Translations under genes and position numbers: made by a program
The notes under the pieces: model-generated
What the model saw: the letters and a program-made list of their open reading frames with translations, nothing else
Told to the model about the DNA's origin: nothing
Databases searched by the model: none
Shown here: positions 1 to 64,000 of the stretch, piece after piece
Layout: each line of letters begins with the position of its first letter
Numbering within the stretch: the stretch's first letter is position 1
Virus record (IMG/VR): IMGVR_UViG_3300014205_007777
Location: 5,476 to 69,475 of that record
Reading direction: 5' to 3' (one strand)
Length of the DNA: 64,000 nucleotides
DNA from: a virus
Taxonomy: Duplodnaviria > Caudoviricetes

Positions 1-174
1 CAAAATAATAAAGGAAAGTCAATCAGGGATATAATGAAAGCTACCGGTCTTGCCAAAAATACAGTAAGGTCTATTATAAAAAATCCCCCACGTAAGTTAG
101 AGGATTTGGAACCGGGTTGTACTAAAGACGAATTCCATGATCTATTGAAAAAAGTATGCAGAGTAAAGGAATAA
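1..174 (+). CDS. 3' end of a small helix-turn-helix protein (partial, cut by window edge)
   Basis: Frame 1 open from base 1: ...KSIRDIMKATGLAKNTVRSII..., an HTH pattern; TAA at 172-174. Confidence 0.5.
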   Translation, partial: QNNKGKSIRDIMKATGLAKNTVRSIIKNPPRKLEDLEPGCTKDEFHDLLKKVCRVKE

Positions 175-215
175 AAAAAAGTAAACCAGTAAAGCACCCT
201 CGTTTGACGTGGCAA

Positions 216-326
216 ATGCGATGTCCCCAGTGCGGTACTTATATAAATTTGATAACGATCGAGGGTTTAACTGGCGGTCAATGTCGGAAGTGCGGGACCG
301 GGTTAAGTTTGGTGAAAACCTGTTAG
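216..326 (+). CDS. 36-aa zinc-ribbon peptide
   Basis: Manual translation MRCPQCGTYINLITIEGLTGGQCRKCGTGLSLVKTC with two CxxC pairs; below the ORF-track cutoff. Confidence 0.35.
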   Translation: MRCPQCGTYINLITIEGLTGGQCRKCGTGLSLVKTC

Positions 327-390
327 TAAAATGCGTGATTAAGCTAATTTTTACTCCTCAAATATATTTACTTTAGATATGACAAATCTA

Positions 391-419
391 TTGACATTTC
401 GACTAATTTTTAGTAATAT
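391..419 (+). promoter_or_regulatory. sigma70-type promoter for recombinase-tnpB operon
   Basis: TTGACA-17 bp-TAATAT immediately upstream of ATG 427. Confidence 0.65.
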
Positions 420-426
420 TAGGTAG

Positions 427-1041
427 ATGACTAATAATCGTATAGCCCCATATAAACCAAAAACATTAAAACGCCACCCCCGTTCTGAGATAGCGGTTAT
501 CGCTATGAGAGCTGCCGTTATTGAGTATCTTACCGAATCGGAGTATATTGCCTTGCTGGAAGCCGCCAAAAATGTACCAGAGCATAAACTATTGATGAGA
601 CTACTCTGGGAAACTGGATTGAGAATCAGTGAAGCCCTTAATTTACGCTACGGCGATATTTACCCAGACGGTATCAATATAAGGCATGGTAAAGGCGACA
701 AGCAGCGTATGATCCCCTGCCAGGCTCCAATACTTGGGGAATTGCTCCGTTATCGGGAGACTCACAAGATGGAGAAAATATTCCAGAAAATTACTACGGA
801 GCCCGGGGCCCTCTATATGATGAGAAGGTACGCGAAGCAAATAAACCTTTCAAAAAGAATACACCCCCATTTATTTCGTCACTCATTTGCGATAAATTTC
901 ATTAGACAGACTGGTAATCCCTTCGCTCTCCAAGATATCGGTGGCTGGTCCGATATGGAAACCATTAAGATTTATATGAGACTGGCAAAAGAGGCTCCGA
1001 GAGAAGCGATTAATAAGATGTACTTCCCAGAGGTTAAATAA
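427..1041 (+). CDS. Tyrosine recombinase (XerC/integrase family), catalytic domain only
   Basis: TGLRISE (R), HGKGDK (K), HLFRH (HxxR), GGWS (W in place of second His), IY (Tyr nucleophile); 204 aa with no core-binding domain. Confidence 0.9.
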   Translation: MTNNRIAPYKPKTLKRHPRSEIAVIAMRAAVIEYLTESEYIALLEAAKNVPEHKLLMRLLWETGLRISEALNLRYGDIYPDGINIRHGKGDKQRMIPCQAPILGELLRYRETHKMEKIFQKITTEPGALYMMRRYAKQINLSKRIHPHLFRHSFAINFIRQTGNPFALQDIGGWSDMETIKIYMRLAKEAPREAINKMYFPEVK

Positions 1042-1048
1042 GCACAAT

Positions 1049-2203
1049 ATGCAAAAGACATTTAAGTACCGGATTTATGCGAATAGAGAGACGATAACCA
1101 AAGCCGAAAGCTGGTTATGGCTTTGTCGTAATCTTTATAACTGTGCGTTAGAGCAGCGTATAATAGCGTATCGTGAACATGGTATTTCGCTGACAGGGTA
1201 TACTCAGATGGCGGAACTTCCTGAAATTAAGAATGGGTTCCCTGAATATAAAACGGTTGGTTCACAAGTCCTCCAACAATGCCTGGATAGATTAGATAAA
1301 GCATATAAAGCGTTCTTCAGACGGATTAAGCAAGACGAAGAACCTGGTTTCCCACGCTTCAAAGGTAGAGACCACTATGACTCATTCACGTTAAAGAATA
1401 CTGGATGGACTATGGATGGTAGATTCCTTTCAATCCGTAATGTCGGTAGGTTCAAATTAAGATTATCACGCCCGATTCAGGGTAATATTAAAACAATCAC
1501 GATTCGCCGGACGCCCTCAAACAAATGGTATGCCTGCTTTAGTTGCGATGGAGTGCCTTTGAAATTATTGCCTTATTCGGACAAGGTAGTAGGTTTAGAT
1601 GTTGGTATAAAGTCGTTTCTGGTAGATTCTGAAGGTAATCCACCTATCGGTAATCCGAAATTCTTAAAACATAGCCTGAAAGAGTTGAGGGTTAAACAGC
1701 GTAAGTTAGCACGAGCCACAAAAGGCTCAAACAGGCGTAAAGACGCTAAACTTCAAGTATCTAAAGTCCATGAGAAAATAACAAATCAAAGGTCAGACTT
1801 CCATCATAAGTTAGCCAATGAATATATTAGGAACTATGGCTTAATCGTATTTGAAAAACTCCAGATCAGGAACATGGTTAGAGAACATACATTGGCTAGA
1901 GATATAAGTGATTGCTCATGGGGACAATTCTTTGAATATTTAGACTACAAAGCGGAAGAGGCTGGCAGGCTGATATTCAAGGATAATCCCCGAAATACCT
2001 CCAAGATGTGTCATGTTTGCGGTTGGATAAATAAAGACTTGGAACTGAGTGATAGAGAATGGGTTTGCCAGAACTGTGGAACGATACATGATAGAGATTT
2101 TAATGCAGCAATCAACCACAAAAATGAAGGAATTAAATATTTAAAGAGGCTCGGATTGAGCCATCAGGCGTCAACGTGGCAGGATACTGCGTGCGTAGCC
2201 TGA
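1049..2203 (+). CDS. tnpB: TnpB RNA-guided endonuclease (IS200/IS605 family)
   Basis: N-terminal KTFKYRIY HTH, RuvC triad GLDVG / IVFE / RDFNAA intact, CHVC...CQNC zinc finger. Confidence 0.95.
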   Translation: MQKTFKYRIYANRETITKAESWLWLCRNLYNCALEQRIIAYREHGISLTGYTQMAELPEIKNGFPEYKTVGSQVLQQCLDRLDKAYKAFFRRIKQDEEPGFPRFKGRDHYDSFTLKNTGWTMDGRFLSIRNVGRFKLRLSRPIQGNIKTITIRRTPSNKWYACFSCDGVPLKLLPYSDKVVGLDVGIKSFLVDSEGNPPIGNPKFLKHSLKELRVKQRKLARATKGSNRRKDAKLQVSKVHEKITNQRSDFHHKLANEYIRNYGLIVFEKLQIRNMVREHTLARDISDCSWGQFFEYLDYKAEEAGRLIFKDNPRNTSKMCHVCGWINKDLELSDREWVCQNCGTIHDRDFNAAINHKNEGIKYLKRLGLSHQASTWQDTACVA

Positions 2204-2236
2204 GAATCCCCCGAATTTATTCGTGGGGAGTGTCAA
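2204..2236 (+). mobile_element. IS200/IS605-type right end (3' end of predicted reRNA scaffold)
   Basis: GAATCCCC-CGAA-TTTA-TTCG-T-GGGGAG hairpin followed by TGTCAA, the typical right-end layout ending in TCAA. Confidence 0.8.
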
Positions 2237-2462
2237 TTGTCCCAAGGGTCATGTCATCAACGAAAACCAGTTACATTGTGTCGTGGACCTGAATTTAGAT
2301 GATATAGATAAGGCCACGGAATTCATCTGCGACGCTGGCAAAGGGCATAGTTTCTCATTAAAGACGGCCATCAGAACCAAAATGTTTACTAAGGAGCAAG
2401 TTGAAAGACTTCGGAAACAGGCCGACGAACATCGACGGAAATACGGCTACAATAAAAGTTAG
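2223..2462 (+). CDS. Small Cys/His-containing hypothetical protein; start overlaps IS right end
   Basis: CPKGH...C...CDAGKGH; first codons are contributed by the IS end. Confidence 0.55.
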   Translation: MGSVNCPKGHVINENQLHCVVDLNLDDIDKATEFICDAGKGHSFSLKTAIRTKMFTKEQVERLRKQADEHRRKYGYNKS

Positions 2463-2470
2463 GAGTAATA

Positions 2471-4057
2471 ATGAGCGATCCGTTCTTTAAAACTAATTTA
2501 ACGACACTCTACTACGGCGATGCTCGGCACATGACCGAGCTACCGGATGAGAGTGTACACATGGCCGTAACTTCACCGCCTTACTTCGGTTTAAGAAAAT
2601 ACGCTGATTTACCCAATAGTATTTGGGGTGGGGACTCGGATTGTGAACACCAGTGGGGGAAGGAATTAAAAACTCACAAAGGACACCCCGGTACCAGAAG
2701 TAATCTTGTTAGTATTAAAGTATCGATGCACTCTAAAGAAGCTAATACCAACGGTAATTTCTGCCTCAAATGTGGAGCATGGCGTGGTTCCTTCGGATCA
2801 GAACCCACGGTCTCGATGTATATTGAACACACCATAGAAATACTCAGGGAAATAAGACGCGTACTACGATCCGATGGTACTCTCTGGTGGAACATCGGGG
2901 ACTCTCATGCTTCCGGTAAAGGTACATGTTTTAACCCGGGCGGCGGAGATCCTCGTAATACGTATGCAGGTATACAAAAAAGAAAAGAGGATGGGGTGTA
3001 TCCCCTCGATCGTGGTAGTATTACTTCCTTAAAAGAGGATGGCTTAAAACCCCTTGACCGCTGTTTAATCCCTTTCCGCGTAGCTTTAGCTGCTCAAGCT
3101 GACGGGTGGTACGTGAGGATGGAGAATATTATTAATAAAGATAATCCTATGCCGGAAAGTGTTTTTGGTTGGTTCTGGACAAGACATAAGATAAAAACTA
3201 AAGAATCAGTAAGAGATCCTAAAACACCAAATAATCAAAGTGATGGGCGTCACAACCCTGAATCAAAAAGCCAATACATAGACTGTCTCGGCTGCCCAAA
3301 GTGCTCACCAAACGATGGCTACATATTAAGACGCGGTGCCGGCAGACCCGCCGAGTCCCACGAATACGTTCTAATGCTCACCAAAACCAATAAGTACTAC
3401 TATGACCGGGAAGCTGTTCGTGAGAAACAAACGGGAAACGCTCATTCACGAGGTACCGAGATAGGTAATTCCGAATATTTCGAGGCCCGGGGAAGTTATA
3501 AAGGTTTCAAATCACCGGAGACAGAACTGCCTAACGGTAGAAATTTAAGGAGTGTTTGGACAATGCCCATGCAACCCTTCCCAAAAGAACTTAGAAAATA
3601 TGGAGCACATTACGCTGCCTTCCCGGAGAGATTACCCGAGATCTGCATACAGGCTTCGACAAGTGAATTCGGTTGTTGTGCCAAATGTGGGGCTCCTTGG
3701 GCTAGAATAATAGAGCAAGAAAGCCCTCCCGATGAAGTATTTACGGAAACAATGAATCCGGATGACGGTTTTATCAATGGTCATCGACCATTGGGTGGTA
3801 AATACCGAGGATCAGGACAGAAATTACAGGACTGGATTAATGAGCACCCACCTAAGACTACCGGCTGGCGGCCAACCTGTAATTGCGGTGTTCAAGAAAG
3901 AGTACCGGCCACAATTCTCGATCCTTTCTCGGGATCCGGTACCACGCTGCAGGTAGCTACAAAACTAGGACGCCGGAGTATCGGCTACGAGCTTTCACCT
4001 CGATATCTCAATCTCATTATTAAAAGATGTAAACAATTAGGACTGAGTTTATTATGA
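2471..4057 (+). CDS. Site-specific DNA methyltransferase (N4-C/N6-A, beta class) with large insertions
   Basis: TSPPY catalytic motif near N-terminus, DPFSGSGTT SAM-binding motif near C-terminus, HYAAFP motif. Confidence 0.9.
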   Translation: MSDPFFKTNLTTLYYGDARHMTELPDESVHMAVTSPPYFGLRKYADLPNSIWGGDSDCEHQWGKELKTHKGHPGTRSNLVSIKVSMHSKEANTNGNFCLKCGAWRGSFGSEPTVSMYIEHTIEILREIRRVLRSDGTLWWNIGDSHASGKGTCFNPGGGDPRNTYAGIQKRKEDGVYPLDRGSITSLKEDGLKPLDRCLIPFRVALAAQADGWYVRMENIINKDNPMPESVFGWFWTRHKIKTKESVRDPKTPNNQSDGRHNPESKSQYIDCLGCPKCSPNDGYILRRGAGRPAESHEYVLMLTKTNKYYYDREAVREKQTGNAHSRGTEIGNSEYFEARGSYKGFKSPETELPNGRNLRSVWTMPMQPFPKELRKYGAHYAAFPERLPEICIQASTSEFGCCAKCGAPWARIIEQESPPDEVFTETMNPDDGFINGHRPLGGKYRGSGQKLQDWINEHPPKTTGWRPTCNCGVQERVPATILDPFSGSGTTLQVATKLGRRSIGYELSPRYLNLIIKRCKQLGLSLL

Positions 4058-4905
4058 TAGTCAGCCGCTGGCCCAAAGATATATTCATTTATACCGAAAA
4101 CCACATACTTTACATCTCGGTACCCTTTACATGGTTAATGCCGCGAGCACTAAGAACAATAACATTCTACGCCTATTCATCCTGTTTTAAGGAAATACAG
4201 ATCGGCGGGCCCGGCTGCTACCTTGCCCTGCACTATTATCCGGACTTCCTGAGAGATTTACCGGTAAAAGTCGGTTATGATCTACCTGGTATCCTGCAGA
4301 GAATAAATCCACTAGCTACCCGTACCACGACAGGCTGCATTCGTAAATGCCAATTCTGCGGTATTGGCTGTGGAGTGATCGAACCCGGCGGTATTGTAGA
4401 ACTGGATGACTGGCTGGACCTGCCTATAATTATAGACAATAATGTTCTGGCTGCAACAATCCCTCACTTCGATAAGGTCATCGATCGACTGATACCCCAT
4501 GGTTGGGCGGATTTCGAACAAGGGCTGGATGCCAGAAAACTCACAGAATACCATGCGCAGAGAATAGCGGAGATAAAAGAACCTATGGTAAGACTTGCCC
4601 TCGACTCTATGAGCTATCGTGAATCATGGGAAGAAGCATACGAGAAACTAAGATCCGCAGGCATAAGGAAAAGACAGATACGGTCCTATGCTTTAATCGC
4701 TTTCGACTCCGATCCCATCGAGGCATGGGAAAGATGTAATTTCATAGAATCCAAGGGTATAAGAGTATTACCGATGTGGTACCATAGTCTGGACTGCCTG
4801 AAAGCGAATTCCGTCAGTGATGCACAAACGAAATTAGGCTGGAATGACTACGAGAGACGCAGAATTATGCAATGGTTTTATAAACATAAAAAGGCGGTTA
4901 AATGA
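4054..4905 (+). CDS. Radical SAM superfamily protein
   Basis: TTGCIRKCQFC (CxxxCxxC), DNN and DFEQGLDAR motifs; ATGA overlap with the methyltransferase. Confidence 0.8.
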   Translation: MIVSRWPKDIFIYTENHILYISVPFTWLMPRALRTITFYAYSSCFKEIQIGGPGCYLALHYYPDFLRDLPVKVGYDLPGILQRINPLATRTTTGCIRKCQFCGIGCGVIEPGGIVELDDWLDLPIIIDNNVLAATIPHFDKVIDRLIPHGWADFEQGLDARKLTEYHAQRIAEIKEPMVRLALDSMSYRESWEEAYEKLRSAGIRKRQIRSYALIAFDSDPIEAWERCNFIESKGIRVLPMWYHSLDCLKANSVSDAQTKLGWNDYERRRIMQWFYKHKKAVK

Positions 4906-4988
4906 TACTTGACAAAAACGGCTAAAGTGAGCGGAATACTTAACTTGATAGACCCACCAATAACTAACTGTAAAGTTAAAGGAGTGAA

Positions 4989-5837
4989 ATGACAGAGCAG
5001 GAATCAATCAACAATATCCGTAAATACCTTAATCTCCCGGAAACAAGCAAAAAAGACGATACCGGCCGGCAGCTTGCCCGGTCCATCGCCCAATATCTCG
5101 GCGACCAGTGGATGACCTGGGTAGAAATGCCTCTCGGGTCCGTGCAGTACGGTAATGCCCACCGCGTAGACGTATTCGCCATGTCCAAGAGTTATAAATT
5201 CGTGACGAGGATCTACGAGGTTAAGATCTCACGCAGCGACTTTCAGAAGGACCTCTTCGAAGGTAAATATAAGGCTTACTTACCTTTCTGCAACTATCTC
5301 TATTTCGCTACTCCATCCGGACTAATTCAAAAGAATGAGGTACCAAAAGGTTGCGGGTTAATTACTTTCGGAGAAAAGGGCTGGTCAGGAGTAAAGGGAC
5401 CGGTCCACCACGACGTTAAAATAGACCCGGAATTAATGATGGCTCTGTTAATGAGAGGCTACCAGGATAACTACGAAAAGTACCGGGATCTGGAAAATAG
5501 ACGTTATGAAAAGAACTGGGAATATAAGGGTTTTGCCGACGCCGCTAATGAATTCGGTTTGAAACTTTCTTATGACGTTACCCACGCTCAGGAATATGTT
5601 GAGCGGGTAAATGAATTAAAAGAGAATATAGAAAAGATAGCTAACCAGAAATTTAATGACATGGGATCTGCTTACCAGTGGCTATATCGAGAAGTAGACA
5701 ACCTTTTAAATAAACATAAGCACGGTAAAGAAGCCGCTCAGGTATTAGAAATAGCCATGAACCTTTATGACGGCCTCACATGGGGAACTGCGAGAGAACT
5801 AAGGGAGATCGCTGACAGGCTGGAACCAAAAACTTAA
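4989..5837 (+). CDS. PD-(D/E)XK nuclease, MmcB-like
   Basis: RVDVF...IYEVKISRSDF...KY..YLPFCNYLYFATP. Confidence 0.75.
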   Translation: MTEQESINNIRKYLNLPETSKKDDTGRQLARSIAQYLGDQWMTWVEMPLGSVQYGNAHRVDVFAMSKSYKFVTRIYEVKISRSDFQKDLFEGKYKAYLPFCNYLYFATPSGLIQKNEVPKGCGLITFGEKGWSGVKGPVHHDVKIDPELMMALLMRGYQDNYEKYRDLENRRYEKNWEYKGFADAANEFGLKLSYDVTHAQEYVERVNELKENIEKIANQKFNDMGSAYQWLYREVDNLLNKHKHGKEAAQVLEIAMNLYDGLTWGTARELREIADRLEPKT

Positions 5838-6316
5838 TACAACTTGGATGATAGATAGGTACTCAATACCGCAATCATTTCTTGAATACTCAAATCTTTT
5901 TCGCTGGCAAGTTTCGTTATTCTATCCAGTCCGACAATCTGTACCGCCAAATATCCGGAGGAAATATTGGACCTGTCATTTATAGATATCTCCAGTCTAT
6001 CAAACATTTCTTTCACATCTTCTGGGATATAATCTAAACCTTTTTGGGTTAATTTTGGTGGACTTTTGAATTGTGCGATATCCGGTCTTTTATGTAAAGT
6101 GTCTATCACGTACACATCCCATAACGTCTGTACCATCATGCAGAATGACGGAAGATTCCACTTTTTAAGATCTACATTAATCTCCGTAATATCTTTTTTG
6201 ATATGTACGATATCGTCCTCAACACCTCTCTTCCAGAAACCCGTCATATAGACAATAGTGAATATGGCAATTATTCCGCCGATGATTCCGAAGACTGCCG
6301 CGATATCGGATAACAT
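5834..6316 (-). CDS. Membrane-anchored hypothetical protein
   Basis: N-terminal hydrophobic helix IAAVFGIIGGIIAIFTIVYM followed by a soluble domain. Confidence 0.6.
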   Translation of the reverse strand: MLSDIAAVFGIIGGIIAIFTIVYMTGFWKRGVEDDIVHIKKDITEINVDLKKWNLPSFCMMVQTLWDVYVIDTLHKRPDIAQFKSPPKLTQKGLDYIPEDVKEMFDRLEISINDRSNISSGYLAVQIVGLDRITKLASEKDLSIQEMIAVLSTYLSSKLY

Positions 6317-6435
6317 GTCAAGTCCTCCAAGTCAAGATTCTACCTTTTCCTTTTAATCCACCCCACTAACATATATATTACTACAATCAGGAATATCCCG
6401 AAAAGGGTGAAGACCGTTATTTCTAATGCCATTGA

Positions 6436-6669
6436 TTATTTTTTAGGTGTTTCGGTCTCGGTAGTATCTGTGGTAGTCGTTGTTTTAGTGGTCAGACTAT
6501 CATTAGTGAGGAACCGGATAATTGCGTTGAGAATAGCCATGATTAGTACCTGGTACTCTGCCGGTATCCATGCCTGTCCTTGAGCTCCTTGAATAATTCC
6601 GATTACTACTGCAATGACGTTCAGCCAAAGAGTTTTTGATGTAAGTACTTTTCCCCAGTCAATCTTCAT
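6436..6669 (-). CDS. Holin-like small membrane protein
   Basis: MKIDWGKVLTSKTLWLNVIAVVIGII...ILNAIIRFLT, two TM helices; start moved to ATG 6669 behind GGAG. Confidence 0.65.
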   Translation of the reverse strand: MKIDWGKVLTSKTLWLNVIAVVIGIIQGAQGQAWIPAEYQVLIMAILNAIIRFLTNDSLTTKTTTTTDTTETETPKK

Positions 6670-6765
6670 GGTTTCTCTCCTTTTAAAGCACATTTTATAA
6701 CATCCCACTGATAATATCTTGACCGCCTATTCCTTTCATACCCAACCTCTACAAATTTAAAGATT

Positions 6766-7071
6766 TTATGGTTGATTATCGTCACTTAACAATAGGTTTA
6801 ATACACCTTTACCGGTTGAGGGAGTCGGGATATTAAACGCTTCGTCATTACCATATGATGTCCCCACGGAGTTAGTAGCAAAAGCACGAAAATGATAGAC
6901 CGTACCCGATGTCAGACCGGTAATTACCTGTGAGAAATTATCACCGGTAATTTGGCTCGTAGTAGGAGTGGTGTTTCCATAAGCTATAGTCAATCCCCAC
7001 TCGAACCCACAATCACAAGATTCACCGCCATCGTCGGTTAAATTCCCATTTAAAGTCGCCTGATGAGCCAT
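6766..7071 (-). CDS. Fibronectin type III-like virion protein
   Basis: ATLNG...GFEWG...ITGLTSGTVYHFRAFATNSVGTSYG FN3 signature. Confidence 0.7.
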   Translation of the reverse strand: MAHQATLNGNLTDDGGESCDCGFEWGLTIAYGNTTPTTSQITGDNFSQVITGLTSGTVYHFRAFATNSVGTSYGNDEAFNIPTPSTGKGVLNLLLSDDNQP

Positions 7072-7072
7072 C

Positions 7073-8044
7073 TTAACTTACCCCCGTAGCCGGAAGAGTG
7101 GTAACGGTCGGTGCAATTGGAGAAGCTAATGTATGAAAAACTTCGCTGACACTCTCACGAACAGGGTCCAATACGGAGTGTTGGTATTGGATTGTCCAAT
7201 AATAACCAGCTGACGGAACTAAACCGGTAATTGTTCGTGTAAAGAAGGGAAATTCACTTGTGACCGTTTCCCACGGTGTATAAAGAGTTGGATAGACCCC
7301 TGCTCTTTGATATTTAAACCTATAAATCGGATATGGTAATGGAACACCTGTATAGTCTATTTCCAATATTGCCGGACCGCCGGTAGCGAGTAATACCGAT
7401 AAAGTTGCGGATGTAGACGTAATACCAGTTACTGGCATGGCATAGGTGTGCGGCCAACCATCAGCATCTACCCCAACTCCACCATCTACCCTATTATAAC
7501 CTGTTGGTACTGATGCAGTGATATCACCACTCAACCTAAGCCCAAGTTTAGTAGTCCCTGATGGACTAATTTGACCTAACCCAAAAGCATTAAAGGGAAT
7601 AACCGCAATCCATCCTAAAAGATAAGAGCCAAACGGACAAACCCCTCCGCTGGTTACCTGTAATCCCTCATCCCCATAATCAGTATTTATCGGTGGTGTA
7701 TGTTGCACTCCTCTAACAATATGCAAGTCCGATTGTCCTGGGTCGGACTCTGTAGCATCATGGGCAATTATATAAATATTGGCAGCACTTATAGCTACTC
7801 CACCTAACAGAGAGGTATCAAAGCTCAGTAAACCACGTGTAATACCATATTTAAAATAACCTGTCTCAGTAATTATGTAGTTTTTTGTAGGTGCAAGTGG
7901 AGGGAAAATACTTCTTGACGCGCTGGGAGCATCATGTGCTACGATATAAACTGCTGGGTCGACAGGTAACACAGCGCCAAGTTCCTTGGTTGTATAGCCC
8001 GAGTTAGCATCTGCCTTAAAGATTGATATACCCACTTTAGCCAC
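7073..8044 (-). CDS. Putative virion structural protein with C-terminal FN3-like segment
   Basis: Beta-rich; RGLLSFDTS motif; ITGLVPSAGYYW FN3-like; ends PTVTTLPATGV. Confidence 0.55.
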   Translation of the reverse strand: MAKVGISIFKADANSGYTTKELGAVLPVDPAVYIVAHDAPSASRSIFPPLAPTKNYIITETGYFKYGITRGLLSFDTSLLGGVAISAANIYIIAHDATESDPGQSDLHIVRGVQHTPPINTDYGDEGLQVTSGGVCPFGSYLLGWIAVIPFNAFGLGQISPSGTTKLGLRLSGDITASVPTGYNRVDGGVGVDADGWPHTYAMPVTGITSTSATLSVLLATGGPAILEIDYTGVPLPYPIYRFKYQRAGVYPTLYTPWETVTSEFPFFTRTITGLVPSAGYYWTIQYQHSVLDPVRESVSEVFHTLASPIAPTVTTLPATGVS

Positions 8045-8061
8045 CTAATGCAAAGATTAAT

Positions 8062-8760
8062 TTAGAACGCCTCAAAAAACTCACACGGTATCGTTCTAAA
8101 TGCGCCCACGGTCTGTATCATAGATATTTCCAATCCGTGTTGATTGGCTAAAACCGGAAGCCTGACTAGAGGATGATCAGCCGGAGCCGCATCGTTATAA
8201 GTAGTTTCGGTCAATATCGTAAATGCTCCGGTTGCACTTTGCTTTGTTCGGATACGTATTATAATAGTATCACCGGCTTCCATCGGCGACAGGTCGATAT
8301 TACCGCCGCAAAACACCCAGGCACTGGTACCGCTATTCAGATATTCGGCAATATAACCCCCGGTCATCACTTTATCCCCGGACTGTGCCGACTCACTTAC
8401 TGTAAGTCCGACACCCCCGGATACCGAAGCCACTATCGCCACAATACTGTACTGCACACCGGCGGGGATCGCTGCGGCTATTCCTTTATATGCTCCGCTG
8501 AGAGTAATCTTCCCTGTCGTATTATCAAAACTACTGACGGTCTTCGCATCTGTCTGCAAGGGAACACCGGGATAGAGCACCACTATCATATTTTGGAAAG
8601 AGCTGGCTCCGGCACCGACTAGAGAAGAGTCAATAATACTGTCACCGGTAGCATCACCCGCAGACGTGGTCATCCCTTGTTTGACAATAAGAGAATCGAA
8701 GAGAGCCAGGAGTTCAGAGACAGGGGGTCTTTCCGCAAAAGAAGCTAACGGCATCACCAT
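8062..8760 (-). CDS. Putative virion spike/adaptor protein
   Basis: Beta-rich; N-terminal module (TSAGDATGDSIIDSSL...FDNTTGKITL) resembles modules in 8765-9637 and 13872-15728. Confidence 0.5.
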   Translation of the reverse strand: MVMPLASFAERPPVSELLALFDSLIVKQGMTTSAGDATGDSIIDSSLVGAGASSFQNMIVVLYPGVPLQTDAKTVSSFDNTTGKITLSGAYKGIAAAIPAGVQYSIVAIVASVSGGVGLTVSESAQSGDKVMTGGYIAEYLNSGTSAWVFCGGNIDLSPMEAGDTIIIRIRTKQSATGAFTILTETTYNDAAPADHPLVRLPVLANQHGLEISMIQTVGAFRTIPCEFFEAF

Positions 8761-8764
8761 GGTT

Positions 8765-9637
8765 TTACCCCCTTACAGTTGATTGGACGCTGACAGCGGT
8801 AACCGTCTGCGCTGCGTCCATATTCTCGATAAGCACCTTCATATAAGCCGGCGAAACATCATAAGACTTAGTGACTCTTATGGACGCTCCGGCAGTAAAT
8901 ACGGGCACCCAGGAATCGAAGTCCTGGGTATCGTAATTAGTACCGTCATAACTTGTACGCACGTGTACTCTGATACCTAAAGTAGCGGCGGCGTTGAAAG
9001 TACACTCCACGGTCAGAGCCAGTGCCGAAGGCCCGACCAGAAGGTCTATCGCCGTACACTGTGCCAAAGTGGAAGTGGCTAAAGCAGCGATAGAACTCAA
9101 ATCAATAATCTCGGTAACCGTCTTGGTCACCAGGGAGTAAGATGTCGCCGAGTTGATACTCTTTATCGCATAGGGTGTCCCCGCTATAGGTTTAACCCCG
9201 GATGGTAAAGGACTGAAAGTAATCGTCTGGTCATTATTGGAAAGGATTAATGAAGTATAGAACTGCCCGCCGATACTCATTAAAATGATAGCCCCGACTC
9301 CCCACACGTTTGTAGACCAGTACTTCGTCGTATCGGTAAGCGTGTTATTGCTTCCCCCGGTTGCCTCTCCGGCATCGTCGACATTCGATATCAGAGGTGT
9401 TGCTAAAAAACTTCCGTCACCTGAAGGACCGGGTAAAGCGATAATCAAATTTATCAGACGGTTAAGTTTATCGTCTGACTGTAAAAGCAGCTCCGCCAGC
9501 ATGGCACCTAACTGGTTTATGCCGGCAGTTAAATTCTCCGCTTCCGTCCAGGGAGCATGTTTAGGTGTGGAAAGAGGCGGGGGAGGATTAAAGCGTTCCA
9601 CTGATTGTAAATTACCCGTTCTAGGTCTCTGAATCAT
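8765..9637 (-). CDS. Putative virion spike/adaptor protein
   Basis: AGEATGGSNNTLTDTTKYW module plus beta-sandwich-like C-terminus. Confidence 0.5.
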   Translation of the reverse strand: MIQRPRTGNLQSVERFNPPPPLSTPKHAPWTEAENLTAGINQLGAMLAELLLQSDDKLNRLINLIIALPGPSGDGSFLATPLISNVDDAGEATGGSNNTLTDTTKYWSTNVWGVGAIILMSIGGQFYTSLILSNNDQTITFSPLPSGVKPIAGTPYAIKSINSATSYSLVTKTVTEIIDLSSIAALATSTLAQCTAIDLLVGPSALALTVECTFNAAATLGIRVHVRTSYDGTNYDTQDFDSWVPVFTAGASIRVTKSYDVSPAYMKVLIENMDAAQTVTAVSVQSTVRG

Positions 9638-9646
9638 ATTTCCTCT

Positions 9647-11812
9647 TTATGTCTGAACATACTTTCTTCCGCCTATACCCAAATTGGATACAGATAAGTC
9701 CGGCGGATATACACAGCTAAAGGGTTGACCCTGGAACACAGAACCTAAAGTATCAAGTATGATTCTGCCTCCACCTACTACACTCACGTCATGTACGTAA
9801 GCATTGGAGTCTCCCGCTACATACCAGGCTTCGGCTAATATCTCTACGACTCCATTTTCCGTAGGAGTAAAAGTAATTGTTAATTGCTGCCAGTCGGTAT
9901 TATCGGCTGCAACCGCGGTTACGTCTGAAGTTACTCCTGCTATTTGATAAGCCGGAAGTCTAATCTGACAAGCAATATTAGTAGCATGATCTTTTTTCAT
10001 CCACGCTTTAAAGGTAACGAGTTGGTTAGCAGTACAGGCTACTTTAGAGAGGGAAAGAGGGGCAACATAGTTTGATAAACGAGTTGAGTCTGGTTGGAAT
10101 TCCCACGCTAGACCTGAAGGTGTGTGACGGGTAACGGTTTGAGAGAAAATCAAGCCTGTTGTATTACTTTGTTGCCCTTGAGCATAAATACGTGCGGTAT
10201 TGGCAACACCTCCATATTTATTTACTCGTAAAGTAGAGTTTGAATAATCAACCGAGGGAGTTACTGGATTAGCCTCAGACGCCGAAAAATTGATAATAGT
10301 ATTTACCCCGCCACTATTAAAATACCCGCCCGACACTCCATTCCCATTAGTTGAAAGAGATTTTATCATGTTGTTACTGCTGGTAAAATAAACACCTCCA
10401 TTATTATTATTATTGGCATTAGTTATTGTTGTTACCGTATTGTTGTTACTGTTGTTGAAGTATACGCCGTAGCCATTATTATTATTGGCATTAGTTATTG
10501 TTGTTACCGTATTGTTGTTACTGTTGTTGAAGTATACGCCGTAGCCATTATTATTATTGGCATTAGTTATTGTTGTTACCGTATTGTTGTTACTGAGGTA
10601 GAAAAAAACACCGCTATCACCATTATTATTGGCATTAGTTATTGTTGTTACCGTATTGTTGTTACTGTTGTTGAAAACAATACCGGAGTTATACCTGTAA
10701 ACGGATAAATAATTAAGCGTGCTATATGATATAGAGGATAAGAAAATTCCGTATCCTCTCCCATTCAACCCATCGAAAAACGTTTCACCTATCTGTGTAT
10801 TTAGAGTAGTATCATATCCTCCCTGGTATTGGATATTATTACCAAAAGTACCTGAATCCTGTAATGCTTGAACAGCAGTTGTTAAGCCTGCTGTTAATGC
10901 AGTTTTAATTGTCTCTCTTTTATAAGTTGTAACTGTTTCAGGACTCGTTCCTGTAGTAGAATATCCTCTACCCGCATTAGCCAGAGTATTGTTATCATTA
11001 TCCAGTAAAACAGTCGTTCCATTTATTGACTGTATTCCGTACCACCCTTCCGTTCCACCTTGAGCTAATGAGTTCTTGGAAATCAGACTTTGGAGATTCA
11101 ATCCATCAGTAGTACAGGCGATAAAGTCATCAACTCTTATATATTTCGAAGCTGTTGGCGCTGTTATTCCTGTGTAAATTGCGATAGAGTTGATATTATT
11201 ACCCAGATTGCCACCGCCAGTTCTAGCAATCGTTAAAGGCAACCATCTTGCCGTTGAAGGTATCGCCGGAATAACAAAAGAGTCAACTACTACCGCGCCA
11301 AGTGCATCCGAACATAGACAAACCAACCACGTTGTTGCATCCGCTATTGCCACCTCATTCTTAAACCAGAAGCTTAATTTCTGATATGTGGATAAATCCA
11401 GAGCTCCCGCTAATGGATAATAAGCCTGTAAGATACTCGGCTGAGGAGCGGCATCCATACCTATTTGCATACAGAATGAGCCCTCTTTGGCATCGGTAGC
11501 TACAGGTTGTAGAGTAATAGTGGCATCTCCACCTACAGCGGCTGTCCAGGCTATTTCACATAAATCCACAGTAAGTGTTTGAGCAGCGGCTAAAGTCACA
11601 GTTTTAGATAAATTAGTCCATGTACCGTCTCCGACAGATACAGGGTCAGGACTCTTAGCAATACGGATAATATCTCCCGGAGCAATTCTCGCTGCGGTAG
11701 GACCAGCGGTAATAGTTTTCCAGGGTCCAACTGCCGGTAATCCGCCTAAAGCAAAGGTCGAGCCGTCTGCCGCATCATTTCCATTCTCATAGTCTAAATA
11801 AAATGTAGGCAT
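9647..11812 (-). CDS. Receptor-binding/spike protein with Asn-rich beta-helix repeats and C-terminal carbohydrate-binding-like domain
   Basis: MPTFYLDYENGND N-terminus; four NNSNNNTVTTITNANNN repeats; WQQLTITFTPT CBM-like end. Confidence 0.7.
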   Translation of the reverse strand: MPTFYLDYENGNDAADGSTFALGGLPAVGPWKTITAGPTAARIAPGDIIRIAKSPDPVSVGDGTWTNLSKTVTLAAAQTLTVDLCEIAWTAAVGGDATITLQPVATDAKEGSFCMQIGMDAAPQPSILQAYYPLAGALDLSTYQKLSFWFKNEVAIADATTWLVCLCSDALGAVVVDSFVIPAIPSTARWLPLTIARTGGGNLGNNINSIAIYTGITAPTASKYIRVDDFIACTTDGLNLQSLISKNSLAQGGTEGWYGIQSINGTTVLLDNDNNTLANAGRGYSTTGTSPETVTTYKRETIKTALTAGLTTAVQALQDSGTFGNNIQYQGGYDTTLNTQIGETFFDGLNGRGYGIFLSSISYSTLNYLSVYRYNSGIVFNNSNNNTVTTITNANNNGDSGVFFYLSNNNTVTTITNANNNNGYGVYFNNSNNNTVTTITNANNNNGYGVYFNNSNNNTVTTITNANNNNNGGVYFTSSNNMIKSLSTNGNGVSGGYFNSGGVNTIINFSASEANPVTPSVDYSNSTLRVNKYGGVANTARIYAQGQQSNTTGLIFSQTVTRHTPSGLAWEFQPDSTRLSNYVAPLSLSKVACTANQLVTFKAWMKKDHATNIACQIRLPAYQIAGVTSDVTAVAADNTDWQQLTITFTPTENGVVEILAEAWYVAGDSNAYVHDVSVVGGGRIILDTLGSVFQGQPFSCVYPPDLSVSNLGIGGRKYVQT
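10385..10690. repeat. Four in-frame tandem repeats of 69-72 bp inside the spike gene
   Basis: Unit TTATTATTATTGGCATTAGTTATTGTTGTTACCGTATTGTTGTTACTG... repeated; copies differ mainly in length of the (TTA)n run and in the following few codons. Confidence 0.9.
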
Positions 11813-11832
11813 TTTACGCTAAATAACCTCCG

Positions 11833-13875
11833 CTATTGTCTTCCTGCGTATTCAATATAATAATTATAAGTCCCGCCCTCGGCTGAATCAAGTAATATTT
11901 TACCTACTACCCAACCATCAATTGCACTAACTGAATCTTGGCAAACTACCCACTTGGTTTGTGCTCCGGTATCACCTGCGAGATAAGAATCGTCAACTGC
12001 TACCGTGTGCATAAGTAGAGCAGTAAAAAACTCACTGCCAAGATTTGTTCCAACAGCGTCATCTGCAATACCTACTTGTAACGTAGTAGTAACTGCGGTG
12101 GAGGCCGTAACGACTTCGATAACAACCTTCTTGATAAATATATCTTGAAGTTCCGGATTGTGCCAGGCAAAGCCTATGGTGTTTACCGCCCCTGCGGTTA
12201 AAGTGCCTGAGGCAGTACGGATTTCACCTGGAGCGATGTAATTGGCATTCCCAATATAAGTAACATTAGTGTAGGCACCGGCAGTATAGTATGGAGTAGC
12301 AGCGCTAATATTATTGTTCATTATTCGGACTGGTGTGGTGGGAGCGGTAGCATTAGTCTCTAAACTTATCCCCCTTGAAGCTCCATTTACAATAATATTA
12401 CCTTCTATCAAAACATCTGTTGTAGCCGTGACAATTCTAAACACGTGAGTTACAGCATCAACAACCAAATTGCCTTTTATAATCACTGAGTCACATGAAA
12501 TAAATTGATTACTACTACTTGCATACTCAGTATTCCCTGAAAAAACAACACCGTTATTATAGGTTAATTTTACAGTTACGACCCCCGATGCTGATTGCGT
12601 GTGAAAGTCATTGTTGCTTATATTGATGTTTTTAATTTCAGTGCCAGTCCCACCAGTAGCCTCCAAAGCATTGTAGGTAGGAATGTTAACAAACGAATTA
12701 GAGGTAATGTTTATATTTTCGATAGAAGCTGCAATCAAGATACGACCATCATTAGCGATGGAATTACCACTGACCACTATGTTTTTTGTTTCATATAGTA
12801 TACCGATTGTAACATCACGTAAATCCAACTTGATGCCGGTAATAAGATTACCCAACACATTTACATTCTGGCAACCATAGAGAATCAGATGTGTATAAAC
12901 TACTGAATCGTTTGGGGTAAAAGTACAACCACTGACAATACTATTATCCGTTACTCTTAACGACATACCCCCAAATATGTGACAGTTAACAACTCTGAGG
13001 TAATCTCCAAAACTGGCTAAAAACGCTGGAGTTGTTGTCGCGATACCACTAGGCATAATAAATGTGCTATCTTTTACTAATACATTCGTAAATTCCGCTC
13101 CAGCAATCCCTTCAATATGAACTCCACCATACTTTGACATATCGTGAAAGTAACAATTAGTTACAATCATATCCTCGCCACGACCACGTAAGGGACGATG
13201 TCTGCTATTGGTGACTTCAACCCTGTCTACAAGAAAACGATTCCCGTTATAAAAATCAATTTCATATTCCGCCCCGCAATCAGTAGAGATGACAGGCCAG
13301 TTAGCAGAGTTACCGTCTATTTTTAAATTACTCAGTGAGCACCCGTCACCTGTAAAATAAAATGTAGACATGATAGAAACACACTGTTTGCCAATCGCAT
13401 ATGTAGCTGTTGCATTCGCTGTTAATGTTAGTTGTGTAGGCGAATCAATAGTATCTATCACGTAAGAATCAGGCGTGTCGCCAATTCCTACAGCTTCCCC
13501 TGCGTAAAATCCAGTCGTGCTGGTAACGGTTACTATTTTTGTACCAATCGTGAGCTGAGCCGTTAATGCGGTAACCGTCTGGTCTTTAACCGTAATTACA
13601 GTACTCCAACCCGCACCATGTATATTAATGTTATCCTGAGTAATATTTCCATCATTAGCGGCAACAAAGTTTCCCTCTGACAGGTAGAAATCGTGATAGC
13701 CTGAAGCTAAACCAACATTAATAGAATCAATAACATTAGTTCCGCCATCAACTATATCCGCTTGTGCCTTACATATTTCAGGTGCATCTGAGGCTGCTAT
13801 GACATAGGTAGCAGCACGACCAGTGGGATCATACGGTCGTTGTCCTACAGTTCTGTGTGCACATCCTACACTCAA
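11833..13875 (-). CDS. Right-handed beta-helix (pectate-lyase-like) spike protein
   Basis: YLSEGNF...ITQDNINIHGAG start of beta-helix; repeated I-S/T-G-N-x-I/F rungs; beta-sandwich C-terminus. Confidence 0.75.
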   Translation of the reverse strand: MSVGCAHRTVGQRPYDPTGRAATYVIAASDAPEICKAQADIVDGGTNVIDSINVGLASGYHDFYLSEGNFVAANDGNITQDNINIHGAGWSTVITVKDQTVTALTAQLTIGTKIVTVTSTTGFYAGEAVGIGDTPDSYVIDTIDSPTQLTLTANATATYAIGKQCVSIMSTFYFTGDGCSLSNLKIDGNSANWPVISTDCGAEYEIDFYNGNRFLVDRVEVTNSRHRPLRGRGEDMIVTNCYFHDMSKYGGVHIEGIAGAEFTNVLVKDSTFIMPSGIATTTPAFLASFGDYLRVVNCHIFGGMSLRVTDNSIVSGCTFTPNDSVVYTHLILYGCQNVNVLGNLITGIKLDLRDVTIGILYETKNIVVSGNSIANDGRILIAASIENINITSNSFVNIPTYNALEATGGTGTEIKNINISNNDFHTQSASGVVTVKLTYNNGVVFSGNTEYASSSNQFISCDSVIIKGNLVVDAVTHVFRIVTATTDVLIEGNIIVNGASRGISLETNATAPTTPVRIMNNNISAATPYYTAGAYTNVTYIGNANYIAPGEIRTASGTLTAGAVNTIGFAWHNPELQDIFIKKVVIEVVTASTAVTTTLQVGIADDAVGTNLGSEFFTALLMHTVAVDDSYLAGDTGAQTKWVVCQDSVSAIDGWVVGKILLDSAEGGTYNYYIEYAGRQ

Positions 13876-15728
13876 GCTAAATAACCTCCGCTAACTACTG
13901 CCCTGGATTCTACGTTTACATTGCAGACATACCCGGCACCGGTTGCACCGCCGTTTATAGTTAGCTGTATTTTCTTACCGACACCAATTCTGCATACACC
14001 CTGCCAGGTAAGTTGATTTTCTGCGGTTAAATTGGCTACCGCTCCCTGAATATTGTCTATTAATACCTGTGGCGTAGCATCGTTAGTCTGAATAGAGATG
14101 GAGGTTAAAGCTCCTCCGGCTATAGCGTTAGGCATAGCTATAATCAGGCTTTCCAATATAACTACTTGCGTAGTGCCGGTAAATAAATCGTAATTAGCGG
14201 CTATCTGGTTAAGGTCAATAGTAGTAGCCGCTTCCTGTAGACGTCCGGCTGATGTAACTGCTACCAGGTTCTCGATATAACGTATGACCGCGGCCAGGTT
14301 GACCCCGTCACCCGCAGGAGCAGCCGCCGGGAACGTAGTTATTCCCGCGCCATTCAGGATAGCGCCGAGATCAGTGAAAATATCATTGAGATTAGACCGG
14401 GCCGCACCGCCGTTGTCAATAGTAACACTCATCGCTGCCGAAGCCGCATTAAATAATGCAGCGGTAGCGGTGAAGGCCGCCTCGACATCAGTGGCTGCCG
14501 CACCACCTATTGTAGCCGAGAAAGCAGCGCCCGCCGCTTTCAGATAAGCAGCCATAGCACTGAATGAAGCCTCTACGTCGGTCCGTGCCGCACCGCCGAT
14601 GGTCGCGGAATACGCCGCACCCGCGGCTTTGAAGTAGGTAGCCAGGTCGTTAAAGCAATCGGAAATATCAGTCGGTGTAGCCCCGTTGATCGTCGGGTCC
14701 ATAGCAGCACCTGCCGCTTTGAAATAGGTTGCTAGATCGTTAAAGCAGTCTGAAACATCAGTAGGCGATAAAGCATTTATCGTCGGGTCCATGGCAGCGC
14801 CTGCTGCTTTAAAATAAGTAGCCAGATCCGCAAACATCTGTCCCAGATCGGTATCGGTACTCCCGTTAATGACCGCCGACAGTGCCGCCGGAGCGATGCG
14901 TAATAACAATCTACGTATCTTCGCCTGAGCGGATGTCGTAGTTATATTACTAAGATCATCCAGGGTTGCCGCATCCGATTGGGCACCGAGACTAGTATCG
15001 ATTGCATGTACCGTTGTCGAAATATCAGCTTCGGTAAGTACAACATTGGACCATACCGCCGTAGGCACATAGACAATCTCGCCGTTTACCAGGCAGTTAA
15101 TTCCTCCGACTGTCATGCGGTATAAATCACCCACCGCCCACTGTGCTGTAAGAAATTGATAAGAACAATAGACTCTGCCGTCTGCCTTCGCAAATGTCGG
15201 CTGTGTTATACCGGCTGAACTGAAAGGAGCACCGCCGGTACTCTTTTCCAAAACCGCTGATATACCGGTAATATCAATATCGGCTGATGGAATACCCCCG
15301 GTATCAACGTCAAAAAGAACAATAGAAAACATTTGATAGGCATTCTGTTCGACAGGACCGGAATCCGACATGAACATCCGGAATCTGACTTCGGATTCCG
15401 TAATCATATTAGCGATCGCCGGGTTCAAGATTAGTATTTCATCACCGGCCGCAACCGCAACGGTAAAAGGATTGGTTGTAAATTCCCCGGTAGTACTGTC
15501 GTAATCGACAATAACCTCCAGTTCACCCTGGGGAGCCGCACTTGTCCCGGTACCCTCTTGGAGCACATAAGCCCACCAGGGATTAGTCGCACCCATAAAT
15601 TTACCCGTACCAAGTCCGGCAAGATTTTCAATAGTGAATTTATTACCGGCAGCTACGGAATCTACCCGGCCCCAAATAACAAGTCCCCTGATATCGGGAC
15701 TCTCAGCATAACCGTCAAGTAATTTCAT
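13872..15728 (-). CDS. Fibre/stalk-like virion protein with 30-aa helical repeats
   Basis: FNDLATYFKAAGAAMDPTINGATPTDISDC-type repeats between beta-rich N- and C-terminal domains. Confidence 0.6.
   Translation of the reverse strand: MKLLDGYAESPDIRGLVIWGRVDSVAAGNKFTIENLAGLGTGKFMGATNPWWAYVLQEGTGTSAAPQGELEVIVDYDSTTGEFTTNPFTVAVAAGDEILILNPAIANMITESEVRFRMFMSDSGPVEQNAYQMFSIVLFDVDTGGIPSADIDITGISAVLEKSTGGAPFSSAGITQPTFAKADGRVYCSYQFLTAQWAVGDLYRMTVGGINCLVNGEIVYVPTAVWSNVVLTEADISTTVHAIDTSLGAQSDAATLDDLSNITTTSAQAKIRRLLLRIAPAALSAVINGSTDTDLGQMFADLATYFKAAGAAMDPTINALSPTDVSDCFNDLATYFKAAGAAMDPTINGATPTDISDCFNDLATYFKAAGAAYSATIGGAARTDVEASFSAMAAYLKAAGAAFSATIGGAAATDVEAAFTATAALFNAASAAMSVTIDNGGAARSNLNDIFTDLGAILNGAGITTFPAAAPAGDGVNLAAVIRYIENLVAVTSAGRLQEAATTIDLNQIAANYDLFTGTTQVVILESLIIAMPNAIAGGALTSISIQTNDATPQVLIDNIQGAVANLTAENQLTWQGVCRIGVGKKIQLTINGGATGAGYVCNVNVESRAVVSGGYLA
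14350..14890. repeat. About six degenerate 90-bp in-frame repeats
   Basis: GCTTTGAA(G/A)TAGGT.GC.AG.TCGTTAAAGCA.TC recurs at 90-bp spacing; approximate bounds. Confidence 0.75.
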
Positions 15729-15739
15729 TCTAAGCCTCC

Positions 15740-16084
15740 TTACTCCAGGTCGTAATCGATTGTGATTACGCAGTCAGGTTCGGTGGCATCCGCGTAACAC
15801 TGAATGGCTCCTATGAATTCCCGCCCTTTGAGATCCAGACAACTGATAACCGATGTCAGTCCGCTGTCGAGCGAGTACTGGCCGCGTGCCGGCGTAACAC
15901 CGGAGGGAGAGGCTGTACCGTCATACGGATCAGGAGTAAAAGAGTCACGGAAATTAATAGTACGCCTGGCGGTACTCTGATTATCAATCGTAATCGTATT
16001 CAGCTTGGCTTTCATATTCGTCGGCACGGTGACCAGGGTAGCCACGGAGCCGACAACCACTGCCGTACAACTTGCTGTAGCCAT
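15740..16084 (-). CDS. Small beta-rich virion protein (possible single jelly roll/penton-like)
   Basis: 114 aa of alternating beta-strand pattern in structural operon. Confidence 0.45.
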   Translation of the reverse strand: MATASCTAVVVGSVATLVTVPTNMKAKLNTITIDNQSTARRTINFRDSFTPDPYDGTASPSGVTPARGQYSLDSGLTSVISCLDLKGREFIGAIQCYADATEPDCVITIDYDLE

Positions 16085-16096
16085 CTTCGATACCTC

Positions 16097-16768
16097 CTAA
16101 AAACCTACTAGATCGGTGTAGTATTCTATCAAAAGGGCACGCGACTGCTCACTCTCGGTCAGTTTCTTGGGAGCAAGCTGGCACTTATTTAGTTTAAATA
16201 CAAGAGTCATTTTATCATAATCAGGTCCGTCGCAATAAAGACGTAATATGATCGGCACCATGTTCCAGAGAGTGTATAAGAACCATACCGGAGACTCCTC
16301 CGGACTATCTTTGGGATATTTCACACCCAGGTAACGCCATATGGAACTGTTAACATCGGGGTAGATCGACGTTGAACCCACGGTGTAGATATACTTGTTC
16401 GACGGAATATATGTCTGCACCCAGTAGTTACCGGGCTTGAATCCCACGGCGATCTGGTAGAGGGCATTGGTTTGAACGGGATACATCTGCCAGGAGAAAT
16501 TAGCCGTGGCTGCCGGAGTAGTACTGGAGGGATTTACTAAGTTAGAGAGGTCGAGATTACAGTAGTGTCCTGTCGGAGCTTTACGCGATATGGGATACCT
16601 CACGATAAGGGGTTCGTTGATAACCTCGAAAGTATTGTTGGCGGCCCACAGTTGATCGCCAGCCCAGGATTTGGTAAATTTTACCCACGACCCTTTCTTA
16701 AGCAAAAGGTCTTCGGGTTTAACCGCTACAGTAGCTCTGGTTAAAGTAGGGGAAAGTTCAGTTAACAT
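16097..16768 (-). CDS. Putative virion structural protein (possible second capsid protein)
   Basis: 223 aa, aromatic and beta-rich, near the capsid candidate. Confidence 0.45.
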   Translation of the reverse strand: MLTELSPTLTRATVAVKPEDLLLKKGSWVKFTKSWAGDQLWAANNTFEVINEPLIVRYPISRKAPTGHYCNLDLSNLVNPSSTTPAATANFSWQMYPVQTNALYQIAVGFKPGNYWVQTYIPSNKYIYTVGSTSIYPDVNSSIWRYLGVKYPKDSPEESPVWFLYTLWNMVPIILRLYCDGPDYDKMTLVFKLNKCQLAPKKLTESEQSRALLIEYYTDLVGF

Positions 16769-16818
16769 GGCTCCTCCTTTTTCTCTCGTCTTACGGAGAG
16801 TATGTTCACTTTATAGTA

Positions 16819-16844
16819 GGGACTCCGGCAATTACCGGAGTCCC
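16819..16844. other. Perfect 10-bp intergenic hairpin
   Basis: GGGACTCCGG-caatta-CCGGAGTCCC; no U-tract; may stabilise or attenuate mRNA after the capsid genes. Confidence 0.6.
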
Positions 16845-16863
16845 CGCATATTAAATTGTTAAA

Positions 16864-17136
16864 CTATTGTCCGTTAGCTATAACCGTTACCGTACCGGTT
16901 ATATCCGCATCACCGGCAGTTGCCCATGTGGGACCCCCGGCGCTTGTCTGCATGGTATAGAAAGTAAGTGTTACCACGTTTCCTGAAATAGCCCTTACCA
17001 CTTCAAAAACGTAGTCAGCCTTATTGGGACCGTCGAAGGACACGAACACATCGGAAATTTCTTCAAACTGGCCGAAGGTTACATCCACCGCACCGGAAGA
17101 GAGAGTTGGAGCACTTATAGTCTGTATCTCTAACAT
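16864..17136 (-). CDS. Small beta-rich capsid decoration-like protein, paralog A
   Basis: Clear paralog of 17150-17419 (ML.IQT....LS.GA..VTFGQFE...DYVFE..R.I..NVVT.T...MQ.SA...W). Confidence 0.6.
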   Translation of the reverse strand: MLEIQTISAPTLSSGAVDVTFGQFEEISDVFVSFDGPNKADYVFEVVRAISGNVVTLTFYTMQTSAGGPTWATAGDADITGTVTVIANGQ

Positions 17137-17149
17137 GCTTCATCCCCCC

Positions 17150-17419
17150 TTAATCGCCATCGGCAATAACGGTCATAGTCTTACCCGTAAAGTCGGTGGT
17201 GATGGCATTACCCCAGGTATTGGTCGCGCTGACCTGCATCTTCTTTATGGTTACTGTGACTACGTTGGTTGCTATTGAACGCGTAGCCTCGAAAACATAA
17301 TCGCTAGTCAGAGATCCTTCAATATAAACAGCCGCTTCGTTTACCTTCTCGAACTGTCCGAAAGTAACAGTCATGGCACCTGCACTCAGCGTTATAGAAA
17401 CCGTCTGTATCGCCAGCAT
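17150..17419 (-). CDS. Small beta-rich capsid decoration-like protein, paralog B
   Basis: Paralog of 16864-17136; directly downstream of capsid candidate. Confidence 0.6.
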   Translation of the reverse strand: MLAIQTVSITLSAGAMTVTFGQFEKVNEAAVYIEGSLTSDYVFEATRSIATNVVTVTIKKMQVSATNTWGNAITTDFTGKTMTVIADGD

Positions 17420-17453
17420 AGCATTTCCTCCTCTCAGTTATTTTTTACCGCCT

Positions 17454-18218
17454 TTAGGCAGTTAATTCCTGGCAGCGGGCACACACGAAGCTGAGAAGCT
17501 GGAATTTCGTACTGCCGGTAATACCGGGCATAACAGCGATAGCCTGGCTCTGTAGAGGACCTACGATGACCGGTTTCTCAAAACGGATTACCTGGATATC
17601 ATTATTTGCCGTACCCAGATAGGTTTTTACATTCTGGCAGGCACTCTGGGCCGGAGTTGCTACCCCGCCGAGAGTAAAGGTAACATCGGTGATCTTCGGT
17701 ACTTCGATCGGGTCAATAGCACCGATATGAATAACGGAGGCGAACTGCTCCATTGTCTGGCTTGGGACAAGATTCGCGGAACTATTAGCGGTAACTGTCG
17801 ATAACCAGGTAAAGACGCCGCCGGAAGTACCGCCGTACAGACCGAGAGAACCGGTTGCCGCCGGATTCAAAATGGCACCACCGACATCCTTCGGTCTTAA
17901 CCATTTGAGATCCAACATGGTACCTGCACCCAGGATACCGGCAAACTGTCCTTTGGCCTGTTCCTTAGCCATACGTACAGCAATAAAAATAGACTGAACA
18001 TTCTCGGCAACCAGGGTGGCGATAAGCGGATTATTCGTCTGGTTGACCAGAGCATCAATCTTAAGTAACAAAGTGTCTGATTCCTTCGCGGAAAATGCGG
18101 CCAGTGCTATCGGAGACATGGTTTGACCGGGGTTGATGACTGCCTCAGTACAGGGATAACTCCCATCTATAGGCCAGTCTCTTACAAGTCCTTTATTTGT
18201 CTGATAAACTATACCCAT
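17454..18218 (-). CDS. Candidate major capsid protein (jelly-roll type, not HK97)
   Basis: 254 aa; helical N-half, beta-strand-patterned C-half; strong SD; early in structural operon; fold not verified. Confidence 0.5.
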   Translation of the reverse strand: MGIVYQTNKGLVRDWPIDGSYPCTEAVINPGQTMSPIALAAFSAKESDTLLLKIDALVNQTNNPLIATLVAENVQSIFIAVRMAKEQAKGQFAGILGAGTMLDLKWLRPKDVGGAILNPAATGSLGLYGGTSGGVFTWLSTVTANSSANLVPSQTMEQFASVIHIGAIDPIEVPKITDVTFTLGGVATPAQSACQNVKTYLGTANNDIQVIRFEKPVIVGPLQSQAIAVMPGITGSTKFQLLSFVCARCQELTA

Positions 18219-18242
18219 TTTATTTCGTGTTCCTCCTTCTAT

Positions 18243-18566
18243 TTAATTTAGTGTTCCACGGGTAGCTACGCCGCCGGCAAGTGCACCCCTCACCCCTACA
18301 TCCGGAGTAGCTTCAATCAACCGTATAGCCCTGCTTGGCCTTCTTGCCTGTGAGGTACCCGCGCCGGGCATTACCGGCAATTCCGGGAAAGTTGGTACAG
18401 GCGGTAGATCGGGTATGACTATCGGAAAATTGGGTGCAGTCGGCAATTTACTGGTAATATCATTGAGTACTGCGGATACTTTGGGAGCACCCGTCGGTAA
18501 TTTCGCTTCTATGGCAACGGGAAGCGCGGCGCCCTGGGTAAGAATATCTTTATAATTTACTGCCAT
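18243..18566 (-). CDS. Pro-rich hypothetical virion protein
   Basis: ORF with SD AGGAGG; LPTAPNFPIVIPDLPPVPTFPELP. Confidence 0.55.
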   Translation of the reverse strand: MAVNYKDILTQGAALPVAIEAKLPTGAPKVSAVLNDITSKLPTAPNFPIVIPDLPPVPTFPELPVMPGAGTSQARRPSRAIRLIEATPDVGVRGALAGGVATRGTLN

Positions 18567-18593
18567 TTCGTCCTCCTTTTATAACTATTAAAA

Positions 18594-18923
18594 TTAAGTA
18601 CCGCTGACTTTACTTACAAAGTCACGTCCGACACCGCTGACTCTGTCGAAGAATCCACCGATTAAACGGTGCGGGCCGGGGATACCGATCGTAGCATCTA
18701 AAGGCTTATCCAGCACCTCGGATATTTTCCCGCCTACCCCCTGGACATCACCGACGAAGCCATTAACAAGTAAAGCGAAATCCTGGTGTGGTGCGAGAGT
18801 ACCGGGGTGAGGAGCAGGGGGACCTACGATTCCCGTTTGAACATCTTCACTGACGGGAATTCTCACCTGCCTTGCCGTGCCACGGAATGGAGACGCGGGT
18901 AACATTGCTTTCCAATCTTTCAT
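18594..18923 (-). CDS. Hypothetical virion (possibly membrane-associated) protein
   Basis: First gene after the leader; SD GGAGGT; amphipathic C-terminus. Confidence 0.55.
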   Translation of the reverse strand: MKDWKAMLPASPFRGTARQVRIPVSEDVQTGIVGPPAPHPGTLAPHQDFALLVNGFVGDVQGVGGKISEVLDKPLDATIGIPGPHRLIGGFFDRVSGVGRDFVSKVSGT

Positions 18924-19035
18924 TGTCTACCTCCGTAATACTTTCGAGGTTAGCAGAACCCCGCTTAAAAAGGAATGGGGTAAGCATTCCAAACTTTCTA
19001 AACGAAAGTTCTGCTTACCCCATTTATTGAATCTG
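18924..19035 (-). promoter_or_regulatory. Structured 5' leader with terminator-like hairpin and alternative pairing
   Basis: 13-bp stem 18974-18986/19012-19024 followed on the minus strand by CCTTTTT; GCAGAAC/GTTCTGC (18953-18959 vs 19008-19014) can form a competing helix. Confidence 0.55.
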
Positions 19036-19041
19036 CTATGT

Positions 19042-19070
19042 ATATTAGTATGAGCAGGGATTAATGTCAA
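19042..19070 (-). promoter_or_regulatory. sigma70-type promoter of capsid operon
   Basis: TTGACA-17 bp-TAATAT on minus strand. Confidence 0.65.
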
Positions 19071-19089
19071 GAGATAATACAAAAATATT

Positions 19090-19761
19090 TCAAATAGGTA
19101 GAAGCATCGGCGGGGGAGGGATTACCTGAAATAGCCACGCCAGTTGCGGGCGTGGAACTATTCTCGCTTCAGGATCTCCATACAAAACAAAATTATCCCG
19201 GTTGAACAATACCAAGTCCCGGATCAATTCGTCATCCACTCCCGCGGCATAATCGTTATAGCTTTGTTTCTGAATATCTCTCACCTCGCTCACGGTCTTA
19301 CCGTCCAGAAGAGCGTTCAGACCGGCGACAACCGGCATCATACAGGGTTTTGCCAGTTTATCTTCCCAGGGCACAGGAGTGCGCATCTCATCCAATATCC
19401 ACAAATAATCGTCGGTCCAACCCAAGAACGCCGCCGCCCCATGATCGATCAGATCGGGACCGAGATAATCTCCCGACTGGCAGGTAAACGAGTAGATAAC
19501 CTTATCTTTCACCTCGTCGTCGCTATACTCTCCTACTTTGAGCAGTACAGTATCATTCTGACCGGTAACCATATCGGAATCGCCATGACCTACGACTATA
19601 ATGACATCGGAATTGCGTGCGGTTAAAGAAAAGGGCAGACGCCGGGCAAGCGGACCATAAAGTTGAAAAGGTTCAAGACGCGGGGCAATATACTTTAAAA
19701 TAAACCCGCTGGCGCTGCGCGTGGAGTGATCGAAGTCGGCCATGGATAGTGTCGCGGTCAT
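19090..19761 (-). CDS. Clan CD (caspase/gingipain-like) cysteine peptidase-fold protein
   Basis: VIIVVGHG (His-Gly) ... VIYSFTCQSG (Cys) ... GAAAFLGW pattern. Confidence 0.6.
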   Translation of the reverse strand: MTATLSMADFDHSTRSASGFILKYIAPRLEPFQLYGPLARRLPFSLTARNSDVIIVVGHGDSDMVTGQNDTVLLKVGEYSDDEVKDKVIYSFTCQSGDYLGPDLIDHGAAAFLGWTDDYLWILDEMRTPVPWEDKLAKPCMMPVVAGLNALLDGKTVSEVRDIQKQSYNDYAAGVDDELIRDLVLFNRDNFVLYGDPEARIVPRPQLAWLFQVIPPPPMLLPI

Positions 19762-19770
19762 CTGGCCTCC

Positions 19771-20013
19771 CTATTTTCGATTCACCACTCTGTTCATTAA
19801 ACCAGCAAACTTCGGATCGTCTGCGATTCTCCCCGGCAAACTGCTTAAAGAAGCGGTATTGGGATACGACTTGTTCACGCCGGATGAAGCCAAAGAGGCA
19901 CTACTTCCCTGCGACGTAAGGTAATCCTGCATTGCTTTAGCCGCCGCCTGCCTGCCTTCCGGTGTCGTCGCCCGTGATAAAGCCTGCTTCAACATTTCAT
20001 ATTCGTAAGACAT
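19771..20013 (-). CDS. Hypothetical protein
   Basis: 80-aa ORF in operon. Confidence 0.5.
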   Translation of the reverse strand: MSYEYEMLKQALSRATTPEGRQAAAKAMQDYLTSQGSSASLASSGVNKSYPNTASLSSLPGRIADDPKFAGLMNRVVNRK

Positions 20014-20016
20014 AAA

Positions 20017-20457
20017 CTACCCCTCTGTTAGAGCTACCGTCACGTAGTCGATCACATAACTGCCTGATTTAGGAATAATAAAATTCGGGTCGTACGGTCC
20101 TGTCTGACTTGGACTGACCGACTGCTTAATATACTGAAAATCACCTATATCAGGCACAGTCATATATACCATTTTCAACGGATATTCCCATCCATCAGGT
20201 ATAGTATATTCCAATGTGGCATCTAAAGGACGGAGACTACCCAGAATAGGATCATTTTCTACGGTAAGCACCTTCGTTCCGGTACTGTCATAGAGATATA
20301 CCGTATATTGTATCATTACCGGAAAAGGATAATTCGCCAGACGTATAGTTACCTTCTTAATAGTCACCTTCTCGTACCACGGCCAGTAGATATTTAAAAA
20401 CCTAGGAAGTGGAGGTCCTTCCACAGGACTCATAGGCAATAATAAATCAGGATTCAT
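20017..20457 (-). CDS. Virion protein with LLLPMSP.EGPPLPR..NIYWPWYEK N-terminal module
   Basis: First 30 aa nearly identical to 20467-20790; unrelated beta-rich remainder. Confidence 0.65.
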   Translation of the reverse strand: MNPDLLLPMSPVEGPPLPRFLNIYWPWYEKVTIKKVTIRLANYPFPVMIQYTVYLYDSTGTKVLTVENDPILGSLRPLDATLEYTIPDGWEYPLKMVYMTVPDIGDFQYIKQSVSPSQTGPYDPNFIIPKSGSYVIDYVTVALTEG

Positions 20458-20466
20458 TTTGACCTC

Positions 20467-20790
20467 CTACGTAATCGTAAACGAAGCATATGCCGAGTGA
20501 CCGAAACTATCTTTCGCCGATATCGTATAGTTACCGGGATCCGTTACATAGAACGAGCCGCTACCGCTACCTGTACTATCAGCCGTAGTCATAAAAGTAC
20601 TGCCGTTGCTCAATTTCAACGTTACCGCATAGTTAGGCTCGAATCCCGCTATCTCGTAATGAACTTCACTCCCGAATATCGTAACCGATATATATTCATT
20701 TTTCTCGTACCACGGCCAGTAGATATTCATTAACCTGGGTAAAGGCGGACCTTCTTCTGGGCTCATGGGTAATAATAATTCTAAGTCCAT
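20467..20790 (-). CDS. Virion protein with the same N-terminal module plus an Ig-like domain
   Basis: GFEPNYAVTL...TTADSTGSG...PGNYTISAKD, the same Ig type as repeats in 20800-23421. Confidence 0.65.
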   Translation of the reverse strand: MDLELLLPMSPEEGPPLPRLMNIYWPWYEKNEYISVTIFGSEVHYEIAGFEPNYAVTLKLSNGSTFMTTADSTGSGSGSFYVTDPGNYTISAKDSFGHSAYASFTIT

Positions 20791-20799
20791 ATTATCCTC

Positions 20800-23421
20800 C
20801 TAACTGATCACGATATTTACCGGACCACTGGTAATCGTTGGTTCCCCGTGAGGTCCCATATAACCCGGGAAAGTACCTATGGAGTATATCGTCGCCCCAC
20901 CCGCAGCTATCGCTTTAACCTGGCAACCCGAAGCCATAGTGGTAAATGTAACCAGATGCGGGTCTAAAGTATAAAACTGAACAAATGAGGAATTGACTAT
21001 CTCTATCCTACCGTCGGAGTAGTATATCTTAGAAAGAGCCATGACCCAATCCCCGACACGCATGTAAAACGGGTTCAGACTGGTACCCGTTATTGCTATT
21101 TCCAGCCGTGTAATACCGGTCACGTCACCTGTAATACGGAAAGACGCCGTAGCTTCATTCCCCGCCGTATCGGTAACAAACAAGAAATACAGACCGGCTA
21201 CGGCATTTACACCAATATAACCCGTGCCTCCGCCGTTGGCATCAGTATTGGCCGTCATGGGATTAGATACAATCGATCCGCCTTCGGATAGTACCTTAAC
21301 GGTTACCACACCGTTTTTCACAAAATTAGTAAAGGTGAAGGTCAGTGTTTCCCCTGCCTTTAATGAGGTCGGCGATACCGTTACCGCGGGTATAAGCATT
21401 ATCGTGAGTGATGTCGTGGCCGAATGTCCGTAGTTATCGGTTGCCTGCATAGTAAAAGTACCCGCATTATTACTGAATATGAAAATATTCTGACTACCGT
21501 TACCATCAGGGCCCGCGGTAATATTGAACGGAGATGACCCGGCACCCTGTACCGTCACCGCCGCACCTGGTTTAAACCCGGTAAATGAAACCGTTACCGC
21601 ATCGCCGCTGTTTATCGTCGAAGGTGTTACGGTCAATGTGGACAGTGTTGAGGGTTCGGTCACTGTGAAATTAGCGGACGCGGAGTTATTATAGGTATCC
21701 CTTGCCTCAAGGATATAGCTCCCTGCCGGATCGTCAATAACAATTGCTCCGTAACCGGCACCGCTTGAATCAGCCGTAACAGTTGATCCTTTTCCTGTCT
21801 CTGCTACTCTCACTGTTACGGTACTGTTAGCTCTGAAACCGGTAAAGTTAAAGGACAACGTGTTCCCTCTCTGCACAGTGGTCGGAGTAACGGTCAGAGT
21901 AGCGGCACCCGCCGACTGTATCTGCACGACATTATTCTGCCTGGCTGTGAGTAATGGGGAAGGCATACCAATAAGGTCATTAACCCAGTCACCAATCTTT
22001 ACCAGGATATCAAAAGGTCCATCGGAACGGTTGGGAATCGTCAGTAATATAGTCGCATAAACCGTAAGCGGCTGGTTAGGACTGGAATAATTGACGGCAA
22101 CATCAACATGGACACCGGTTCCCGACACCTCGTTACTACCTTTGGCAAGATTAGCGTAAAGCGTTTTCTGCCATCCTCCCAATCCCTGGTACTGGAAACT
22201 TACGGTTATACTCAACGTATCACCGGGGCTCTTATTAATAACCTGTCCGGCGGGCACCCCGTCATAGCTGAAAACCGCCAGGTTACTGACAGTATCGGCT
22301 TCAGACCGTATATTAACCACGTCGTTCTGCCTGGCTGTAAGTAATGGGGAAGGCATACCCAAAAGATTGACCCAGTCACCGATCTTTACCAGGATATCAA
22401 AAGGTCCATCGGAACGGTTGGGAATCGTTAGGGTGATAGACGCCAGTTGTGTTGTCGGCGTATAAAGACTGGCATTTTCAACAGAAATACTCGCATGTAC
22501 ACCGGTACCTGATACCTCATTGCTATCTTTAGCAAGATTAGCGTAAAGCGTCTTGGTCCAGTTACCCGGCCCTTTGTACTTGTACTGGACATTTATCGTC
22601 ATCGTATCGCCGGGACTTTTAGTGATCTCCTGGCCCGCGGCTGCGGAATCATAAGAAACGATATTCAAGTCGCTTATGACAGACTCGTCAGTCTGTATCT
22701 CAACGACATTCTCGACCAGAGGGAATACCTTACTGCCGAGTTTAACGTAGATATCGAACGGACCATCGGAACGGTTGGGAATCGGAATATCTATGGTAAA
22801 CTCCTGTTCAATGGGAGTATCGGGGCTGGACTCGGTCACTTCTATGGCTTTACTATTCCCGCTAAAGGATACCTCATCGGTACCATGCGACAGGACCGCA
22901 TAGAGCGTCTCCCGCCAACTTCCCGGTCCCTGATACATAAATCTTACGGTAATCTCCATCGTATCACCGGGATTTTTAGTAATTACCTGCCCGGCAGGAA
23001 CACCGTCATAAGAAACTATTTCCTTATCGGTGATCGAACTGGCGCCCTCACCCGTCGTTGTTTTTAACGCTGGTTTGGAACGAGCCAGCACGGGAAAGGA
23101 TAGAATATCCGCCAGACTCTTAGTACCGGAAATAAGCAATGGCGCCGGGGTAGCAATCACGGTATAGTCAAATATCCCCTCCACTTCGGGAGTCCATTTA
23201 ATCTTAAATTCTCCGGTAATGGGTATCGGAAGACCGCGGGCGAATTCTACTGATTCGATAATACTGGGTTTATTCCATTCCTTATGCTGGAGTTCGGCAT
23301 ATACCCAGGGGGGCGCACCGACCGCACCCTCGATTTTCGCCGTACCCTCTATGGTATACTCGGTACCAATAGCAACCGTATCCGGCAGGGATTTAGTTAT
23401 TTCAAGCTCTACGAAAGACAT
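20800..23421 (-). CDS. Large multi-Ig-like-domain virion surface protein
   Basis: Three 120-130-aa repeats (SYDG.PAGQ.I.K.PGDT...TIPNRSDGPFDI.VK.G) and three LTVTP Ig repeats. Confidence 0.75.
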   Translation of the reverse strand: MSFVELEITKSLPDTVAIGTEYTIEGTAKIEGAVGAPPWVYAELQHKEWNKPSIIESVEFARGLPIPITGEFKIKWTPEVEGIFDYTVIATPAPLLISGTKSLADILSFPVLARSKPALKTTTGEGASSITDKEIVSYDGVPAGQVITKNPGDTMEITVRFMYQGPGSWRETLYAVLSHGTDEVSFSGNSKAIEVTESSPDTPIEQEFTIDIPIPNRSDGPFDIYVKLGSKVFPLVENVVEIQTDESVISDLNIVSYDSAAAGQEITKSPGDTMTINVQYKYKGPGNWTKTLYANLAKDSNEVSGTGVHASISVENASLYTPTTQLASITLTIPNRSDGPFDILVKIGDWVNLLGMPSPLLTARQNDVVNIRSEADTVSNLAVFSYDGVPAGQVINKSPGDTLSITVSFQYQGLGGWQKTLYANLAKGSNEVSGTGVHVDVAVNYSSPNQPLTVYATILLTIPNRSDGPFDILVKIGDWVNDLIGMPSPLLTARQNNVVQIQSAGAATLTVTPTTVQRGNTLSFNFTGFRANSTVTVRVAETGKGSTVTADSSGAGYGAIVIDDPAGSYILEARDTYNNSASANFTVTEPSTLSTLTVTPSTINSGDAVTVSFTGFKPGAAVTVQGAGSSPFNITAGPDGNGSQNIFIFSNNAGTFTMQATDNYGHSATTSLTIMLIPAVTVSPTSLKAGETLTFTFTNFVKNGVVTVKVLSEGGSIVSNPMTANTDANGGGTGYIGVNAVAGLYFLFVTDTAGNEATASFRITGDVTGITRLEIAITGTSLNPFYMRVGDWVMALSKIYYSDGRIEIVNSSFVQFYTLDPHLVTFTTMASGCQVKAIAAGGATIYSIGTFPGYMGPHGEPTITSGPVNIVIS
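21935..22800. repeat. Intragenic DNA duplication (about 360-390 bp period)
   Basis: ATCGGAACGGTTGGGAATCG at 22021, 22408 and 22765; long near-identical blocks at 21935 and 22325. Confidence 0.85.
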
Positions 23422-23443
23422 ATCAGCCTCCTACTACGGGTCT

Positions 23444-23752
23444 TTAATCTTTAATCAGTTCCGCAAGTGGTAATTTCGAAGCTTCTTTCATAATTTGGCG
23501 TATCTCGGCGATTTTCTCCATATCACACTTGTTGATCATTCCGACAAGCTCGACAGCCTTGTTCAGAGTTTCGATTCCGGGATTTTGTCTTTGCAGTTCA
23601 ATGATCTTGTCAAGAAGATCGGTAATGGACTTGATCCTCTCCGGGGGAAGTTTGGTTAGATATTCCGCTAAGACATTAACTTTCTGCAATAGAGAGTTAG
23701 CCTCGGCGGGATTGGGAAGTTTACCTAAAGCATTAAATAATCCGCTAACCAT
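23444..23752 (-). CDS. Helical hypothetical protein
   Basis: 102-aa ORF linking metabolic and structural blocks. Confidence 0.55.
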   Translation of the reverse strand: MVSGLFNALGKLPNPAEANSLLQKVNVLAEYLTKLPPERIKSITDLLDKIIELQRQNPGIETLNKAVELVGMINKCDMEKIAEIRQIMKEASKLPLAELIKD

Positions 23753-23756
23753 AGGT

Positions 23757-24347
23757 CTATTTTAGCACACCTCCTTGTTTAGTCAATAGCAGACTGACAC
23801 CGGGCATCACTATCCGCTGGTTTTCCCTGACTACATAACGATAGCGCCTGGCGAAATCAAATAACTCCTTCGTTATTTTCACATCGTGCAGACAATAATC
23901 CACCAGTTCGGCATACCTTCCTTCCTGGTAGAGAACAGGAGCAAGAGAACCATTACCGCTTTTGTGCATACCGATGGTATCAAAAACCACATCGTTTAAT
24001 TTATAGCCGCTGTGAGTATTATAGCTATATTCTTCTGGATTAAGACCAAGCGATATCCATATTTCCCTCAGTATGTCGTAATCTTTCGAGGTACGGACCG
24101 GGTTATCATACGTGGCGTTGATCACCTTCCAGTCAAAACTAACTGTGTTATAACCCGCGATAACATCATAGTTACACAGTATATCCAAACCCTCTTTAAT
24201 ATTCTTATCATCAAATACTCGATAACGGTGTGTAACGTAATCATAGATGACAAGCACGCTCACTCCCATTTCACCATAACTCGACCAACCGAGCGTACAC
24301 TCCGAGATAGGTTTTTTAATTTCCAGGTCGAATACTGCAACACGCAT
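23757..24347 (-). CDS. DnaQ/RNase H-like 3'-5' exonuclease domain protein
   Basis: VFDLEI (ExoI), GYNTVSFD (ExoII), YCLHDV (ExoIII). Confidence 0.8.
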   Translation of the reverse strand: MRVAVFDLEIKKPISECTLGWSSYGEMGVSVLVIYDYVTHRYRVFDDKNIKEGLDILCNYDVIAGYNTVSFDWKVINATYDNPVRTSKDYDILREIWISLGLNPEEYSYNTHSGYKLNDVVFDTIGMHKSGNGSLAPVLYQEGRYAELVDYCLHDVKITKELFDFARRYRYVVRENQRIVMPGVSLLLTKQGGVLK

Positions 24348-24351
24348 ATGA

Positions 24352-25272
24352 TCACCCCTTTTTTAACTGGCTATTTATTGTCCACCGGATAAAGTCATAG
24401 GTAAGTTCATCCCCGTTGATATTAGAGGAAAAATTATCTCCCTTGAGATAGGGCGTAAACGCACTTACCATACGGGCTAACTGGCTCTCTATAGGAGTCG
24501 GTTTGAAGTTGGGTTCTATTTTAAAATCTACTAATATGGTTCTACTGATCCACTCGGCGAGCTGCCCCAGGGTGGGCGGATGAGGATTGGTCAGCCAGTA
24601 TGTACCCGGGTCCGTAAACTCCGCCATCTTCTCGGCAACCTTATCGATGCGCACCATATTCAGGTAACCGTTGGGATTCCCTTTAGCGCGGAACACCGGT
24701 CGTATCACCGGCAGCCGAAGACCGCCTTCAACCGCGCGTCTAATCCTTTCGGCCCTCCTGTGCACTCTTACGATCATAGAGACAAACTGTGGAAAGTGAC
24801 CGCCGCAGGGGTAATCCGGGGTACCGAGCACAATAGAGGGTTTGAAGATAGTCTTCAGCGGTATATCGGACTCACGTACCAGCATCTCCGCAAGAGCCTT
24901 ACTTCTCTCATAAGAGTTACGACCCAGGGTATATGCGGTCGAACAAAACAAGATATGGGGTATATCATGCCTGGTACAGAATTTTAGAACGTTCTCGGTA
25001 CCCCAAACGTTAGTACGGTACGTCATACCATCTTTGTCGGTACCGAGATTCACTATACCGGCCAGGTGGAAAATCTGATCAAAATGAGGTAATGAGTCCG
25101 CCTCTATTCCCAACCCTTCTTTCAAAACGTCACCCTTGACGGCTATAACCCTCATTCTTTTTTCTTGAGGCGGAATACGGTAAAGCGCATATACGAGATT
25201 ACCCTGGGACGCCAGATTATCTACCAGGGCCTGACCGATAAAACCTGAAGCTCCTGTGACTAATATATTCAC
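24352..25272 (-). CDS. Extended SDR oxidoreductase (fatty-acyl/thioester reductase-like)
   Basis: NILVTGASGFIG Rossmann motif, IFHLAG, NVWGT, CSTAY, YERSK (YxxxK), KPSIV. Confidence 0.85.
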   Translation of the reverse strand: MNILVTGASGFIGQALVDNLASQGNLVYALYRIPPQEKRMRVIAVKGDVLKEGLGIEADSLPHFDQIFHLAGIVNLGTDKDGMTYRTNVWGTENVLKFCTRHDIPHILFCSTAYTLGRNSYERSKALAEMLVRESDIPLKTIFKPSIVLGTPDYPCGGHFPQFVSMIVRVHRRAERIRRAVEGGLRLPVIRPVFRAKGNPNGYLNMVRIDKVAEKMAEFTDPGTYWLTNPHPPTLGQLAEWISRTILVDFKIEPNFKPTPIESQLARMVSAFTPYLKGDNFSSNINGDELTYDFIRWTINSQLKKG

Positions 25273-25416
25273 CTCTTATTATCCTTTACTACCAGTATTG
25301 TTTTACATTGAAAACACTGCCAGTAGTCTTTTTTACCGGTGATATGTACCACTCTCTTACTTTTACAGACAGGACAAATAATCATATTTTACTCTCAATT
25401 TATAGTGTGGCATTTT

Positions 25417-25791
25417 TTATTGTAAAGTAACTTTATGCTTAACTATACGGGATAAAGTCCATCTAGAAACCCGCCACCGGCGTGCCGTGGTTGGAACACC
25501 GTACCGACTTATTTCAAGCAGTATACGAGATCTGTTACTTTCATAGTAATCTCGCATCAATGCCCAGTTTCCTTTAGGCGGTAACGGTACCCTCGTTTTC
25601 TCGAATTCCGCTACAGCCTGTTCATTAAGCTGCTCTACCCTGTGGACCAAACGCACAATAGATATTCCCTTCCTCAACTCACCATAATAGTCTATAAAAT
25701 ACTTAATCAACCCGCATTCACACCTTCCCCATGCGATACACTCTTCACCTTCTGCGGGAAACATCTCAGGAAACCGGTGAGCGTGAGACAA
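25417..25791 (-). CDS. Hypothetical protein with C-terminal HTH
   Basis: GVPTTARRWRVSRWTLSRI HTH-like end; N-terminal His/Cys motif. Confidence 0.5.
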   Translation of the reverse strand: MSHAHRFPEMFPAEGEECIAWGRCECGLIKYFIDYYGELRKGISIVRLVHRVEQLNEQAVAEFEKTRVPLPPKGNWALMRDYYESNRSRILLEISRYGVPTTARRWRVSRWTLSRIVKHKVTLQ

Positions 25792-25800
25792 TATGTCCTC

Positions 25801-26802
25801 CTAACCGAATATCTGACCTATAACTATTAGAATCTCATATACTGCACCGACTATAACCATGAGAGCCGCCCACTTCTTAAAATTAGATTTAAGTAAAAGC
25901 AAGCAGGCTAATAACGGGGGAAAGACTATAAAACAAATACCGGTGAGGGGTTTTAGGACTCCGATATTGATGAGCAACCCCTGATAAAAGAACATGAAAA
26001 GGAACCATGCGGTAAGATACCACTGGAGGGTTGAGAGGGATTTTACACTTACTATCGTTTCACCCATATCAGTTACAGTACTAATATCCCCATCTTCCAC
26101 TGTTTTCGTCTGTCGTTCGCGGTGCACTATCCAATCCGAGTGTTTCCATACCTCATATGCCATACTCTTTACGCCTTTTTTGAGATTAGCGGAGGCGTCG
26201 TCCCACTCGTCTAACGCTAATCCCGCAAAACTCAAAACTATCATAAAAGGAACACTGGCTAGTAAGATGTTCATCCAGTTCGGCGAAGGATTGACTGCCA
26301 GAGCACCGATTATTGCCGGTATCGGACCGCAGGCTATACCTAGCGCAAGTTCGTGTGTATAACTAAATTTAGCTATAAAACTATACCAGAAAGTCATCGA
26401 CATACCGACCACAGCCACAGGTAAAATCAACCATGAAACATTTATTGCTAAATATATTACAGGGATAAACGCCAGTATGATATAAACCACACCCAATATC
26501 CATGTCTCACGCAAACTTAACATCTTTTTAGCTATCAGATTGGAACCACCAGTATATGTTTTTTCCGCGCTTCTTTCCTCTACTTCGCCACTATCCAATC
26601 CGGTCATCCAATCCCCCGCTCCATTCAAGATATGCCCTGATGCCATTATTAGTAACGTAGCTACGGCAGCAACCCAAGTATTAACGTGTATTCCACCGGA
26701 TATTACAGAACCCAAAAACATCGCGGCTAAAAAGTACGGAGCCGCAAACCACCTTGGGGCCTGGATAACGTAGGTCTTAAACTTTTGAATGTTCATTATC
26801 AT
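25801..26802 (-). CDS. UbiA-family (MenA-like) membrane prenyltransferase
   Basis: Multiple TM helices; LNGAGDWMTGLD and LDEWDDASAN acidic motifs; KKGVKSMA after second motif. Confidence 0.85.
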   Translation of the reverse strand: MIMNIQKFKTYVIQAPRWFAAPYFLAAMFLGSVISGGIHVNTWVAAVATLLIMASGHILNGAGDWMTGLDSGEVEERSAEKTYTGGSNLIAKKMLSLRETWILGVVYIILAFIPVIYLAINVSWLILPVAVVGMSMTFWYSFIAKFSYTHELALGIACGPIPAIIGALAVNPSPNWMNILLASVPFMIVLSFAGLALDEWDDASANLKKGVKSMAYEVWKHSDWIVHRERQTKTVEDGDISTVTDMGETIVSVKSLSTLQWYLTAWFLFMFFYQGLLINIGVLKPLTGICFIVFPPLLACLLLLKSNFKKWAALMVIVGAVYEILIVIGQIFG

Positions 26803-27721
26803 ACTCCTTAATAAGTGTATTTACTTTGTTTACGATTTCTTTTTCAGATAATTCTTTCAACTCATGTTCCCAAATAACTAACATTCCATAGCCATACCTT
26901 GAGTATACTTCACGTCTTTCTGACTCTTTTCTATAAGGTTGCGTCGCTTTGGGACCGTGCCAGTAATCACCAAAAAATTCAATTATTAGTTTCTTGCCAT
27001 TACAATTGATGAAATCGGGTACTAAATTTTCTATTACCAATTTGCCACTACCGACATATTTCCACTGATCTGGGAAATATTTATCCAAGATAGAGCAAAG
27101 CTGTGTTTCTTTTTTATTTGGTCTTTTCATACCACGCCTTTGAGCCATTACCATTTCTGTCTTCATTCTTTTCCACTGTTCCTTCGCTATCCGACTCTGG
27201 TACTCCCTCCCCTCTGCTGTTCTCATACGTTCATGACCTTTTTGAAGGAACTTTTCAAGAATTTCTGGATGCTTTATTCGCGTTGTTTTAGCACCCTTCG
27301 CTGAAGATATTCTATGTTCAGGTGATTGGTTTAACTCTTTAAGGTGATTAAGTAACTTATTTCTAAATTCTGGCTCTTGCCATTTCTTTTTAAGGGAACC
27401 GCGTTGCTTAGTTATAAGACCTCGTTTTATATTAACTTCGGGAGTGTGAGCTTCTGGTATGTCGCCCCTTTTTATTGCAGCAACGCTCATCTTTTTTATA
27501 GTATCGGCAGTAAAGCACCCTTTCTTGCCTTTATTCCAAGCCTTAGTACCTTTACGACCCAACGACGTACACCGACGACTGTGGTATTTTATCTCACCTC
27601 TCTTTATTAAGGCGCTCTTATATTCCCAAAAATCAACACCACAATACTGGCACTTCAACCATACAATCTCAGCCCCTCGCCCACCTACCTCTCTTATTCT
27701 ATCCCTTACTCTCATCTCCAA
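26777..27721 (-). CDS. Free-standing homing-type endonuclease (NUMOD3-like motifs plus Vsr/DUF559-like nuclease)
   Basis: AWNKGK motif; C-terminal PDF...IIEFFGDYWHG...VIWEHE. Confidence 0.75.
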   Translation of the reverse strand: MEMRVRDRIREVGGRGAEIVWLKCQYCGVDFWEYKSALIKRGEIKYHSRRCTSLGRKGTKAWNKGKKGCFTADTIKKMSVAAIKRGDIPEAHTPEVNIKRGLITKQRGSLKKKWQEPEFRNKLLNHLKELNQSPEHRISSAKGAKTTRIKHPEILEKFLQKGHERMRTAEGREYQSRIAKEQWKRMKTEMVMAQRRGMKRPNKKETQLCSILDKYFPDQWKYVGSGKLVIENLVPDFINCNGKKLIIEFFGDYWHGPKATQPYRKESERREVYSRYGYGMLVIWEHELKELSEKEIVNKVNTLIKEYDNEHSKV

Positions 27722-27879
27722 CCTTACTCTTAGCTACTTTTAAAATTATACTCAGTACTTCAGCTACTGTAGTATTTGACTTTTGAGCCATACTCAGCAG
27801 AACCAGATATTCTTTTACATTTACTCTGATTATTCTTGTGTTCAATTCTGAAGGATATTTTCTCTTAGTCATGTATACA

Positions 27880-29028
27880 TTATACTACACTTGTTACAAG
27901 GCTGTCAATAGTATTAGGAAAAATCTCCTCCTTATTTTCACTATAGATTACCGCTGGTTTTGGCTTCATACCAAAACGGCACAAAGTCATCCCCCCCGAC
28001 ATTCCGGGACCAATTGACAACATCGCCACATAATCTCCCGGTTGAATATTCTCACTCATTAATAGTTTCCCTTGAATCCCAACACTTGTCGAACTTGTAT
28101 TACCATAAAGCCGTAGTGTCTCCCGCGAAAGAGCAAGTTTCTCCTCTGGCAAACTTAAAGCCTTACCTATATTATCTATCACCGAACCTCCTGCAGCATG
28201 TATAACCCACCAGGTTATATCCCATATATCCAGCCCATTGCGTTTTAACACAGCCCATACCGCGGGTTTGACCACCTGTGCCGCCAGTTCCGGCACACGG
28301 CGTGATAGTATCACTCTCAACCTTCCGTTACGCCACTCAAACCCCAGGTCATCAAGATACTCCGTATTGGTATTATTCTCGGTATCTATTATTTCCGGAT
28401 GCCGCCAATCATCATCGTCTCCGATAAGAGCTGCAATAGCAGCATCGGCAAAAAGTGCATTACTGCGTAAAACTTCAAATCCGTTCTCGGGATCTGGACG
28501 GCAAGTAACATCATCGGGGTTTTCTCTCTCCGGCCAATACGCCAAACTACTTAATTCACAGTTCACCGCTAAAGCCTGCCCGCCATTGGCCTTTACATAA
28601 TCATAAGCTGTTTTCAGACCAGGGAAAGCAGCTTCACAACCCATTCCGGAGTTATTAATTATATAGGTGTCCGGCGAAAATCCTAACCGCGCAGACAAAA
28701 AATGGGGAATAGTCGGACCGGGAGCGAATCCGGTACAGCTCCCGTATATCATACGTTTAATTGCTTTTATATCCCTTCCGTCCAGGCAATTTTTTATAGC
28801 TTCTACAGACAGATCCACAGCCTTTCCTCTATAGAGGTCTTGCTGTTCCTGGAAAGACATTTTCACCGCGTCCGATAATTTTATTACGAAATGACGCTTA
28901 TCTATCCCGCTGTCACGGAAAATACGCCACCAAACCTTAGGATAACCCAATATATTAAATGCCTCTTCTTGGGTATACCAATACTCCGGTACCGCGTAAC
29001 CAATAGAAATAAGTTTAACCCTGCTCAA
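27880..29028 (-). CDS. Type III polyketide synthase (chalcone synthase superfamily)
   Basis: Complete Cys-His-Asn triad: GMGCEAA, WVIHAAG, YGNTSS; also NCELSS, LFADAA, IGPG motifs. Confidence 0.92.
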   Translation of the reverse strand: MSRVKLISIGYAVPEYWYTQEEAFNILGYPKVWWRIFRDSGIDKRHFVIKLSDAVKMSFQEQQDLYRGKAVDLSVEAIKNCLDGRDIKAIKRMIYGSCTGFAPGPTIPHFLSARLGFSPDTYIINNSGMGCEAAFPGLKTAYDYVKANGGQALAVNCELSSLAYWPERENPDDVTCRPDPENGFEVLRSNALFADAAIAALIGDDDDWRHPEIIDTENNTNTEYLDDLGFEWRNGRLRVILSRRVPELAAQVVKPAVWAVLKRNGLDIWDITWWVIHAAGGSVIDNIGKALSLPEEKLALSRETLRLYGNTSSTSVGIQGKLLMSENIQPGDYVAMLSIGPGMSGGMTLCRFGMKPKPAVIYSENKEEIFPNTIDSLVTSVV

Positions 29029-29260
29029 TTTTACCCTCCTTTACCAGATAATCAATAACATCCTGGACTGTAATAAATTTCTCCGCGACCTCATCCGTAA
29101 CAATTACCATATACCTCGTCTCGAGAACCATCGCCATCTCTACCAGGTCAAGTGAGTCCGCACCGAGGTCATCTTTAAATTTAGACTCCGGTTTAATATT
29201 CTCTTCCGGCACATCCAGGTTTTTCGCGATAAAACCTATCAAATCACTGATTTTGTCCAT
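29015..29260 (-). CDS. acpP: Acyl carrier protein
   Basis: DDLGADSLDLVEM phosphopantetheine motif; overlaps PKS start. Confidence 0.95.
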   Translation of the reverse strand: MDKISDLIGFIAKNLDVPEENIKPESKFKDDLGADSLDLVEMAMVLETRYMVIVTDEVAEKFITVQDVIDYLVKEGKIEQG

Positions 29261-29423
29261 AACCCTCTCCTGTATATCTTTTTATTTTTTCTGCATTCTT
29301 ATAGAACCGGGCATGTTCCTCACACACCGGGTAAGTTAAATTTCCCTCTTTCACCATGAATTTACCGGGCTTACCACAGGGTCGGTTGCGGCTGCTCTCA
29401 GACGGGTGTTTACATTTCAACAT

Positions 29424-29612
29424 CTAATCACCTACAGTACGCCTAAAGTCCGCGTCTAAACTTTTCATCTCTTTTCCCAACTGAACAGGCATAAAACAAG
29501 ACTCATGAACCCAGACTATCTTACCCTCGATTTTTGTTTTTGCTATCTCGTTACCCACGAAGATCATTTCTTTACACTTCGGGCATTTCCTAAAATATTT
29601 AGCTGTAGGCAT
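29424..29612 (-). CDS. Small zinc-binding hypothetical protein
   Basis: CPKC...WVHESC. Confidence 0.55.
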   Translation of the reverse strand: MPTAKYFRKCPKCKEMIFVGNEIAKTKIEGKIVWVHESCFMPVQLGKEMKSLDADFRRTVGD

Positions 29613-29631
29613 TATTTACCCCCACAAACAT

Positions 29632-30015
29632 CTATTCGTCGTCTCCGAAATCACTGTGATTAATATCATCACGGTGCTGGCAGTAGTAGCACTTGCACTC
29701 CCGGTACTGCGGTCGGTGTTCCAACTTAAAACTCTCGATTAGACGGTCATAAGCCTTAACCTGTTTCTCCAATACGGCATTTTGCTTCGGTCCATTGTAT
29801 CCCAAACTCGCGATAACCCCGCCACGCAGTTCAAATACCCGCCGGAACTTGGTTATCTCCTCTTCCAGCTCGAGACAGAAGACCGCAGCGTTCTTTAGCT
29901 CCGTGCCCCGATCACTACCCAGAGGTACCTCCGCACTCACCACGAACTTCTCATGTTCATAATTGCTCAAGTTAAACAGACGCTCATAGGTAATCCTTTC
30001 GTTTTCCATACTCAC
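29632..30015 (-). CDS. Hypothetical phage protein
   Basis: YERLFNLSNYEHEKF motif; C-terminal CKCYYC. Confidence 0.55.
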   Translation of the reverse strand: MSMENERITYERLFNLSNYEHEKFVVSAEVPLGSDRGTELKNAAVFCLELEEEITKFRRVFELRGGVIASLGYNGPKQNAVLEKQVKAYDRLIESFKLEHRPQYRECKCYYCQHRDDINHSDFGDDE

Positions 30016-30021
30016 ACTCCT

Positions 30022-30687
30022 TTAAAATTTTAAATACAATAACGCCATGGCAATAAACGAAAACAGGGGAATAGTTAAATTATCATCAATCATAAACCAA
30101 CCCCTTTTTATAGCCGGTGTATATCTCTCGGCAATAACCGCAATAACAGCTCCCACCGCACTTATCCAATAAGGTTTGAAAAAATATGCCAGTAATAAAC
30201 AGGCAAAAAACATACCAAGACTCCCCCACCAGCCCTTCATCTCACGTTTATAGAGTCGATTTCGGATCAAACCTGTGATCGAATCGCCACCAGCCATAAA
30301 TAAAAGCGGTACGATAGCCAGCCATGGTTGATGTAAATATCCCCATCCCACGGCGATTATAGGGATACTAATCGCCGGAAAGTGTATTTCTGCCAGTGCC
30401 TGGGGACGTCCAGAACCGCCCGTACCCCGGAAAGTGGCAGGGCGCTTCCATCTAGCATAAAGTAGTAAAGCAGTAAATCCAGAGGTTAATATTAAGGGCC
30501 ACCAGAATGACGAGAAGACGAAGGGTATTAACATATATCCCACACAACCACCTAAGTGCCCAAACTTACGGCTAACATGATGAGCGATCATACCGGTATC
30601 GTATATTAAATTCGCCAGGTATAGTCCAATCATTACCGCTCCGGTGATAAGCAATACGTAGGGTATTTCATTTAACATGGTAGTCAC
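30022..30687 (-). CDS. CTP-dependent polyprenol/phytol/dolichol kinase family membrane protein
   Basis: SRKFGH, GGDSITGLI, KGWWGS, AE...IDDNLTIPL motifs; about 7 TM helices. Confidence 0.8.
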   Translation of the reverse strand: MTTMLNEIPYVLLITGAVMIGLYLANLIYDTGMIAHHVSRKFGHLGGCVGYMLIPFVFSSFWWPLILTSGFTALLLYARWKRPATFRGTGGSGRPQALAEIHFPAISIPIIAVGWGYLHQPWLAIVPLLFMAGGDSITGLIRNRLYKREMKGWWGSLGMFFACLLLAYFFKPYWISAVGAVIAVIAERYTPAIKRGWFMIDDNLTIPLFSFIAMALLYLKF

Positions 30688-30693
30688 CTGCTT

Positions 30694-31146
30694 CTAAAGA
30701 TTTAAGTTCTTGGCTATCTGATGGAGAAGATCTTCGCAAAGCTGTAATAGTTCCTCACTATCATACTCATCCAGATCCCGGTACGGATCGGTAATAATAA
30801 GCCATTTCTCGGCATAAGCCTTTCGAAAAATACCGGGCATCCTCAAACCATCCATAAACAAATCCACGCCGGTATAGCTGTCATTAGCCATACCCAGGAA
30901 TATAACCTCATTACGGTATTGATCCGGTTTTTCATTGAGTATTTCAAGTTTCCCGCTATGCACCCGGAAATACAGAATAGTATGGTCCGGTCCCGGTCCA
31001 TCACCGTTGCCGGGATCGTCGACCACTAATTTACAAACACGCCCTTCACCGGCCTGTCTCTTTTCTGCCGGTACCTTAGCTACGAACTTATCCTGGAAAG
31101 GCAAAGCCGCTTTCAATATCCGTGTAATATTCGTTTCTTTAGACAC
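30694..31146 (-). CDS. Hypothetical protein, possibly SCP2 lipid-binding-like
   Basis: LYFRVHSGKLEIL...NEVIF pattern loosely resembles SCP2; not verified. Confidence 0.35.
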   Translation of the reverse strand: MSKETNITRILKAALPFQDKFVAKVPAEKRQAGEGRVCKLVVDDPGNGDGPGPDHTILYFRVHSGKLEILNEKPDQYRNEVIFLGMANDSYTGVDLFMDGLRMPGIFRKAYAEKWLIITDPYRDLDEYDSEELLQLCEDLLHQIAKNLNL

Positions 31147-32009
31147 TAACTTCTCCTTGCTATCCTAGAGGTTAAATCCAGTATTTTTTCCTCCGCCCAC
31201 CGTTTCATCCTGGATGACCGCGATACCACATCCTGACTGATCACCTTACCGTGTTTGGACATGATTTTACCGGCCAGGTCGTAAAAGTATGGCTGTAATT
31301 TCGCCATATTATCCACCTGGGGAAGGGATGCAAGAAAAGGTATACCCTGTTCTCCGGCGATTTTTCTCAAATCCATACCCTTCGAAGTAAAGGGATAAAA
31401 AGTAGCACCGCAACGCGGGCATAAACATGACGCCATATTCTCAACAATACCCAAGACAGGTCTTTCTGTGGTACGGAGAAAATCTATTGTTTTCAGTAAA
31501 CCGACACAGGCTATCTCCGATGGTTGGGAAACTAGCACTACACCATAAAGGTCGGGTATGCAGTCAAAAAAAGTAAATGTCTCCTCAGACGTGCTCGGGG
31601 GCAAATCGAGCACAAGCCATTCCGTATCCTGCCAATCCACAACTTTGGTCAGTATATCTGCAATAAACCCGGTCCGGCCCTTATCAATAACTTTATCTCC
31701 GTTACTTAGAGTTCTGATTTTGTCTTCGCTTTGCCAGCCGACACAGGCAGACTCGGTAAACTTCGAAGCCAAAGGAAATATACGTATACCATCAATTATC
31801 GGTGGAATAAGTTTCTCCCTCTCCGTATCCAACTGCAATCGCGGCGGTTCTATACCAAATGCACGGTGTCCGCTTGTCCCTGATATATCTATTTCAAGAT
31901 ACCCGACACGGTTTTTAAAACCATGATCTCTAATTCCCTGGCACAACCCCGCCGAAACCGTTGACTTGCCCACCCCTCCCTTAACTGCAAAAACCGCTAC
32001 TTTTTTCAT
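31146..32009 (-). CDS. Mrp/NBP35-like P-loop ATPase
   Basis: KGGVGKST deviant Walker A, LDLPP, GIVENMASCLCPRCG. Confidence 0.85.
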   Translation of the reverse strand: MKKVAVFAVKGGVGKSTVSAGLCQGIRDHGFKNRVGYLEIDISGTSGHRAFGIEPPRLQLDTEREKLIPPIIDGIRIFPLASKFTESACVGWQSEDKIRTLSNGDKVIDKGRTGFIADILTKVVDWQDTEWLVLDLPPSTSEETFTFFDCIPDLYGVVLVSQPSEIACVGLLKTIDFLRTTERPVLGIVENMASCLCPRCGATFYPFTSKGMDLRKIAGEQGIPFLASLPQVDNMAKLQPYFYDLAGKIMSKHGKVISQDVVSRSSRMKRWAEEKILDLTSRIARRS

Positions 32010-32019
32010 CTATTCTCAC

Positions 32020-32080
32020 TTTACATAATCATTTGACATAACTGGTTGACATAATAATGAAAACTAAAAACTTTACATAA
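32020..32080. repeat. Four 9-bp direct repeats TT(T/G)ACATAA upstream of the lipid operon
   Basis: Copies start at 32020, 32033, 32046, 32072 (13/13/26-bp spacing). Confidence 0.7.
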
Positions 32081-32269
32081 TATTGTTGGGACTATATATA
32101 ATATATAATACTAATACTATATATCTTAATAATACCTCTTTCTTAAGAGTGCAGAGATTTTCTTTAAAAAACCTGTTACCCTCTACCCTAAATTATTTTT
32201 ATGTATTATAACCTTAACAGACAGTTAATAGCAATACCTTTACGTCAGTAAACTAATTTATTTTATCTA

Positions 32270-32298
32270 TTGCATTGAATAGTAAACCGTGTTATACT
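32270..32298 (+). promoter_or_regulatory. sigma70-type promoter
   Basis: TTGCAT-17 bp-TATACT upstream of SD GGAGGT and ATG 32323. Confidence 0.6.
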
Positions 32299-32322
32299 GG
32301 CTTTAAATATCGGAGGTGTATC

Positions 32323-32640
32323 ATGGTTGAGCCTGTTACTATTACCCCGGATCAGAAAAAGGGGTTGTCCGGCATACGGTGGAGCTGGCGTAAGTTGGAA
32401 GAGGCGAAGGACTCGAATGAAATAAAGGCTGTTCTGGCTCAGGTCATGCAGGATGCCAATGATGATGTCCTGGTTACGCTGGCTATCCCGAAAGAGGTTT
32501 ATGTGAGGATCATGGGAAATGCGAAGATAGCTCAGTATTGCGGCGATCTTAAAGAAATGGGTATAGACTCATATATATTCCGCGCCATCCAGGTATATGA
32601 AAATAACGTTAAAGCAATATGGGTTAAACGGCAGATATAG
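32323..32640 (+). CDS. Hypothetical protein
   Basis: ORF track 32275; start moved to ATG behind GGAGGT. Confidence 0.6.
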   Translation: MVEPVTITPDQKKGLSGIRWSWRKLEEAKDSNEIKAVLAQVMQDANDDVLVTLAIPKEVYVRIMGNAKIAQYCGDLKEMGIDSYIFRAIQVYENNVKAIWVKRQI

Positions 32641-32700
32641 GGGTAGGGACGTATTGAATACGTTGTTATTCGAGTATGAAAAACTCGGAAAAACACTTAA

Positions 32701-32961
32701 GTGTTAGTCATGATAAAATGTTCTAAATATCAATTACTAAAATTTATTAATGACCGAAGTATGGTAGAGAATTGGGAAATAGCCCAAGAGTTTGATTTGG
32801 TATTAGAGGGTGTGACGGTAAAATTAATACGTTTAAAAAAACGTGGATTAGTGATAAATTTAAAACCCGGTTTCTGGGAGTTAACCGTTGAAGGTATTGA
32901 GGTGTTAAAATTATATGATAAAAACAAAAAAGACCGAAGAGGAACTTACTCAAGAGCGTGA
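32701..32961 (+). CDS. Winged-helix DNA-binding protein
   Basis: EIAQEF...LIRLKKRGLV...GFWELTVEG. Confidence 0.6.
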   Translation: MLVMIKCSKYQLLKFINDRSMVENWEIAQEFDLVLEGVTVKLIRLKKRGLVINLKPGFWELTVEGIEVLKLYDKNKKDRRGTYSRA

Positions 32962-34246
32962 AGCTGCCGCGAGATTAGCTGAAGAACATCGTAGGGACGG
33001 GGAAGGTCATGAACCCTTAACTCCCGGTCTAATTAAAGAGAATCCTCCTAATCCGGCGGAAGACTTTGCGAGTATAATGTTAACCTACCATATTCCTCAG
33101 GGTGATGTTGAGTCTATCATCAAATACATTAACGATACAGGGAATGACAATATCTACTTCGATATTCCTGAATTAATTGATAAACTAGTGAAATTTCCCC
33201 GTCAGATACCACCGGTTTCCCGCCGGCATATTATGGACCACTGGATAGCGTTGAATAAAATAGCAATACCGGAGAATTATGACAAAACCGTTGAGGCAAC
33301 CCCTAAAGATTACCGTAAAATTTCAGGAAAAGAAAAGTATACCGTTGATGAGAAGGGGGCTATATTAGTCGCTTCCAGTGACGAAAATGCGTTGACGTAT
33401 GCCGAAGCGGAAAAGCTTGCGGAGCGCCGTAAATCGGAATTGAAAGTTACCGTCAATACAGCCGGTCCTAAATATATCTATGATGCGGGTGCCAAAGCTA
33501 TCCGCATGGCCCATGATAATGAACCGGGCGGTACACTGGATGAGGCCAAGGAATTAAAGCGGATAGATGATGCGAATAACGTAAAACCACCGGAGTCACC
33601 GTTTATGCAGACAGAAGACGGGCAATGGGCGCTTGTCCCCGGGGCTAAGTTATCTACTATCGAGATGATGACCTGGCAATCAATGCAAAAAGCGGCCGCG
33701 GCTGGCCAACCGGTAGATATAGTGACAGAATTTGCAAACAGTGCTGAGAAATTAAAGATGATTAGAGACTTATTCGGCGGCGGTAACAGTGTACCCGCTT
33801 ATCTGGCAAGCCCTGAAGCCTTCGCCGCAGCGGTAAAAGCGGCAATGGGCGGCGATAATCAGGCTGTTAATGAATTAAAAATCGAGATCCAGAGATTACG
33901 TGAAGACCAGCACGCCGCTGAACTTCGTCAGCGCGACGAAGCGGTTAATAACTTGCAAACCCTGGTAACAAATGCTAATAATAAAATCAAAGAGCTCGAG
34001 GATAGGATTACTAATGCAAAACCCATGACAGGGAAAACAGCATATGATATAGTGGACAAATTACCGGGGACGATTAAGGATGTATCACAGGATATAAAAA
34101 GTACGATAATTGATGTGATGCGTAGCCCCGGTCCGTTGAACAGAGATCCTTCGAGACGTACCGCTGAATTAGGGAATATGGCGGATAAGATGGAAAGAGT
34201 GGGGAAGATGAAAGACTTCGGCGATTCATGGTTTAATATGAGTTAG
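32915..34246 (+). CDS. Large hypothetical protein with C-terminal coiled coil
   Basis: 443-aa ORF; heptad-rich residues about 315-375. Confidence 0.7.
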   Translation: MIKTKKTEEELTQEREAAARLAEEHRRDGEGHEPLTPGLIKENPPNPAEDFASIMLTYHIPQGDVESIIKYINDTGNDNIYFDIPELIDKLVKFPRQIPPVSRRHIMDHWIALNKIAIPENYDKTVEATPKDYRKISGKEKYTVDEKGAILVASSDENALTYAEAEKLAERRKSELKVTVNTAGPKYIYDAGAKAIRMAHDNEPGGTLDEAKELKRIDDANNVKPPESPFMQTEDGQWALVPGAKLSTIEMMTWQSMQKAAAAGQPVDIVTEFANSAEKLKMIRDLFGGGNSVPAYLASPEAFAAAVKAAMGGDNQAVNELKIEIQRLREDQHAAELRQRDEAVNNLQTLVTNANNKIKELEDRITNAKPMTGKTAYDIVDKLPGTIKDVSQDIKSTIIDVMRSPGPLNRDPSRRTAELGNMADKMERVGKMKDFGDSWFNMS

Positions 34247-34253
34247 TTAACGA

Positions 34254-34328
34254 TGCGAGTTGGAGCAGTGGCAGCTCATCAGGCTCATAATCTGAAGGTC
34301 GTTGGTTCGAATCCAACACTCGCTACCA
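34254..34328 (+). tRNA. tRNA-Met(CAT), initiator-like
   Basis: Cloverleaf: acceptor T-GCGAGT/ACTCGC-T, D-stem GAGC/GCTC, anticodon loop CTCATAA, T-arm GTTGG-TTCGAAT-CCAAC, encoded CCA. Confidence 0.92.
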
Positions 34329-34347
34329 ATAAAAATGGAGTAAAGAT

Positions 34348-35049
34348 ATGAGTCCATTCGGATTACCAAGATTACCCAGGATCGGTGAGAGTCCTATTTC
34401 GGCGGCGGGGGGATTCGTTAAGAGTACGATATCTGATATCAAGAAACTAGCCGAAGATATCGACGAGGGATTAGGTACTATTGATCAAGAATTGACCTCT
34501 ATTACCAGAGAGAAAATACCGGAACAGACTGAATCTCAAGAGCCACAACAGGAAAACTTTGTATCAGATGATTCGACTTACCGTTTCCAACTGGATTTGC
34601 TAATAGATAATGCCACGGACCTTGAAACGGTACACCTTCCGAATAAAGGGCGTATAAATGGTGCTTCGTGTGATTGTATTTCAAAACATGCCCGCATACT
34701 CCGTGCACATGCTAAAGAGACGATCCCGATAGCATCACGCCAGGGGAAAGATACTATTTTCTTTTCTGAATTAGCCAAGTTTGCCGATCATCTAATGCAG
34801 ATTGGCACAAAAGAGGCGGTGGAATCCGGGCAATACGATGACGAATTTTTAGAGAAAGCCGGCGTAATGAGTCGTTACCGTAAAAAGCTCGAAGACCTGC
34901 TCGGGCATACTCATGTCTCTTATAGCCAGCAGTGCGCCACCTGCCCGTCAACGTTGGATTTAAAGGCATTTATTAAGAAAAAAGAGACGGTAGTTGGTAA
35001 GAAAAACACCGAATCCATAGAGGAATCTACCGTTAATATCGAAGCCTAA
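34348..35049 (+). CDS. Hypothetical protein
   Basis: 233-aa ORF with SD GGAG; CDC...H and CATC motifs. Confidence 0.7.
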   Translation: MSPFGLPRLPRIGESPISAAGGFVKSTISDIKKLAEDIDEGLGTIDQELTSITREKIPEQTESQEPQQENFVSDDSTYRFQLDLLIDNATDLETVHLPNKGRINGASCDCISKHARILRAHAKETIPIASRQGKDTIFFSELAKFADHLMQIGTKEAVESGQYDDEFLEKAGVMSRYRKKLEDLLGHTHVSYSQQCATCPSTLDLKAFIKKKETVVGKKNTESIEESTVNIEA

Positions 35050-35089
35050 GCCGTTACAAATTGGCATAAAGGTTTTTTCACCTGGTGAG

Positions 35090-35124
35090 ACGCCCGGATC
35101 AACTAATCCGGGCGTTTTTATTTT
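35090..35124 (+). terminator. Rho-independent terminator
   Basis: ACGCCCGGAT-caacta-ATCCGGGCGT followed by TTTTATTTT. Confidence 0.85.
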
Positions 35125-35211
35125 ATCTGTGCCGGTGTGCGATGTTATTTATATATATCAAAGACTGTTAATATCATCTATATCATCCCAAAATATATTT
35201 TACAAATCCTA

Positions 35212-35239
35212 TTGACAAATACTGGATACATGGTAAAAT
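35212..35239 (+). promoter_or_regulatory. sigma70-type promoter
   Basis: TTGACA-16 bp-TAAAAT with extended TG. Confidence 0.6.
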
Positions 35240-35287
35240 GATAGTAGATTATATTTTATTTTTTGGATCTGGAATTGGAGATGGAAA

Positions 35288-35974
35288 ATGGCAATTTACA
35301 ATGATTTTAGACCTCGAAAATTTGATCAAATATTAGGCCAGGATACAATTACACAAATATTAAAATCTCAAGCTGTAACCGGACATTATCATCACAGCTA
35401 TATGTTTTTCGGTGCTAGTGGAAGCGGGAAAACGAGTACGGCACGTCTCTTGGCCAGTGTCTTGAACTGTGATAGTCCACAAGCCGGCGAACCGTGCGGA
35501 TCGTGTAATAATTGCCGTCTGGTACAGTCCGGCGACCACTGGGACACCATAGAGCTAGACGCTGCTCGTTTCCGGGGGATAGACGACATAAAAGACCTTT
35601 GCTTTAAGGCCAGTTATTCACCTATGGGGAAACATAAAATATACATACTTGACGAGTGTCACATGCTAACAGAGCCGGCATGGGCTTGTCTGCTAAAACT
35701 GTTAGAAGAACCGCCGCCGTATCTCGTATTAATCCTTTGTACTACGGAGTTCGCGAAGATACCGGAAACGATAACAAGCCGCTGTCAGCTCTACCCTTTC
35801 AAGAAGTTAGACGATAGCCTTATCAAGTGTAAATTACAAAGTATCTGTAAGGGTATGGGGATCACCCCGGATGAACGAAGTTTAAATAACATCTGTCAGA
35901 CGTCTTTCGGGAATATGCGCCGGGCCGAAAACACACTAGAACAGTTATGCTGTCAACTAACCGGAGCGAAGTAA
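35288..35974 (+). CDS. dnaX: DNA polymerase III gamma/tau-like clamp-loader AAA+ domain (C-terminally truncated)
   Basis: RPRKFDQILGQ, GASGSGKT, LNC...PCGSCNNC, YILDECHML, TITSRCQ, GNMRRA; ends after AAA+ module at 228 aa. Confidence 0.9.
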   Translation: MAIYNDFRPRKFDQILGQDTITQILKSQAVTGHYHHSYMFFGASGSGKTSTARLLASVLNCDSPQAGEPCGSCNNCRLVQSGDHWDTIELDAARFRGIDDIKDLCFKASYSPMGKHKIYILDECHMLTEPAWACLLKLLEEPPPYLVLILCTTEFAKIPETITSRCQLYPFKKLDDSLIKCKLQSICKGMGITPDERSLNNICQTSFGNMRRAENTLEQLCCQLTGAK

Positions 35975-36405
35975 TGAACGCTTATAAATTAATGCTGGTA
36001 AAAGATGAAAGCATCCATTATCCCGACGATCAGGTTGCCACTGCAGAGACAGTCGCTAAGGTGGCCGCCGGTTATATCGGTAGCCTTGACCGTGAGACCC
36101 TAATAGTGTTAGCTTTAAACACTCAATTACATATAGTCGGTATTAACACGGTATCAATCGGTACTCTGGACATGGCATATTGTCATCCAAGAGAAGTTTA
36201 TAAATTCGCTATTCTCTCCAATGCGTCATCGATCATCATTGCGCATAATCACCCATCCGGGGAAACCAAACCTAGCCAGGCCGATATTGAATTGACTGAT
36301 CGCTTGATAAAAGCCGGGGAGCTGCTAGGTATCACGGTACTAGACCATATAATAATAGGGCTGGAAGGGCGTTATTTGAGTATGAAAAAGGAAGGGTTAA
36401 TTTAG
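35974..36405 (+). CDS. radC: RadC-like JAB/MPN domain protein
   Basis: GTL...HPREVYK.AI..NASSIIIAHNHPSG...PSQADI..T...G..LGI.VLDHII. Confidence 0.9.
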   Translation: MNAYKLMLVKDESIHYPDDQVATAETVAKVAAGYIGSLDRETLIVLALNTQLHIVGINTVSIGTLDMAYCHPREVYKFAILSNASSIIIAHNHPSGETKPSQADIELTDRLIKAGELLGITVLDHIIIGLEGRYLSMKKEGLI

Positions 36406-36456
36406 GTACTGGACTGCGGCATAAGCCGACAGCAGATATAAACACGGAGGGCTAAA

Positions 36457-36801
36457 ATGGCAACAATTTTAATGACTCCCGAAGGAAAAAAAGTAGCAAT
36501 CACGAAGAAGACGGACGTAAATATTTACGAGTCTCCACGCAACCCACCGAACACCGGCACGGCGTACACAGCCGGAACTGACTTGTACGCACATAAGGCA
36601 CGCTCCGGTAAAACTTACTTCTATACCTATTCTTGGTCAATGTGGCAAGGTAGCCAGGATAATTACGAACTGCTAACCGATGGTGAGGCTAAGCAATTTC
36701 TACTCCAAAAAGCTCAAGGCACTGGTTATAATGGCCTTGACCACTCGGAAAAGGAACTAGCTGAGGAATACTTTCCAGGTTTATTTGACGAAGACGCTTA
36801 G
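36457..36801 (+). CDS. Hypothetical protein
   Basis: ORF with SD GGAGG. Confidence 0.65.
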   Translation: MATILMTPEGKKVAITKKTDVNIYESPRNPPNTGTAYTAGTDLYAHKARSGKTYFYTYSWSMWQGSQDNYELLTDGEAKQFLLQKAQGTGYNGLDHSEKELAEEYFPGLFDEDA

Positions 36802-36878
36802 TTAATCCCTTGACCGTTGCCCGGGACCGGCCAGGTCCCGGGTATAGGTGAGCGGATTAAAAATAGGAGTGAGCGAGC

Positions 36879-38225
36879 ATGAGTTACGATATATTTTACG
36901 GTAAGCAGTTTATAAAATTACAGGATACCGGCGAAGTAATTCCCCTTTTCTTGTCTGGATCAAATAACTGTTATGAGATATCTCCGAGTGGCGGGAATGG
37001 CCGGCGTTCAAGAAGCTGGAGTAATATGAACTATTACAATGGCGACCACAAATTAAGTAGTAAGCCGGAGACTATCCTCTTGAACCTTGACGCAGAGCTA
37101 CAAAAGATGTTCAGTCGGCATGATGGGAATACCGAATATTATGACAAGACCGAGCCAGATGAAATAAAAAAGCACTTCGGTTACTACTCTTCAATAGTAG
37201 TTGGCTGCGGTAGTTGTGCCGATACGTCTTGGGATAGATGGAGAAGTCAATTCAGCAACGGTATTAAGTACGCTAAAACCATAGAGGAATTAAACGAACT
37301 TGGAGTCAACCCTTATCTGCATACGCTTGATTATGAGGGATATGAGGGCGCACCAAAAGAGGTTTACCTGAAAACCGAAGCGGAGTATTTCATTGAACTA
37401 CAAAAATGGGAAGATTGGAAAACCCGAAGCGGGAAAGACTTTTGGATTAGTTTCACTCCATTAGACACTGATACCGTGTTGAAACGTTTACATCAAGAGA
37501 ATACCAAAGAGTCTAAACCAAAAGTAGAGGTCAAGCAAGACCATTATTTTGTACTTTCCGATGGTAGTAACGCACTTATCAGATATACAAGCCGGGGGTT
37601 CAAATACGCTTATAATACTTCAAGCGGTAAGAAATTTAGAACAGAGAGCGAAGCGGAGAAATACCGGCAGCAGCTTATCGAAAAGAAGTTATATAAAGCG
37701 GACATCTGGAGAGTCGAAAAGATTAATCAATCTTGCAGCTTTTTAGAGACGGTTAAACCAGTGTCAAAACACGAACAGGAACTAAAGGACTTCACTCAAC
37801 AGGAAAAGGAAAAGGAAGAACTAATAACATCGGGCCGGTTTGTGCGATGTTCAGCTTTATGGCATCCACCCGAAGACAAGGTCAAGGTTATTTTCCAGGG
37901 AAAAGATAGCGAGAAAGCCTATTTTATGAACCGGGCGACCTATCACACTATACCCTACACAGTCAATGCCACGATTGAAGATTACCAGGCTAAAGGCGAA
38001 ATAACCGAATGCAGGACTCTCGATATTTATGACCCGGAGAATGAGCCGGTAAAAGAACTCGAACCGGCAGCTCCTGTTGTTACTACCAAAGAAGTTGTTG
38101 TTCCCTTTTTCCGGGAGTCGGGAAGTGGTATCAAGCAGGTTACTTTCAGCGGTATGTCAGTATGTGGTAAAAAGAAAAAAGTAACAGCTAACCAGAGTAC
38201 TTTCCCTTTTGATATGGGATGTTAG
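36879..38225 (+). CDS. Large hypothetical protein
   Basis: 448-aa ORF with SD AGGAG. Confidence 0.7.
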   Translation: MSYDIFYGKQFIKLQDTGEVIPLFLSGSNNCYEISPSGGNGRRSRSWSNMNYYNGDHKLSSKPETILLNLDAELQKMFSRHDGNTEYYDKTEPDEIKKHFGYYSSIVVGCGSCADTSWDRWRSQFSNGIKYAKTIEELNELGVNPYLHTLDYEGYEGAPKEVYLKTEAEYFIELQKWEDWKTRSGKDFWISFTPLDTDTVLKRLHQENTKESKPKVEVKQDHYFVLSDGSNALIRYTSRGFKYAYNTSSGKKFRTESEAEKYRQQLIEKKLYKADIWRVEKINQSCSFLETVKPVSKHEQELKDFTQQEKEKEELITSGRFVRCSALWHPPEDKVKVIFQGKDSEKAYFMNRATYHTIPYTVNATIEDYQAKGEITECRTLDIYDPENEPVKELEPAAPVVTTKEVVVPFFRESGSGIKQVTFSGMSVCGKKKKVTANQSTFPFDMGC

Positions 38226-38596
38226 TTATGATTCAAGAATATATCGGCGCACGTACCAAACACGTCTATTCCCGGACAGAATGGGAGACATTGGGTAATG
38301 ACGGACAATACCGGATCGGTTATTCCGATGGGTATTCATGTTGTGAGAAAAGCGGTTTATCAGCTTGTAAATATTTAATAAAAATCAAGTCGGTAAACTC
38401 TTATGAACGAGGTAAACAACAGGCAGCTATAGACTGGTTATCAGATCCGAAAATTAAAATCTGCGGTAACTGCGGCCATGCCGGCGAAGATGTAAATAAT
38501 CACCTGGCTTGGATAGGCGGACAGGGATACACGCCTGTAATAGATTGTGATGATCTTACGGCGTGCTGGAATAGGTGGGATCAAAAACACAAATAA
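38219..38596 (+). CDS. Hypothetical Cys-rich protein
   Basis: ORF track; CGNC...C..C. Confidence 0.5.
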   Translation: MLVMIQEYIGARTKHVYSRTEWETLGNDGQYRIGYSDGYSCCEKSGLSACKYLIKIKSVNSYERGKQQAAIDWLSDPKIKICGNCGHAGEDVNNHLAWIGGQGYTPVIDCDDLTACWNRWDQKHK

Positions 38597-39048
38597 AATA
38601 TGACGGTATTAACCGGAAAGGGGGAAAGATGTTATCAAAAGAAGCTAAAAAGAAGTATATCAAAGGTGGGTATCACTGTCCTTATTGCGAAAGTGAGAAT
38701 ATCGAGGCCCGGGGAGATAAAGATGTTGAGTATGACGGTAACGAAATAAGGCAACTGGTTGAGTGTCTCAATTGTGGTAAGGGATGGTACGATCTCTATA
38801 AACTCACAAAAATAGTGGAAATAGAGGACATATCACTTGACGAGTTGGCCGATGAAGTAGTCTTACCGGAAATGCTTGTCTATCCGGGGGATAAACTAGA
38901 CTTTGACTTCATATTTGAAAAGTCTTACCATGCAGATCACCGTGCAAATAAAGAGAATGTCCGGGGAGCCCTTAAACACCTGGTGGAATCCGGTGATGTT
39001 ATAGAATCTAACAATCCGGAACACTGGATTGCTATAATTCAGCATTGA
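38575..39048 (+). CDS. Zinc-ribbon hypothetical protein
   Basis: CPYC...CLNC; true start probably a few codons downstream. Confidence 0.6.
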   Translation: MGSKTQIKYDGINRKGGKMLSKEAKKKYIKGGYHCPYCESENIEARGDKDVEYDGNEIRQLVECLNCGKGWYDLYKLTKIVEIEDISLDELADEVVLPEMLVYPGDKLDFDFIFEKSYHADHRANKENVRGALKHLVESGDVIESNNPEHWIAIIQH

Positions 39049-39085
39049 CCCCTGGTAGTAAAATAAAACTAAAGGAGTAAAGAGC

Positions 39086-39331
39086 GTGGAAAATAAAAAC
39101 ACCTTAGTAGTATGTCCTAGGTGCAAACGAGTGGTAGATAAGAAGCATAAATACTGCGCTTACTGTGGCTTTCGTCTCTTAGAAGATGACGGTACGCGCC
39201 GGAAAATTAGAGAGCCGGGAATAGTTTTCCAGAAAGGATATTTTCTCCCAAGCCAGTTTGGAATATTACTCAAATTGTCATCCAAAGAGGGTATAACCTT
39301 CAAGTCTATCGATTCGGAGGTACACGGTTAA
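39086..39331 (+). CDS. Zinc-ribbon protein
   Basis: CPRC...CAYCG. Confidence 0.6.
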   Translation: MENKNTLVVCPRCKRVVDKKHKYCAYCGFRLLEDDGTRRKIREPGIVFQKGYFLPSQFGILLKLSSKEGITFKSIDSEVHG

Positions 39332-40311
39332 TGGGCGATATAACCGATGAATTAAAGAACGCACAAGGCGGGAATGAGAAATCAGATTCTAAATTAGATA
39401 AGGTGCAGCTCTGTTATAAACTAATAAAATTACCATCCGTCAATATTATCCTGGGGAATGTTGGACGGGGAAAGTCGTCCCTCGCATACGAGTTACTAGA
39501 CAAGTTATCAATGGAGTACGGTCTTTTGCCAGTGGTGGTTAATTTACCAGCACAGAAACGGAATCTCCTACCGGAGAATTGGGTTATCAAGGATATAGAG
39601 GGATTAAAACATACCGAAAATTGTATTGCTTTAATAGACGAGGGTACGACAACCTTACCAGCCGGAGCTAAGGTTGAAGAAATGGTAAAATCGCTATCTT
39701 CATTAAGTAGGCAAAGAAACCAAATAATCGTGATGATTTTTCACAGCGGGCGTGATGTCGGATCTCGAATCCTGCGCGGTATCTACGGCGCGATCCTGTT
39801 GAAAGAACCGTCTACCAGGCAAATTCAGTACGGTAGTAAAGACGCATGGATGAAGGATATGCTCACCGGAGCTAAAACGAAGTTTAAAGCACTCAAAGAT
39901 TTAGGTGAAGAAACTAGAGCATGGACATGGGTAGATAGTGAAGAACCTGAATTTCAAGGAATGGCACGTAACGGACTCCCAAATTTTTGGAGCGATGATT
40001 TGAGTAAGGCCTGGAGTGGAGTGGATACGGATAATCAGATAGTGGTTACTAAACCTTCCGGCCAGGCTATGACTGCAATCGATATGTTCAAAGCCCGGGA
40101 CACCGACAATGAAACGATGGACGAGTACTTCGATAAAATGGGTGTACCGCCGGACCCGGTCTTGAGAGATCTTATCTGTAAACTGGACGGAGAGTATCTT
40201 CTAGAGGATTTACAGAAGATTTGTAAAGAACAAAACTTACCGAGCTCCGGGGATAAGCATAAGTTAGTCTGGCGATTAATGGAGGCCGGATATTTTGAGG
40301 AGAAGAAATGA
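39331..40311 (+). CDS. FtsK/HerA-superfamily P-loop ATPase with C-terminal SAP-like domain; candidate genome-packaging ATPase
   Basis: ILGNVGRGKS Walker A, IALIDEG Walker B, SLSRQR Arg-finger region; LEDLQKICKEQNLPSSGDKHKLVWRL SAP pattern. Confidence 0.6.
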   Translation: MGDITDELKNAQGGNEKSDSKLDKVQLCYKLIKLPSVNIILGNVGRGKSSLAYELLDKLSMEYGLLPVVVNLPAQKRNLLPENWVIKDIEGLKHTENCIALIDEGTTTLPAGAKVEEMVKSLSSLSRQRNQIIVMIFHSGRDVGSRILRGIYGAILLKEPSTRQIQYGSKDAWMKDMLTGAKTKFKALKDLGEETRAWTWVDSEEPEFQGMARNGLPNFWSDDLSKAWSGVDTDNQIVVTKPSGQAMTAIDMFKARDTDNETMDEYFDKMGVPPDPVLRDLICKLDGEYLLEDLQKICKEQNLPSSGDKHKLVWRLMEAGYFEEKK

Positions 40312-40453
40312 GCATGGAAGAAATAGTAGCCAGGTACGATGATTCTCTGCATACCGCACTTTCAAAAGCGAAAAGCAGTGAGGAATTTAAAGAGCTTATG
40401 GCAGAAGCAGAGAAAAGATGGACTAGCGATATTAAAGAGTATTGGAAAACTAA

Positions 40454-40558
40454 ATGACCTGTCCGATCCAAAAGAAACAAAAGGGTATACCCGATATCCC
40501 CTGTAATGAGCGTTGTAGAATATGGGCGGTGTGCCCTTTTAAAAAATCATTGTGTTAA
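40454..40558 (+). repeat. Direct repeat copy 1, encoding 34-aa Cys-rich peptide MTCPIQKKQKGIPDIPCNERCRIWAVCPFKKSLC
   Basis: About 87 bp near-identical to 40768-40866. Confidence 0.85.
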
Positions 40559-40572
40559 AGGGGGTGATAGAC

Positions 40573-40752
40573 ATGTTTTTTAGAATATTAGCTGGTATTT
40601 TAGCTACTTATTTTATGGTAGAAACTTTTATTATCGCTTTTAGAGTAGTTCCTACTCCTGATATTACCATTATTGCTAGTATGGCTAATTTTGCATGTGC
40701 TGCAATACTAGGGCACGTAGCTGGTTTTGGCAGCGGAAATAAGAATAAGTAA
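40573..40752 (+). CDS. Small two-TM membrane protein between direct repeats
   Basis: Two hydrophobic helices; start behind GGGGTGA. Confidence 0.55.
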   Translation: MFFRILAGILATYFMVETFIIAFRVVPTPDITIIASMANFACAAILGHVAGFGSGNKNK

Positions 40753-40767
40753 TAAAGTGTTGCACTA

Positions 40768-40866
40768 ATGACTTGTCCTATCCAAAAGAAAGAAAAGGGT
40801 ATACCCGATATCCCCTGTAATGAGCGTTGTAGAATATGGGCGGTGTGCCCTTTCAAAAAGGAGTAA
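40768..40866 (+). repeat. Direct repeat copy 2, encoding MTCPIQKKEKGIPDIPCNERCRIWAVCPFKKE
   Basis: Near-identical to 40454-40540. Confidence 0.85.
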
Positions 40867-40870
40867 GAGC

Positions 40871-41101
40871 GTGAAAAAACATCTTTTAATAGTCGCTGGA
40901 ATTTCAATAGGTATAGGCAACTCTTTAGTTATCCTGTGGATCTTTTTGACTGCGTATTTTCACGGTTATAAGACCCTGGTTGTTATTAACGACTATGGCG
41001 AAGCTAATTTCGAGTTAATCTTGATACCGGTAATGTTGATAATAAGTCTGATTTCGCTGGTAGTTTTTATGAAAGTTTATGGTAAACCGAAGAAGGAATA
41101 A
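40871..41101 (+). CDS. Two-TM membrane protein
   Basis: GTG start behind AAGGAGTAAGAGC; two hydrophobic helices. Confidence 0.6.
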   Translation: MKKHLLIVAGISIGIGNSLVILWIFLTAYFHGYKTLVVINDYGEANFELILIPVMLIISLISLVVFMKVYGKPKKE

Positions 41102-41105
41102 GAGC

Positions 41106-41456
41106 GTGGATTATAACAAACTATTATTAGATATCGAGAAAGCGACCAAGGTTTTAGTTGAGGTCAATAAGGGGATCGCCGGTATATTTTTACAGGAGAT
41201 AAAACCGGTGCGATTTATTTTCTTAACTTATATTGCTTCACCGAGACCGGACAAAGTTTGTTTGGGACAATGTATTCATGTTTATCCTATCAACGAGATA
41301 CAAATACGTATCAGACAGGGATGGCAGAATACCGCTATACACGAGCTGGTACATCTTTATAATCCCGGATCAAGTGAAAGACAGGTGGTGAAGACTACTA
41401 AAGACGTTATTAAGTATCTTAAAATGAAGGAAAAGGAGTATTTTAGGAAGGAGTAA
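41106..41456 (+). CDS. Small zincin-like metallopeptidase domain protein
   Basis: TAIHELVH (HExxH). Confidence 0.6.
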   Translation: MDYNKLLLDIEKATKVLVEVNKGIAGIFLQEIKPVRFIFLTYIASPRPDKVCLGQCIHVYPINEIQIRIRQGWQNTAIHELVHLYNPGSSERQVVKTTKDVIKYLKMKEKEYFRKE

Positions 41457-41461
41457 GAGCT

Positions 41462-41812
41462 ATGAGCAGAGCAATTTGTACTGTGTGCGGGAAAGAATAT
41501 AGTTGGCACGGATCCCGAGGTTCAAGATTAAAAGATAATCCTTCACCATGTTGTAATGCACCGGGAAAAGCTAACCGGTATTCGCCGGTAATTCCTAAAG
41601 TTATTAAGAAGTGTCCGGATTGCGGTAAGGCCGGGTTATGGTGGGCAAAGGCATTAAGAGCGGGACTCCGGAATGGCGATAGTTACGTTGGTGAACATGT
41701 ACTGGGTGGAAACGTACCTTTGCATCAAAGAGGTGGTCTTTACTGTCCGCGCTGTCAGAAGTGGATTATACCGGTAAAGGAAGTACAGAAAATTGAAACG
41801 AACATCCCTTAA
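41462..41812 (+). CDS. Multi-zinc-finger hypothetical protein
   Basis: CTVC, CC, CPDC, CPRC. Confidence 0.6.
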   Translation: MSRAICTVCGKEYSWHGSRGSRLKDNPSPCCNAPGKANRYSPVIPKVIKKCPDCGKAGLWWAKALRAGLRNGDSYVGEHVLGGNVPLHQRGGLYCPRCQKWIIPVKEVQKIETNIP

Positions 41813-41842
41813 AGTGAAACGAAATAGCCGTTTGGTGAAACG

Positions 41843-42361
41843 ATGATTATTAACCGTGTATGGAGTATGCCGAATAAGTGGACTTTCAAGATAAAACCTA
41901 TAGCTGAATTACTTTCAAGGTATGTCGGTAACGGTAAGGGATGGATAGACCCATTCGCCGGAGAAAATTCCCCGGCTGAATTTACTAACGACTTAAATCC
42001 CGAATCACCAGCTAAATTTCACCTATTAGCCGAGGATTTTTGTAAACAAGTCGAAGGTATTTTCAAGGGTGTGCTTTTTGACCCTCCATATTCTTACCGA
42101 CAAATTACTGAATGTTACAAAGGGATAGGATTAAAAGCGTCACAATTAGATACGAGTAATAGATTTTACAATTCGGTTAAAAATGCTATTTGCGACAAAA
42201 TTATGACGGGGGGGGTATCAATAAGTTTCGGCTGGTCAAGTAATGGATTCGGATTAAACCGAGGCTTTGAAATTATCGAGGTGTTACTTATAGCTCATGG
42301 CGAACATCACAATGATACCATCGTAACCGTAGAAAAGAAAGTACAGTCAGGTTTATTATGA
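41843..42361 (+). CDS. Phage-type adenine DNA methyltransferase-like protein
   Basis: IDPFAG SAM motif and LFDPPY catalytic motif. Confidence 0.8.
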   Translation: MIINRVWSMPNKWTFKIKPIAELLSRYVGNGKGWIDPFAGENSPAEFTNDLNPESPAKFHLLAEDFCKQVEGIFKGVLFDPPYSYRQITECYKGIGLKASQLDTSNRFYNSVKNAICDKIMTGGVSISFGWSSNGFGLNRGFEIIEVLLIAHGEHHNDTIVTVEKKVQSGLL

Positions 42362-42771
42362 AACGAACACCCTTGAAACGCTATATATCATTACGTGATA
42401 GTACTTTACAGAAAGTGTTATTAAGTACCGGTATATATCGGAATATATCATCATGTTCTGGTATTAAATTAGTCTCAAAACGCCAGGCTCATATAAACTA
42501 TCAGTGGAGTAAGACTGTAAAGATTTGTAAGGTCCGCTGCGGGGGAATCTGTGAAGTGAGAGGACCCGAGTGTTTATATAATTACGGGATAACTCCGCAT
42601 CATGTAGTACCCAGGGCCCGCGGAGGCAGCCATACACCGTCTAATTGTCTTATGGGATGTTTGAATTGCCACGATCACCATAAGTATTCTGGAGGAATTC
42701 CACTTTCAATCGATGATGCTTTAGAATTAGTTAGAAGGTTAAATTTAGAACACGGGATTGAGGCAGGGTAG
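42358..42771 (+). CDS. HNH endonuclease
   Basis: CE...C...HHVVPRARGGSH...N....C..CH. Confidence 0.85.
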   Translation: MKRTPLKRYISLRDSTLQKVLLSTGIYRNISSCSGIKLVSKRQAHINYQWSKTVKICKVRCGGICEVRGPECLYNYGITPHHVVPRARGGSHTPSNCLMGCLNCHDHHKYSGGIPLSIDDALELVRRLNLEHGIEAG

Positions 42772-42773
42772 AT

Positions 42774-43073
42774 ATGGATGAAGGTACATGCCCGATTTGC
42801 GGCGCTAAATTAGAGCCTGTAATTATTTCCTGGGATAATAACCGTATGGCTGGTTACTATCCGTGTGCTGGTCATCAGGATTTTTGGGCTTTTTTCTGGG
42901 TAAGGAGAGGTATAGAACCTTTATGTGGCTGGCGATGGATAGGTAAACATCTTCACGATCTGGATAACTGGACACCCACGATAGAATATTCAGGACCCGA
43001 GAGCCATTTCAAAGTAACAGTCAAGGATAATAAACAAATGAATCAGGTAAGTAAAATGATAAGGGGGAAATGA
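42774..43073 (+). CDS. Hypothetical protein
   Basis: ORF track; CPICG. Confidence 0.5.
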   Translation: MDEGTCPICGAKLEPVIISWDNNRMAGYYPCAGHQDFWAFFWVRRGIEPLCGWRWIGKHLHDLDNWTPTIEYSGPESHFKVTVKDNKQMNQVSKMIRGK

Positions 43074-43420
43074 TGAAAGCCGACAATCAAAATAAAGTTA
43101 TCGAACTGCTAATCCAGGACGGCTGGCAGCCGAATGGGACAACTTACGCCGATAGCTATAAGATTATTACCGCTAAAAGCTATCCTCTTGCGGGAGCCAT
43201 TATTACAACCGGTGGGAAGCCTAAATACGAGAAAAACGGCTGGACAGTCTGCGTTGGCAAGAGAACCACGACATTCTATAAGAGGCCGGAGCAAATTGAA
43301 CATTACCCCGCAACTCGAGCAAACTTGAATGGATACATTAATTTTGAGAAATGGCAGATGGATTCGATACCTACTAAGGATATCGATAAGATACAAATTA
43401 AGATGCGGAGCGTAGTATGA
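43070..43420 (+). CDS. Hypothetical protein
   Basis: ORF track; ATGA coupling. Confidence 0.55.
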   Translation: MMKADNQNKVIELLIQDGWQPNGTTYADSYKIITAKSYPLAGAIITTGGKPKYEKNGWTVCVGKRTTTFYKRPEQIEHYPATRANLNGYINFEKWQMDSIPTKDIDKIQIKMRSVV

Positions 43421-43686
43421 GTGAAATAAAATTAACTAAGGAATCACCGCCATGCGAATTCTATGCAAAAAATCATCCCAAAAAAGAACCGATTGTCAAA
43501 CCCGGCGACAGGGTGCAGTTCTGGACACTGATAACTGGTATGACACCCCGGACCGGGACGGTAGATAGGAGTGAAATCCGGTACGGAGTTACCTATGCTA
43601 CAATCACCCCGGACGATTCCGATGAGCAGGTATTTTTGTTTCACGGAGCTGTATGGGGATTTGAACCGATAAAGGAATTAAGATAA
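43417..43686 (+). CDS. Hypothetical SH3-like beta-barrel protein
   Basis: VKPGDRVQF...GTV...YATI. Confidence 0.5.
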   Translation: MSEIKLTKESPPCEFYAKNHPKKEPIVKPGDRVQFWTLITGMTPRTGTVDRSEIRYGVTYATITPDDSDEQVFLFHGAVWGFEPIKELR

Positions 43687-43718
43687 TGAGGGGGAAATGA
43701 ATTGTACTTTTTACTGTC

Positions 43719-43818
43719 AAAATATCCTCTAAGGTCAATACTTCGAGTAATCAGAATTTAAAATAACAGCGTATCAACAGTTTCTTGGAGTCAAGACCTT
43801 GAGTGTCACAGAGAAACT
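43719..43818. repeat. Dispersed ~100-bp intergenic element, copy 1
   Basis: AAAATA..T...GGTCAATAC...ATAACAGCGT...ACAGTTTCTT..AGTCAAGACC.TGAG.GTCACAGAG; homologous to 52276-52376 and 60035-60134. Confidence 0.7.
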
Positions 43819-43832
43819 GATAAAGGAGTAGT

Positions 43833-44024
43833 ATGAAAAAGACCAAACTCACGGGTGTCAGTGAAACCCGTAAATGGCACGGTAAGACCTATTATTTATT
43901 CGATTTCTGTGCTACTGAAGAAGAAACACGACAGGAACTACGTAACTTGCGTAAAACGGGCTACCTGGCTCACCACAGACCTTGCCAGGGCGGTTTCCAC
44001 ATCTTTGCTTGCCCTAAAGAATAA
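43833..44024 (+). CDS. Hypothetical protein
   Basis: SD AAGGAG; 63 aa. Confidence 0.55.
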   Translation: MKKTKLTGVSETRKWHGKTYYLFDFCATEEETRQELRNLRKTGYLAHHRPCQGGFHIFACPKE

Positions 44025-44167
44025 TACGTAGTAAAATCTATGACAAAGGAAAGAAATGAGTATAGTGGGATATAAGGTCAAGTGCCCGGTGGACGGTAAA
44101 GAGTGTGATAAGATAATAAAAGCCTGTTGTTCTTGTCCGAGGAATAATCCGAAGTAGGAGGTCTATC

Positions 44168-44419
44168 ATGGCTAAGAAAGTTTTGTATCCGCACGTAATA
44201 ACGATTAAAAGGGAAAAAGTCATTAATGAAATGCTTGTTAAAAAAAGTCAGGATGGAAATTTTGAAATAGCCGAGAACACTTTAGAAGGCGGTACCAAAA
44301 CGTACTTTGTTAACGGTTTTTCTAATGGTATGAGTTTTCAGATAGAATGTGTAAATCTTAATGCTGCAGAAAAATTATACAATCTGTTTGTTACCGGACA
44401 ATACAAATATAGAGGTTAA
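44168..44419 (+). CDS. YPH-tagged small protein (MAKKVLYPHV)
   Basis: N-terminal tag variant; SD GGAGG. Confidence 0.65.
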   Translation: MAKKVLYPHVITIKREKVINEMLVKKSQDGNFEIAENTLEGGTKTYFVNGFSNGMSFQIECVNLNAAEKLYNLFVTGQYKYRG

Positions 44420-44421
44420 CC

Positions 44422-44583
44422 ATGTCTAAAGAGCCGCTTTATCCGCATATACCAAAGAGTGAAATAATAAGGGACAAAAAACCCAAGCGTTCTCGTCCTG
44501 AAGAGTGCCCAATCTGTAGTGGGACCGGCAGACTAAGAGGTAGAATATGTCCTAACTGTGCCGGACATGGTACTATAGCATAA
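44422..44583 (+). CDS. YPH-tagged 53-aa DnaJ-type zinc-finger peptide
   Basis: Manual translation MSKEPLYPHIPKSEIIRDKKPKRSRPEECPICSGTGRLRGRICPNCAGHGTIA. Confidence 0.7.
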   Translation: MSKEPLYPHIPKSEIIRDKKPKRSRPEECPICSGTGRLRGRICPNCAGHGTIA

Positions 44584-44596
44584 GTAGGAGTATTCC

Positions 44597-44893
44597 ATGT
44601 CTAAAGAGCCGCTTTACCCGCATATACCAAAGAGCAAAATAGTCTATCCTGAATTCACAAAAGGATTATTGAGTTGGTATACCGAGTCAGGTGGAAGTTT
44701 ACAAGCTGACGCGATAGGAAATCTTAAAGGTAAAGAACAAGTTATTGAGGTTTACCAAGATGTTGAGACCGGTGAATGGAAGTGGATTGTAGTTGATCGG
44801 CAACGCGGATATCGTTTTGATGGTATCAGTTCATCGGAACAAGAAGCAATTAACAAAGCCTCTACTACTTGGTATCATGGTAAAATTTCATGA
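44597..44893 (+). CDS. YPH-tagged protein (MSKEPLYPHIPKS)
   Basis: Tag; first ~40 nt nearly identical to those of 44422. Confidence 0.7.
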   Translation: MSKEPLYPHIPKSKIVYPEFTKGLLSWYTESGGSLQADAIGNLKGKEQVIEVYQDVETGEWKWIVVDRQRGYRFDGISSSEQEAINKASTTWYHGKIS

Positions 44894-45054
44894 AACTTCC
44901 CAAGAAAGCCCGGGTAAAAGAACAAGAGGAGTTCATAGAGAAGCAACTAAAAGCTATGACTCCAGAGAAATCCAATATACCACGTAGTGTAAAAGTCCAG
45001 TTTCCACATATCATTAAAAAGAAAACCGTTCTATTCCCCCATGTCAAAAGTTAA
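44890..45054 (+). CDS. 54-aa basic peptide with two degenerate tag copies (QFPHI, LFPHV) at C-terminus
   Basis: Manual translation; ATGA overlap with 44597-44893. Confidence 0.5.
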   Translation: MKLPKKARVKEQEEFIEKQLKAMTPEKSNIPRSVKVQFPHIIKKKTVLFPHVKS

Positions 45055-45464
45055 GTAAAATATTCCCAAAAATATTCCAGTTTTAAATGTTTTTACGCCT
45101 GTACCGGTAATGTTATTGGTAATTATGCCAGGCGTTTTGACAGCTTGCTTTTTAGGCCTGTTTGCGTTTTTGTATTTATAACAACAAATTTCACGATATT
45201 TTGTCTTTTAAACAACAAATTTGGTGCAAAATTGACGTCAATTCTGTTTCATTTTTGTGGTAAAACCACGCTAATAATATTAGCATTTCAGTCGTCCGAT
45301 AAAATCGGACAACTCGTTTGTAAAAAACGACTTATAATATTAGTGCCTTTTGGACAAAATCTGAAGCTAGGTGGACTAAATATTACCTGTTTGCATAAAC
45401 AAGTCCGCTTACCCTTGTAATTTCGAAGTAATAATATTAGTGGTAAATAAATAAACAACTCCTA

Positions 45465-45493
45465 TTGACATAACGTCTATACAGGGGTATAAT
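45465..45493 (+). promoter_or_regulatory. Perfect-consensus sigma70 promoter
   Basis: TTGACA-17 bp-TATAAT. Confidence 0.85.
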
Positions 45494-45499
45494 TAATTC

Positions 45500-45935
45500 G
45501 TATAAGAGCCAGCCACCTAGAAATAGGCGGGGATTATTAGGTCTCAGAAAAAATGGAACTTAACCACTCGGTAATGCGAGGGTTGCGTAGTTTGGGCGTC
45601 GTGAAACTCGGCGTGAACCATTACGAAGTTGTGATGTCCAGATGAATGGCTGGCTCTCAAAGAGGGGAGAAAGAGGTGCAAAGAAACGGCTAGCCATTTG
45701 GTGTTAGGCCAAGTAATTGAGAGCCGTAGTAGAAAGCCGAAAGGTACTGAGAGCCAAAATGGGTAAACAGGTGAAAACCAGCCTCAATCTCCCCTAGATA
45801 AAAGTTGATGGAATAAAAGGTGGGCGCCGTATGACCTCTCGTTGAAGGCACGGATGAAATTATCAGGCAGTGGGTTGTACCCATAACGAGGCTGCCATCC
45901 CACCATAGGTAATCGTGGAGAAACATGAGTTGAAG
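45500..45935 (+). ncRNA. Candidate large structured ncRNA or leader, family not recognised
   Basis: Helices 45505-45515/45647-45657 (11 bp), 45663-45670/45788-45795, 45686-45691/45722-45727, 45819-45824/45899-45904, 45866-45870/45892-45896; GAAA tetraloops. Confidence 0.6.
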
Positions 45936-45945
45936 GAGCAAATTC

Positions 45946-46356
45946 ATGGATAACATAAAAAAGCTGAAAGTATATGGGATAGACCCTAAGCAGGATATTA
46001 AATTCTACTATCGCAGGATGATAAATGGAGCGGTTATAACGGCTTGTGCCATCCGTCTCCCCTGGCAAACAATGGGTGCCCAGGATGCCTACGCTAGAGG
46101 GTTGGCTGTTTGTACCCCGCAAGACCAGTTCAATAAAAAACTGGGTCGTACTATCGCCATGGGCCGGGCAGTGGCAGCTATAGAGAAGAAACGATCCTTC
46201 GGAGACATCAATACGAGTTTTCTTATTCCCGAAGAATTTGAGAAAGCCTCACTGTCTACCTACGGAGACGTATCGGTTTTGACCGAATCTGAACGATCCT
46301 TGTTTAAATTAGATAAATCAAAGGAGGAGTCAACCCATGGCGTACCGAAAGGTTAA
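45946..46356 (+). CDS. Hypothetical phage protein
   Basis: RGLAVCTPQDQFNKKLGRTIAMGRA motif; SD AAGGAG. Confidence 0.7.
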   Translation: MDNIKKLKVYGIDPKQDIKFYYRRMINGAVITACAIRLPWQTMGAQDAYARGLAVCTPQDQFNKKLGRTIAMGRAVAAIEKKRSFGDINTSFLIPEEFEKASLSTYGDVSVLTESERSLFKLDKSKEESTHGVPKG

Positions 46357-46546
46357 AGGACATATAAAGATTCCTAAAAACAGAAGAGATGAACGTAACC
46401 TGGAAATATATCAGCTATGGCTGGAGAAACGGGATGAGTTGACCCTCGAGGATGTCGGTAATAAATATGGATTGACCAGATCCCGTATCTGCCAGATTAT
46501 AAAAAGACAGGGTGAATTGGCTTTGGCGGGAGAGGCGGAGAAATGA
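46337..46546 (+). CDS. Sigma70 region-4-like HTH protein
   Basis: TLEDVGNKYGLTRSRICQI. Confidence 0.75.
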   Translation: MAYRKVKGHIKIPKNRRDERNLEIYQLWLEKRDELTLEDVGNKYGLTRSRICQIIKRQGELALAGEAEK

Positions 46547-47041
46547 CCATAGACAAAGCCATTGAAATACTAACATTGCGTTCAAAAAGTCCTTTTGTGA
46601 GGGCAAATAAGGATACTGTAGATGCTCTTAGTCTGGGTATTGAAGCCCTGAAAGCTGTTCAGTTTTGGAATCATAAGCAACTGCCTCAATTCCAAATTCA
46701 TCTTCCGGGGGCGGAGAAATGAAACTTTCTAAAAATCTGGCCTTCGTTATTATTCTTCTCTTGTTTTTACTTTTCGGGATCTCGGTGGTATTACTCCGGT
46801 GTAACCAGATAATGTAGAAGGCGGAAAGATGAAGTTTTGTATTCTTATCTTGTGTCTAAATAGTCTTGCTTTGGGGGTTCACCAGATTAAATATAGTCAT
46901 GATTTAATCAGTGGGATTATAACCATAATTTTTAGTATTGTGGTGTGTGTGGTTTTTTTAATTAATAAGAGATTATCCTGGTTTTCTGGAGTAAAAGATT
47001 AAGAATCAGTTAAAGACTTAATAAAGGAGTGTTGAGCAAAG

Positions 47042-47359
47042 ATGAAAATTTATCTGTACTGTAAACCTGCGATAGGATGGGGGGAAAACGATGTAGTAGG
47101 TTATGCAATAGCCGAAGATGGTATTGGTATAGCCTCTCATTTGAGTACAAACATAGGGTATTCAAAGCATGACATGGGTTTAACTTCTGATTTGAAACAT
47201 GATATTTACAAAGAGCATTATCCAGAGGGATATGAGTTAGAGTGGGTTGATAGCCCCGATACCCATGAAGGTCTTAAAAAGGCTCTTGCTTTAAATGAAG
47301 AATTATTTCAGAAGCAAATAGCTAATCCCGCATCAGTAACAATAACTATGACTGAATAA
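47042..47359 (+). CDS. Hypothetical phage protein
   Basis: Preceded by AAGGAGTGTTGAGC leader. Confidence 0.7.
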   Translation: MKIYLYCKPAIGWGENDVVGYAIAEDGIGIASHLSTNIGYSKHDMGLTSDLKHDIYKEHYPEGYELEWVDSPDTHEGLKKALALNEELFQKQIANPASVTITMTE

Positions 47360-47385
47360 TCTCCCAGTAAATAAAAGGAAAATTA

Positions 47386-47877
47386 ATGGAAGATACCGAT
47401 TGCCAAATAGGAAAACGAGTTTTGGTTACAGAACTAAATGTAGAAGGTACTATTTACGAGAGTGGGTTGCCTGATTTTAGTGTAGATAGGATATATGGAA
47501 TCAGATTCGATAAAACAGTTTTCCCTGTAAATTTTATTGCAACAACTGTGTGGCATTGTAAAGCAAGTGAATTAAGTGAAGACCGTAATGATTATCTTGA
47601 GCAATTAGAAATGGACAATATAAAGTTAATTGATGAAAACAAGAAGTTAAAAGGAGAAAAGATGTTTAGTGAATTAAGTTTAGAATACACACCTATTGAT
47701 ATGTCACAAGACAAGAATACTATTAATACTGAAAGTGGCTGTTGGATTGCCAGATTTAAAGAGCAAGGAATTACTGCGTATGGCAAGACATTAGAAATTG
47801 CCACAGAAAAGGCAACTAAAATGTTGAAGGAATGGTATTTAGTGAATCAGGTCTCTCTAAATAATAAGGAGTGTTGA
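47386..47877 (+). CDS. Hypothetical protein
   Basis: ORF track; SH3-like N-half, HicB-like C-half pattern (weak). Confidence 0.55.
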   Translation: MEDTDCQIGKRVLVTELNVEGTIYESGLPDFSVDRIYGIRFDKTVFPVNFIATTVWHCKASELSEDRNDYLEQLEMDNIKLIDENKKLKGEKMFSELSLEYTPIDMSQDKNTINTESGCWIARFKEQGITAYGKTLEIATEKATKMLKEWYLVNQVSLNNKEC

Positions 47878-47883
47878 GCTAAG

Positions 47884-48234
47884 ATGAAAATTAATTACAC
47901 GATAACAATATATGGTGAATCAGCCAGTGATATGCGTGAGGTAGAACCCGATGATGTCGCTGATACAACATGGGAATACCAAGATATCTGTTGTGATGAC
48001 ATGAAAAAACTAATTGATGGTCATGTTATTAAACCGACTACAGAAAGAGTGACACGTAAGTCAGGTTTGGACAGTATGCTAATTTTTGCCTCTGATTTCC
48101 CAATAATAATGCGGTACTGTCCCTTTTGTGGGACTAAGTTTACCTTCCATGAAATTGGGAGGTTAAAGAGAGTTAGAACAGCCGCGTTACCCCGTACAAG
48201 GTACGAATACGAATATGAAGAAAAACCTGTATAG
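47884..48234 (+). CDS. Hypothetical protein
   Basis: CCDDM...YCPFCG; same leader motif. Confidence 0.65.
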   Translation: MKINYTITIYGESASDMREVEPDDVADTTWEYQDICCDDMKKLIDGHVIKPTTERVTRKSGLDSMLIFASDFPIIMRYCPFCGTKFTFHEIGRLKRVRTAALPRTRYEYEYEEKPV

Positions 48235-48395
48235 AGTTATAAAAGGAGTGTTGAGTAAAAATGCTTTGTTACAAACACAAAATAAAATTAGCTATTGATG
48301 CTGTCGGAAACAATTGGTGCCCTAAATGTGTCGGCGAGAAGATGGCTAAGGAAGTTAGCAAGAAGCTTAAACTTAATTTAGGAGTGTGAGCTAAG

Positions 48396-48887
48396 ATGAG
48401 TCATCCTATACACAATAAATCAGTGGATATCGAGATTAAACCCGGGGAAAATCTTCCGGATCCTTTTACTTCTGCACTTCAGATACAGAAATACGCCATT
48501 CAATTTCTAGCTGAGAATGATAAATACTCCCGGTTCTACTGTTCTGAATACGAACAAATGACGATGCGGTGTGAGGTGAATTCACAGATGATCTCATTTC
48601 TGAATCTTCCACGAGGTGAATGGATATTTCAAAATGTCATAATGGATACCTCTAAACGTGATCCCCAGGGTAAACCTACTTTAATCCGCATGACCTATCA
48701 TCCTTCTGTATCCCTGATTAATATACCATTCATAGTACTGCCGGCAGACGGGGAGAATAACGGAGAGTATATACCGGAAGATACGAATGAGGATCTGAAA
48801 CATATACCTGGTACAGTTTGTCCCTATCATAAGGAGACAGTAGGGACTTGTAAGGAAGATAATTGTGTCGATTGTCCGGAGAGCTAA
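48396..48887 (+). CDS. Hypothetical protein
   Basis: Same leader motif; Cys-rich C-terminus. Confidence 0.6.
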   Translation: MSHPIHNKSVDIEIKPGENLPDPFTSALQIQKYAIQFLAENDKYSRFYCSEYEQMTMRCEVNSQMISFLNLPRGEWIFQNVIMDTSKRDPQGKPTLIRMTYHPSVSLINIPFIVLPADGENNGEYIPEDTNEDLKHIPGTVCPYHKETVGTCKEDNCVDCPES

Positions 48888-49150
48888 CGTATAAAGAGAG
48901 GTTAAATTTAATGAAAAAGCATACAGATAAAGAACGTTTAGACTGGCTAGAAAAGAATGATGGTTGCGGCCTGATTAGTGATGATGCCGGAAGATGGGCG
49001 GTTAGTACAAGTGGCACCCAGAATTGTCCCGATTCTGAAAAACCAATTGATATCGCTACTTACTTTTTTGTTGAAGCTAAGGAATGGCAGAAATCTATTC
49101 GAGAAGCTATTGATTATGCCATTGACCATGAGATGAGCCAGACTAAGTGA
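48863..49150 (+). CDS. Hypothetical phage protein
   Basis: DKERLDWLE...SIREAID.A motif; likely start a few codons downstream. Confidence 0.6.
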   Translation: MCRLSGELTYKERLNLMKKHTDKERLDWLEKNDGCGLISDDAGRWAVSTSGTQNCPDSEKPIDIATYFFVEAKEWQKSIREAIDYAIDHEMSQTK

Positions 49151-49157
49151 GGTGTAA

Positions 49158-49340
49158 ATGGGTGGAACTATATATCCTGAATGTCTCATGACAGAAATTA
49201 AGGTATTTGCAGGGTTTGATTCTGATTCAAGAATCCTGTATGTATTCAAGAAAAGACCTTTAAAAGTGAGAAGGGAACTGGCTGGAGGGAGGGGGTGGTT
49301 ATCCTTTCTCCACCCTCTCCCGAAAGTTAACGATAAGTGA
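49158..49340 (+). pseudogene. Truncated duplicate of the gene at 51452, fused to hairpin-derived sequence
   Basis: First ~36 codons match 51452-51565, then run into the B hairpin repeat. Confidence 0.65.
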
Positions 49341-49343
49341 GGT
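49272..49343. repeat. Hairpin-containing direct repeat B, left copy
   Basis: AGGGAACTGGCT...GGGAGGGGGTGG-ttatcctttct-CCACCCTCTCCC-GAAAGTTAACGATAAGTGAGGT; second copy at 51366-51437. Confidence 0.85.
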
Positions 49344-49423
49344 TAAAGAAATGCGTGAAAGATGCACCTGACATTAATAACTTGTTAAATAGTTATACCA
49401 AATAAAAAAATAAAGGGAGAACA

Positions 49424-51352
49424 ATGGAAAAGAATAAGAAATTAGTTTCAAGACGAGACTTTCTAGCCGCTAGTGGCGCCGTCATAGCGGCCGGTGCATT
49501 AAGTGCATGTACACCAAAGACATCAACCGTAACTACTACGGCAGCTCCAATCACGACAACGAAAACAGTAACTAGTACCGCGACTCAAACAGCGCCGGCA
49601 GTGACTACGACGGTGACAGGAACAACGGTCACAAAAACACCCGAGACAGTTTCATTCGATGTTATGAATCCGGCGGGCGCAATCGCACCAGTACCATTCA
49701 CGGGGTTAAGTAATCCACGTCTTACTACTCTGGAAGGTAAGAAAATTGTATTGACCGAGAATGGTAAACCTGGCTCTGGTTTCTTCTTAGATGAGCTTGC
49801 AATATTGTTAAAGAAGAAATATCCCACAATAACAACCTTCCGACTGCGTGGCACAGAAGCTTCAACGAAGATAAAAGATGAAGCAGACGCCTGGGTCCAT
49901 GCAACCGGTGACTGAGGACAATGCACCTGGGCAGGGTCCCAGACTTCAGTCGGTTTCGAAAAACTTGGTAAACCTGGTGTGTACTTCACAGCTGATAGCT
50001 TCCTTAATGATGGTAGATCAGGAGCGGAAGATAATGGTATGCCCACACTGCGCATACTGACAGTACCGGCTGGAACGTATTATCCAGCTCGTGTATCAAC
50101 AGAACTAATGCGTCCCATCGCAGAGTTGGTCTTCAATGATCTGGTCAAGGCGCTTACCACTCCTCTCACGGATGCCGAAAAGAATCCACCGCCGAAAGTT
50201 ATCGATGTCACAACTCCGATAAAAATCACCGGCAGGACATATAATGAGGCTCTGGAGTTTATGCAACAGATTTTTCTCACTAATCGTTGGATAGATAGTC
50301 TACCGATAATACCGCCTACTGCAGAAGCGGTTAAGTGGATGATGACCGGTACAACGCGCTCACCAAAGGAAGTGCTAGGTGTTATGGCGCCTAAAGATGG
50401 TGAAGTTACCATAGAGAAAGTTGCTATTAATGCGGTAATGGCAGGAGCCAGGCCGGAATATTTCCCTGTCATCATAGCCGCAGCAGAATGTCTGGCATCT
50501 CCCGATTTCTATACTCTTCATCTACAGGCTTCAACAGGATCGGAAGTTCCGGTGATAATTGTTAATGGACCTATTATCCAAGAAATTGGAATGAATTTCG
50601 AAATGGGATTCATGGGTGATAGTTGTCGGCCAAACAGTACGATTGGTCGTGCAGTAAGTTTATGCATGATTAGTCTTGGTTGGGCCTGGTCGCAGTTCAA
50701 TGATCAGGGGTTAACGGGTCGACCAGAGGGCTATTGTAACTTCGTTATTCCTGAGAATGAACGGGACTCGCCCTGGATGCCATACCATGTAGAATTGGGG
50801 TACAAACCGGAAGAGTGTACTGTAACTGTGGCTTCGTCTATGGCATATACACGGCATGGCTCCGGTGGTGCGGTAACCGCCCTGACGGTTGAGGAAAATA
50901 TGCAATCCCTGGCGAATAATATCGCTACCGTAGGTACATCCGCCAGTTATGTATTTAGGACCGGCGTTAATGCCAAGAGATACGTTGTAACGATACAACC
51001 CGCACTGTCCCGAGATTTGGCTAAACTCGGATACGATAAACAAAAACTAAAGTTATGGCTTTATGACCATGCTCTCTTCCCATGGGACGACCTATTCCCG
51101 GTTGAGAAGACAGATTTGGAAGTCTCTGTAAAAGCGGGGCGTATTCCAGGTGTAACCATGGATGATCTCAAACCAGGCGGTGGTATTCGAGCATTCCGAG
51201 GTCCAGACCACATGACCATAGTGGTAGCAGGCGGTGAACCCTGTTATTGTTGTGTGTTCTGTTACCCCGGACCACATACACCACCATCAAAACCAGATCA
51301 GCACATAACCAAGAAAATATATGGAGCAGCCCTTACTAAGGCAGGTAAGTAG
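49424..51352 (+). CDS. UGSC-family-like selenoprotein, Tat-exported lipoprotein (642 aa, Sec at TGA 49913-49915)
   Basis: ORFs 49424-49915 and 49979-51352 are in frame; readthrough gives HATGD-U-GQCTW (UxxC); SRRDFL twin-Arg plus ALSAC lipobox; SECIS-like hairpin 11 nt after UGA. Confidence 0.85.
49916..49942 (+). promoter_or_regulatory. Bacterial SECIS element
   Basis: 11-nt spacer then CTGGG-CAGGGT-CCCAG stem-loop with G-rich apical loop. Confidence 0.75.
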
Positions 51353-51365
51353 TTTACCAGCCAGC

Positions 51366-51437
51366 AGGGAACTGGCTTTCGGGAGAGGGTGGCTATCCTT
51401 TCTCCATCTTCTCCCGAAAGTTAACGATAAGTGAGGT
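51366..51437. repeat. Hairpin-containing direct repeat B, right copy
   Basis: TTCGGGAGAGGGTGG-ctatcctttct-CCATCTTCTCCCGAA; stem kept through G-T-compatible changes. Confidence 0.85.
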
Positions 51438-51451
51438 GTAAAAGGAGAGAA

Positions 51452-51766
51452 ATGGGTGGAACTATATATCCTGAATGTCTCATGACAGAAATTAAGGTGT
51501 TTGCAGGTTTTGATTCTGATTCAAGAATCCTGTATGTTTTCAAGAAAAGACCTTTAAAATTTCACAGGGAAACAACTTCTTACTCTCGCTTATATAAAGA
51601 ATTATCATTTGTACCGCCAAGGGGAGTATTGTTGTGTATAACTCTTTGGCATAATAGTTTTCCTGTGAAGTTAGAAGTTATGAAAGGGCATGACTGGACT
51701 ACGATATACAAACTTCAAGAGCTACCGGACGATCGTCAATGTTTAGCTGGATGTCATAAACTATGA
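51452..51766 (+). CDS. Hypothetical protein (full-length copy of gene A)
   Basis: ATG behind AAGGAG; 5' end duplicated at 49158. Confidence 0.65.
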   Translation: MGGTIYPECLMTEIKVFAGFDSDSRILYVFKKRPLKFHRETTSYSRLYKELSFVPPRGVLLCITLWHNSFPVKLEVMKGHDWTTIYKLQELPDDRQCLAGCHKL

Positions 51767-52038
51767 ATAATATCTTTGAGAGCGAAGCGATCCGTACCGC
51801 AGAACAGACCCGGGAGATCCTTAAAGAAAAGGGTTGGTGTATCTGGTCATGCCGTAACCTTGACCGCGATAAAATAATCGTGGCTGCCGATGGTTATCAA
51901 ATGCCTATGATGGAAACGGATTATCCAATTTATACCTTGAGTGAGTTAGAAGAACTTTCCAAGAAGGATTTAAGTACTATAAAGTTAGTGCACCAGGCAA
52001 AGAAAATCGGTGGAGCGAAGGTGTTTAAGGAGGCTTAA
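51763..52038 (+). CDS. Hypothetical protein
   Basis: ATGA coupling; last gene of plus-strand block. Confidence 0.6.
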   Translation: MNNIFESEAIRTAEQTREILKEKGWCIWSCRNLDRDKIIVAADGYQMPMMETDYPIYTLSELEELSKKDLSTIKLVHQAKKIGGAKVFKEA

Positions 52039-52249
52039 GTATCTTACTTACAAGCTTATTGTAAACTCTTACCCGTTCCGCTCCGGACAACTTCGAGAGG
52101 GACGGGTTTTCTTTTAGCTCTTTCGCCGCGGCTCTACTGGCGATCGCAAACGGTAACCGTGAAGGTTCCAGCCAGGGAGTCTTATCTCTACCCTTACGGG
52201 ACTCTCTTAATACAATTACGGCATTATCCAGATTTGCTTGTTGTGTCAT
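52025..52249 (-). CDS. Small basic hypothetical protein
   Basis: ORF track. Confidence 0.45.
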   Translation of the reverse strand: MTQQANLDNAVIVLRESRKGRDKTPWLEPSRLPFAIASRAAAKELKENPSLSKLSGAERVRVYNKLVSKILKPP

Positions 52250-52275
52250 TACTTTATAATAGCATAATTTGTGAC

Positions 52276-52376
52276 AAAATACCGTCAGAGGTCAATACCT
52301 GAAGGGATTATTCTTAAAAGATAATACAGAGAATACAGTTTCTTCTAGTCCAGACCGTGACTCGGTACAGAGCCTC
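52276..52376. repeat. Dispersed ~100-bp intergenic element, copy 2
   Basis: Homologous to 43719-43818 and 60035-60134. Confidence 0.65.
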
Positions 52377-52380
52377 TTTT

Positions 52381-52418
52381 AAAAACAAAAAGGCGTAGGG
52401 TGTTTAGTCCTACGCCTT
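52381..52418 (-). terminator. Rho-independent terminator (minus strand)
   Basis: AAGGCGTAGG-9 nt-CCTACGCCTT stem with T-rich tail on minus strand. Confidence 0.8.
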
Positions 52419-52440
52419 CGTTTAGTAAATTAAGTCCAGG

Positions 52441-52689
52441 TTAGCGGCCACGCCTTAAAGCGGTCGAAACGCAACTATTCATTGAGTGGATCCTAGCAGC
52501 CCCTTTCTTATTCTGGGTCTCCTGTGCACATTTGGCGGGAATTCCGCCTCTTGTAAACAGGTATTGGGCTAGATGAGAAGGTACGGATCCCTTGGGGAAT
52601 GACCGGGCCTTTAAATTGAAAAGGCGATGGCTCCACGGTACTGCCGCGTAAACGATTGCATTGCCTGCATTGGTTAATGCTACAGCCAT
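52441..52689 (-). CDS. Small basic protein in its own transcription unit
   Basis: 82 aa, Arg/Lys-rich; SD AGAGGT; own terminator. Confidence 0.6.
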   Translation of the reverse strand: MAVALTNAGNAIVYAAVPWSHRLFNLKARSFPKGSVPSHLAQYLFTRGGIPAKCAQETQNKKGAARIHSMNSCVSTALRRGR

Positions 52690-52815
52690 TTTAATTTAAC
52701 CTCTTAAAAGAGTATACGGTATATTTCAACCGGCGACTCGGCCTTCTAATTCCGAGTATCGACCTCGCATCTAATATATAACTATATTTCAGGAGGTTTG
52801 TCAAGACCCTGTAAA

Positions 52816-53118
52816 TTATCTGCCGTAATTAGGCCCATATTTTTTACGCAGAAACTCAGGGTCAGTTTGCTGTTTGATGATATTCTCAAGTAGTTTATCT
52901 ACTTCATAAGCAATAGGTAGCATCTGTCTTAATTTAGTCCGCAATTCGGGATAGTCCCTGAGTGGGAAACCTTCGGCGATGTCAACCGCGGTCCGGATAT
53001 TCCAGCTATTATTAAGTTTGAGTATCTTTTTAGCATCCGCTTCTGCGTCAGTGTTGGATGTTTCTCTCAGGTTAATTGCTCCACTTGTTTTATGTGGATA
53101 TAACGGTTGTTTCGTCAT
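52816..53118 (-). CDS. YPH-tagged protein (MTKQPLYPHK)
   Basis: Tag; SD GAGGT. Confidence 0.7.
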   Translation of the reverse strand: MTKQPLYPHKTSGAINLRETSNTDAEADAKKILKLNNSWNIRTAVDIAEGFPLRDYPELRTKLRQMLPIAYEVDKLLENIIKQQTDPEFLRKKYGPNYGR

Positions 53119-53135
53119 AATATTACCTCACTTAT

Positions 53136-53867
53136 TTAAATTTTAAACCGAGACCCCCGCTCCGGTAACGGATACCAGTCTGGATGAGCCATATATTCCG
53201 CCCCGGTTATACCGTAGTGATTTATTGCTCTCTCGATATCGTTTTTAGGCGTACCTCTTGCCAGAGATGCAGTATTTTCCTCTGGCAACTCTAATAATCC
53301 CAGATATTCCAAATACGGTGAGTTCTCCATATTTACCTCTATAACCAGGTCCCCTTCAGGTAATATCTGGTAACCTAATTGCTGTGTGATTAAAGCGACA
53401 TATAGAATACAGTTTACCGGAGTATTGAAGGGTTTGGTGAAGGTATAGGCAGTTTTTACCGCCGTGTTCCACGGCCATCCGGGGAACCATGAAGGGACAG
53501 GCGGTCCTTCCCATGGATACAGCGGAAGCCAGGAGTCTAAAAGATAGTTCCAGGCTGTGGAAAAATTTTCCCCCATATTATAGGTAGAACGTCCATAGTC
53601 AGCGATGGCATTCAATATATCTTGGGAGGTAATGTTCTGTGCCGCTTTTATTCTATAGACATGAGATTGAGGGTAGATGTCATAACGTGTTACGGCCGTG
53701 CCTTTACCGATACTTTCCGTGATGATACGGTTTTGCGGGTCAACAAAAATTCCCCAGTGAAAGGTTTTTGAGCCTTGGAGTCGGCATATCTCCTGAGTCC
53801 ACCACACGCCGGGCGGGTTACCGAAAAGATCGCCGGGTTTTAAATCATTTAGTGTGATAGTATCCAC
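53136..53867 (-). CDS. Permuted papain-like (NlpC/P60, YiiX-like) enzyme
   Basis: LKPGDLF...FHWGIFV (His first) ...Y...NCILYV (Cys later). Confidence 0.7.
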   Translation of the reverse strand: MDTITLNDLKPGDLFGNPPGVWWTQEICRLQGSKTFHWGIFVDPQNRIITESIGKGTAVTRYDIYPQSHVYRIKAAQNITSQDILNAIADYGRSTYNMGENFSTAWNYLLDSWLPLYPWEGPPVPSWFPGWPWNTAVKTAYTFTKPFNTPVNCILYVALITQQLGYQILPEGDLVIEVNMENSPYLEYLGLLELPEENTASLARGTPKNDIERAINHYGITGAEYMAHPDWYPLPERGSRFKI

Positions 53868-53872
53868 GTCTT

Positions 53873-54526
53873 TTATCCCTTATCTAAATTCTTTAATATC
53901 TCACTGTCTTTTTCCTGGAGATATCCCGTCAGTTCCCCTAAGACTTGACCGTATTTCATTTTATTACAGGTAGCTTTCTCCGCGACTTCGGTCATGGTCT
54001 TAATCCATTTCTCGGGAGTAGTGTTCTGATCGTCAAGTAAAGGTTGGAGTTTTTCGGTTACCTTAGCACCGTCGCATTCATCTTTTTCAGCGATCTTCAC
54101 GAACTCAACGGCAGCCGCGGCTATGTGACATTCAGAACAATTTTCATATGCTTCTTCAGGTGTCATTTCGGTGGTGGGTTTTTCTCCGGCTATTGCTTCT
54201 GCCGCTGCAAGTGATGAAGGTGATTTTGGTGTGTCTTGTGGTGAAGGTGTGTTTTGTGCGCGTTCCTCCTCCTCTTTCAGTAAATCCTCAAGTCCTTCAT
54301 TAGTATCCGTAGTGGATGTAATTCTATCTTTTAGTGTCACAGCTCCCTCCTTGCATAATTCCTTACAATTTTCTTTATCTGATACGCATTTCTTGGCGAT
54401 ATCGACGACTAACTTATGTTCCTCTTCGGTCTTCGTTGAATCGGTTAATAACATCGCTTTTTTAATAAGCCCTTTTTCGAGGGCGGCACTTGCTTCCTCA
54501 ATTCTTTTTGTAGCTCCAGACATCAA
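53873..54526 (-). CDS. Hypothetical helical protein with Cys pairs
   Basis: 217-aa ORF; CKELC, CSECH. Confidence 0.65.
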   Translation of the reverse strand: MMSGATKRIEEASAALEKGLIKKAMLLTDSTKTEEEHKLVVDIAKKCVSDKENCKELCKEGAVTLKDRITSTTDTNEGLEDLLKEEEERAQNTPSPQDTPKSPSSLAAAEAIAGEKPTTEMTPEEAYENCSECHIAAAAVEFVKIAEKDECDGAKVTEKLQPLLDDQNTTPEKWIKTMTEVAEKATCNKMKYGQVLGELTGYLQEKDSEILKNLDKG

Positions 54527-54537
54527 TCACTCCTTTC

Positions 54538-54957
54538 TTATTCATTATACGCCGATGCGTGTTGTTTAGGTGTTAATCCTATATATTCCGAACTTTTCGG
54601 ATTCAGTACGAATTTTCCGTCATTACCCAGGTTGATGATTATATTCTTGGTTTCATATTCTACCCGGTATATCTCCTCTTCTTCACCGGGATGAGCATAA
54701 AAGTAAACGGCATCTTTCATTCTATCACACATCCATTCACCTTCCGCATCACCGTATCTTTTCTTAAATTCAGTAAGTACCTTATTCCAGCCTAGTTTCG
54801 GGGATATCTTTAAAAAATTAGCCGTGTCATCAAGGATATGTTCATTATTGAGTTCGGTATACTCAAAATCTAATACCTTCCATGCAACGGTTTCACCGAC
54901 AGTTCCTATCCTGAAACCAGTACGGTAAGCGGTATGGGGATAGAGCGCCTGGGACAT
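54538..54957 (-). CDS. YPH-tagged protein (MSQALYPHT)
   Basis: Tag variant. Confidence 0.7.
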   Translation of the reverse strand: MSQALYPHTAYRTGFRIGTVGETVAWKVLDFEYTELNNEHILDDTANFLKISPKLGWNKVLTEFKKRYGDAEGEWMCDRMKDAVYFYAHPGEEEEIYRVEYETKNIIINLGNDGKFVLNPKSSEYIGLTPKQHASAYNE

Positions 54958-55232
54958 TAATCTACCTTCGTCGGCAGACCGAAAAATCTACCGACTTTAT
55001 TCTTGATATTACCGAATTTTCTAGCGGCTGCCTCCGCCTTTTCCCCGCCGAGAATCTTAGCTATTTTAGGCTCTATTAAATTAGCATCCAGTCCCCCGGG
55101 CCATAATATATTTAAGACATGGGGAAGCGGCGGTCCTTTACCGGGCGGTGTAGGAGCTAAATTGTTAAAGATATTTGATAGTCCTCCGTTTGAAACATTA
55201 ATCTTGTGCGGATATAAGGGTTGTTTAGACAT
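54957..55232 (-). CDS. YPH-tagged protein also carrying the GPPLP..NI.WP module
   Basis: MSKQPLYPHK...GKGPPLPHVLNILWPG. Confidence 0.7.
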   Translation of the reverse strand: MSKQPLYPHKINVSNGGLSNIFNNLAPTPPGKGPPLPHVLNILWPGGLDANLIEPKIAKILGGEKAEAAARKFGNIKNKVGRFFGLPTKVD

Positions 55233-55243
55233 ATTATCCTCCT

Positions 55244-55675
55244 TTAATACTCTGGCGGTATCACTAGTTCCCGTCCATTTAATATTGGGTCCATCACCGC
55301 TCTTACCGCGGGATGCCCTTTTAAATATAATTCAGCACACAGTAATTTCTTATGCCTTCGCCCGTAGGATATATTATAATCACGGCACATATGCTGGAGC
55401 TCTTTTAACAAGAATGCTCCGTCGCACTTGCACAGTGCCGGATCGGACTCCTCACATTCGCTTATTTCTAATTGGTAATTGAACTTAGACATTAAAGTAC
55501 CGATCCGTTGATTAGAATAAGCAGTCAGTACGGTACCGAAAACGAATTCACCTAAAAGTTCGCTGAGTTCGTCATAATCTTCCTGGCTGAGTGATTCTTT
55601 AGCAGCCGCCAGGATCTGTGAAACCTTATCGGGTGCCAGTTTTACAATAATCGGTGTGTTGGAAAGTCCAGCCAT
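55244..55675 (-). CDS. Hypothetical protein with SAP/HeH-like segment
   Basis: LLKELQHMCRDYNISYGRRHKKLLCAEL. Confidence 0.55.
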   Translation of the reverse strand: MAGLSNTPIIVKLAPDKVSQILAAAKESLSQEDYDELSELLGEFVFGTVLTAYSNQRIGTLMSKFNYQLEISECEESDPALCKCDGAFLLKELQHMCRDYNISYGRRHKKLLCAELYLKGHPAVRAVMDPILNGRELVIPPEY

Positions 55676-56020
55676 CTATTTCTCCACCGGGATCTCTTTT
55701 ACTCTATACCCGTTAGTTTTAAGATGTTCTATCCAGGCTTTAGTTAACTCAATTCCCCCTTTTTCCGAAGTAAAACAACACGGTGCCGGAGTTTTACCAT
55801 CTTCCAAGACACAGCTTGTGACGATTCCATCAGAATAACAACCTACACGTATCAGGCGTTTGGAGTCATCCTGGTATAGTTCCGCAGCGTAGATGACTTT
55901 GGCTTCACTGTTTCCCCGTTGATTTACCATTGGTAAACCGTTGTTTATTGATGGACATACGCCGGTTTCTACACATATATTGTTTAATCCCTGGGTTATT
56001 TTGTTAATGTCAGTAACCAT
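55676..56020 (-). CDS. Cys-rich hypothetical protein
   Basis: ORF with SD GGAGGT. Confidence 0.6.
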   Translation of the reverse strand: MVTDINKITQGLNNICVETGVCPSINNGLPMVNQRGNSEAKVIYAAELYQDDSKRLIRVGCYSDGIVTSCVLEDGKTPAPCCFTSEKGGIELTKAWIEHLKTNGYRVKEIPVEK

Positions 56021-56023
56021 GGG

Positions 56024-56326
56024 TTACCTCCCATATTCTAAGTTTACAATACTCTTTGCCAAGTTCTTGAGAGCCTCACCTTTTGATTCTGTTGGATGTT
56101 CTTGTTGTTCTTTGAGTAATCCCTCATATATACGTTTCAAGTCCTTAAGGTATTCAGTTCTAGCTGTACGCCCTACGCCATACTTGGGCATACCAATCCG
56201 TCCCGGAGGTCCCTTGTATGGTAAGTCACGGGCTGGAATAAACTCTTCACTGGTACGAGTTGTAGGTAACATCCGTGGATATTTACTCTCTGATACATGT
56301 GGATACATTGGTTCTTTCTTAGCCAT
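56024..56326 (-). CDS. YPH-tagged protein (MAKKEPMYPHV)
   Basis: Start moved to ATG 56326 behind GGAGGT. Confidence 0.7.
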   Translation of the reverse strand: MAKKEPMYPHVSESKYPRMLPTTRTSEEFIPARDLPYKGPPGRIGMPKYGVGRTARTEYLKDLKRIYEGLLKEQQEHPTESKGEALKNLAKSIVNLEYGR

Positions 56327-56327
56327 G

Positions 56328-56777
56328 TCAGACCTCCATGATTTCACTTATTGCCGTAACTGCCTCTTCGGCGATATTTTTCTGGAATGTTTTACCCAGG
56401 AACATCATTTTTGCTTGTTCAACATCTCGGGTTTCAACGTGTATGTACCATCCCTCGGAGCCGCCGGTGACATAATAAACTGCTGTCCAGCGTGCCTTTA
56501 TATCCCAAAGTGATGCGGGACGCAGGCGTTGTTCTAAACTTAAACTGAAATAGTCCATGCCATTGAACACTTCAGGATATTTGGACTGTAATTTCTTTCT
56601 GACATAATCATATACTTGCTGAATTGTTTTTGGTTTTTCATTCACGATGAAACCTTCAGGATTTACTTCATAGGTCGTATAGATTCCTTCTTTAAGTTCG
56701 TTACCCGTATTTTCTAATCTCGGACTGAGTATTTTGGAATATGGTACATGTGGATATAGTGGTTCTTTCTTAGTCAT
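56328..56777 (-). CDS. YPH-tagged protein (MTKKEPLYPHV)
   Basis: Tag; YYVTGGSEGWYIHVE core. Confidence 0.7.
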   Translation of the reverse strand: MTKKEPLYPHVPYSKILSPRLENTGNELKEGIYTTYEVNPEGFIVNEKPKTIQQVYDYVRKKLQSKYPEVFNGMDYFSLSLEQRLRPASLWDIKARWTAVYYVTGGSEGWYIHVETRDVEQAKMMFLGKTFQKNIAEEAVTAISEIMEV

Positions 56778-56781
56778 GTTG

Positions 56782-64000: not shown

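Follow-up and report, generated by a model that had tools for sequence, protein, structure and literature searches.

Can a virus-like element of anaerobic bacteria direct the synthesis of a lipid of its own? The question is raised by a virus-like DNA element of ~69 kb, the source of which is anaerobic sediment bacteria; the stretch analysed here (the window) is 64,000 nucleotides long. A single minus-strand operon spanning positions 24352-32009 codes for an Mrp/NBP35-type ATPase, an SCP2-fold protein, a dolichol/phytol-kinase-like membrane protein, three small proteins, an acyl carrier protein (ACP), a type III polyketide synthase (PKS), a UbiA prenyltransferase and an extended SDR. The initial annotation described seven of these genes as one co-oriented run; this is confirmed, all seven lie inside the operon, and five of them have direct support from family scans. 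We consider it somewhat more probable than the alternatives taken together that this is one late-type operon, that it is a conserved module of virus-like elements of ~40-90 kb found with sediment and subsurface Dehalococcoidia, and that it makes a membrane-bound prenylated polyketide lipid.

The operon and its gene products

The genes are close-packed or overlapping: the start of the SCP2-like gene overlaps the ATPase stop by 1 nt, and the ACP gene overlaps the start of the PKS gene by 14 nt. The base composition of the cluster resembles that of the remaining genome. Small ORFs of 127, 62, 59 and 124 aa are also found within the run. From the head of the operon the features are:

32010..32274, no strand: AT-rich, divergent intergenic region (read from the sequence; the only such region at the operon head)
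31146..32009, minus strand: Mrp/NBP35/ApbC-type P-loop ATPase, 287 aa (PF10609, 4e-39)
30694..31146, minus strand: SCP2-fold lipid-carrier-like protein, 150 aa (predicted fold)
30022..30687, minus strand: polytopic membrane protein, 221 aa, dolichol/phytol-kinase and cytidylyltransferase fold (predicted fold and language-model features)
29632..30015, minus strand: 127-aa protein with a Cys-rich C-terminus (ORF)
29424..29612, minus strand: 62-aa zinc-ribbon-like protein (phrog_1581, 4.9e-7; PHROG annotation "function unknown")
29244..29423, minus strand: 59-aa Cys/His-containing protein (conserved in the two closest relatives)
29015..29260, minus strand: acyl carrier protein, 81 aa, with DSL serine (PF00550, 1.2e-10)
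27880..29028, minus strand: type III polyketide synthase, 382 aa (Chal_sti_synt_C, 1.5e-11; Chal_sti_synt_N, 4.5e-8)
27879..27908, minus strand: TTGACA-18-TATAAT, a sigma-70-type promoter match (12/12, consensus match only) that lies within the end of the PKS gene and points towards the endonuclease gene
26777..27721, minus strand: free-standing homing-endonuclease-like gene between PKS and UbiA, 314 aa (phrog_3339 homing endonuclease, 2.9e-4, residues 24-299)
25801..26802, minus strand: UbiA-superfamily membrane prenyltransferase, 333 aa (PF01040, 36.9 bits against a cut-off of 34.2)
25417..25791, minus strand: 124-aa protein (56% identity to L016:12308-12691)
24352..25272, minus strand: extended SDR of the NAD_binding_4 (acyl/thioester-reductase-like) kind, 306 aa (NAD_binding_4, 3e-22; Epimerase, 3e-16)

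The region at the operon head contains a promoter-like site, TTGCTA-18-TATAAT (32234-32205, minus strand), which is a consensus match only, at 10 of 12 positions.

The PKS had been described as having a full Cys-His-Asn triad, and Cys131, His277 and Asn310 are indeed invariant across 30 family members. Its best NCBIfam match is DpgA (1e-34, under the cut-off of that model). All 60 matches listed for the family profile in the PDB are type III PKSs, headed by Pks11 (5e-35), THNS (1.5e-33) and CylI (1.4e-32), and at least 120 relatives exist in metagenomes, with 56-75% identity among the matches listed. The ACP scores 79.1 bits with NF002148, above the curated cut-off of 71 (1.6e-22), and matches the ACP family phrog_5934 (6e-13); among the loci compared it is found only in the window and in L016.

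The UbiA gene of the initial annotation is present, with PF01040 above cut-off, but its place on the map had to be corrected to 25801-26802. The ORF at 26777-27721, next after the PKS, was rejected as UbiA; it is homing-endonuclease-like, with a C-terminal DUF559 match (0.002). This endonuclease-like gene is seen in the present genome only and is missing from 16/16 related loci; in L016 UbiA directly follows the PKS. The UbiA protein has about 8-9 hydrophobic segments, and the residues N60, D64, D70, D198 and D202 of its Asp-rich motifs are invariant across 11 sequences, the first motif having an unusual spacing, NxxxDxxxxxD. The nearest NCBIfam models are MenA, UbiA and MqnP, with scores far under the equivalog cut-offs. 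The UbiA superfamily includes enzymes which do not act on aromatic rings.

Two assignments, a polyprenol-kinase-family protein and a possible SCP2-like protein, have support at the level of predicted fold or language-model features but not from sequence families. The kinase-like protein has no Pfam match. In a feature search it scored 0.97 and 0.95 to the "phosphatidate cytidylyltransferase" and "dolichol kinase" clusters, and its AF2 model (pLDDT 85.6) resembles a "putative dolichol kinase" (TM 0.84) and archaeal dolichol kinase (TM 0.69-0.72); matches to solved structures are at noise level (CdsA 4q2e, probability 0.66; CarS 5guf, Z 7.2). Conserved residues are R40, K41, H44, D135, K151, E187, D202 and N203, and a scan of 39 distant relatives showed one fusion to DUF92/TIGR00297 and one match to CTP_transf_1. 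The Atlas model of the SCP2-like protein resembles a "putative SCP2 domain" cluster (TM 0.71) and, less closely, a cluster whose members all carry PF02036 (TM 0.57). No match was obtained in Pfam or NCBIfam scans, its profile gave no meaningful match among PDB sequences, and solved-structure matches are at noise level; the relatives hold a gene of 146-155 aa at the same position.

The Walker A of the ATPase is deviant; the protein also has a CxxC motif, and its C-terminal tail is basic. It matches MrpORP (3e-36, under cut-off), and its best solved relatives are the Fe-S carrier proteins 2ph1 and 3kb1 and CFD1; the Fe-S-bridging CxxC is limited to the subclade of the window and missing in five other family members. 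The SDR matches the thioester-reductase domain (7e-17), HpnA (4e-14) and OleD (1e-13) models of NCBIfam, all under cut-offs, and its TGxxGxxG motif, S111, Y121 and K125 are invariant across 11 sequences.

As to the small proteins, the 127-aa protein is restricted to the present genome among the compared loci, with no homologue in L001-L016 and no Pfam, NCBIfam or PHROG match. The 62-aa protein has a weak Zn_ribbon_ACC match (0.006), and the 59-aa protein has 59-60% identity to ORFs immediately upstream of the ACP or PKS gene in L001 and L016. The 124-aa protein is common only to the present genome and L016 among the compared loci and had no match in Pfam, NCBIfam or PHROG family scans.

Conservation in related elements

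Six core genes (ATPase, SCP2-like, kinase-like, UbiA, PKS and SDR) are syntenic in L001-L016, which come from different samples and sources (ENA, JGI, NCBI MAGs, Logan and IMG/VR), and in all of these loci the six genes are followed by the same presumed particle gene block. The linkage and synteny of the six genes recur in at least 14 independent contigs from metagenomes, most of them binned with Dehalococcoidia. Accessory genes vary between loci (radical SAM, ACP, homing endonuclease), and some sister clades have a gene for an HpnR-like B12 radical-SAM methylase. UbiA and PKS are adjacent in every locus, in either order and with at most one tailoring or selfish gene between them, which argues for a shared pathway. 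L026 and L027 share a 254-aa jelly-roll protein with the element at 45-48% identity and have no module within 10 kb; the module is thus core to one lineage and not to all related elements.

The initial annotation stated that unlinked, host-like genes in related viruses would speak against its reading. Synteny is kept, and in 401 genomes of the class Dehalococcoidia only the element copy of G001, a member of that class, comes close to the PKS (61% identity); the next-best, which is the closest cellular PKS, has 31%, against 56-75% inside the family. Plasmid-borne PKSs, including those of actinomycetes, have <30% identity. No PHROG family matches the PKS, UbiA or kinase-like protein, and PKS and UbiA have no full-length relative among 50,697 GenBank phage records. 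The gene combination is absent from the catalogued phage genomes and phage protein families searched, in agreement with the earlier statement that no such cluster is known from a described prokaryotic virus, and a literature search found no paper describing the gene module.

A possible pathway and its closest relatives

We infer all the chemical steps, as well as the purpose, of the pathway outlined here. The type III PKS would take an acyl starter, probably delivered in the subclade of the window by an ACP that the element itself encodes in translational coupling with the PKS, and in other clades coming from host acyl-CoA or acyl-ACP. It would add malonyl units and cyclise the chain to a resorcinol- or pyrone-type head; to our knowledge the products of type III PKSs cannot be read from sequence. 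The UbiA enzyme would then join an isoprenoid chain to the head in the membrane, and the extended SDR could use NAD(P)H to reduce a keto group or thioester. The dolichol-kinase-like protein may be a CTP-dependent kinase whose substrate is either a hydroxyl on the product or a polyprenol, in the latter case to supply or recycle the prenyl donor or carrier. The SCP2-fold protein may hold hydrophobic intermediates in the manner of UbiJ and UbiT in the ubiquinone pathway, and the Mrp-type ATPase with its basic tail may be a membrane-associated accessory. In some sister clades the HpnR-like methylase would add an oxygen-independent C-methylation. The most likely product is a prenylated polyketide lipid, phenolic or quinol-like.

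Azotobacter ArsABCD, Streptomyces SrsABC and Mycobacterium Pks11/Pks18 convert long acyl starters to membrane alkylresorcinols or alkylpyrones, and in the Ars system the starter comes from a carrier protein. These are bacterial type III PKSs like that of the element, and Pks11 is the best solved relative among the matches listed. However, identity is low and scores are far from any equivalog cut-off, these systems are not known to have a prenyltransferase, and the carrier of the element is a stand-alone 81-aa ACP and not a domain of a type I synthase as in the Ars system.

A type III PKS beside a UbiA prenyltransferase is found in the actinomycete alkylresorcinol and alkylhydroquinone clusters (gene table in PMC7587189). 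One of these is the agq cluster of Actinoplanes missouriensis, which makes alkyl-O-dihydrogeranyl-methoxyhydroquinones (Awakawa et al. 2011, cited there as ref. 20); in Micromonospora endolithica the surroundings of losA are similar. As in the element, a phenolic polyketide lipid would be made and then prenylated by a membrane enzyme. Unlike the element these clusters are chromosomal, in aerobic actinomycetes, and they use a monooxygenase and an O-methyltransferase; neither an oxygenase nor an O-methyltransferase of agq or srs type is present in the element cluster. As far as that account goes, they lack the SCP2-fold protein, kinase-like membrane protein, Mrp-type ATPase, SDR and ACP of the element.

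The isoprenoid quinone and tocopherol pathways (UbiA/MenA/VTE2, UbiJ/UbiT, VTE5) use three kinds of part that the element would also use: a UbiA enzyme that prenylates a ring, an SCP2 lipid holder and a prenol kinase family that depends on CTP (PMC6747719; PMC9782597). UbiJ and UbiT are SCP2 proteins of ubiquinone biosynthesis (PMC6747719). Their ring comes from chorismate or homogentisate, whereas that of the element would come from a PKS. The element has none of their hydroxylases, decarboxylase or SAM O-/C-methylases, and its proteins match theirs at superfamily level only. Among viruses, algal giant viruses carry sphingolipid genes, and there are phage ACP families in PHROGs, one of which (phrog_5934) the ACP matches; the PKS, UbiA and kinase-like protein match none of the PHROG families.

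Is the element a virus?

The operon was first described as leading into virion genes. It is linked to and co-oriented with the block that follows, but the genes of that block are only presumed to be particle genes. The database label, the beta-helix fibre-like proteins and the one jelly-roll protein lend weak support to virus status. The alternative that the element is plasmid-like, some other mobile element or a Dehalococcoidia island in integrated form, with surface or secreted proteins in place of virion proteins and the cluster as secondary-metabolite cargo, is doubtful, though the least doubtful of those considered; it concerns the element and not the chemistry and may hold together with other readings. 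The scans turned up neither a terminase nor a portal nor a recognisable (major) capsid protein, ten structural-block proteins are without PHROG match and few match Pfam, and the related contigs are mostly within MAG bins. The genome also has a tyrosine integrase, an IS-type transposase, a DnaC/IstB-like loader, a ParA/Mrp-type ATPase and an iteron-like array of 33-bp repeats. On the other hand, the genome is listed as a virus record and one relative is in IMG/VR, two large right-handed beta-helix proteins are of a type typical of phage fibres or spikes, a free-standing homing-endonuclease-like gene is present, and no conjugation genes were seen in scans covering part of the ORFs. The 254-aa jelly-roll protein is common to otherwise unrelated elements, as capsid genes are, and its capsid matches, the best being the SPV1 capsid protein (Z 6.8), are at noise level.

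Other readings of the chemistry

The same chemistry could serve another purpose, the product being a quinol/quinone-like electron carrier (a "polyketide quinone") and not a structural lipid; it would act as a metabolic booster that maintains or redirects the membrane energetics of the anaerobic host during infection. The combination of a ring-forming enzyme, a UbiA/MenA-like prenyltransferase and an SCP2-fold carrier mirrors ubiquinone, menaquinone and tocopherol synthesis (PMC6747719), phytol kinase, a member of the kinase-like family, supplies the tocopherol pathway (PMC9782597), and the methylase of the sister clades fits anaerobic tailoring of a head group. The nearest models for the UbiA protein are MenA, UbiA and MqnP, but every score is far under the equivalog cut-offs. 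The cluster has no hydroxylase or O-methyltransferase to convert a resorcinol to a redox-active quinol, and the module has a fixed position, co-oriented with the presumed particle genes, whereas typical auxiliary metabolic genes are scattered. We regard the electron carrier as unlikely.

Somewhat less probable still are two unrelated activities and no prenylated polyketide: UbiA and the kinase-like protein would act on a polyprenyl-phosphate carrier, and PKS, ACP and SDR would make a separate product. The former would serve the metabolism of envelope glycans or lipid carriers, like decaprenyl-phosphate phosphoribosyltransferase, and the latter would give an alkylpyrone, alkylresorcinol or fatty-alcohol-type product. 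A single polyprenol kinase yields a monophosphate, ill-suited to a classical aromatic prenyltransferase, since classical UbiA enzymes use diphosphates. The fold family of the kinase-like protein is linked to polyprenyl-phosphate metabolism, with fusions to DUF92/TIGR00297 and PAP2 phosphatases, the spacing of the first Asp-rich motif is unusual, and distant elements sharing the jelly-roll protein encode many glycosyltransferases. Against this stand the adjacency of UbiA and PKS in every locus and the family scans, in which no glycosyltransferase or phosphoribosyl-related gene was seen within the cluster.

An assembly chimera of host biosynthetic genes misjoined to viral DNA, which the initial annotation had considered, or decaying, inactive cargo is highly improbable: no supporting point was found, linkage to the same flanking genes recurs across different studies, in no fewer than 14 independent contigs, which rules out a chimera as well as recent pick-up from a host, the catalytic residues of PKS, UbiA and SDR are invariant family-wide, base composition is uniform, and the contig closes upon itself in the repeat array.

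What would a virus-like element use a prenylated polyketide lipid for? The structural block holds few small membrane proteins and thus gives no help to the idea of an internal membrane. The reading we favour is that the lipid would be needed late in infection, either in the membrane of the infected cell or in the particle.

Organization of the gene cluster

Every gene of the region 24352-32009 lies on the minus strand, and the genes are tightly packed or overlap.

Genes of the cluster, listed in order of transcription
31146-32009 (-): Mrp/NBP35-type P-loop ATPase (PF10609, 4e-39), first in transcription order
30694-31146 (-): 150-aa protein, SCP2-like by predicted structure alone
30022-30687 (-): 221-aa polytopic membrane protein, kinase-like by fold and feature matches
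between the kinase-like gene and the ACP gene (-): three small proteins of 127, 62 and 59 aa
29015-29260 (-): acyl carrier protein (ACP), above the NCBIfam cut-off
27880-29028 (-): type III polyketide synthase (PKS) with Chal_sti_synt domains
26777-27721 (-): 314-aa homing-endonuclease-like protein, weak family matches
25801-26802 (-): UbiA-family prenyltransferase, slightly above the Pfam cut-off
between the UbiA and SDR genes (-): 124-aa protein
24352-25272 (-): extended short-chain dehydrogenase/reductase (SDR) of the NAD_binding_4 kind (Pfam domain), last in transcription order

All the genes named in the initial annotation are present, five of them (ATPase, ACP, PKS, UbiA and SDR) with direct support from family scans. 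The UbiA gene does not directly follow the PKS gene. The 314-aa protein matches phrog_3339 (homing endonuclease, 2.9e-4) and DUF559 (0.002) weakly. Its gene is confined to the window, being absent from 16/16 related loci in other metagenome contigs, and a perfect promoter consensus (by consensus match) stands in front of it; it is taken to be a selfish insertion. Directly after the SDR gene a 196-aa protein (23757-24347, minus strand) has a weak match to the RNase_H superfamily (exonuclease-like, 5e-4), and since it has no counterpart among the related loci compared it is probably outside the lipid module. The sole tRNA gene that ARAGORN found in the window, a tRNA-Met (CAT) at 34254-34328 on the plus strand, is located amid the replication-side genes.

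Conservation in related elements

At least 120 relatives of the PKS, with 56-75% identity, were found in sediment, subsurface and other metagenomes. Sixteen of the loci related to the window (L001-L016), drawn from ENA, JGI, NCBI MAGs, Logan and IMG/VR, were compared gene by gene, and the module consisting of the ATPase, the SCP2-like protein, the kinase-like protein, UbiA, PKS and SDR is present in every one of them. The same downstream block, made up of an 810-1062-aa protein, a conserved 221-226-aa protein, two proteins of ~100 aa, a ~250-aa protein and others, is found in all sixteen. Gene order and accessories vary around this core. UbiA precedes PKS in most clades and follows it in the subclade of the window; the ACP and the 124-aa protein are found only in the window and in one of its two closest relatives (L016) among the loci compared. 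In some of the related loci there is a B12 radical-SAM methylase resembling HpnR, with scores of 2e-51 to 2e-70 that fall short of the cut-off. An assembly chimera, which the initial annotation had named among the findings that would refute its reading, is excluded by this pattern of a conserved module and block with varying order and accessories. The comparison shows that the cluster is a module of the lineage and not cargo carried sporadically. In IMG/VR an alignment-based scan gave one relative and a single-sequence scan none.

Among the MAGs that hold the eight copies from species-representative genomes, five belong to the Dehalococcoidia lineage, two to other Chloroflexota and one to Aenigmatarchaeota; each copy is on a short contig. 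The possibility that the PKS is a host-like gene can be assessed in the 401 sampled genomes of the class to which G001, a Dehalococcoidia genome with a copy of the element, belongs. The copy of the element is alone in being close (PKS 61% identity), whereas the best cellular PKS has 31% identity in the genome search and 30% by blastp; by this comparison the gene is not host-like. This nearest cellular enzyme (L021:8251-9556, in genome G075) has a stand-alone ACP directly upstream and no other gene of the cluster nearby. Genome G249, on which no conclusion depends, gave a weak FabH-like match only, and plasmid PKSs are less than 30% identical to the PKS of the window.

The statement that no prokaryotic virus with such a cluster has been described agrees with the searches made. 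The PHROG families contain no match for PKS, UbiA or the kinase-like protein, the 50,697 GenBank phage records gave two partial FabH-like matches for PKS and none for UbiA, and a literature search of incomplete coverage found no report of a virus-borne cluster of type III PKS and UbiA.

Family assignment of the biosynthetic enzymes

The PKS exceeds the Pfam gathering cut-off of 27 in both Chal_sti_synt domains (C-terminal 44.9 bits, N-terminal 33.2 bits). The triad C131, H277 and N310 is invariant across 30 family sequences and aligns with the active-site positions of Pks11, THNS and CylI, which are also the top matches when the family profile is compared with the PDB; 60/60 of the matches listed are type III PKSs. 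FabH models reach 1e-16 or worse and cover the C-terminal half alone. By its sequence, then, the protein is a type III PKS, nearer to these enzymes than to FabH/KAS III. The cut-off for the NCBIfam equivalog DpgA is not reached (119.7 bits vs 425). The ACP exceeds the cut-offs of NF002148 (79.1 bits vs 71) and TIGR00517 (74.7 vs 70.45) and carries the DSLD motif with the Asp-Ser-Leu attachment site.

The UbiA protein scores 36.9 bits with PF01040, for which the gathering score is 34.2, and has ~8-9 hydrophobic segments. Both Asp-rich motifs (N60/D64/D70 and D198/D202) are invariant, the first one with an unusual spacing. None of the equivalogs MenA, UbiA and MqnP is reached, the best being MenA with 30.2 bits vs a cut-off of 277, and the family profile has no match among PDB sequences. 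The SDR, of an acyl/thioester reductase-like kind, is well above the NAD_binding_4 cut-off (79.4 bits vs 20.1), and its TGxxGxxG and Ser-Tyr-Lys residues (T6, G7, G10, S111, Y121, K125) are invariant in 11 sequences; it is below the cut-offs of the thioester reductase, OleD, HpnA and epimerase models.

The kinase-like protein, the SCP2-like protein and the ATPase

The kinase and SCP2 assignments of the initial annotation are suggested by predicted fold, and in the case of the kinase by language-model features too; neither protein has a match in Pfam or NCBIfam. For the 221-aa protein, scans of Pfam (PF01148 or related), NCBIfam and PHROG were all negative. Its language-model features are similar to those of phosphatidate cytidylyltransferase and dolichol kinase clusters (0.97 and 0.95). 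Ten members of the family were used for an AlphaFold model (pLDDT 85.6), which in comparison with predicted clusters gave TM 0.84 to a "putative dolichol kinase", 0.69-0.72 to archaeal dolichol kinases and 0.71 to a PAP2-fused form. Matches of the model to PDB structures (Foldseek, VIA) were at noise level (CdsA prob 0.66, TM 0.38; CarS Z 7.2), and the family profile found no useful match among PDB sequences. A profile search gave 573 relatives. A scan of 39 distant ones gave one protein with a fused DUF92/TIGR00297 domain and one with a match to CTP_transf_1 (2.5e-6). DUF92/TIGR00297 is the family of the phytyl-phosphate kinase VTE6. VTE6 has been linked to COG1836 (PMC9782597). We read the 221-aa protein as a member of the polyprenol-kinase/cytidylyltransferase fold, with CTP-dependent phosphorylation of a prenol as a possible activity.

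The 150-aa protein, which has no Pfam match (PF02036), can be called SCP2-like only from its predicted structure, with TM 0.71 and 0.57 to two clusters that have SCP2 in 11% and in all of their members, respectively. Its sequence profile found nothing useful among PDB sequences. The relatives hold a gene of 146-155 aa at this position. A complex prediction with the ATPase scored 0.09, which counts neither for nor against an interaction.

The ATPase has both the deviant Walker A motif KGGVGKS and a C-terminal CLCPRC. The CxxC is present in the window and its two closest relatives and absent from five family members outside that subclade, and with 125.5 bits the ATPase stays below the MrpORP equivalog cut-off of 450; for these two reasons a role as Fe-S carrier is doubtful for the family as a whole. 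A basic C-terminal tail is retained in all members.

Is the element a virus?

The window covers bases 5476-69475 of a single 69,475-bp contig. Both ends of this record (L025:1-165 and window 63878-64000) lie inside one 33-bp tandem repeat array, with ~3.7 copies at each end and two diverged copies at the start. Because the ends share this array the sequence closes on itself, which implies a complete genome, circular or terminally redundant. The repeats are iteron-like and adjoin a gene for a DnaC/IstB-like loader (L025:488-1354).

The evidence for virus status is thin. An element which is not a virus would account for a genome with integrase, transposase, DnaC-like loader and iteron-like repeats, in which neither a terminase nor a portal was found. 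At 427-2203 on the plus strand a short tyrosine integrase (PF00589, 9e-25) adjoins an IS-type transposase (phrog_506, 3e-110), and a large DNA methyltransferase (2471-4057) comes after them. Against a non-viral element stand the virus label of the record in the database, the one relative in IMG/VR, the putative homing endonuclease, and two large right-handed beta-helix proteins on the minus strand at 11833-13875 and 9647-11812 (Beta_helix 2e-11, NosD-like 0.002), a kind of protein typical of phage spikes or depolymerases.

The 254-aa protein (17454-18218, minus strand) bears on both sides of the question. Its model (pLDDT 83) has a helical arm and a single jelly-roll, and its homologues, with 45-48% identity, belong to elements that are otherwise unrelated (L026 and L027) and are rich in glycosyltransferases and radical-SAM enzymes, one of them with LytB/IspH. 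Being common to otherwise unrelated elements, it behaves as a capsid gene would. The top solved match, however, is the SPV1 capsid protein with a Z of only 6.8, and a capsid role was not adopted, the match to many beta-sandwiches being equally good.

Ten proteins from the structural block downstream of the SDR and most replication-side proteins were scanned against PHROG, with almost no matches. A simple hydropathy scan of the structural block found few small membrane proteins, and "internal membrane proteins" were therefore dropped as support. The highest conservation in this block (50-70% identity across clades) is found in a 223-aa protein (19090-19761, minus strand) with no family match; its "HG ... 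C" pattern recalls caspase/gingipain-type (clan CD) peptidases, so that it could be a maturation protease.

Possible product and function

That the module makes a prenylated polyketide lipid at the membrane is the reading we favour by a little over an even chance. The nearest described logic is that of the actinomycete clusters with type III PKS and UbiA, namely agq, the alkylhydroquinone cluster of Actinoplanes missouriensis, and the losA neighbourhood, as presented in PMC7587189; SCP2-assisted quinone pathways are a second parallel (PMC6747719). The agq-type set consists of type III PKS, UbiA, a monooxygenase and an O-methyltransferase. The window holds the first two only, and family scans of 24352-32009 found no oxygenase and no methyltransferase. 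Conversely, the SCP2-like, kinase-like, ATPase and SDR components have no counterpart in the agq/losA-type clusters.

As to the purpose of the product, a membrane or particle lipid made late in infection is ranked first. A quinol-like electron carrier is ranked second, and two separate activities in place of one pathway third. Archaeal ether-lipid synthesis with CarS-like and DGGGP-synthase-like enzymes was rejected, since no GGGP synthase or G1P dehydrogenase was found among the ORFs scanned, which are part of those of the genome, and since the CarS match is at noise. Olefin synthesis of the head-to-head OleA/OleD type, raised by the OleD-like match of the SDR, was rejected in view of the condensing enzyme, which clearly belongs to the chalcone-synthase type.

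The membrane or particle lipid can be extended to a more specific proposal, which we regard as unlikely. Tailless lipid-containing viruses of the wall-less Dehalococcoidia would not simply take host phospholipid; they would make a non-phospholipid membrane component of their own, a lipid of the prenylated alkylresorcinol or pyrone type that would serve the particle or its site of assembly or exit. To our knowledge, prokaryotic viruses with a membrane are described as obtaining their lipids from the host. If true, the proposal would give the first prokaryotic virus lineage that has de novo lipid synthesis as a hallmark module.

The window contributes the subclade with an ACP, the endonuclease-like insertion, the altered gene order, the closed 69.5-kb genome, the non-conservation of the CxxC in the ATPase, and the DUF92 fusion as a clue to the kinase-like protein.

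The metabolic genes known from phages so far mostly provide single steps, whereas throughout this lineage of uncultured elements a linked set of six enzymes and carriers has been maintained. The elements are tied to Dehalococcoidia, which abound in marine and subsurface sediments. Should the product be a lipid of the particle or the infection site, it would change the view of what prokaryotic viruses are able to make; as a quinone-like carrier, it would be a new viral route to rewiring anaerobic energy metabolism. Either way the lineage holds an untapped and likely oxygen-independent enzyme set: a divergent UbiA, a methylase resembling HpnR, and a PKS clade whose identity to the cellular PKSs found in this analysis does not exceed 31%. 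In sediments, the product could also be of use as a lipid biomarker.

Follow-up and report, generated by a model that had tools for sequence, protein, structure and literature searches.

Results

The locus and its upstream regulatory region

The window analysed here, that is, the whole stretch of 64,000 nucleotides, corresponds to positions 5476-69475 of a 69,475-bp IMG/VR record that carries direct terminal repeats. Between two of its plus-strand genes lies an 890-nt gap, bordered by the end of a 54-aa ORF at 45054 and the start of a 136-aa ORF at 45946, and it is in this gap that the structured RNA described below sits (Table 1). An earlier note on this DNA had placed a perfect TTGACA-17-TATAAT promoter directly ahead of the RNA, and this holds, with TTGACA at 45465-45470, TATAAT at 45488-45493 and a score of 12/12. 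Perfect promoters of this type (TTGACA-N16-18-TATAAT) number three in the 64 kb vs. 0.02 expected from shuffled sequences, and canonical sigma-70 promoters are evidently in use by the host. The leaders behind the other two perfect promoters measure only ~30-150 nt, and a leader of 437 nt is therefore unusual for this element. Based on the usual promoter spacing, transcription is predicted to start around 45500-45502.

The AT-rich region upstream of the promoter carries three GTAAAA-N-TAATAATATTAG boxes (at 45260, 45320 and 45417; 8 matches to the box vs. 1.26 expected), a palindrome around TTGACGTCAA at 45212-45261, and two iteron-like direct repeats at 45168 and 45199. The nucleotide identity of this region among relatives (77-88%) is higher than the amino-acid identity of the neighbouring proteins (63-72%), and it is probably the main regulatory region of the family, with activator- or repressor-controlled promoters, or an origin. 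We also observed that the boxes carry a -10-like TAATAT without a good -35, that positions 45103-45464 fold unusually well on both strands, and that the perfect promoter at 62684 reads TATAATAATATTTAG, similar to the TAATAATATTAG boxes. Elsewhere in the window, a 384-aa ORF at 1049-2203 matches the PHROG transposase family phrog_506 (E 2.6e-110); it may be IS200/IS605 TnpB-like.

Table 1. Coordinates of the features at the locus and of the corresponding gene in relatives (window positions unless a relative is named)
Feature	Position	Strand	Basis or remarks
AT-rich conserved regulatory region upstream of the promoter	45103-45464	+	77-88% identical in relatives
Perfect sigma-70-type promoter, TTGACA-17 nt-TATAAT	45465-45493	+	12/12 match; conserved in L002 and L011
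All three perfect promoters of the window	27879-27908; 45465-45493; 62657-62684	-; +; -	Pattern count in the window
Lineage-specific non-coding cassette, putative transcribed leader, 437 nt	45494-45930	+	Similarity to all relatives lost exactly here
Domain 1	45505-45657	+	11-bp perfect closing helix AGAGCCAGCCA/UGGCUGGCUCU; multi-branch junction; four hairpins incl. CCUA-GAAA-UAGG
Domain 2	45663-45795	+	Purine-rich closing helix AGGGGAGA..GAGG / CCUC..UCUCCCCU; junction; four hairpins incl. GCC-GAAA-GGU
Domain 3	45819-45904	+	Closed three-hairpin domain, GGUGGG/CCCACC; not distinguishable from chance
Shine-Dalgarno AAGGAG (45934-45939) and 136-aa gene (ATG 45946), first gene of the putative operon	45934-46356	+	ORF list
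69-aa sigma-70-region-4/Mor-like gene	46337-46546	+	Pfam Sigma70_r4 match
HTH_11-like winged-helix gene, 115-118 aa	L002:9440-9796; L011:4185-4532; L003:8984-9337		After the promoter in all three related lineages

Coding capacity of the 437-nt region

The limits of the 437-nt region were set by alignment and by BLAST break-points. Its base composition is A 32, G 29, U 21 and C 18%, and its GC content of 47% is similar to that of the element's coding DNA. In agreement with the earlier note, which saw no credible ORF on this strand, each plus-strand frame holds 8-13 stops, and all three kinds of stop are present in each, so that no single stop reassignment would open these frames. The minus strand does offer open frames of 88 and 112 aa, but these are a by-product of the purine-rich plus strand, are oriented against the surrounding genes and overlap with the 136-aa gene; further, a search of 5.8 billion proteins at E<=1 returned no relative of the 88-aa product, and the codon-usage score is positive in no frame. 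That a protein-coding gene was overlooked on one of the strands, or is hidden by another genetic code, is hardly plausible on these grounds (stops, codon usage and absent protein relatives), and protein-coding conservation, which had been named as one of the observations that would overturn an RNA interpretation, was found on neither strand.

Predicted fold

The minimum free energy (MFE) fold of 45500-45945 (RNAfold) consists of three consecutive closed domains, as had been proposed from the letters alone, with both predicted GAAA hairpins in place (CCUA-GAAA-UAGG at 45516-45527 and GCC-GAAA-GGU at 45736-45745). Domain 1 contains the inverted repeat I5, and its closing helix begins at 45505, i.e., 4-6 nt past the expected transcript start. 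Domain 2 holds a duplicated UGAGAGCC motif as well as the repeats D5 and I4, and its centroid structure is the same as its MFE fold. In the MFE fold, A/U-rich single-stranded linkers lie at 45796-45818 and 45905-45933. The pseudoknot suggested previously (CCAUUU at 45694-45699 with AAAUGG at 45757-45762) fared less well: the two segments are indeed complementary, but about two such 6-mer pairs are expected per 134 nt, so that the pairing does not exceed chance, and it would compete with a 7-bp hairpin of the MFE fold.

Is the structure beyond chance?

The whole 446-nt region has a z-score of -4.0 for folding energy, with 0/100 dinucleotide shuffles as stable, and its minus strand a z of -1.8. 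For comparison, 19 coding windows of 446 nt from the same genome, taken in the sense strand, gave z -0.15 +/- 1.04 (minimum -2.18), which places the region 3.7 control standard deviations beyond the coding DNA of its own genome. The individual domains, whose ends were picked from the fold and whose z-scores are biased as a result, reached -4.38 for Domain 1 (0/200 shuffles as stable; -5.3 and -5.8 in further runs) and -4.34 for Domain 2 (1/200), against a range of -1.9 to +1.25 for 17 coding 150-mers. Ensemble diversity was also low in both, 11.2 vs. 34.7 for shuffles in Domain 1 and 9.8 vs. 27.2 in Domain 2. On the minus strand of the same stretches, z was only about -2.2 to -2.3 and the low ensemble diversity was absent as well. 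The 446-nt region holds three closed domains of 80-175 nt, where a shuffled sequence yields ~0.25 and a coding control 0.21 on average. Domain 3 behaves differently from the other two, with z -1.26 and -0.9 and an ensemble diversity no better than that of shuffles.

It is important to note how much of this signal survives the selection of domain boundaries. A null of shuffle domains picked in the same manner had a mean z of -2.2 and a minimum of -3.6, and the 19 coding controls contained four such closed domains, one of them at z -4.8. Domains 1 and 2 thus remain outliers, and a row of three closed domains remains rare, by a margin that the raw z-scores overstate. The control domain at z -4.8 lies in the window ~60800-61245 (minus strand), and could represent real mRNA structure or the bias of a boundary-selected z-score. 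A crude genome-wide regression of MFE on mononucleotide composition gave the region a z of only -1.2, a value that we discounted in favour of the shuffle-based controls, since the additive model over-predicts the stability of G-rich, C-poor sequence. Taken together, the folding model supports a strand-specific, thermodynamically exceptional predicted RNA structure directly behind the consensus promoter.

Searches for known families and homologues

The RNA is outside every described RNA family. Consistent with the earlier note, which recognized no tRNA, tmRNA, SRP or intron hallmarks, ARAGORN finds only one tRNA-Met in the window (34254-34328), and the 4227 covariance models of Rfam 15, a set that includes ROOL, GOLLD, OLE, HEARO, raiA, riboswitches, RNase P, 6S, SRP, group I/II introns and small ribozymes, match only this tRNA at 34254 at the gathering level. 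A permissive Rfam scan of 45000-46100 (E<=10) returned four junk matches, none of them within 45500-45945. No homologue of the RNA was found by blastn against phages and plasmids, nor in viral and genome collections with exact or gapped patterns derived from it; exact-word scans of this kind are insensitive below ~90% identity, and the 17-mer pattern matches obtained were short chance matches. Covariance models of Domains 1 and 2 identified no further copy in the window, in any of the relatives described below or in the other fetched loci, and the same was true when the 81-kb contig of the relative L002 was walked (L002 and L015-L021, positions 570-81265). Likewise, 119 unrelated viral loci with the generic promoter pattern showed no blastn similarity to the RNA.

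Several more specific identities were also considered. A retron, diversity-generating retroelement (DGR) or group II element is contradicted by the lack of a PF00078 reverse transcriptase in the whole 69-kb genome (control genomes were matched) and of a second copy of the RNA. A MITE-like or palindromic DNA element does not fit a sequence that is single-copy in the genome, folds into multi-branched domains instead of a single long hairpin and shows strand-specific stability, and was rejected, as were the preceding candidates. An antisense regulator of the element's own genes was rejected as well, the longest complementarity being 13 nt and 12-mers occurring at the expected rate, and comparison by eye with the start-associated sequence AAGGAGTGTTGAGC (below) revealed no meaningful match. 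Finally, the features of a riboswitch-type sensing leader are missing, with no Rfam aptamer, no terminator-like site in 44000-47000 and, in the MFE fold, no helix that sequesters the Shine-Dalgarno (SD) sequence.

Relatives and cassette exchange at the promoter

Relatives were retrieved from viral, metagenome and genome collections by way of the proteins encoded nearby and of a 19-mer conserved in the upstream region. They comprise L002 (an 81-kb ENA contig, with a homologue of the 136-aa protein at 63% identity), L003 (the same as L004 and L006, from IMG/VR and JGI), and L011 with L012 (from JGI and Logan). Searches with the conserved regulatory word in these collections returned only the three relative lineages plus chance matches, and the neighbour-protein searches only L002, L011/L012 and L013, a 574-nt fragment of the same virus that stops short of the RNA. 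The upstream region and promoter are 77-88% identical in L002, L011/L012 and, in part, L003, with the three TAATAATATTAG boxes and the promoter kept in L002 and L011, where identity over 45103-45493 amounts to 77-85%. Similarity to the relatives stops right after TATAAT and returns at ~45931, at the SD of the 136-aa gene.

What lies between these two points differs from lineage to lineage. In L011 the slot contains a ~125-nt leader and a 115-aa HTH_11-like winged-helix gene; in L002 a small membrane-peptide ORF, the winged-helix gene and a Zn-ribbon gene; and in L003 a 200-nt leader, a DnaJ-like gene and the winged-helix gene. A homologue of the winged-helix gene is found nowhere in the whole genome to which the window belongs (G000). 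The DnaJ-domain gene of the L003 slot (L003:9339-9845) is 87% identical at the amino-acid level to a gene at G000 1959-2456, outside the window, and its occurrence at quite different places shows mosaic cassette shuffling within the family. Since the slot contents of the relatives differ, the winged-helix gene is missing here and the DnaJ-like gene lies elsewhere, the position behind the promoter is a cassette hot-spot. The 437 nt have no DNA similarity to the slot contents of the relatives; a decayed copy of their winged-helix, Zn-ribbon or DnaJ genes was rejected, the best tblastn score (18.9 bits) being equalled in 25/300 shuffles. Because similarity breaks exactly at the promoter and at the ribosome-binding site, with other genes between them in the relatives, the RNA is a lineage-specific cassette that was swapped in; the 437 nt are one cassette, apparently unique to the window's lineage.

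The leaders in L011 (4045-4187) and L003 (10065-9849, minus strand) are 125-200 nt long and stand behind the same promoter. Both contain a near-leaderless 17-codon mini-ORF (MVLVGTCRESRRSVTDG / MVMVACRKWRNRRKSRR) and a 12-bp clamp helix (CTGCCGGRAG/CTYCCGGCAG) around a variable insert, with one compensatory change between them, and are followed by a AAGGAGTGT-type ribosome-binding site. Such a leader could control the winged-helix gene in the manner of an attenuator. The L003 leader as a whole is not significantly structured (z -0.43). Given that L011 and L003 place a helix-clamped leader behind the same promoter, the slot carries leader RNA elsewhere in the family as well. The resemblance to our RNA extends to the shared promoter, the shared slot and closure by a long-range helix, whereas the sequences are unrelated, and the leader of the relatives is 125-200 nt long, contains a 17-codon mini-ORF and is followed by a winged-helix gene that is missing from the window's genome.

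The downstream genes

The cassette is followed by the SD and start codon of the 136-aa gene and then by the 69-aa gene (Table 1). Homologues of the 136-aa protein include P0002 (63% identity) and a 129-aa protein of L011; its predicted structure was too poor for use (pLDDT 49.5), and a PDB sequence search returned no match. The SD of this gene is unpaired or weakly paired in the MFE fold; no SD-sequestering helix is present in that fold, and no terminator-like site was found in 44000-47000. As a separate observation, an extended start-associated sequence, AAGGAGTGTTGAGC, precedes small genes at window positions 47042, 47884, 48261, 48396 and 63135; it also stands before the first gene of L011 (L011:4160-4185) and is therefore a family trait.

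Discussion

The reading that we favor, at a probability of roughly 0.45, is that the 437 nt serve in cis as the structured 5' leader, specific to this lineage, of an operon whose first gene encodes the 136-aa protein. The arrangement at the locus is the one that such a leader calls for: a promoter upstream, a helix close to the predicted 5' end, no terminator in between, and an SD and ATG at 45934 and 45946, and in the relatives the same conserved promoter drives protein genes. Under this reading, the RNA would be transcribed from the family's consensus promoter together with the 136-aa and sigma-70-region-4-like genes, and would adopt a fold in which two multi-branched domains are stable and well defined and the third is weaker. 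It would have entered the lineage by cassette exchange at the conserved promoter and ribosome-binding-site junctions, replacing a winged-helix regulator gene that, in two of the three related lineages, comes with a short clamped leader. An RNA that is tightly folded, rich in G and poor in C, and that has a helix close to its 5' end would resist 5'-end-dependent RNases and Rho, and such resistance is needed for an untranslated stretch of 437 nt to be tolerated. The helix ~5 nt from the 5' end and the G-rich, C-poor tight fold of our RNA should shield the transcript against both, and the leader would perhaps also be a platform that senses a factor or ligand and tunes the small downstream regulators. 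Several observations weigh against this reading: the closest relatives do without the RNA and no homologue was found in the collections searched; neither a terminator nor an SD-sequestering helix is predicted that would mark a switch, the MFE fold leaving the SD free; Domain 3 and the pseudoknot are at chance level; and the domain z-scores are inflated by boundary selection, with the composition regression at z -1.2. Among the interpretations offered by the earlier note, that of a regulatory leader fits best (no terminator intervenes, and the SD and start follow), whereas nothing supports a ribozyme and no homologue supports a new ncRNA family.

Alternatively, the 437 nt could be functionless filler, the remnant of an illegitimate or mosaic recombination event that removed the leader and winged-helix gene, with a structure that is incidental or tolerated; we regard this as somewhat unlikely. 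None of the relatives carries the RNA, which for the closest of them holds over positions 570-81265, nearly the full length of its 81-kb contig, and the family shuffles cassettes freely (e.g., the DnaJ-like gene occupies the slot in L003 and lies elsewhere here). The GC content, the same 47% as in coding DNA, the chance-level Domain 3 and the coding control domain at z -4.8 would also be in line with an incidental fold. However, filler would not be expected to reach a whole-region z of -4.0, 3.7 control standard deviations beyond coding DNA, or to show very low ensemble diversity in two adjacent domains and on the transcribed strand only. Nor does the sequence look like a remnant, given that its residual similarity to the winged-helix gene is not significant (25/300 shuffles as good) and that it has no DNA similarity to the relatives' slot contents, while the clean boundaries at the promoter and SD suggest module exchange rather than decay.

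It is unlikely in our assessment that the region yields a stand-alone stable ncRNA, comprising either Domains 1 and 2 (~290 nt) or the full 440 nt, that is released from the 5' end of the operon mRNA by processing. Such an RNA would work in trans, for example by scaffolding, by modifying RNA polymerase, by ribozyme activity or as a decoy that captures a host factor or a defence system. This reading would be compatible with the very strong promoter, with two compact, well-defined and independently closed domains bearing GNRA loops (a build typical of functional RNAs), with the A/U-rich linkers at 45796-45818 and 45905-45933 as possible processing sites, with a cassette that took the place of a regulator gene found in all three relatives, and with the lack of a match to any known family. 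Yet the RNA has no terminator or defined 3' end, its complementarity to the rest of the genome is not above chance (longest 13 nt), and no homologue was found; moreover, there is no partner gene and no reverse transcriptase, and the adjacent genes are common to relatives without the RNA.

Going further, Domains 1 and 2 might represent a class of large structured RNA not encountered before, carried as an exchangeable cassette in the master regulatory slot of a rare family of virus-like elements and functionally replacing the winged-helix regulator of the relatives. Proposed roles for such a class may include the sensing of a ligand or host factor, a put-like modification of RNA polymerase, ribozyme activity or action as a decoy. 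We consider this distinctly unlikely; with no homologue in the collections searched and with the closest relatives lacking the RNA, the 'new large viral ncRNA' of the earlier note is unsupported as a family.

Comparison with known systems also favors, by analogy, a role closest to that of a structured 5' leader or stabiliser. Stem-loops at the 5' end stabilise mRNAs such as that of E. coli ompA (in its 5' UTR), and stabilisers of the STAB-SD type are represented by Bacillus phage SP82 and cryIIIA. Like these, our RNA has a strong promoter on one side and the first SD on the other with no terminator intervening, a helix a few nucleotides from the predicted 5' end and, in Domain 2, a purine-rich SD-like tract (AGGGGAGAAAGAGG); it differs in being three to ten times longer and multi-domain, in that the SD-like tract is paired rather than free, and in having no sequence relation to them. 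Sensing leaders such as the T-box, M-box and cobalamin riboswitches likewise precede a gene as 5' leaders built from compact, closed domains rich in junctions, but here no known aptamer matches, no terminator or SD-sequestering platform is predicted, and small regulators rather than genes of metabolism or transport lie downstream. The putL and putR RNAs of phage HK022, nascent-RNA antiterminators of ~70 nt with two stem-loops just downstream of the early phage promoters (PMC9378689), offer another parallel, as cis-encoded structured RNAs right behind a strong consensus-type promoter and ahead of a regulator operon. The present RNA, in contrast, has three multi-branched domains over 437 nt and no sequence similarity to put, and a put-like action on RNA polymerase is a conjecture by analogy. 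Finally, the large ornate classes ROOL, GOLLD, OLE, HEARO and raiA were defined by covariation over many members, and GOLLD and ROOL often adjoin tRNAs (PMC5737381; 10.1101/2024.12.08.627333). Like them, our RNA measures several hundred nucleotides, is multi-domain with GNRA tetraloops and is found on a virus-like element; unlike them, it is a single sequence, has no Rfam match within its limits at E<=10, and precedes a protein operon rather than adjoining a tRNA as GOLLD and ROOL do. The resemblance to ROOL and GOLLD is thus one of size and style only.

In conclusion, the structure reported here is a prediction from a single sequence, and its main value is as a well-delimited candidate, for which coordinates and domain boundaries are given and covariance models were built. 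As its promoter is a perfect sigma-70 consensus, the RNA should be easy to test in a laboratory host. If functional, it would represent a compact (~300 nt) candidate for a new structured RNA, and would mean that RNA modules and protein modules replace one another at a single regulatory site within a poorly known family of virus-like elements.

What the first reader, a model, noticed from the sequence alone, without database searches (positions are those of the whole stretch)
49424..51352. A bacterial virus encoding a selenoprotein
Seen: two annotated ORFs join in frame through one TGA to give G-D-U-G-Q-C-T, with a stem-loop 11 nt downstream (the spacing known from E. coli fdhF SECIS), a twin-arginine signal, lipobox and Thr-rich linker. 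Established: UGSC-type (seleno)proteins occur in anaerobic bacteria; known viral selenoproteins are mainly poxvirus glutathione peroxidases. Inference: an exported redox auxiliary metabolic gene that needs host SelABCD and constrains host identity.
Basis: partly seen in the sequence, partly recalled or inferred. Interest (0 to 1): 0.85.

Follow-up and report, generated by a model that had tools for sequence, protein, structure and literature searches.

The report
Selenoprotein gene on virus-like mobile element
A 69-kb circular element that a public database classes as a bacterial virus carries an intact gene for an exported selenium-containing protein of a family common in anaerobic bacteria, which it could only make using its host's selenocysteine machinery. 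The gene is real, but I could not confirm independently that the carrier is a virus.

Summary
Observation confirmed. Window 49424-51352 (+) reads through one TGA (49913-49915) into a 642-residue protein. It has a twin-arginine signal, lipobox, Thr-rich linker, UGSC domain (Pfam PF24696) with G-D-U-G-Q-C-T, and a roughly 400-residue C-terminal domain with no family match.

The TGA is ancestral and not an error. 121 of 147 distinct bacterial or metagenomic homologues have TGA at the aligned codon, 3 have Cys, and 23 have lost the motif. Three assemblies show the same TGA and flanks. TGA ends 24 other genes here, so the code is not globally changed.

The 5-bp hairpin 11 nt downstream is no better than chance by itself. 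Across the family, though, a hairpin at that position goes with TGA (88/121 against 4/26).

The element has no tRNA-Sec, selB or selD, so it needs a Sec-decoding host. The gene lies between two direct repeats and nests inside an unlabelled metagenomic clade; a member of that clade lies on a bacterial chromosomal contig. No other IMG/VR contig found by the pattern scan carries the family.

IMG/VR classes the record as viral. I found no terminase, portal or known capsid family, only a conserved jelly-roll protein, so "virus" is probable and not shown.

The UGSC family and a UGSC fusion are already published. This scan has flagged other candidate phage selenoproteins on other DNA. Function is unknown.

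The parts
49424..51352 (+). Complete selenoprotein gene (642 codons plus TAG stop), read through one UGA
   Evidence: Translation with TGA=U. It is 54-58% identical to metagenomic homologues that read through a TGA at the same codon.
49414..49419 (+). Shine-Dalgarno-like AGGGAG, 4 nt before the ATG
   Evidence: Read from the sequence.
49424..49510 (+). Twin-arginine signal (SRRDFL) and lipobox LSAC, with Cys29 as the predicted lipidated residue
   Evidence: TIGR01409 at 19.5 bits (cut-off 16.7) and Pfam TAT_signal at 21.7 (cut-off 22.7). The lipobox was matched by pattern.
49511..49648 (+). Thr-rich linker (residues 30-75, 23 of 46 are Thr)
   Evidence: AlphaFold2 pLDDT is mostly below 60 here (block means 32-61).
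49709..50158 (+). UGSC domain (residues 96-245), modelled as a flavodoxin/CheY-like three-layer alpha/beta fold
   Evidence: Pfam PF24696 at 71 bits; NCBIfam NF041046 at 55.7 bits, below its 125 cut-off. VIA-align Z about 10 to receiver and flavodoxin-like domains over residues 104-248.
49913..49915 (+). UGA codon for selenocysteine (U164)
   Evidence: TGA at the aligned codon in 121 of 147 distinct homologous loci. Identical in three assemblies.
49922..49924 (+). Cys167, the likely resolving partner in the U-G-Q-C motif
   Evidence: Cys at +3 in 62 of the 64 TGA-bearing metagenome loci.
49927..49942 (+). Candidate SECIS hairpin: CUGGG, loop CAGGGU, CCCAG
   Evidence: Present. Not significant alone. 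In the family, a stem of at least 5 bp at this position occurs in 88/121 TGA loci against 4/26 non-TGA loci, Fisher p = 7e-8.
50171..51349 (+). C-terminal domain (residues 250-642) of unknown function, with many invariant polar residues and no conserved Cys
   Evidence: No Pfam, NCBIfam or PDB-sequence match. Confident AlphaFold2 model. Invariant columns listed.
49156..49277 (+). Repeat D1a: duplicated 5' part of the small gene that starts at 51452
   Evidence: 93% identical to 51450-51571.
49259..49343 (+). Repeat D2a: 12-bp G+C-rich hairpin element upstream of the gene
   Evidence: 86% identical to 51353-51437. Fold energy -29.8 kcal/mol.
51353..51437 (+). Repeat D2b: the same hairpin element, starting directly after the stop codon
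   Evidence: z = -3.3. All differences from D2a keep the pairing through G-U pairs on the + strand.
51450..51571 (+). Repeat D1b: start of the intact small gene 51452-51766

Best explanation
Window 49424-51352 is an intact selenocysteine-encoding gene of the bacterial UGSC (seleno)protein family, in its long form: a UGSC domain fused to a roughly 400-residue C-terminal domain.

Shown:
- The UGA at 49913 is the family's ancestral Sec codon.
- The gene nests within an unlabelled metagenomic clade, one member of which lies on a bacterial chromosomal contig.
- It lies between two copies of a roughly 200-nt repeat.
- The carrier is a circular element of about 69.4 kb that lacks any Sec machinery.

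Inferred:
- In a Sec-decoding host, SelB with Sec-tRNA binds the hairpin 11 nt downstream of the UGA and inserts Sec.
- The folded protein is exported by the Tat pathway, lipidated at Cys29 and held on a Thr-rich tether outside the membrane.
- U164 and C167, at the start of a helix, form a selenenylsulfide redox pair that serves the C-terminal enzyme-like domain.
- The gene was captured from a bacterium by recombination, as an accessory ('moron'-type) cassette.

The carrier is probably a temperate virus of an uncharacterised lineage. That rests on its database class and on indirect features.
For: Reading frame and motif.

Family membership: Pfam PF24696 at 71 bits against a cut-off of 25.

TGA conservation:
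- Three metagenomic homologues read GD-U-GSC.
- 63 of 80 genome loci have TGA, across Acidobacteriota, Chloroflexota, Thermodesulfobacteriota and others.
- 64 of 78 informative metagenome loci have TGA.
- After removing duplicates: 121 TGA, 3 Cys, 23 other.

Hairpin: at the family level it is tied to TGA, 88/121 against 4/26. Mean stem is 5.85 bp against 4.0 in shuffles.

No global recoding: TGA ends 24 other genes, and there is only one such read-through site.

No Sec machinery on the element.

Not an assembly error: an ENA contig of 69,499 bp is 99.99% identical over 9.3 kb including both flanks. A Logan contig is 100% identical from D1a to D1b. The TGA is the same in all.

Origin: the gene sits in a 99%-supported clade with metagenomic homologues. 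One of these lies on a 54.7-kb contig with ribosomal and fatty-acid-synthesis genes.

Accessory status: flanking repeats; two related IMG/VR records lack the family.

Adaptation to the element: GC3 of 0.40 lies within the range of the element's other genes.

Export.
Against: - The window's own hairpin has only 5 bp, is no better than shuffled sequence, and competes with an alternative fold.
- As I recall the bSECISearch rules, a G is expected among the first two loop bases. Here the loop starts CA.
- Function is untested. 23 of 147 homologues have lost both U and C, so the C-terminal domain can work without the redox pair.
- No virion hallmark family was found in any ORF.
- ArdC and ParA/Mrp-like genes also occur on plasmids.
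- The host is unknown, so whether it decodes Sec is unverified.
- No reads or expression data could be examined.
Confidence: 0.75

Rival explanations
1. The gene is a genuine selenoprotein gene, but the carrier is a plasmid or integrative element wrongly classed as a virus. The finding would then be a mobile-element-borne bacterial selenoprotein, not a viral one.
For: No terminase, portal, HK97/PRD1-type capsid, tail or FtsK-type ATPase family was found in roughly 100 ORFs. The element carries an integrase, ArdC, a ParA/Mrp-like ATPase, a TnpB-type transposase and methyltransferases. The 117-nt 'terminal repeat' is consistent with a circle: 69,475-117 = 69,499-141 = 69,358.
Against: - IMG/VR classes this record and two relatives as viral, one of them as a provirus.
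- No relaxase, VirB4, coupling protein or plasmid Rep was detected among the large ORFs.
- There are several PHROG families of unknown function, DUF5131, and a DnaC-loader and clamp-loader module.
- There are two beta-helix proteins and an Ig-domain protein.
- A conserved protein of about 251 residues has 78 homologues. Its model has a jelly roll, and its best structural match is the capsid protein of Sulfolobus polyhedral virus 1 (Z 6.9, weak).
- Its nearest ESM Atlas clusters are mostly viral.
Confidence: 0.3
2. In its actual host the UGA terminates translation. The locus would then give a 163-residue lipoprotein stub, with or without a separately started C-terminal protein, and would be a decaying or split gene.
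For: The window's hairpin is weak. Gene callers split the gene. GTG and ATG codons exist downstream of the UGA.
Against: Both halves are intact and conserved, and protein conservation runs through the 22 codons between the UGA and the first possible restart. The split would cut the UGSC domain through its active-site helix. The same arrangement is the norm in 121 bacterial loci.
Confidence: 0.1
3. The TGA or the gene's position is a sequencing or assembly artefact, such as a chimeric join through the flanking repeats.
For: The gene is bracketed by repeats at which assemblers can switch paths. No other IMG/VR contig carries the family.
Against: Three assemblies from different pipelines agree base for base on the TGA and on both junctions. 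The repeat copies differ (93% and 86% identity), so paths can be resolved. The Logan contig carries the D1a-specific variants next to the gene. Two assemblies give the same 69,358-bp unit length.
Confidence: 0.03
4. The element uses a genetic code in which TGA is a sense codon (Trp or Gly), so the residue is not selenocysteine.
For: Stop-codon recoding is known in some phages (from my own knowledge).
Against: TGA ends 24 of 103 called genes. Only this site joins two long conserved open stretches. No suppressor tRNA is present. Homologues in many bacterial phyla have TGA or Cys at this codon.
Confidence: 0.02

Closest known systems
UGSC-containing (seleno)protein family (Pfam PF24696; NCBIfam NF041046; Zhang & Gladyshev 2008, PMC2398784; 2026 review PMC13188914)
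   Same: Same domain and the same U-G-x-C motif with Sec at the same position. The family is a major prokaryotic selenoprotein family, and its function is uncharacterised.
   Different: The motif here is U-G-Q-C, not U-G-S-C. The protein scores below the NCBIfam equivalog cut-off (55.7 against 125), because NF041046 models the roughly 147-residue stand-alone protein. This one has an export signal, a linker and a roughly 400-residue extra domain, and sits on a virus-classed element.
'UGSC/Unknown_1' fusion selenoproteins from ocean metagenomes (PMC2398784, Figure S1A)
   Same: A UGSC domain fused to a conserved domain of unknown function.
   Different: I could not check whether 'Unknown_1' is the same C-terminal domain, because the figure is held only as an image.
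E. coli fdhF-type bacterial SECIS read by SelB (from my own knowledge)
   Same: An in-ORF hairpin begins 11 nt after the UGA. G and U sit in the apical loop about 20-22 nt after the codon.
   Different: The stem has only 5 bp, with no bulged U, and the loop is CAGGGU. SelB binding is untested.
Poxvirus glutathione peroxidase selenoproteins (molluscum contagiosum and fowlpox viruses; from my own knowledge)
   Same: A virus-borne gene that needs the host's selenocysteine machinery.
   Different: Those are eukaryotic viruses with a 3'-UTR or eukaryote-type SECIS and a different protein family.
Phage 'morons' and auxiliary metabolic genes
   Same: A single host-derived gene sits between structured elements in an accessory region and is absent from related elements.
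   Different: A metabolic role is not shown. The flanking hairpins lack U-tracts, so they are not canonical terminators.

Membership tests
Bacterial selenoprotein gene (SECIS-dependent UGA recoding) | In-frame UGA with protein conservation on both sides | tested here: met
Bacterial selenoprotein gene (SECIS-dependent UGA recoding) | Homologues carry Sec (TGA) or Cys at the aligned position | tested here: met
   121 TGA, 3 Cys and 23 other among 147 distinct loci.
Bacterial selenoprotein gene (SECIS-dependent UGA recoding) | SECIS hairpin directly downstream of the UGA | tested here: inconclusive
   A 5-bp hairpin lies at +12 to +27 but is not above chance alone. At the family level, a hairpin at this position is linked to TGA with p = 7e-8; relatedness of the loci is not corrected for. 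No Rfam match.
Bacterial selenoprotein gene (SECIS-dependent UGA recoding) | SelA, SelB, SelC and SelD available in the expressing cell | not testable with these tools
   The element has none. The host is unknown.
Bacterial selenoprotein gene (SECIS-dependent UGA recoding) | Selenium demonstrably incorporated into the protein | not testable with these tools
   Needs 75Se labelling or mass spectrometry.
UGSC family (Pfam PF24696) | Score above the Pfam gathering threshold | tested here: met
   71 bits against 25, residues 96-245. 67 bits in the six-frame search.
UGSC family (seleno)protein, NCBIfam NF041046 equivalog | Score above the curated 125-bit cut-off | tested here: not met
   55.7 bits. 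It is a relative, not an equivalog of the small stand-alone protein.
UGSC family | U/C-G-S-C motif | tested here: met
   U-G-Q-C here. The third position varies (S, A, G, T, Q) among homologues, while U, G and C are kept.
Tat-exported lipoprotein | S/T-R-R-x-F-L motif, hydrophobic stretch and lipobox Cys | tested here: met
   SRRDFL and LSAC. TIGR01409 is above its cut-off and Pfam TAT_signal is just below. Export itself is untested.
Virus of bacteria (tailed, or PRD1-like tailless) | Recognisable major capsid protein and genome-packaging ATPase (terminase or FtsK/HerA type) | tested here: inconclusive
   No family hit in any ORF. The 254-residue jelly-roll protein gives only weak matches to viral capsid proteins, Z 6.9 or lower. 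A 326-residue P-loop protein is unassigned. IMG/VR classes the record as viral.

The most novel reading that the evidence does not exclude
The carrier is a temperate virus of a so-far undescribed lineage: it has a jelly-roll capsid candidate, no known terminase, and its own lipid and glycan synthesis genes. It infects an anaerobic, selenocysteine-decoding bacterium and has captured an exported selenoenzyme as a repeat-flanked cassette. This would be the first virus-borne member of a major bacterial selenoprotein family. The selenoprotein would be made from the prophage using host SelABCD and would change the host's extracytoplasmic redox chemistry.
Probability: 0.35. Interest if true: 0.7.

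Novelty: new member of a known kind. Interest (0 to 1): 0.5.

Why it matters
I found no paper reporting a selenoprotein encoded by a virus of bacteria. The 2026 review of prokaryotic selenoproteomes mentions neither phage nor virus. A survey of ocean metagenomes found few or no viral sequences in selenoprotein families (PMC9402790).

If the carrier is a virus, three things follow:
- Selenocysteine decoding becomes a host trait that a virus can depend on.
- It gives a host-range marker, because the host must have selABCD.
- It adds selenium to the trace elements through which viruses may alter host metabolism.

Separately from the virus question, the data show that the long UGSC-fusion proteins form a very large, mostly unannotated selenoprotein family. 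More than 3,300 database proteins match. Gene callers routinely split them at the Sec codon. Subfamilies have lost the redox motif.

Tried and rejected
- Folding energy of the SECIS region is not significant for the window. I dropped it as evidence and used a position-restricted hairpin test instead.
- Rfam gave no SECIS or other family for the region or for the D2 hairpin.
- Function of the C-terminal domain:
  - Foldseek against the PDB gave only weak flavodoxin-like hits to the N-terminal domain.
  - The VIA wide search was filled by the UGSC domain.
  - The PDB profile search gave nothing.
  - The ESM Atlas feature search gave no named cluster.
  - The Atlas fold search failed twice.
  - The domain was never searched alone, so I make no claim of a new fold.
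- Other viral carriers: single-protein and profile scans of IMG/VR found no other relative.
- The exact 22-mer of repeat D2 was not found in the viral or metagenome contigs, so no 'empty site' relative was recovered.
- Virion hallmarks: PHROGs and Pfam on essentially all ORFs, a tblastn search of the 254-residue protein against GenBank phages, and six-frame searches for Terminase_6N and FtsK all found nothing.
- Host identification:
  - The closest homologues carry no taxon name.
  - The roughly 50% identity relatives include a Desulfobacterales MAG.
  - Contigs with the capsid-candidate homologue are binned to both Chloroflexi and an archaeon, which is uninformative.
- Gene neighbourhoods of bacterial homologues show tandem paralogues but no consistent operon.

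Full report
**The observation**

ORFs 49424-49915 and 49979-51352 lie in one frame. A single TGA at 49913-49915 joins them into 642 residues. The product starts with SRRDFL and an LSAC lipobox. A linker follows that is 50% threonine.

Next comes a domain that matches Pfam UGSC (PF24696) at 71 bits against a cut-off of 25, over residues 96-245. It also matches NCBIfam NF041046 at 55.7 bits, below that model's 125-bit equivalog cut-off. The read-through residue sits in H-A-T-G-D-U-G-Q-C-T-W. About 400 further residues match no Pfam, NCBIfam or PDB sequence.

**Is the TGA a selenocysteine codon?**

A search of 5.8 billion proteins gave more than 3,300 relatives. Full-length ones (570-640 residues) carry PF24696. 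Many closer ones are 415-460 residues long and start just after the position of the TGA, which is what a gene caller produces when it stops at a Sec codon.

Reading the DNA of three such loci through the TGA gave uninterrupted homologues with G-D-U-G-S-C-T-W at the aligned place. I then counted across larger sets:

| Set | TGA at the aligned codon |
|---|---|
| 80 loci from species-representative bacterial genomes | 63 |
| 78 informative metagenome loci | 64 |
| 147 distinct loci after removing duplicates | 121 TGA, 3 Cys, 23 neither |

The 23 with neither Sec nor Cys belong to subfamilies reading G-V-K-T-S-G-S or G-D-N-G-M-G-G-W. The TGA is therefore the ancestral state of a large selenoprotein family and not a nonsense mutation.

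The element does not read TGA as sense in general. TGA ends 24 of its 103 called genes. Only this site joins two long conserved open stretches.

**The hairpin**

By itself it proves nothing. Its folding energy is no better than that of shuffled sequence, and a third of shuffles give a stem as long at that place. A competing fold is slightly more stable.

The family gives the evidence. I restricted the search to hairpins whose loop lies 16-27 nt after the codon.
- TGA-bearing loci have a mean stem of 5.85 bp, against 4.0 bp in their shuffles.
- 88 of 121 TGA-bearing loci have at least 5 bp, against 4 of 26 loci without TGA (Fisher p = 7e-8).
- The loci are related, so this p-value overstates independence.

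The stems differ in sequence between subfamilies (CUGGG/CCCAG, GUGGA/UCCAC, GCCGGC/GCCGGC). The closest relative, L004, has CUUGG/CCAAG with a similar G-G-G-U-containing loop. I rate the SECIS as family-supported and plausible for the window, but not shown.

**Is it an artefact?**

Two further assemblies hold the same DNA.
- An ENA contig of 69,499 bp is 99.99% identical over the 9.3 kb I fetched, including the gene and both flanks.
- A 2,305-bp Logan contig is 100% identical from inside repeat D1a to inside D1b.
- All three show the TGA.

The arithmetic 69,475-117 = 69,499-141 = 69,358 suggests one circular unit assembled twice. This is an inference, as I did not see the ends of the ENA contig. 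I could not examine reads.

**Context and origin**

The gene is bracketed by direct repeats in the order D1-D2-gene-D2-D1. D1 is the first roughly 110 nt of the small gene that starts at 51452. The upstream copy is a truncated duplicate.

D2 contains a 12-bp G+C-rich hairpin. Its two copies differ only by changes that keep pairing through G-U pairs on the + strand. That points to an RNA-level role. It has no U-tract.

In a tree of the C-terminal domain, the window's protein sits in a 99%-supported clade with three metagenomic sequences, at 54-58% identity. One of them also lies on a 54.7-kb contig with ribosomal protein L32 and fatty-acid-synthesis genes, so that relative is bacterial and chromosomal.

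GC3 of the gene (0.40) lies within the range of the element's other genes. Two IMG/VR relatives of the element lack the family. One is a provirus and the other an 85-kb record with terminal repeats. Pattern scans of 2.9 million IMG/VR contigs found no other carrier. The most economical reading is a single, not very recent, capture from a bacterium.

**Dependence on the host**

ARAGORN and Rfam find only a tRNA-Met. The tRNA-Sec model scores it at 26.6 bits, below its 47-bit threshold. selB and selD models find nothing. Full-length translation therefore needs a host with the Sec-decoding trait.

The host is not identified. Relatives at about 50% identity include a Desulfobacterales MAG. The family is richest in Chloroflexota (Dehalococcoidia), Acidobacteriota and Thermodesulfobacteriota.

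**Is the carrier a virus?**

IMG/VR classes it as a virus with direct terminal repeats.

My own tests are inconclusive. PHROGs and Pfam on essentially every ORF found the following:
- a DnaC-like loader, clamp loader, exonuclease and integrase
- HNH nucleases, methyltransferases and a TnpB-type transposase
- ArdC, DUF5131 and a ParA/Mrp-like ATPase
- a type III polyketide synthase, UbiA and an acyl carrier protein
- two beta-helix proteins and an Ig-domain protein

They found no terminase, portal, capsid or tail family. Six-frame searches for Terminase_6N and FtsK in this element and two relatives were empty. No relaxase, VirB4 or coupling protein turned up among the large ORFs I scanned, though I ran no targeted search for conjugation genes.

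Its confident model (pLDDT 84.7) has N-terminal helices followed by a jelly roll. The best structural matches are weak: Sulfolobus polyhedral virus 1 capsid protein at Z 6.9, birnavirus VP2, and phage fibre-tip domains. Its nearest ESM Atlas clusters are mostly viral.

I put the chance that this is a virus at about 0.7.

**Function**

The UGSC domain models as a flavodoxin/CheY-like three-layer fold (Z about 10). U164 and C167 sit at the start of a helix that follows a strand. That geometry fits a redox-active pair.

The C-terminal domain has many invariant polar residues and no conserved cysteine. Bacterial genomes often carry several tandem paralogues, with variable neighbours.

I infer a selenol/thiol-dependent enzyme with an unknown substrate, here anchored outside the membrane. 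A role as an auxiliary metabolic gene is plausible but untested.

**Comparison and verdict**

The UGSC-containing family is a long-known major prokaryotic selenoprotein family, and a UGSC fusion was published in 2008 (PMC2398784). The gene is thus a new member of a known kind.

What is unusual is its carrier. I found no paper describing a selenoprotein of a bacterial virus. Notes from this scan report other candidate phage selenoproteins on other DNA. These are unchecked leads, not evidence.

Noticed in passing
window 49259-49343 and 51353-51437: The D2 repeat holds a 12-bp G+C-rich hairpin. All differences between its two copies preserve pairing through G-U pairs on the + strand only. It has no U-tract, no Rfam match and no other copy in the window. 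It may be an RNA processing, stability or terminator-like element bracketing the cassette.
   Followed up: partly
window 49158-49340 and 51452-51766: The small gene at 51452 (104 codons) has a truncated duplicate of its first 36 codons upstream of the selenoprotein gene. That duplicate runs into D2a. Recombination between the copies would delete the cassette.
   Followed up: partly
window 17454-18218 (-): This 254-residue protein has 78 metagenomic homologues, almost all 249-262 residues long. Its model has N-terminal helices followed by a jelly roll, with weak matches to archaeal and other viral capsid proteins. It is followed by two genes of about 90 codons in this element, and by one or more small genes of about 85-100 codons in relatives (L087, L088, L095).
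   Followed up: partly
whole element (G000, 69,475 bp) and relatives L087-L090, L095, L096: This is a lineage of 37-85-kb elements with no recognisable terminase, portal or capsid family. They are rich in glycosyltransferase, sugar-nucleotide, radical SAM, LytB, and lipid or polyketide genes. One relative is classed as a provirus.
   Followed up: partly
window 25801-29260 (-): Pfam confirms a type III polyketide synthase (27880-29028) and a UbiA-family prenyltransferase (25801-26802). PHROGs finds an acyl carrier protein among the small ORFs scanned, probably 29015-29260.
   Followed up: partly
window 39331-40311 (+): A 326-residue protein with a Walker A motif at residue 42 (GNVGRGKS) and a C-terminal SAP DNA-binding domain. 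It has no family assignment and is a candidate packaging or partition ATPase.
   Followed up: no
loci L015, L023, L024, L028, L030, L034, L035, L100, L121 and others: Whole subfamilies of the long UGSC-fusion proteins have replaced D-U-G-S-C by K-T-S-G-S or D-N-G-M-G-G, so they have neither Sec nor Cys. Many still carry twin-arginine signals. The C-terminal domain therefore seems to work without the redox pair.
   Followed up: partly
L001 (265-2103 and 2257-3999), L092, L094: Bacterial contigs carry two or three tandem or divergent paralogues of the family. In L001 both copies have their own in-frame TGA. Public gene calls split the Sec forms into a roughly 110-165-residue and a roughly 415-460-residue 'hypothetical protein'.
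   Followed up: partly
window 1049-2203 (+): A transposase gene matching phrog_506 (E = 2.6e-110, probably IS200/IS605 TnpB-like) lies inside the element, next to a 528-residue DNA methyltransferase.
   Followed up: no
window 47386-48234 (+): Two adjacent genes (47386-47877 and 47884-48234) are in the same frame, separated by TGA plus two codons. The second has its own ATG, so this looks like ordinary adjacency and not a second recoding site.
   Followed up: partly
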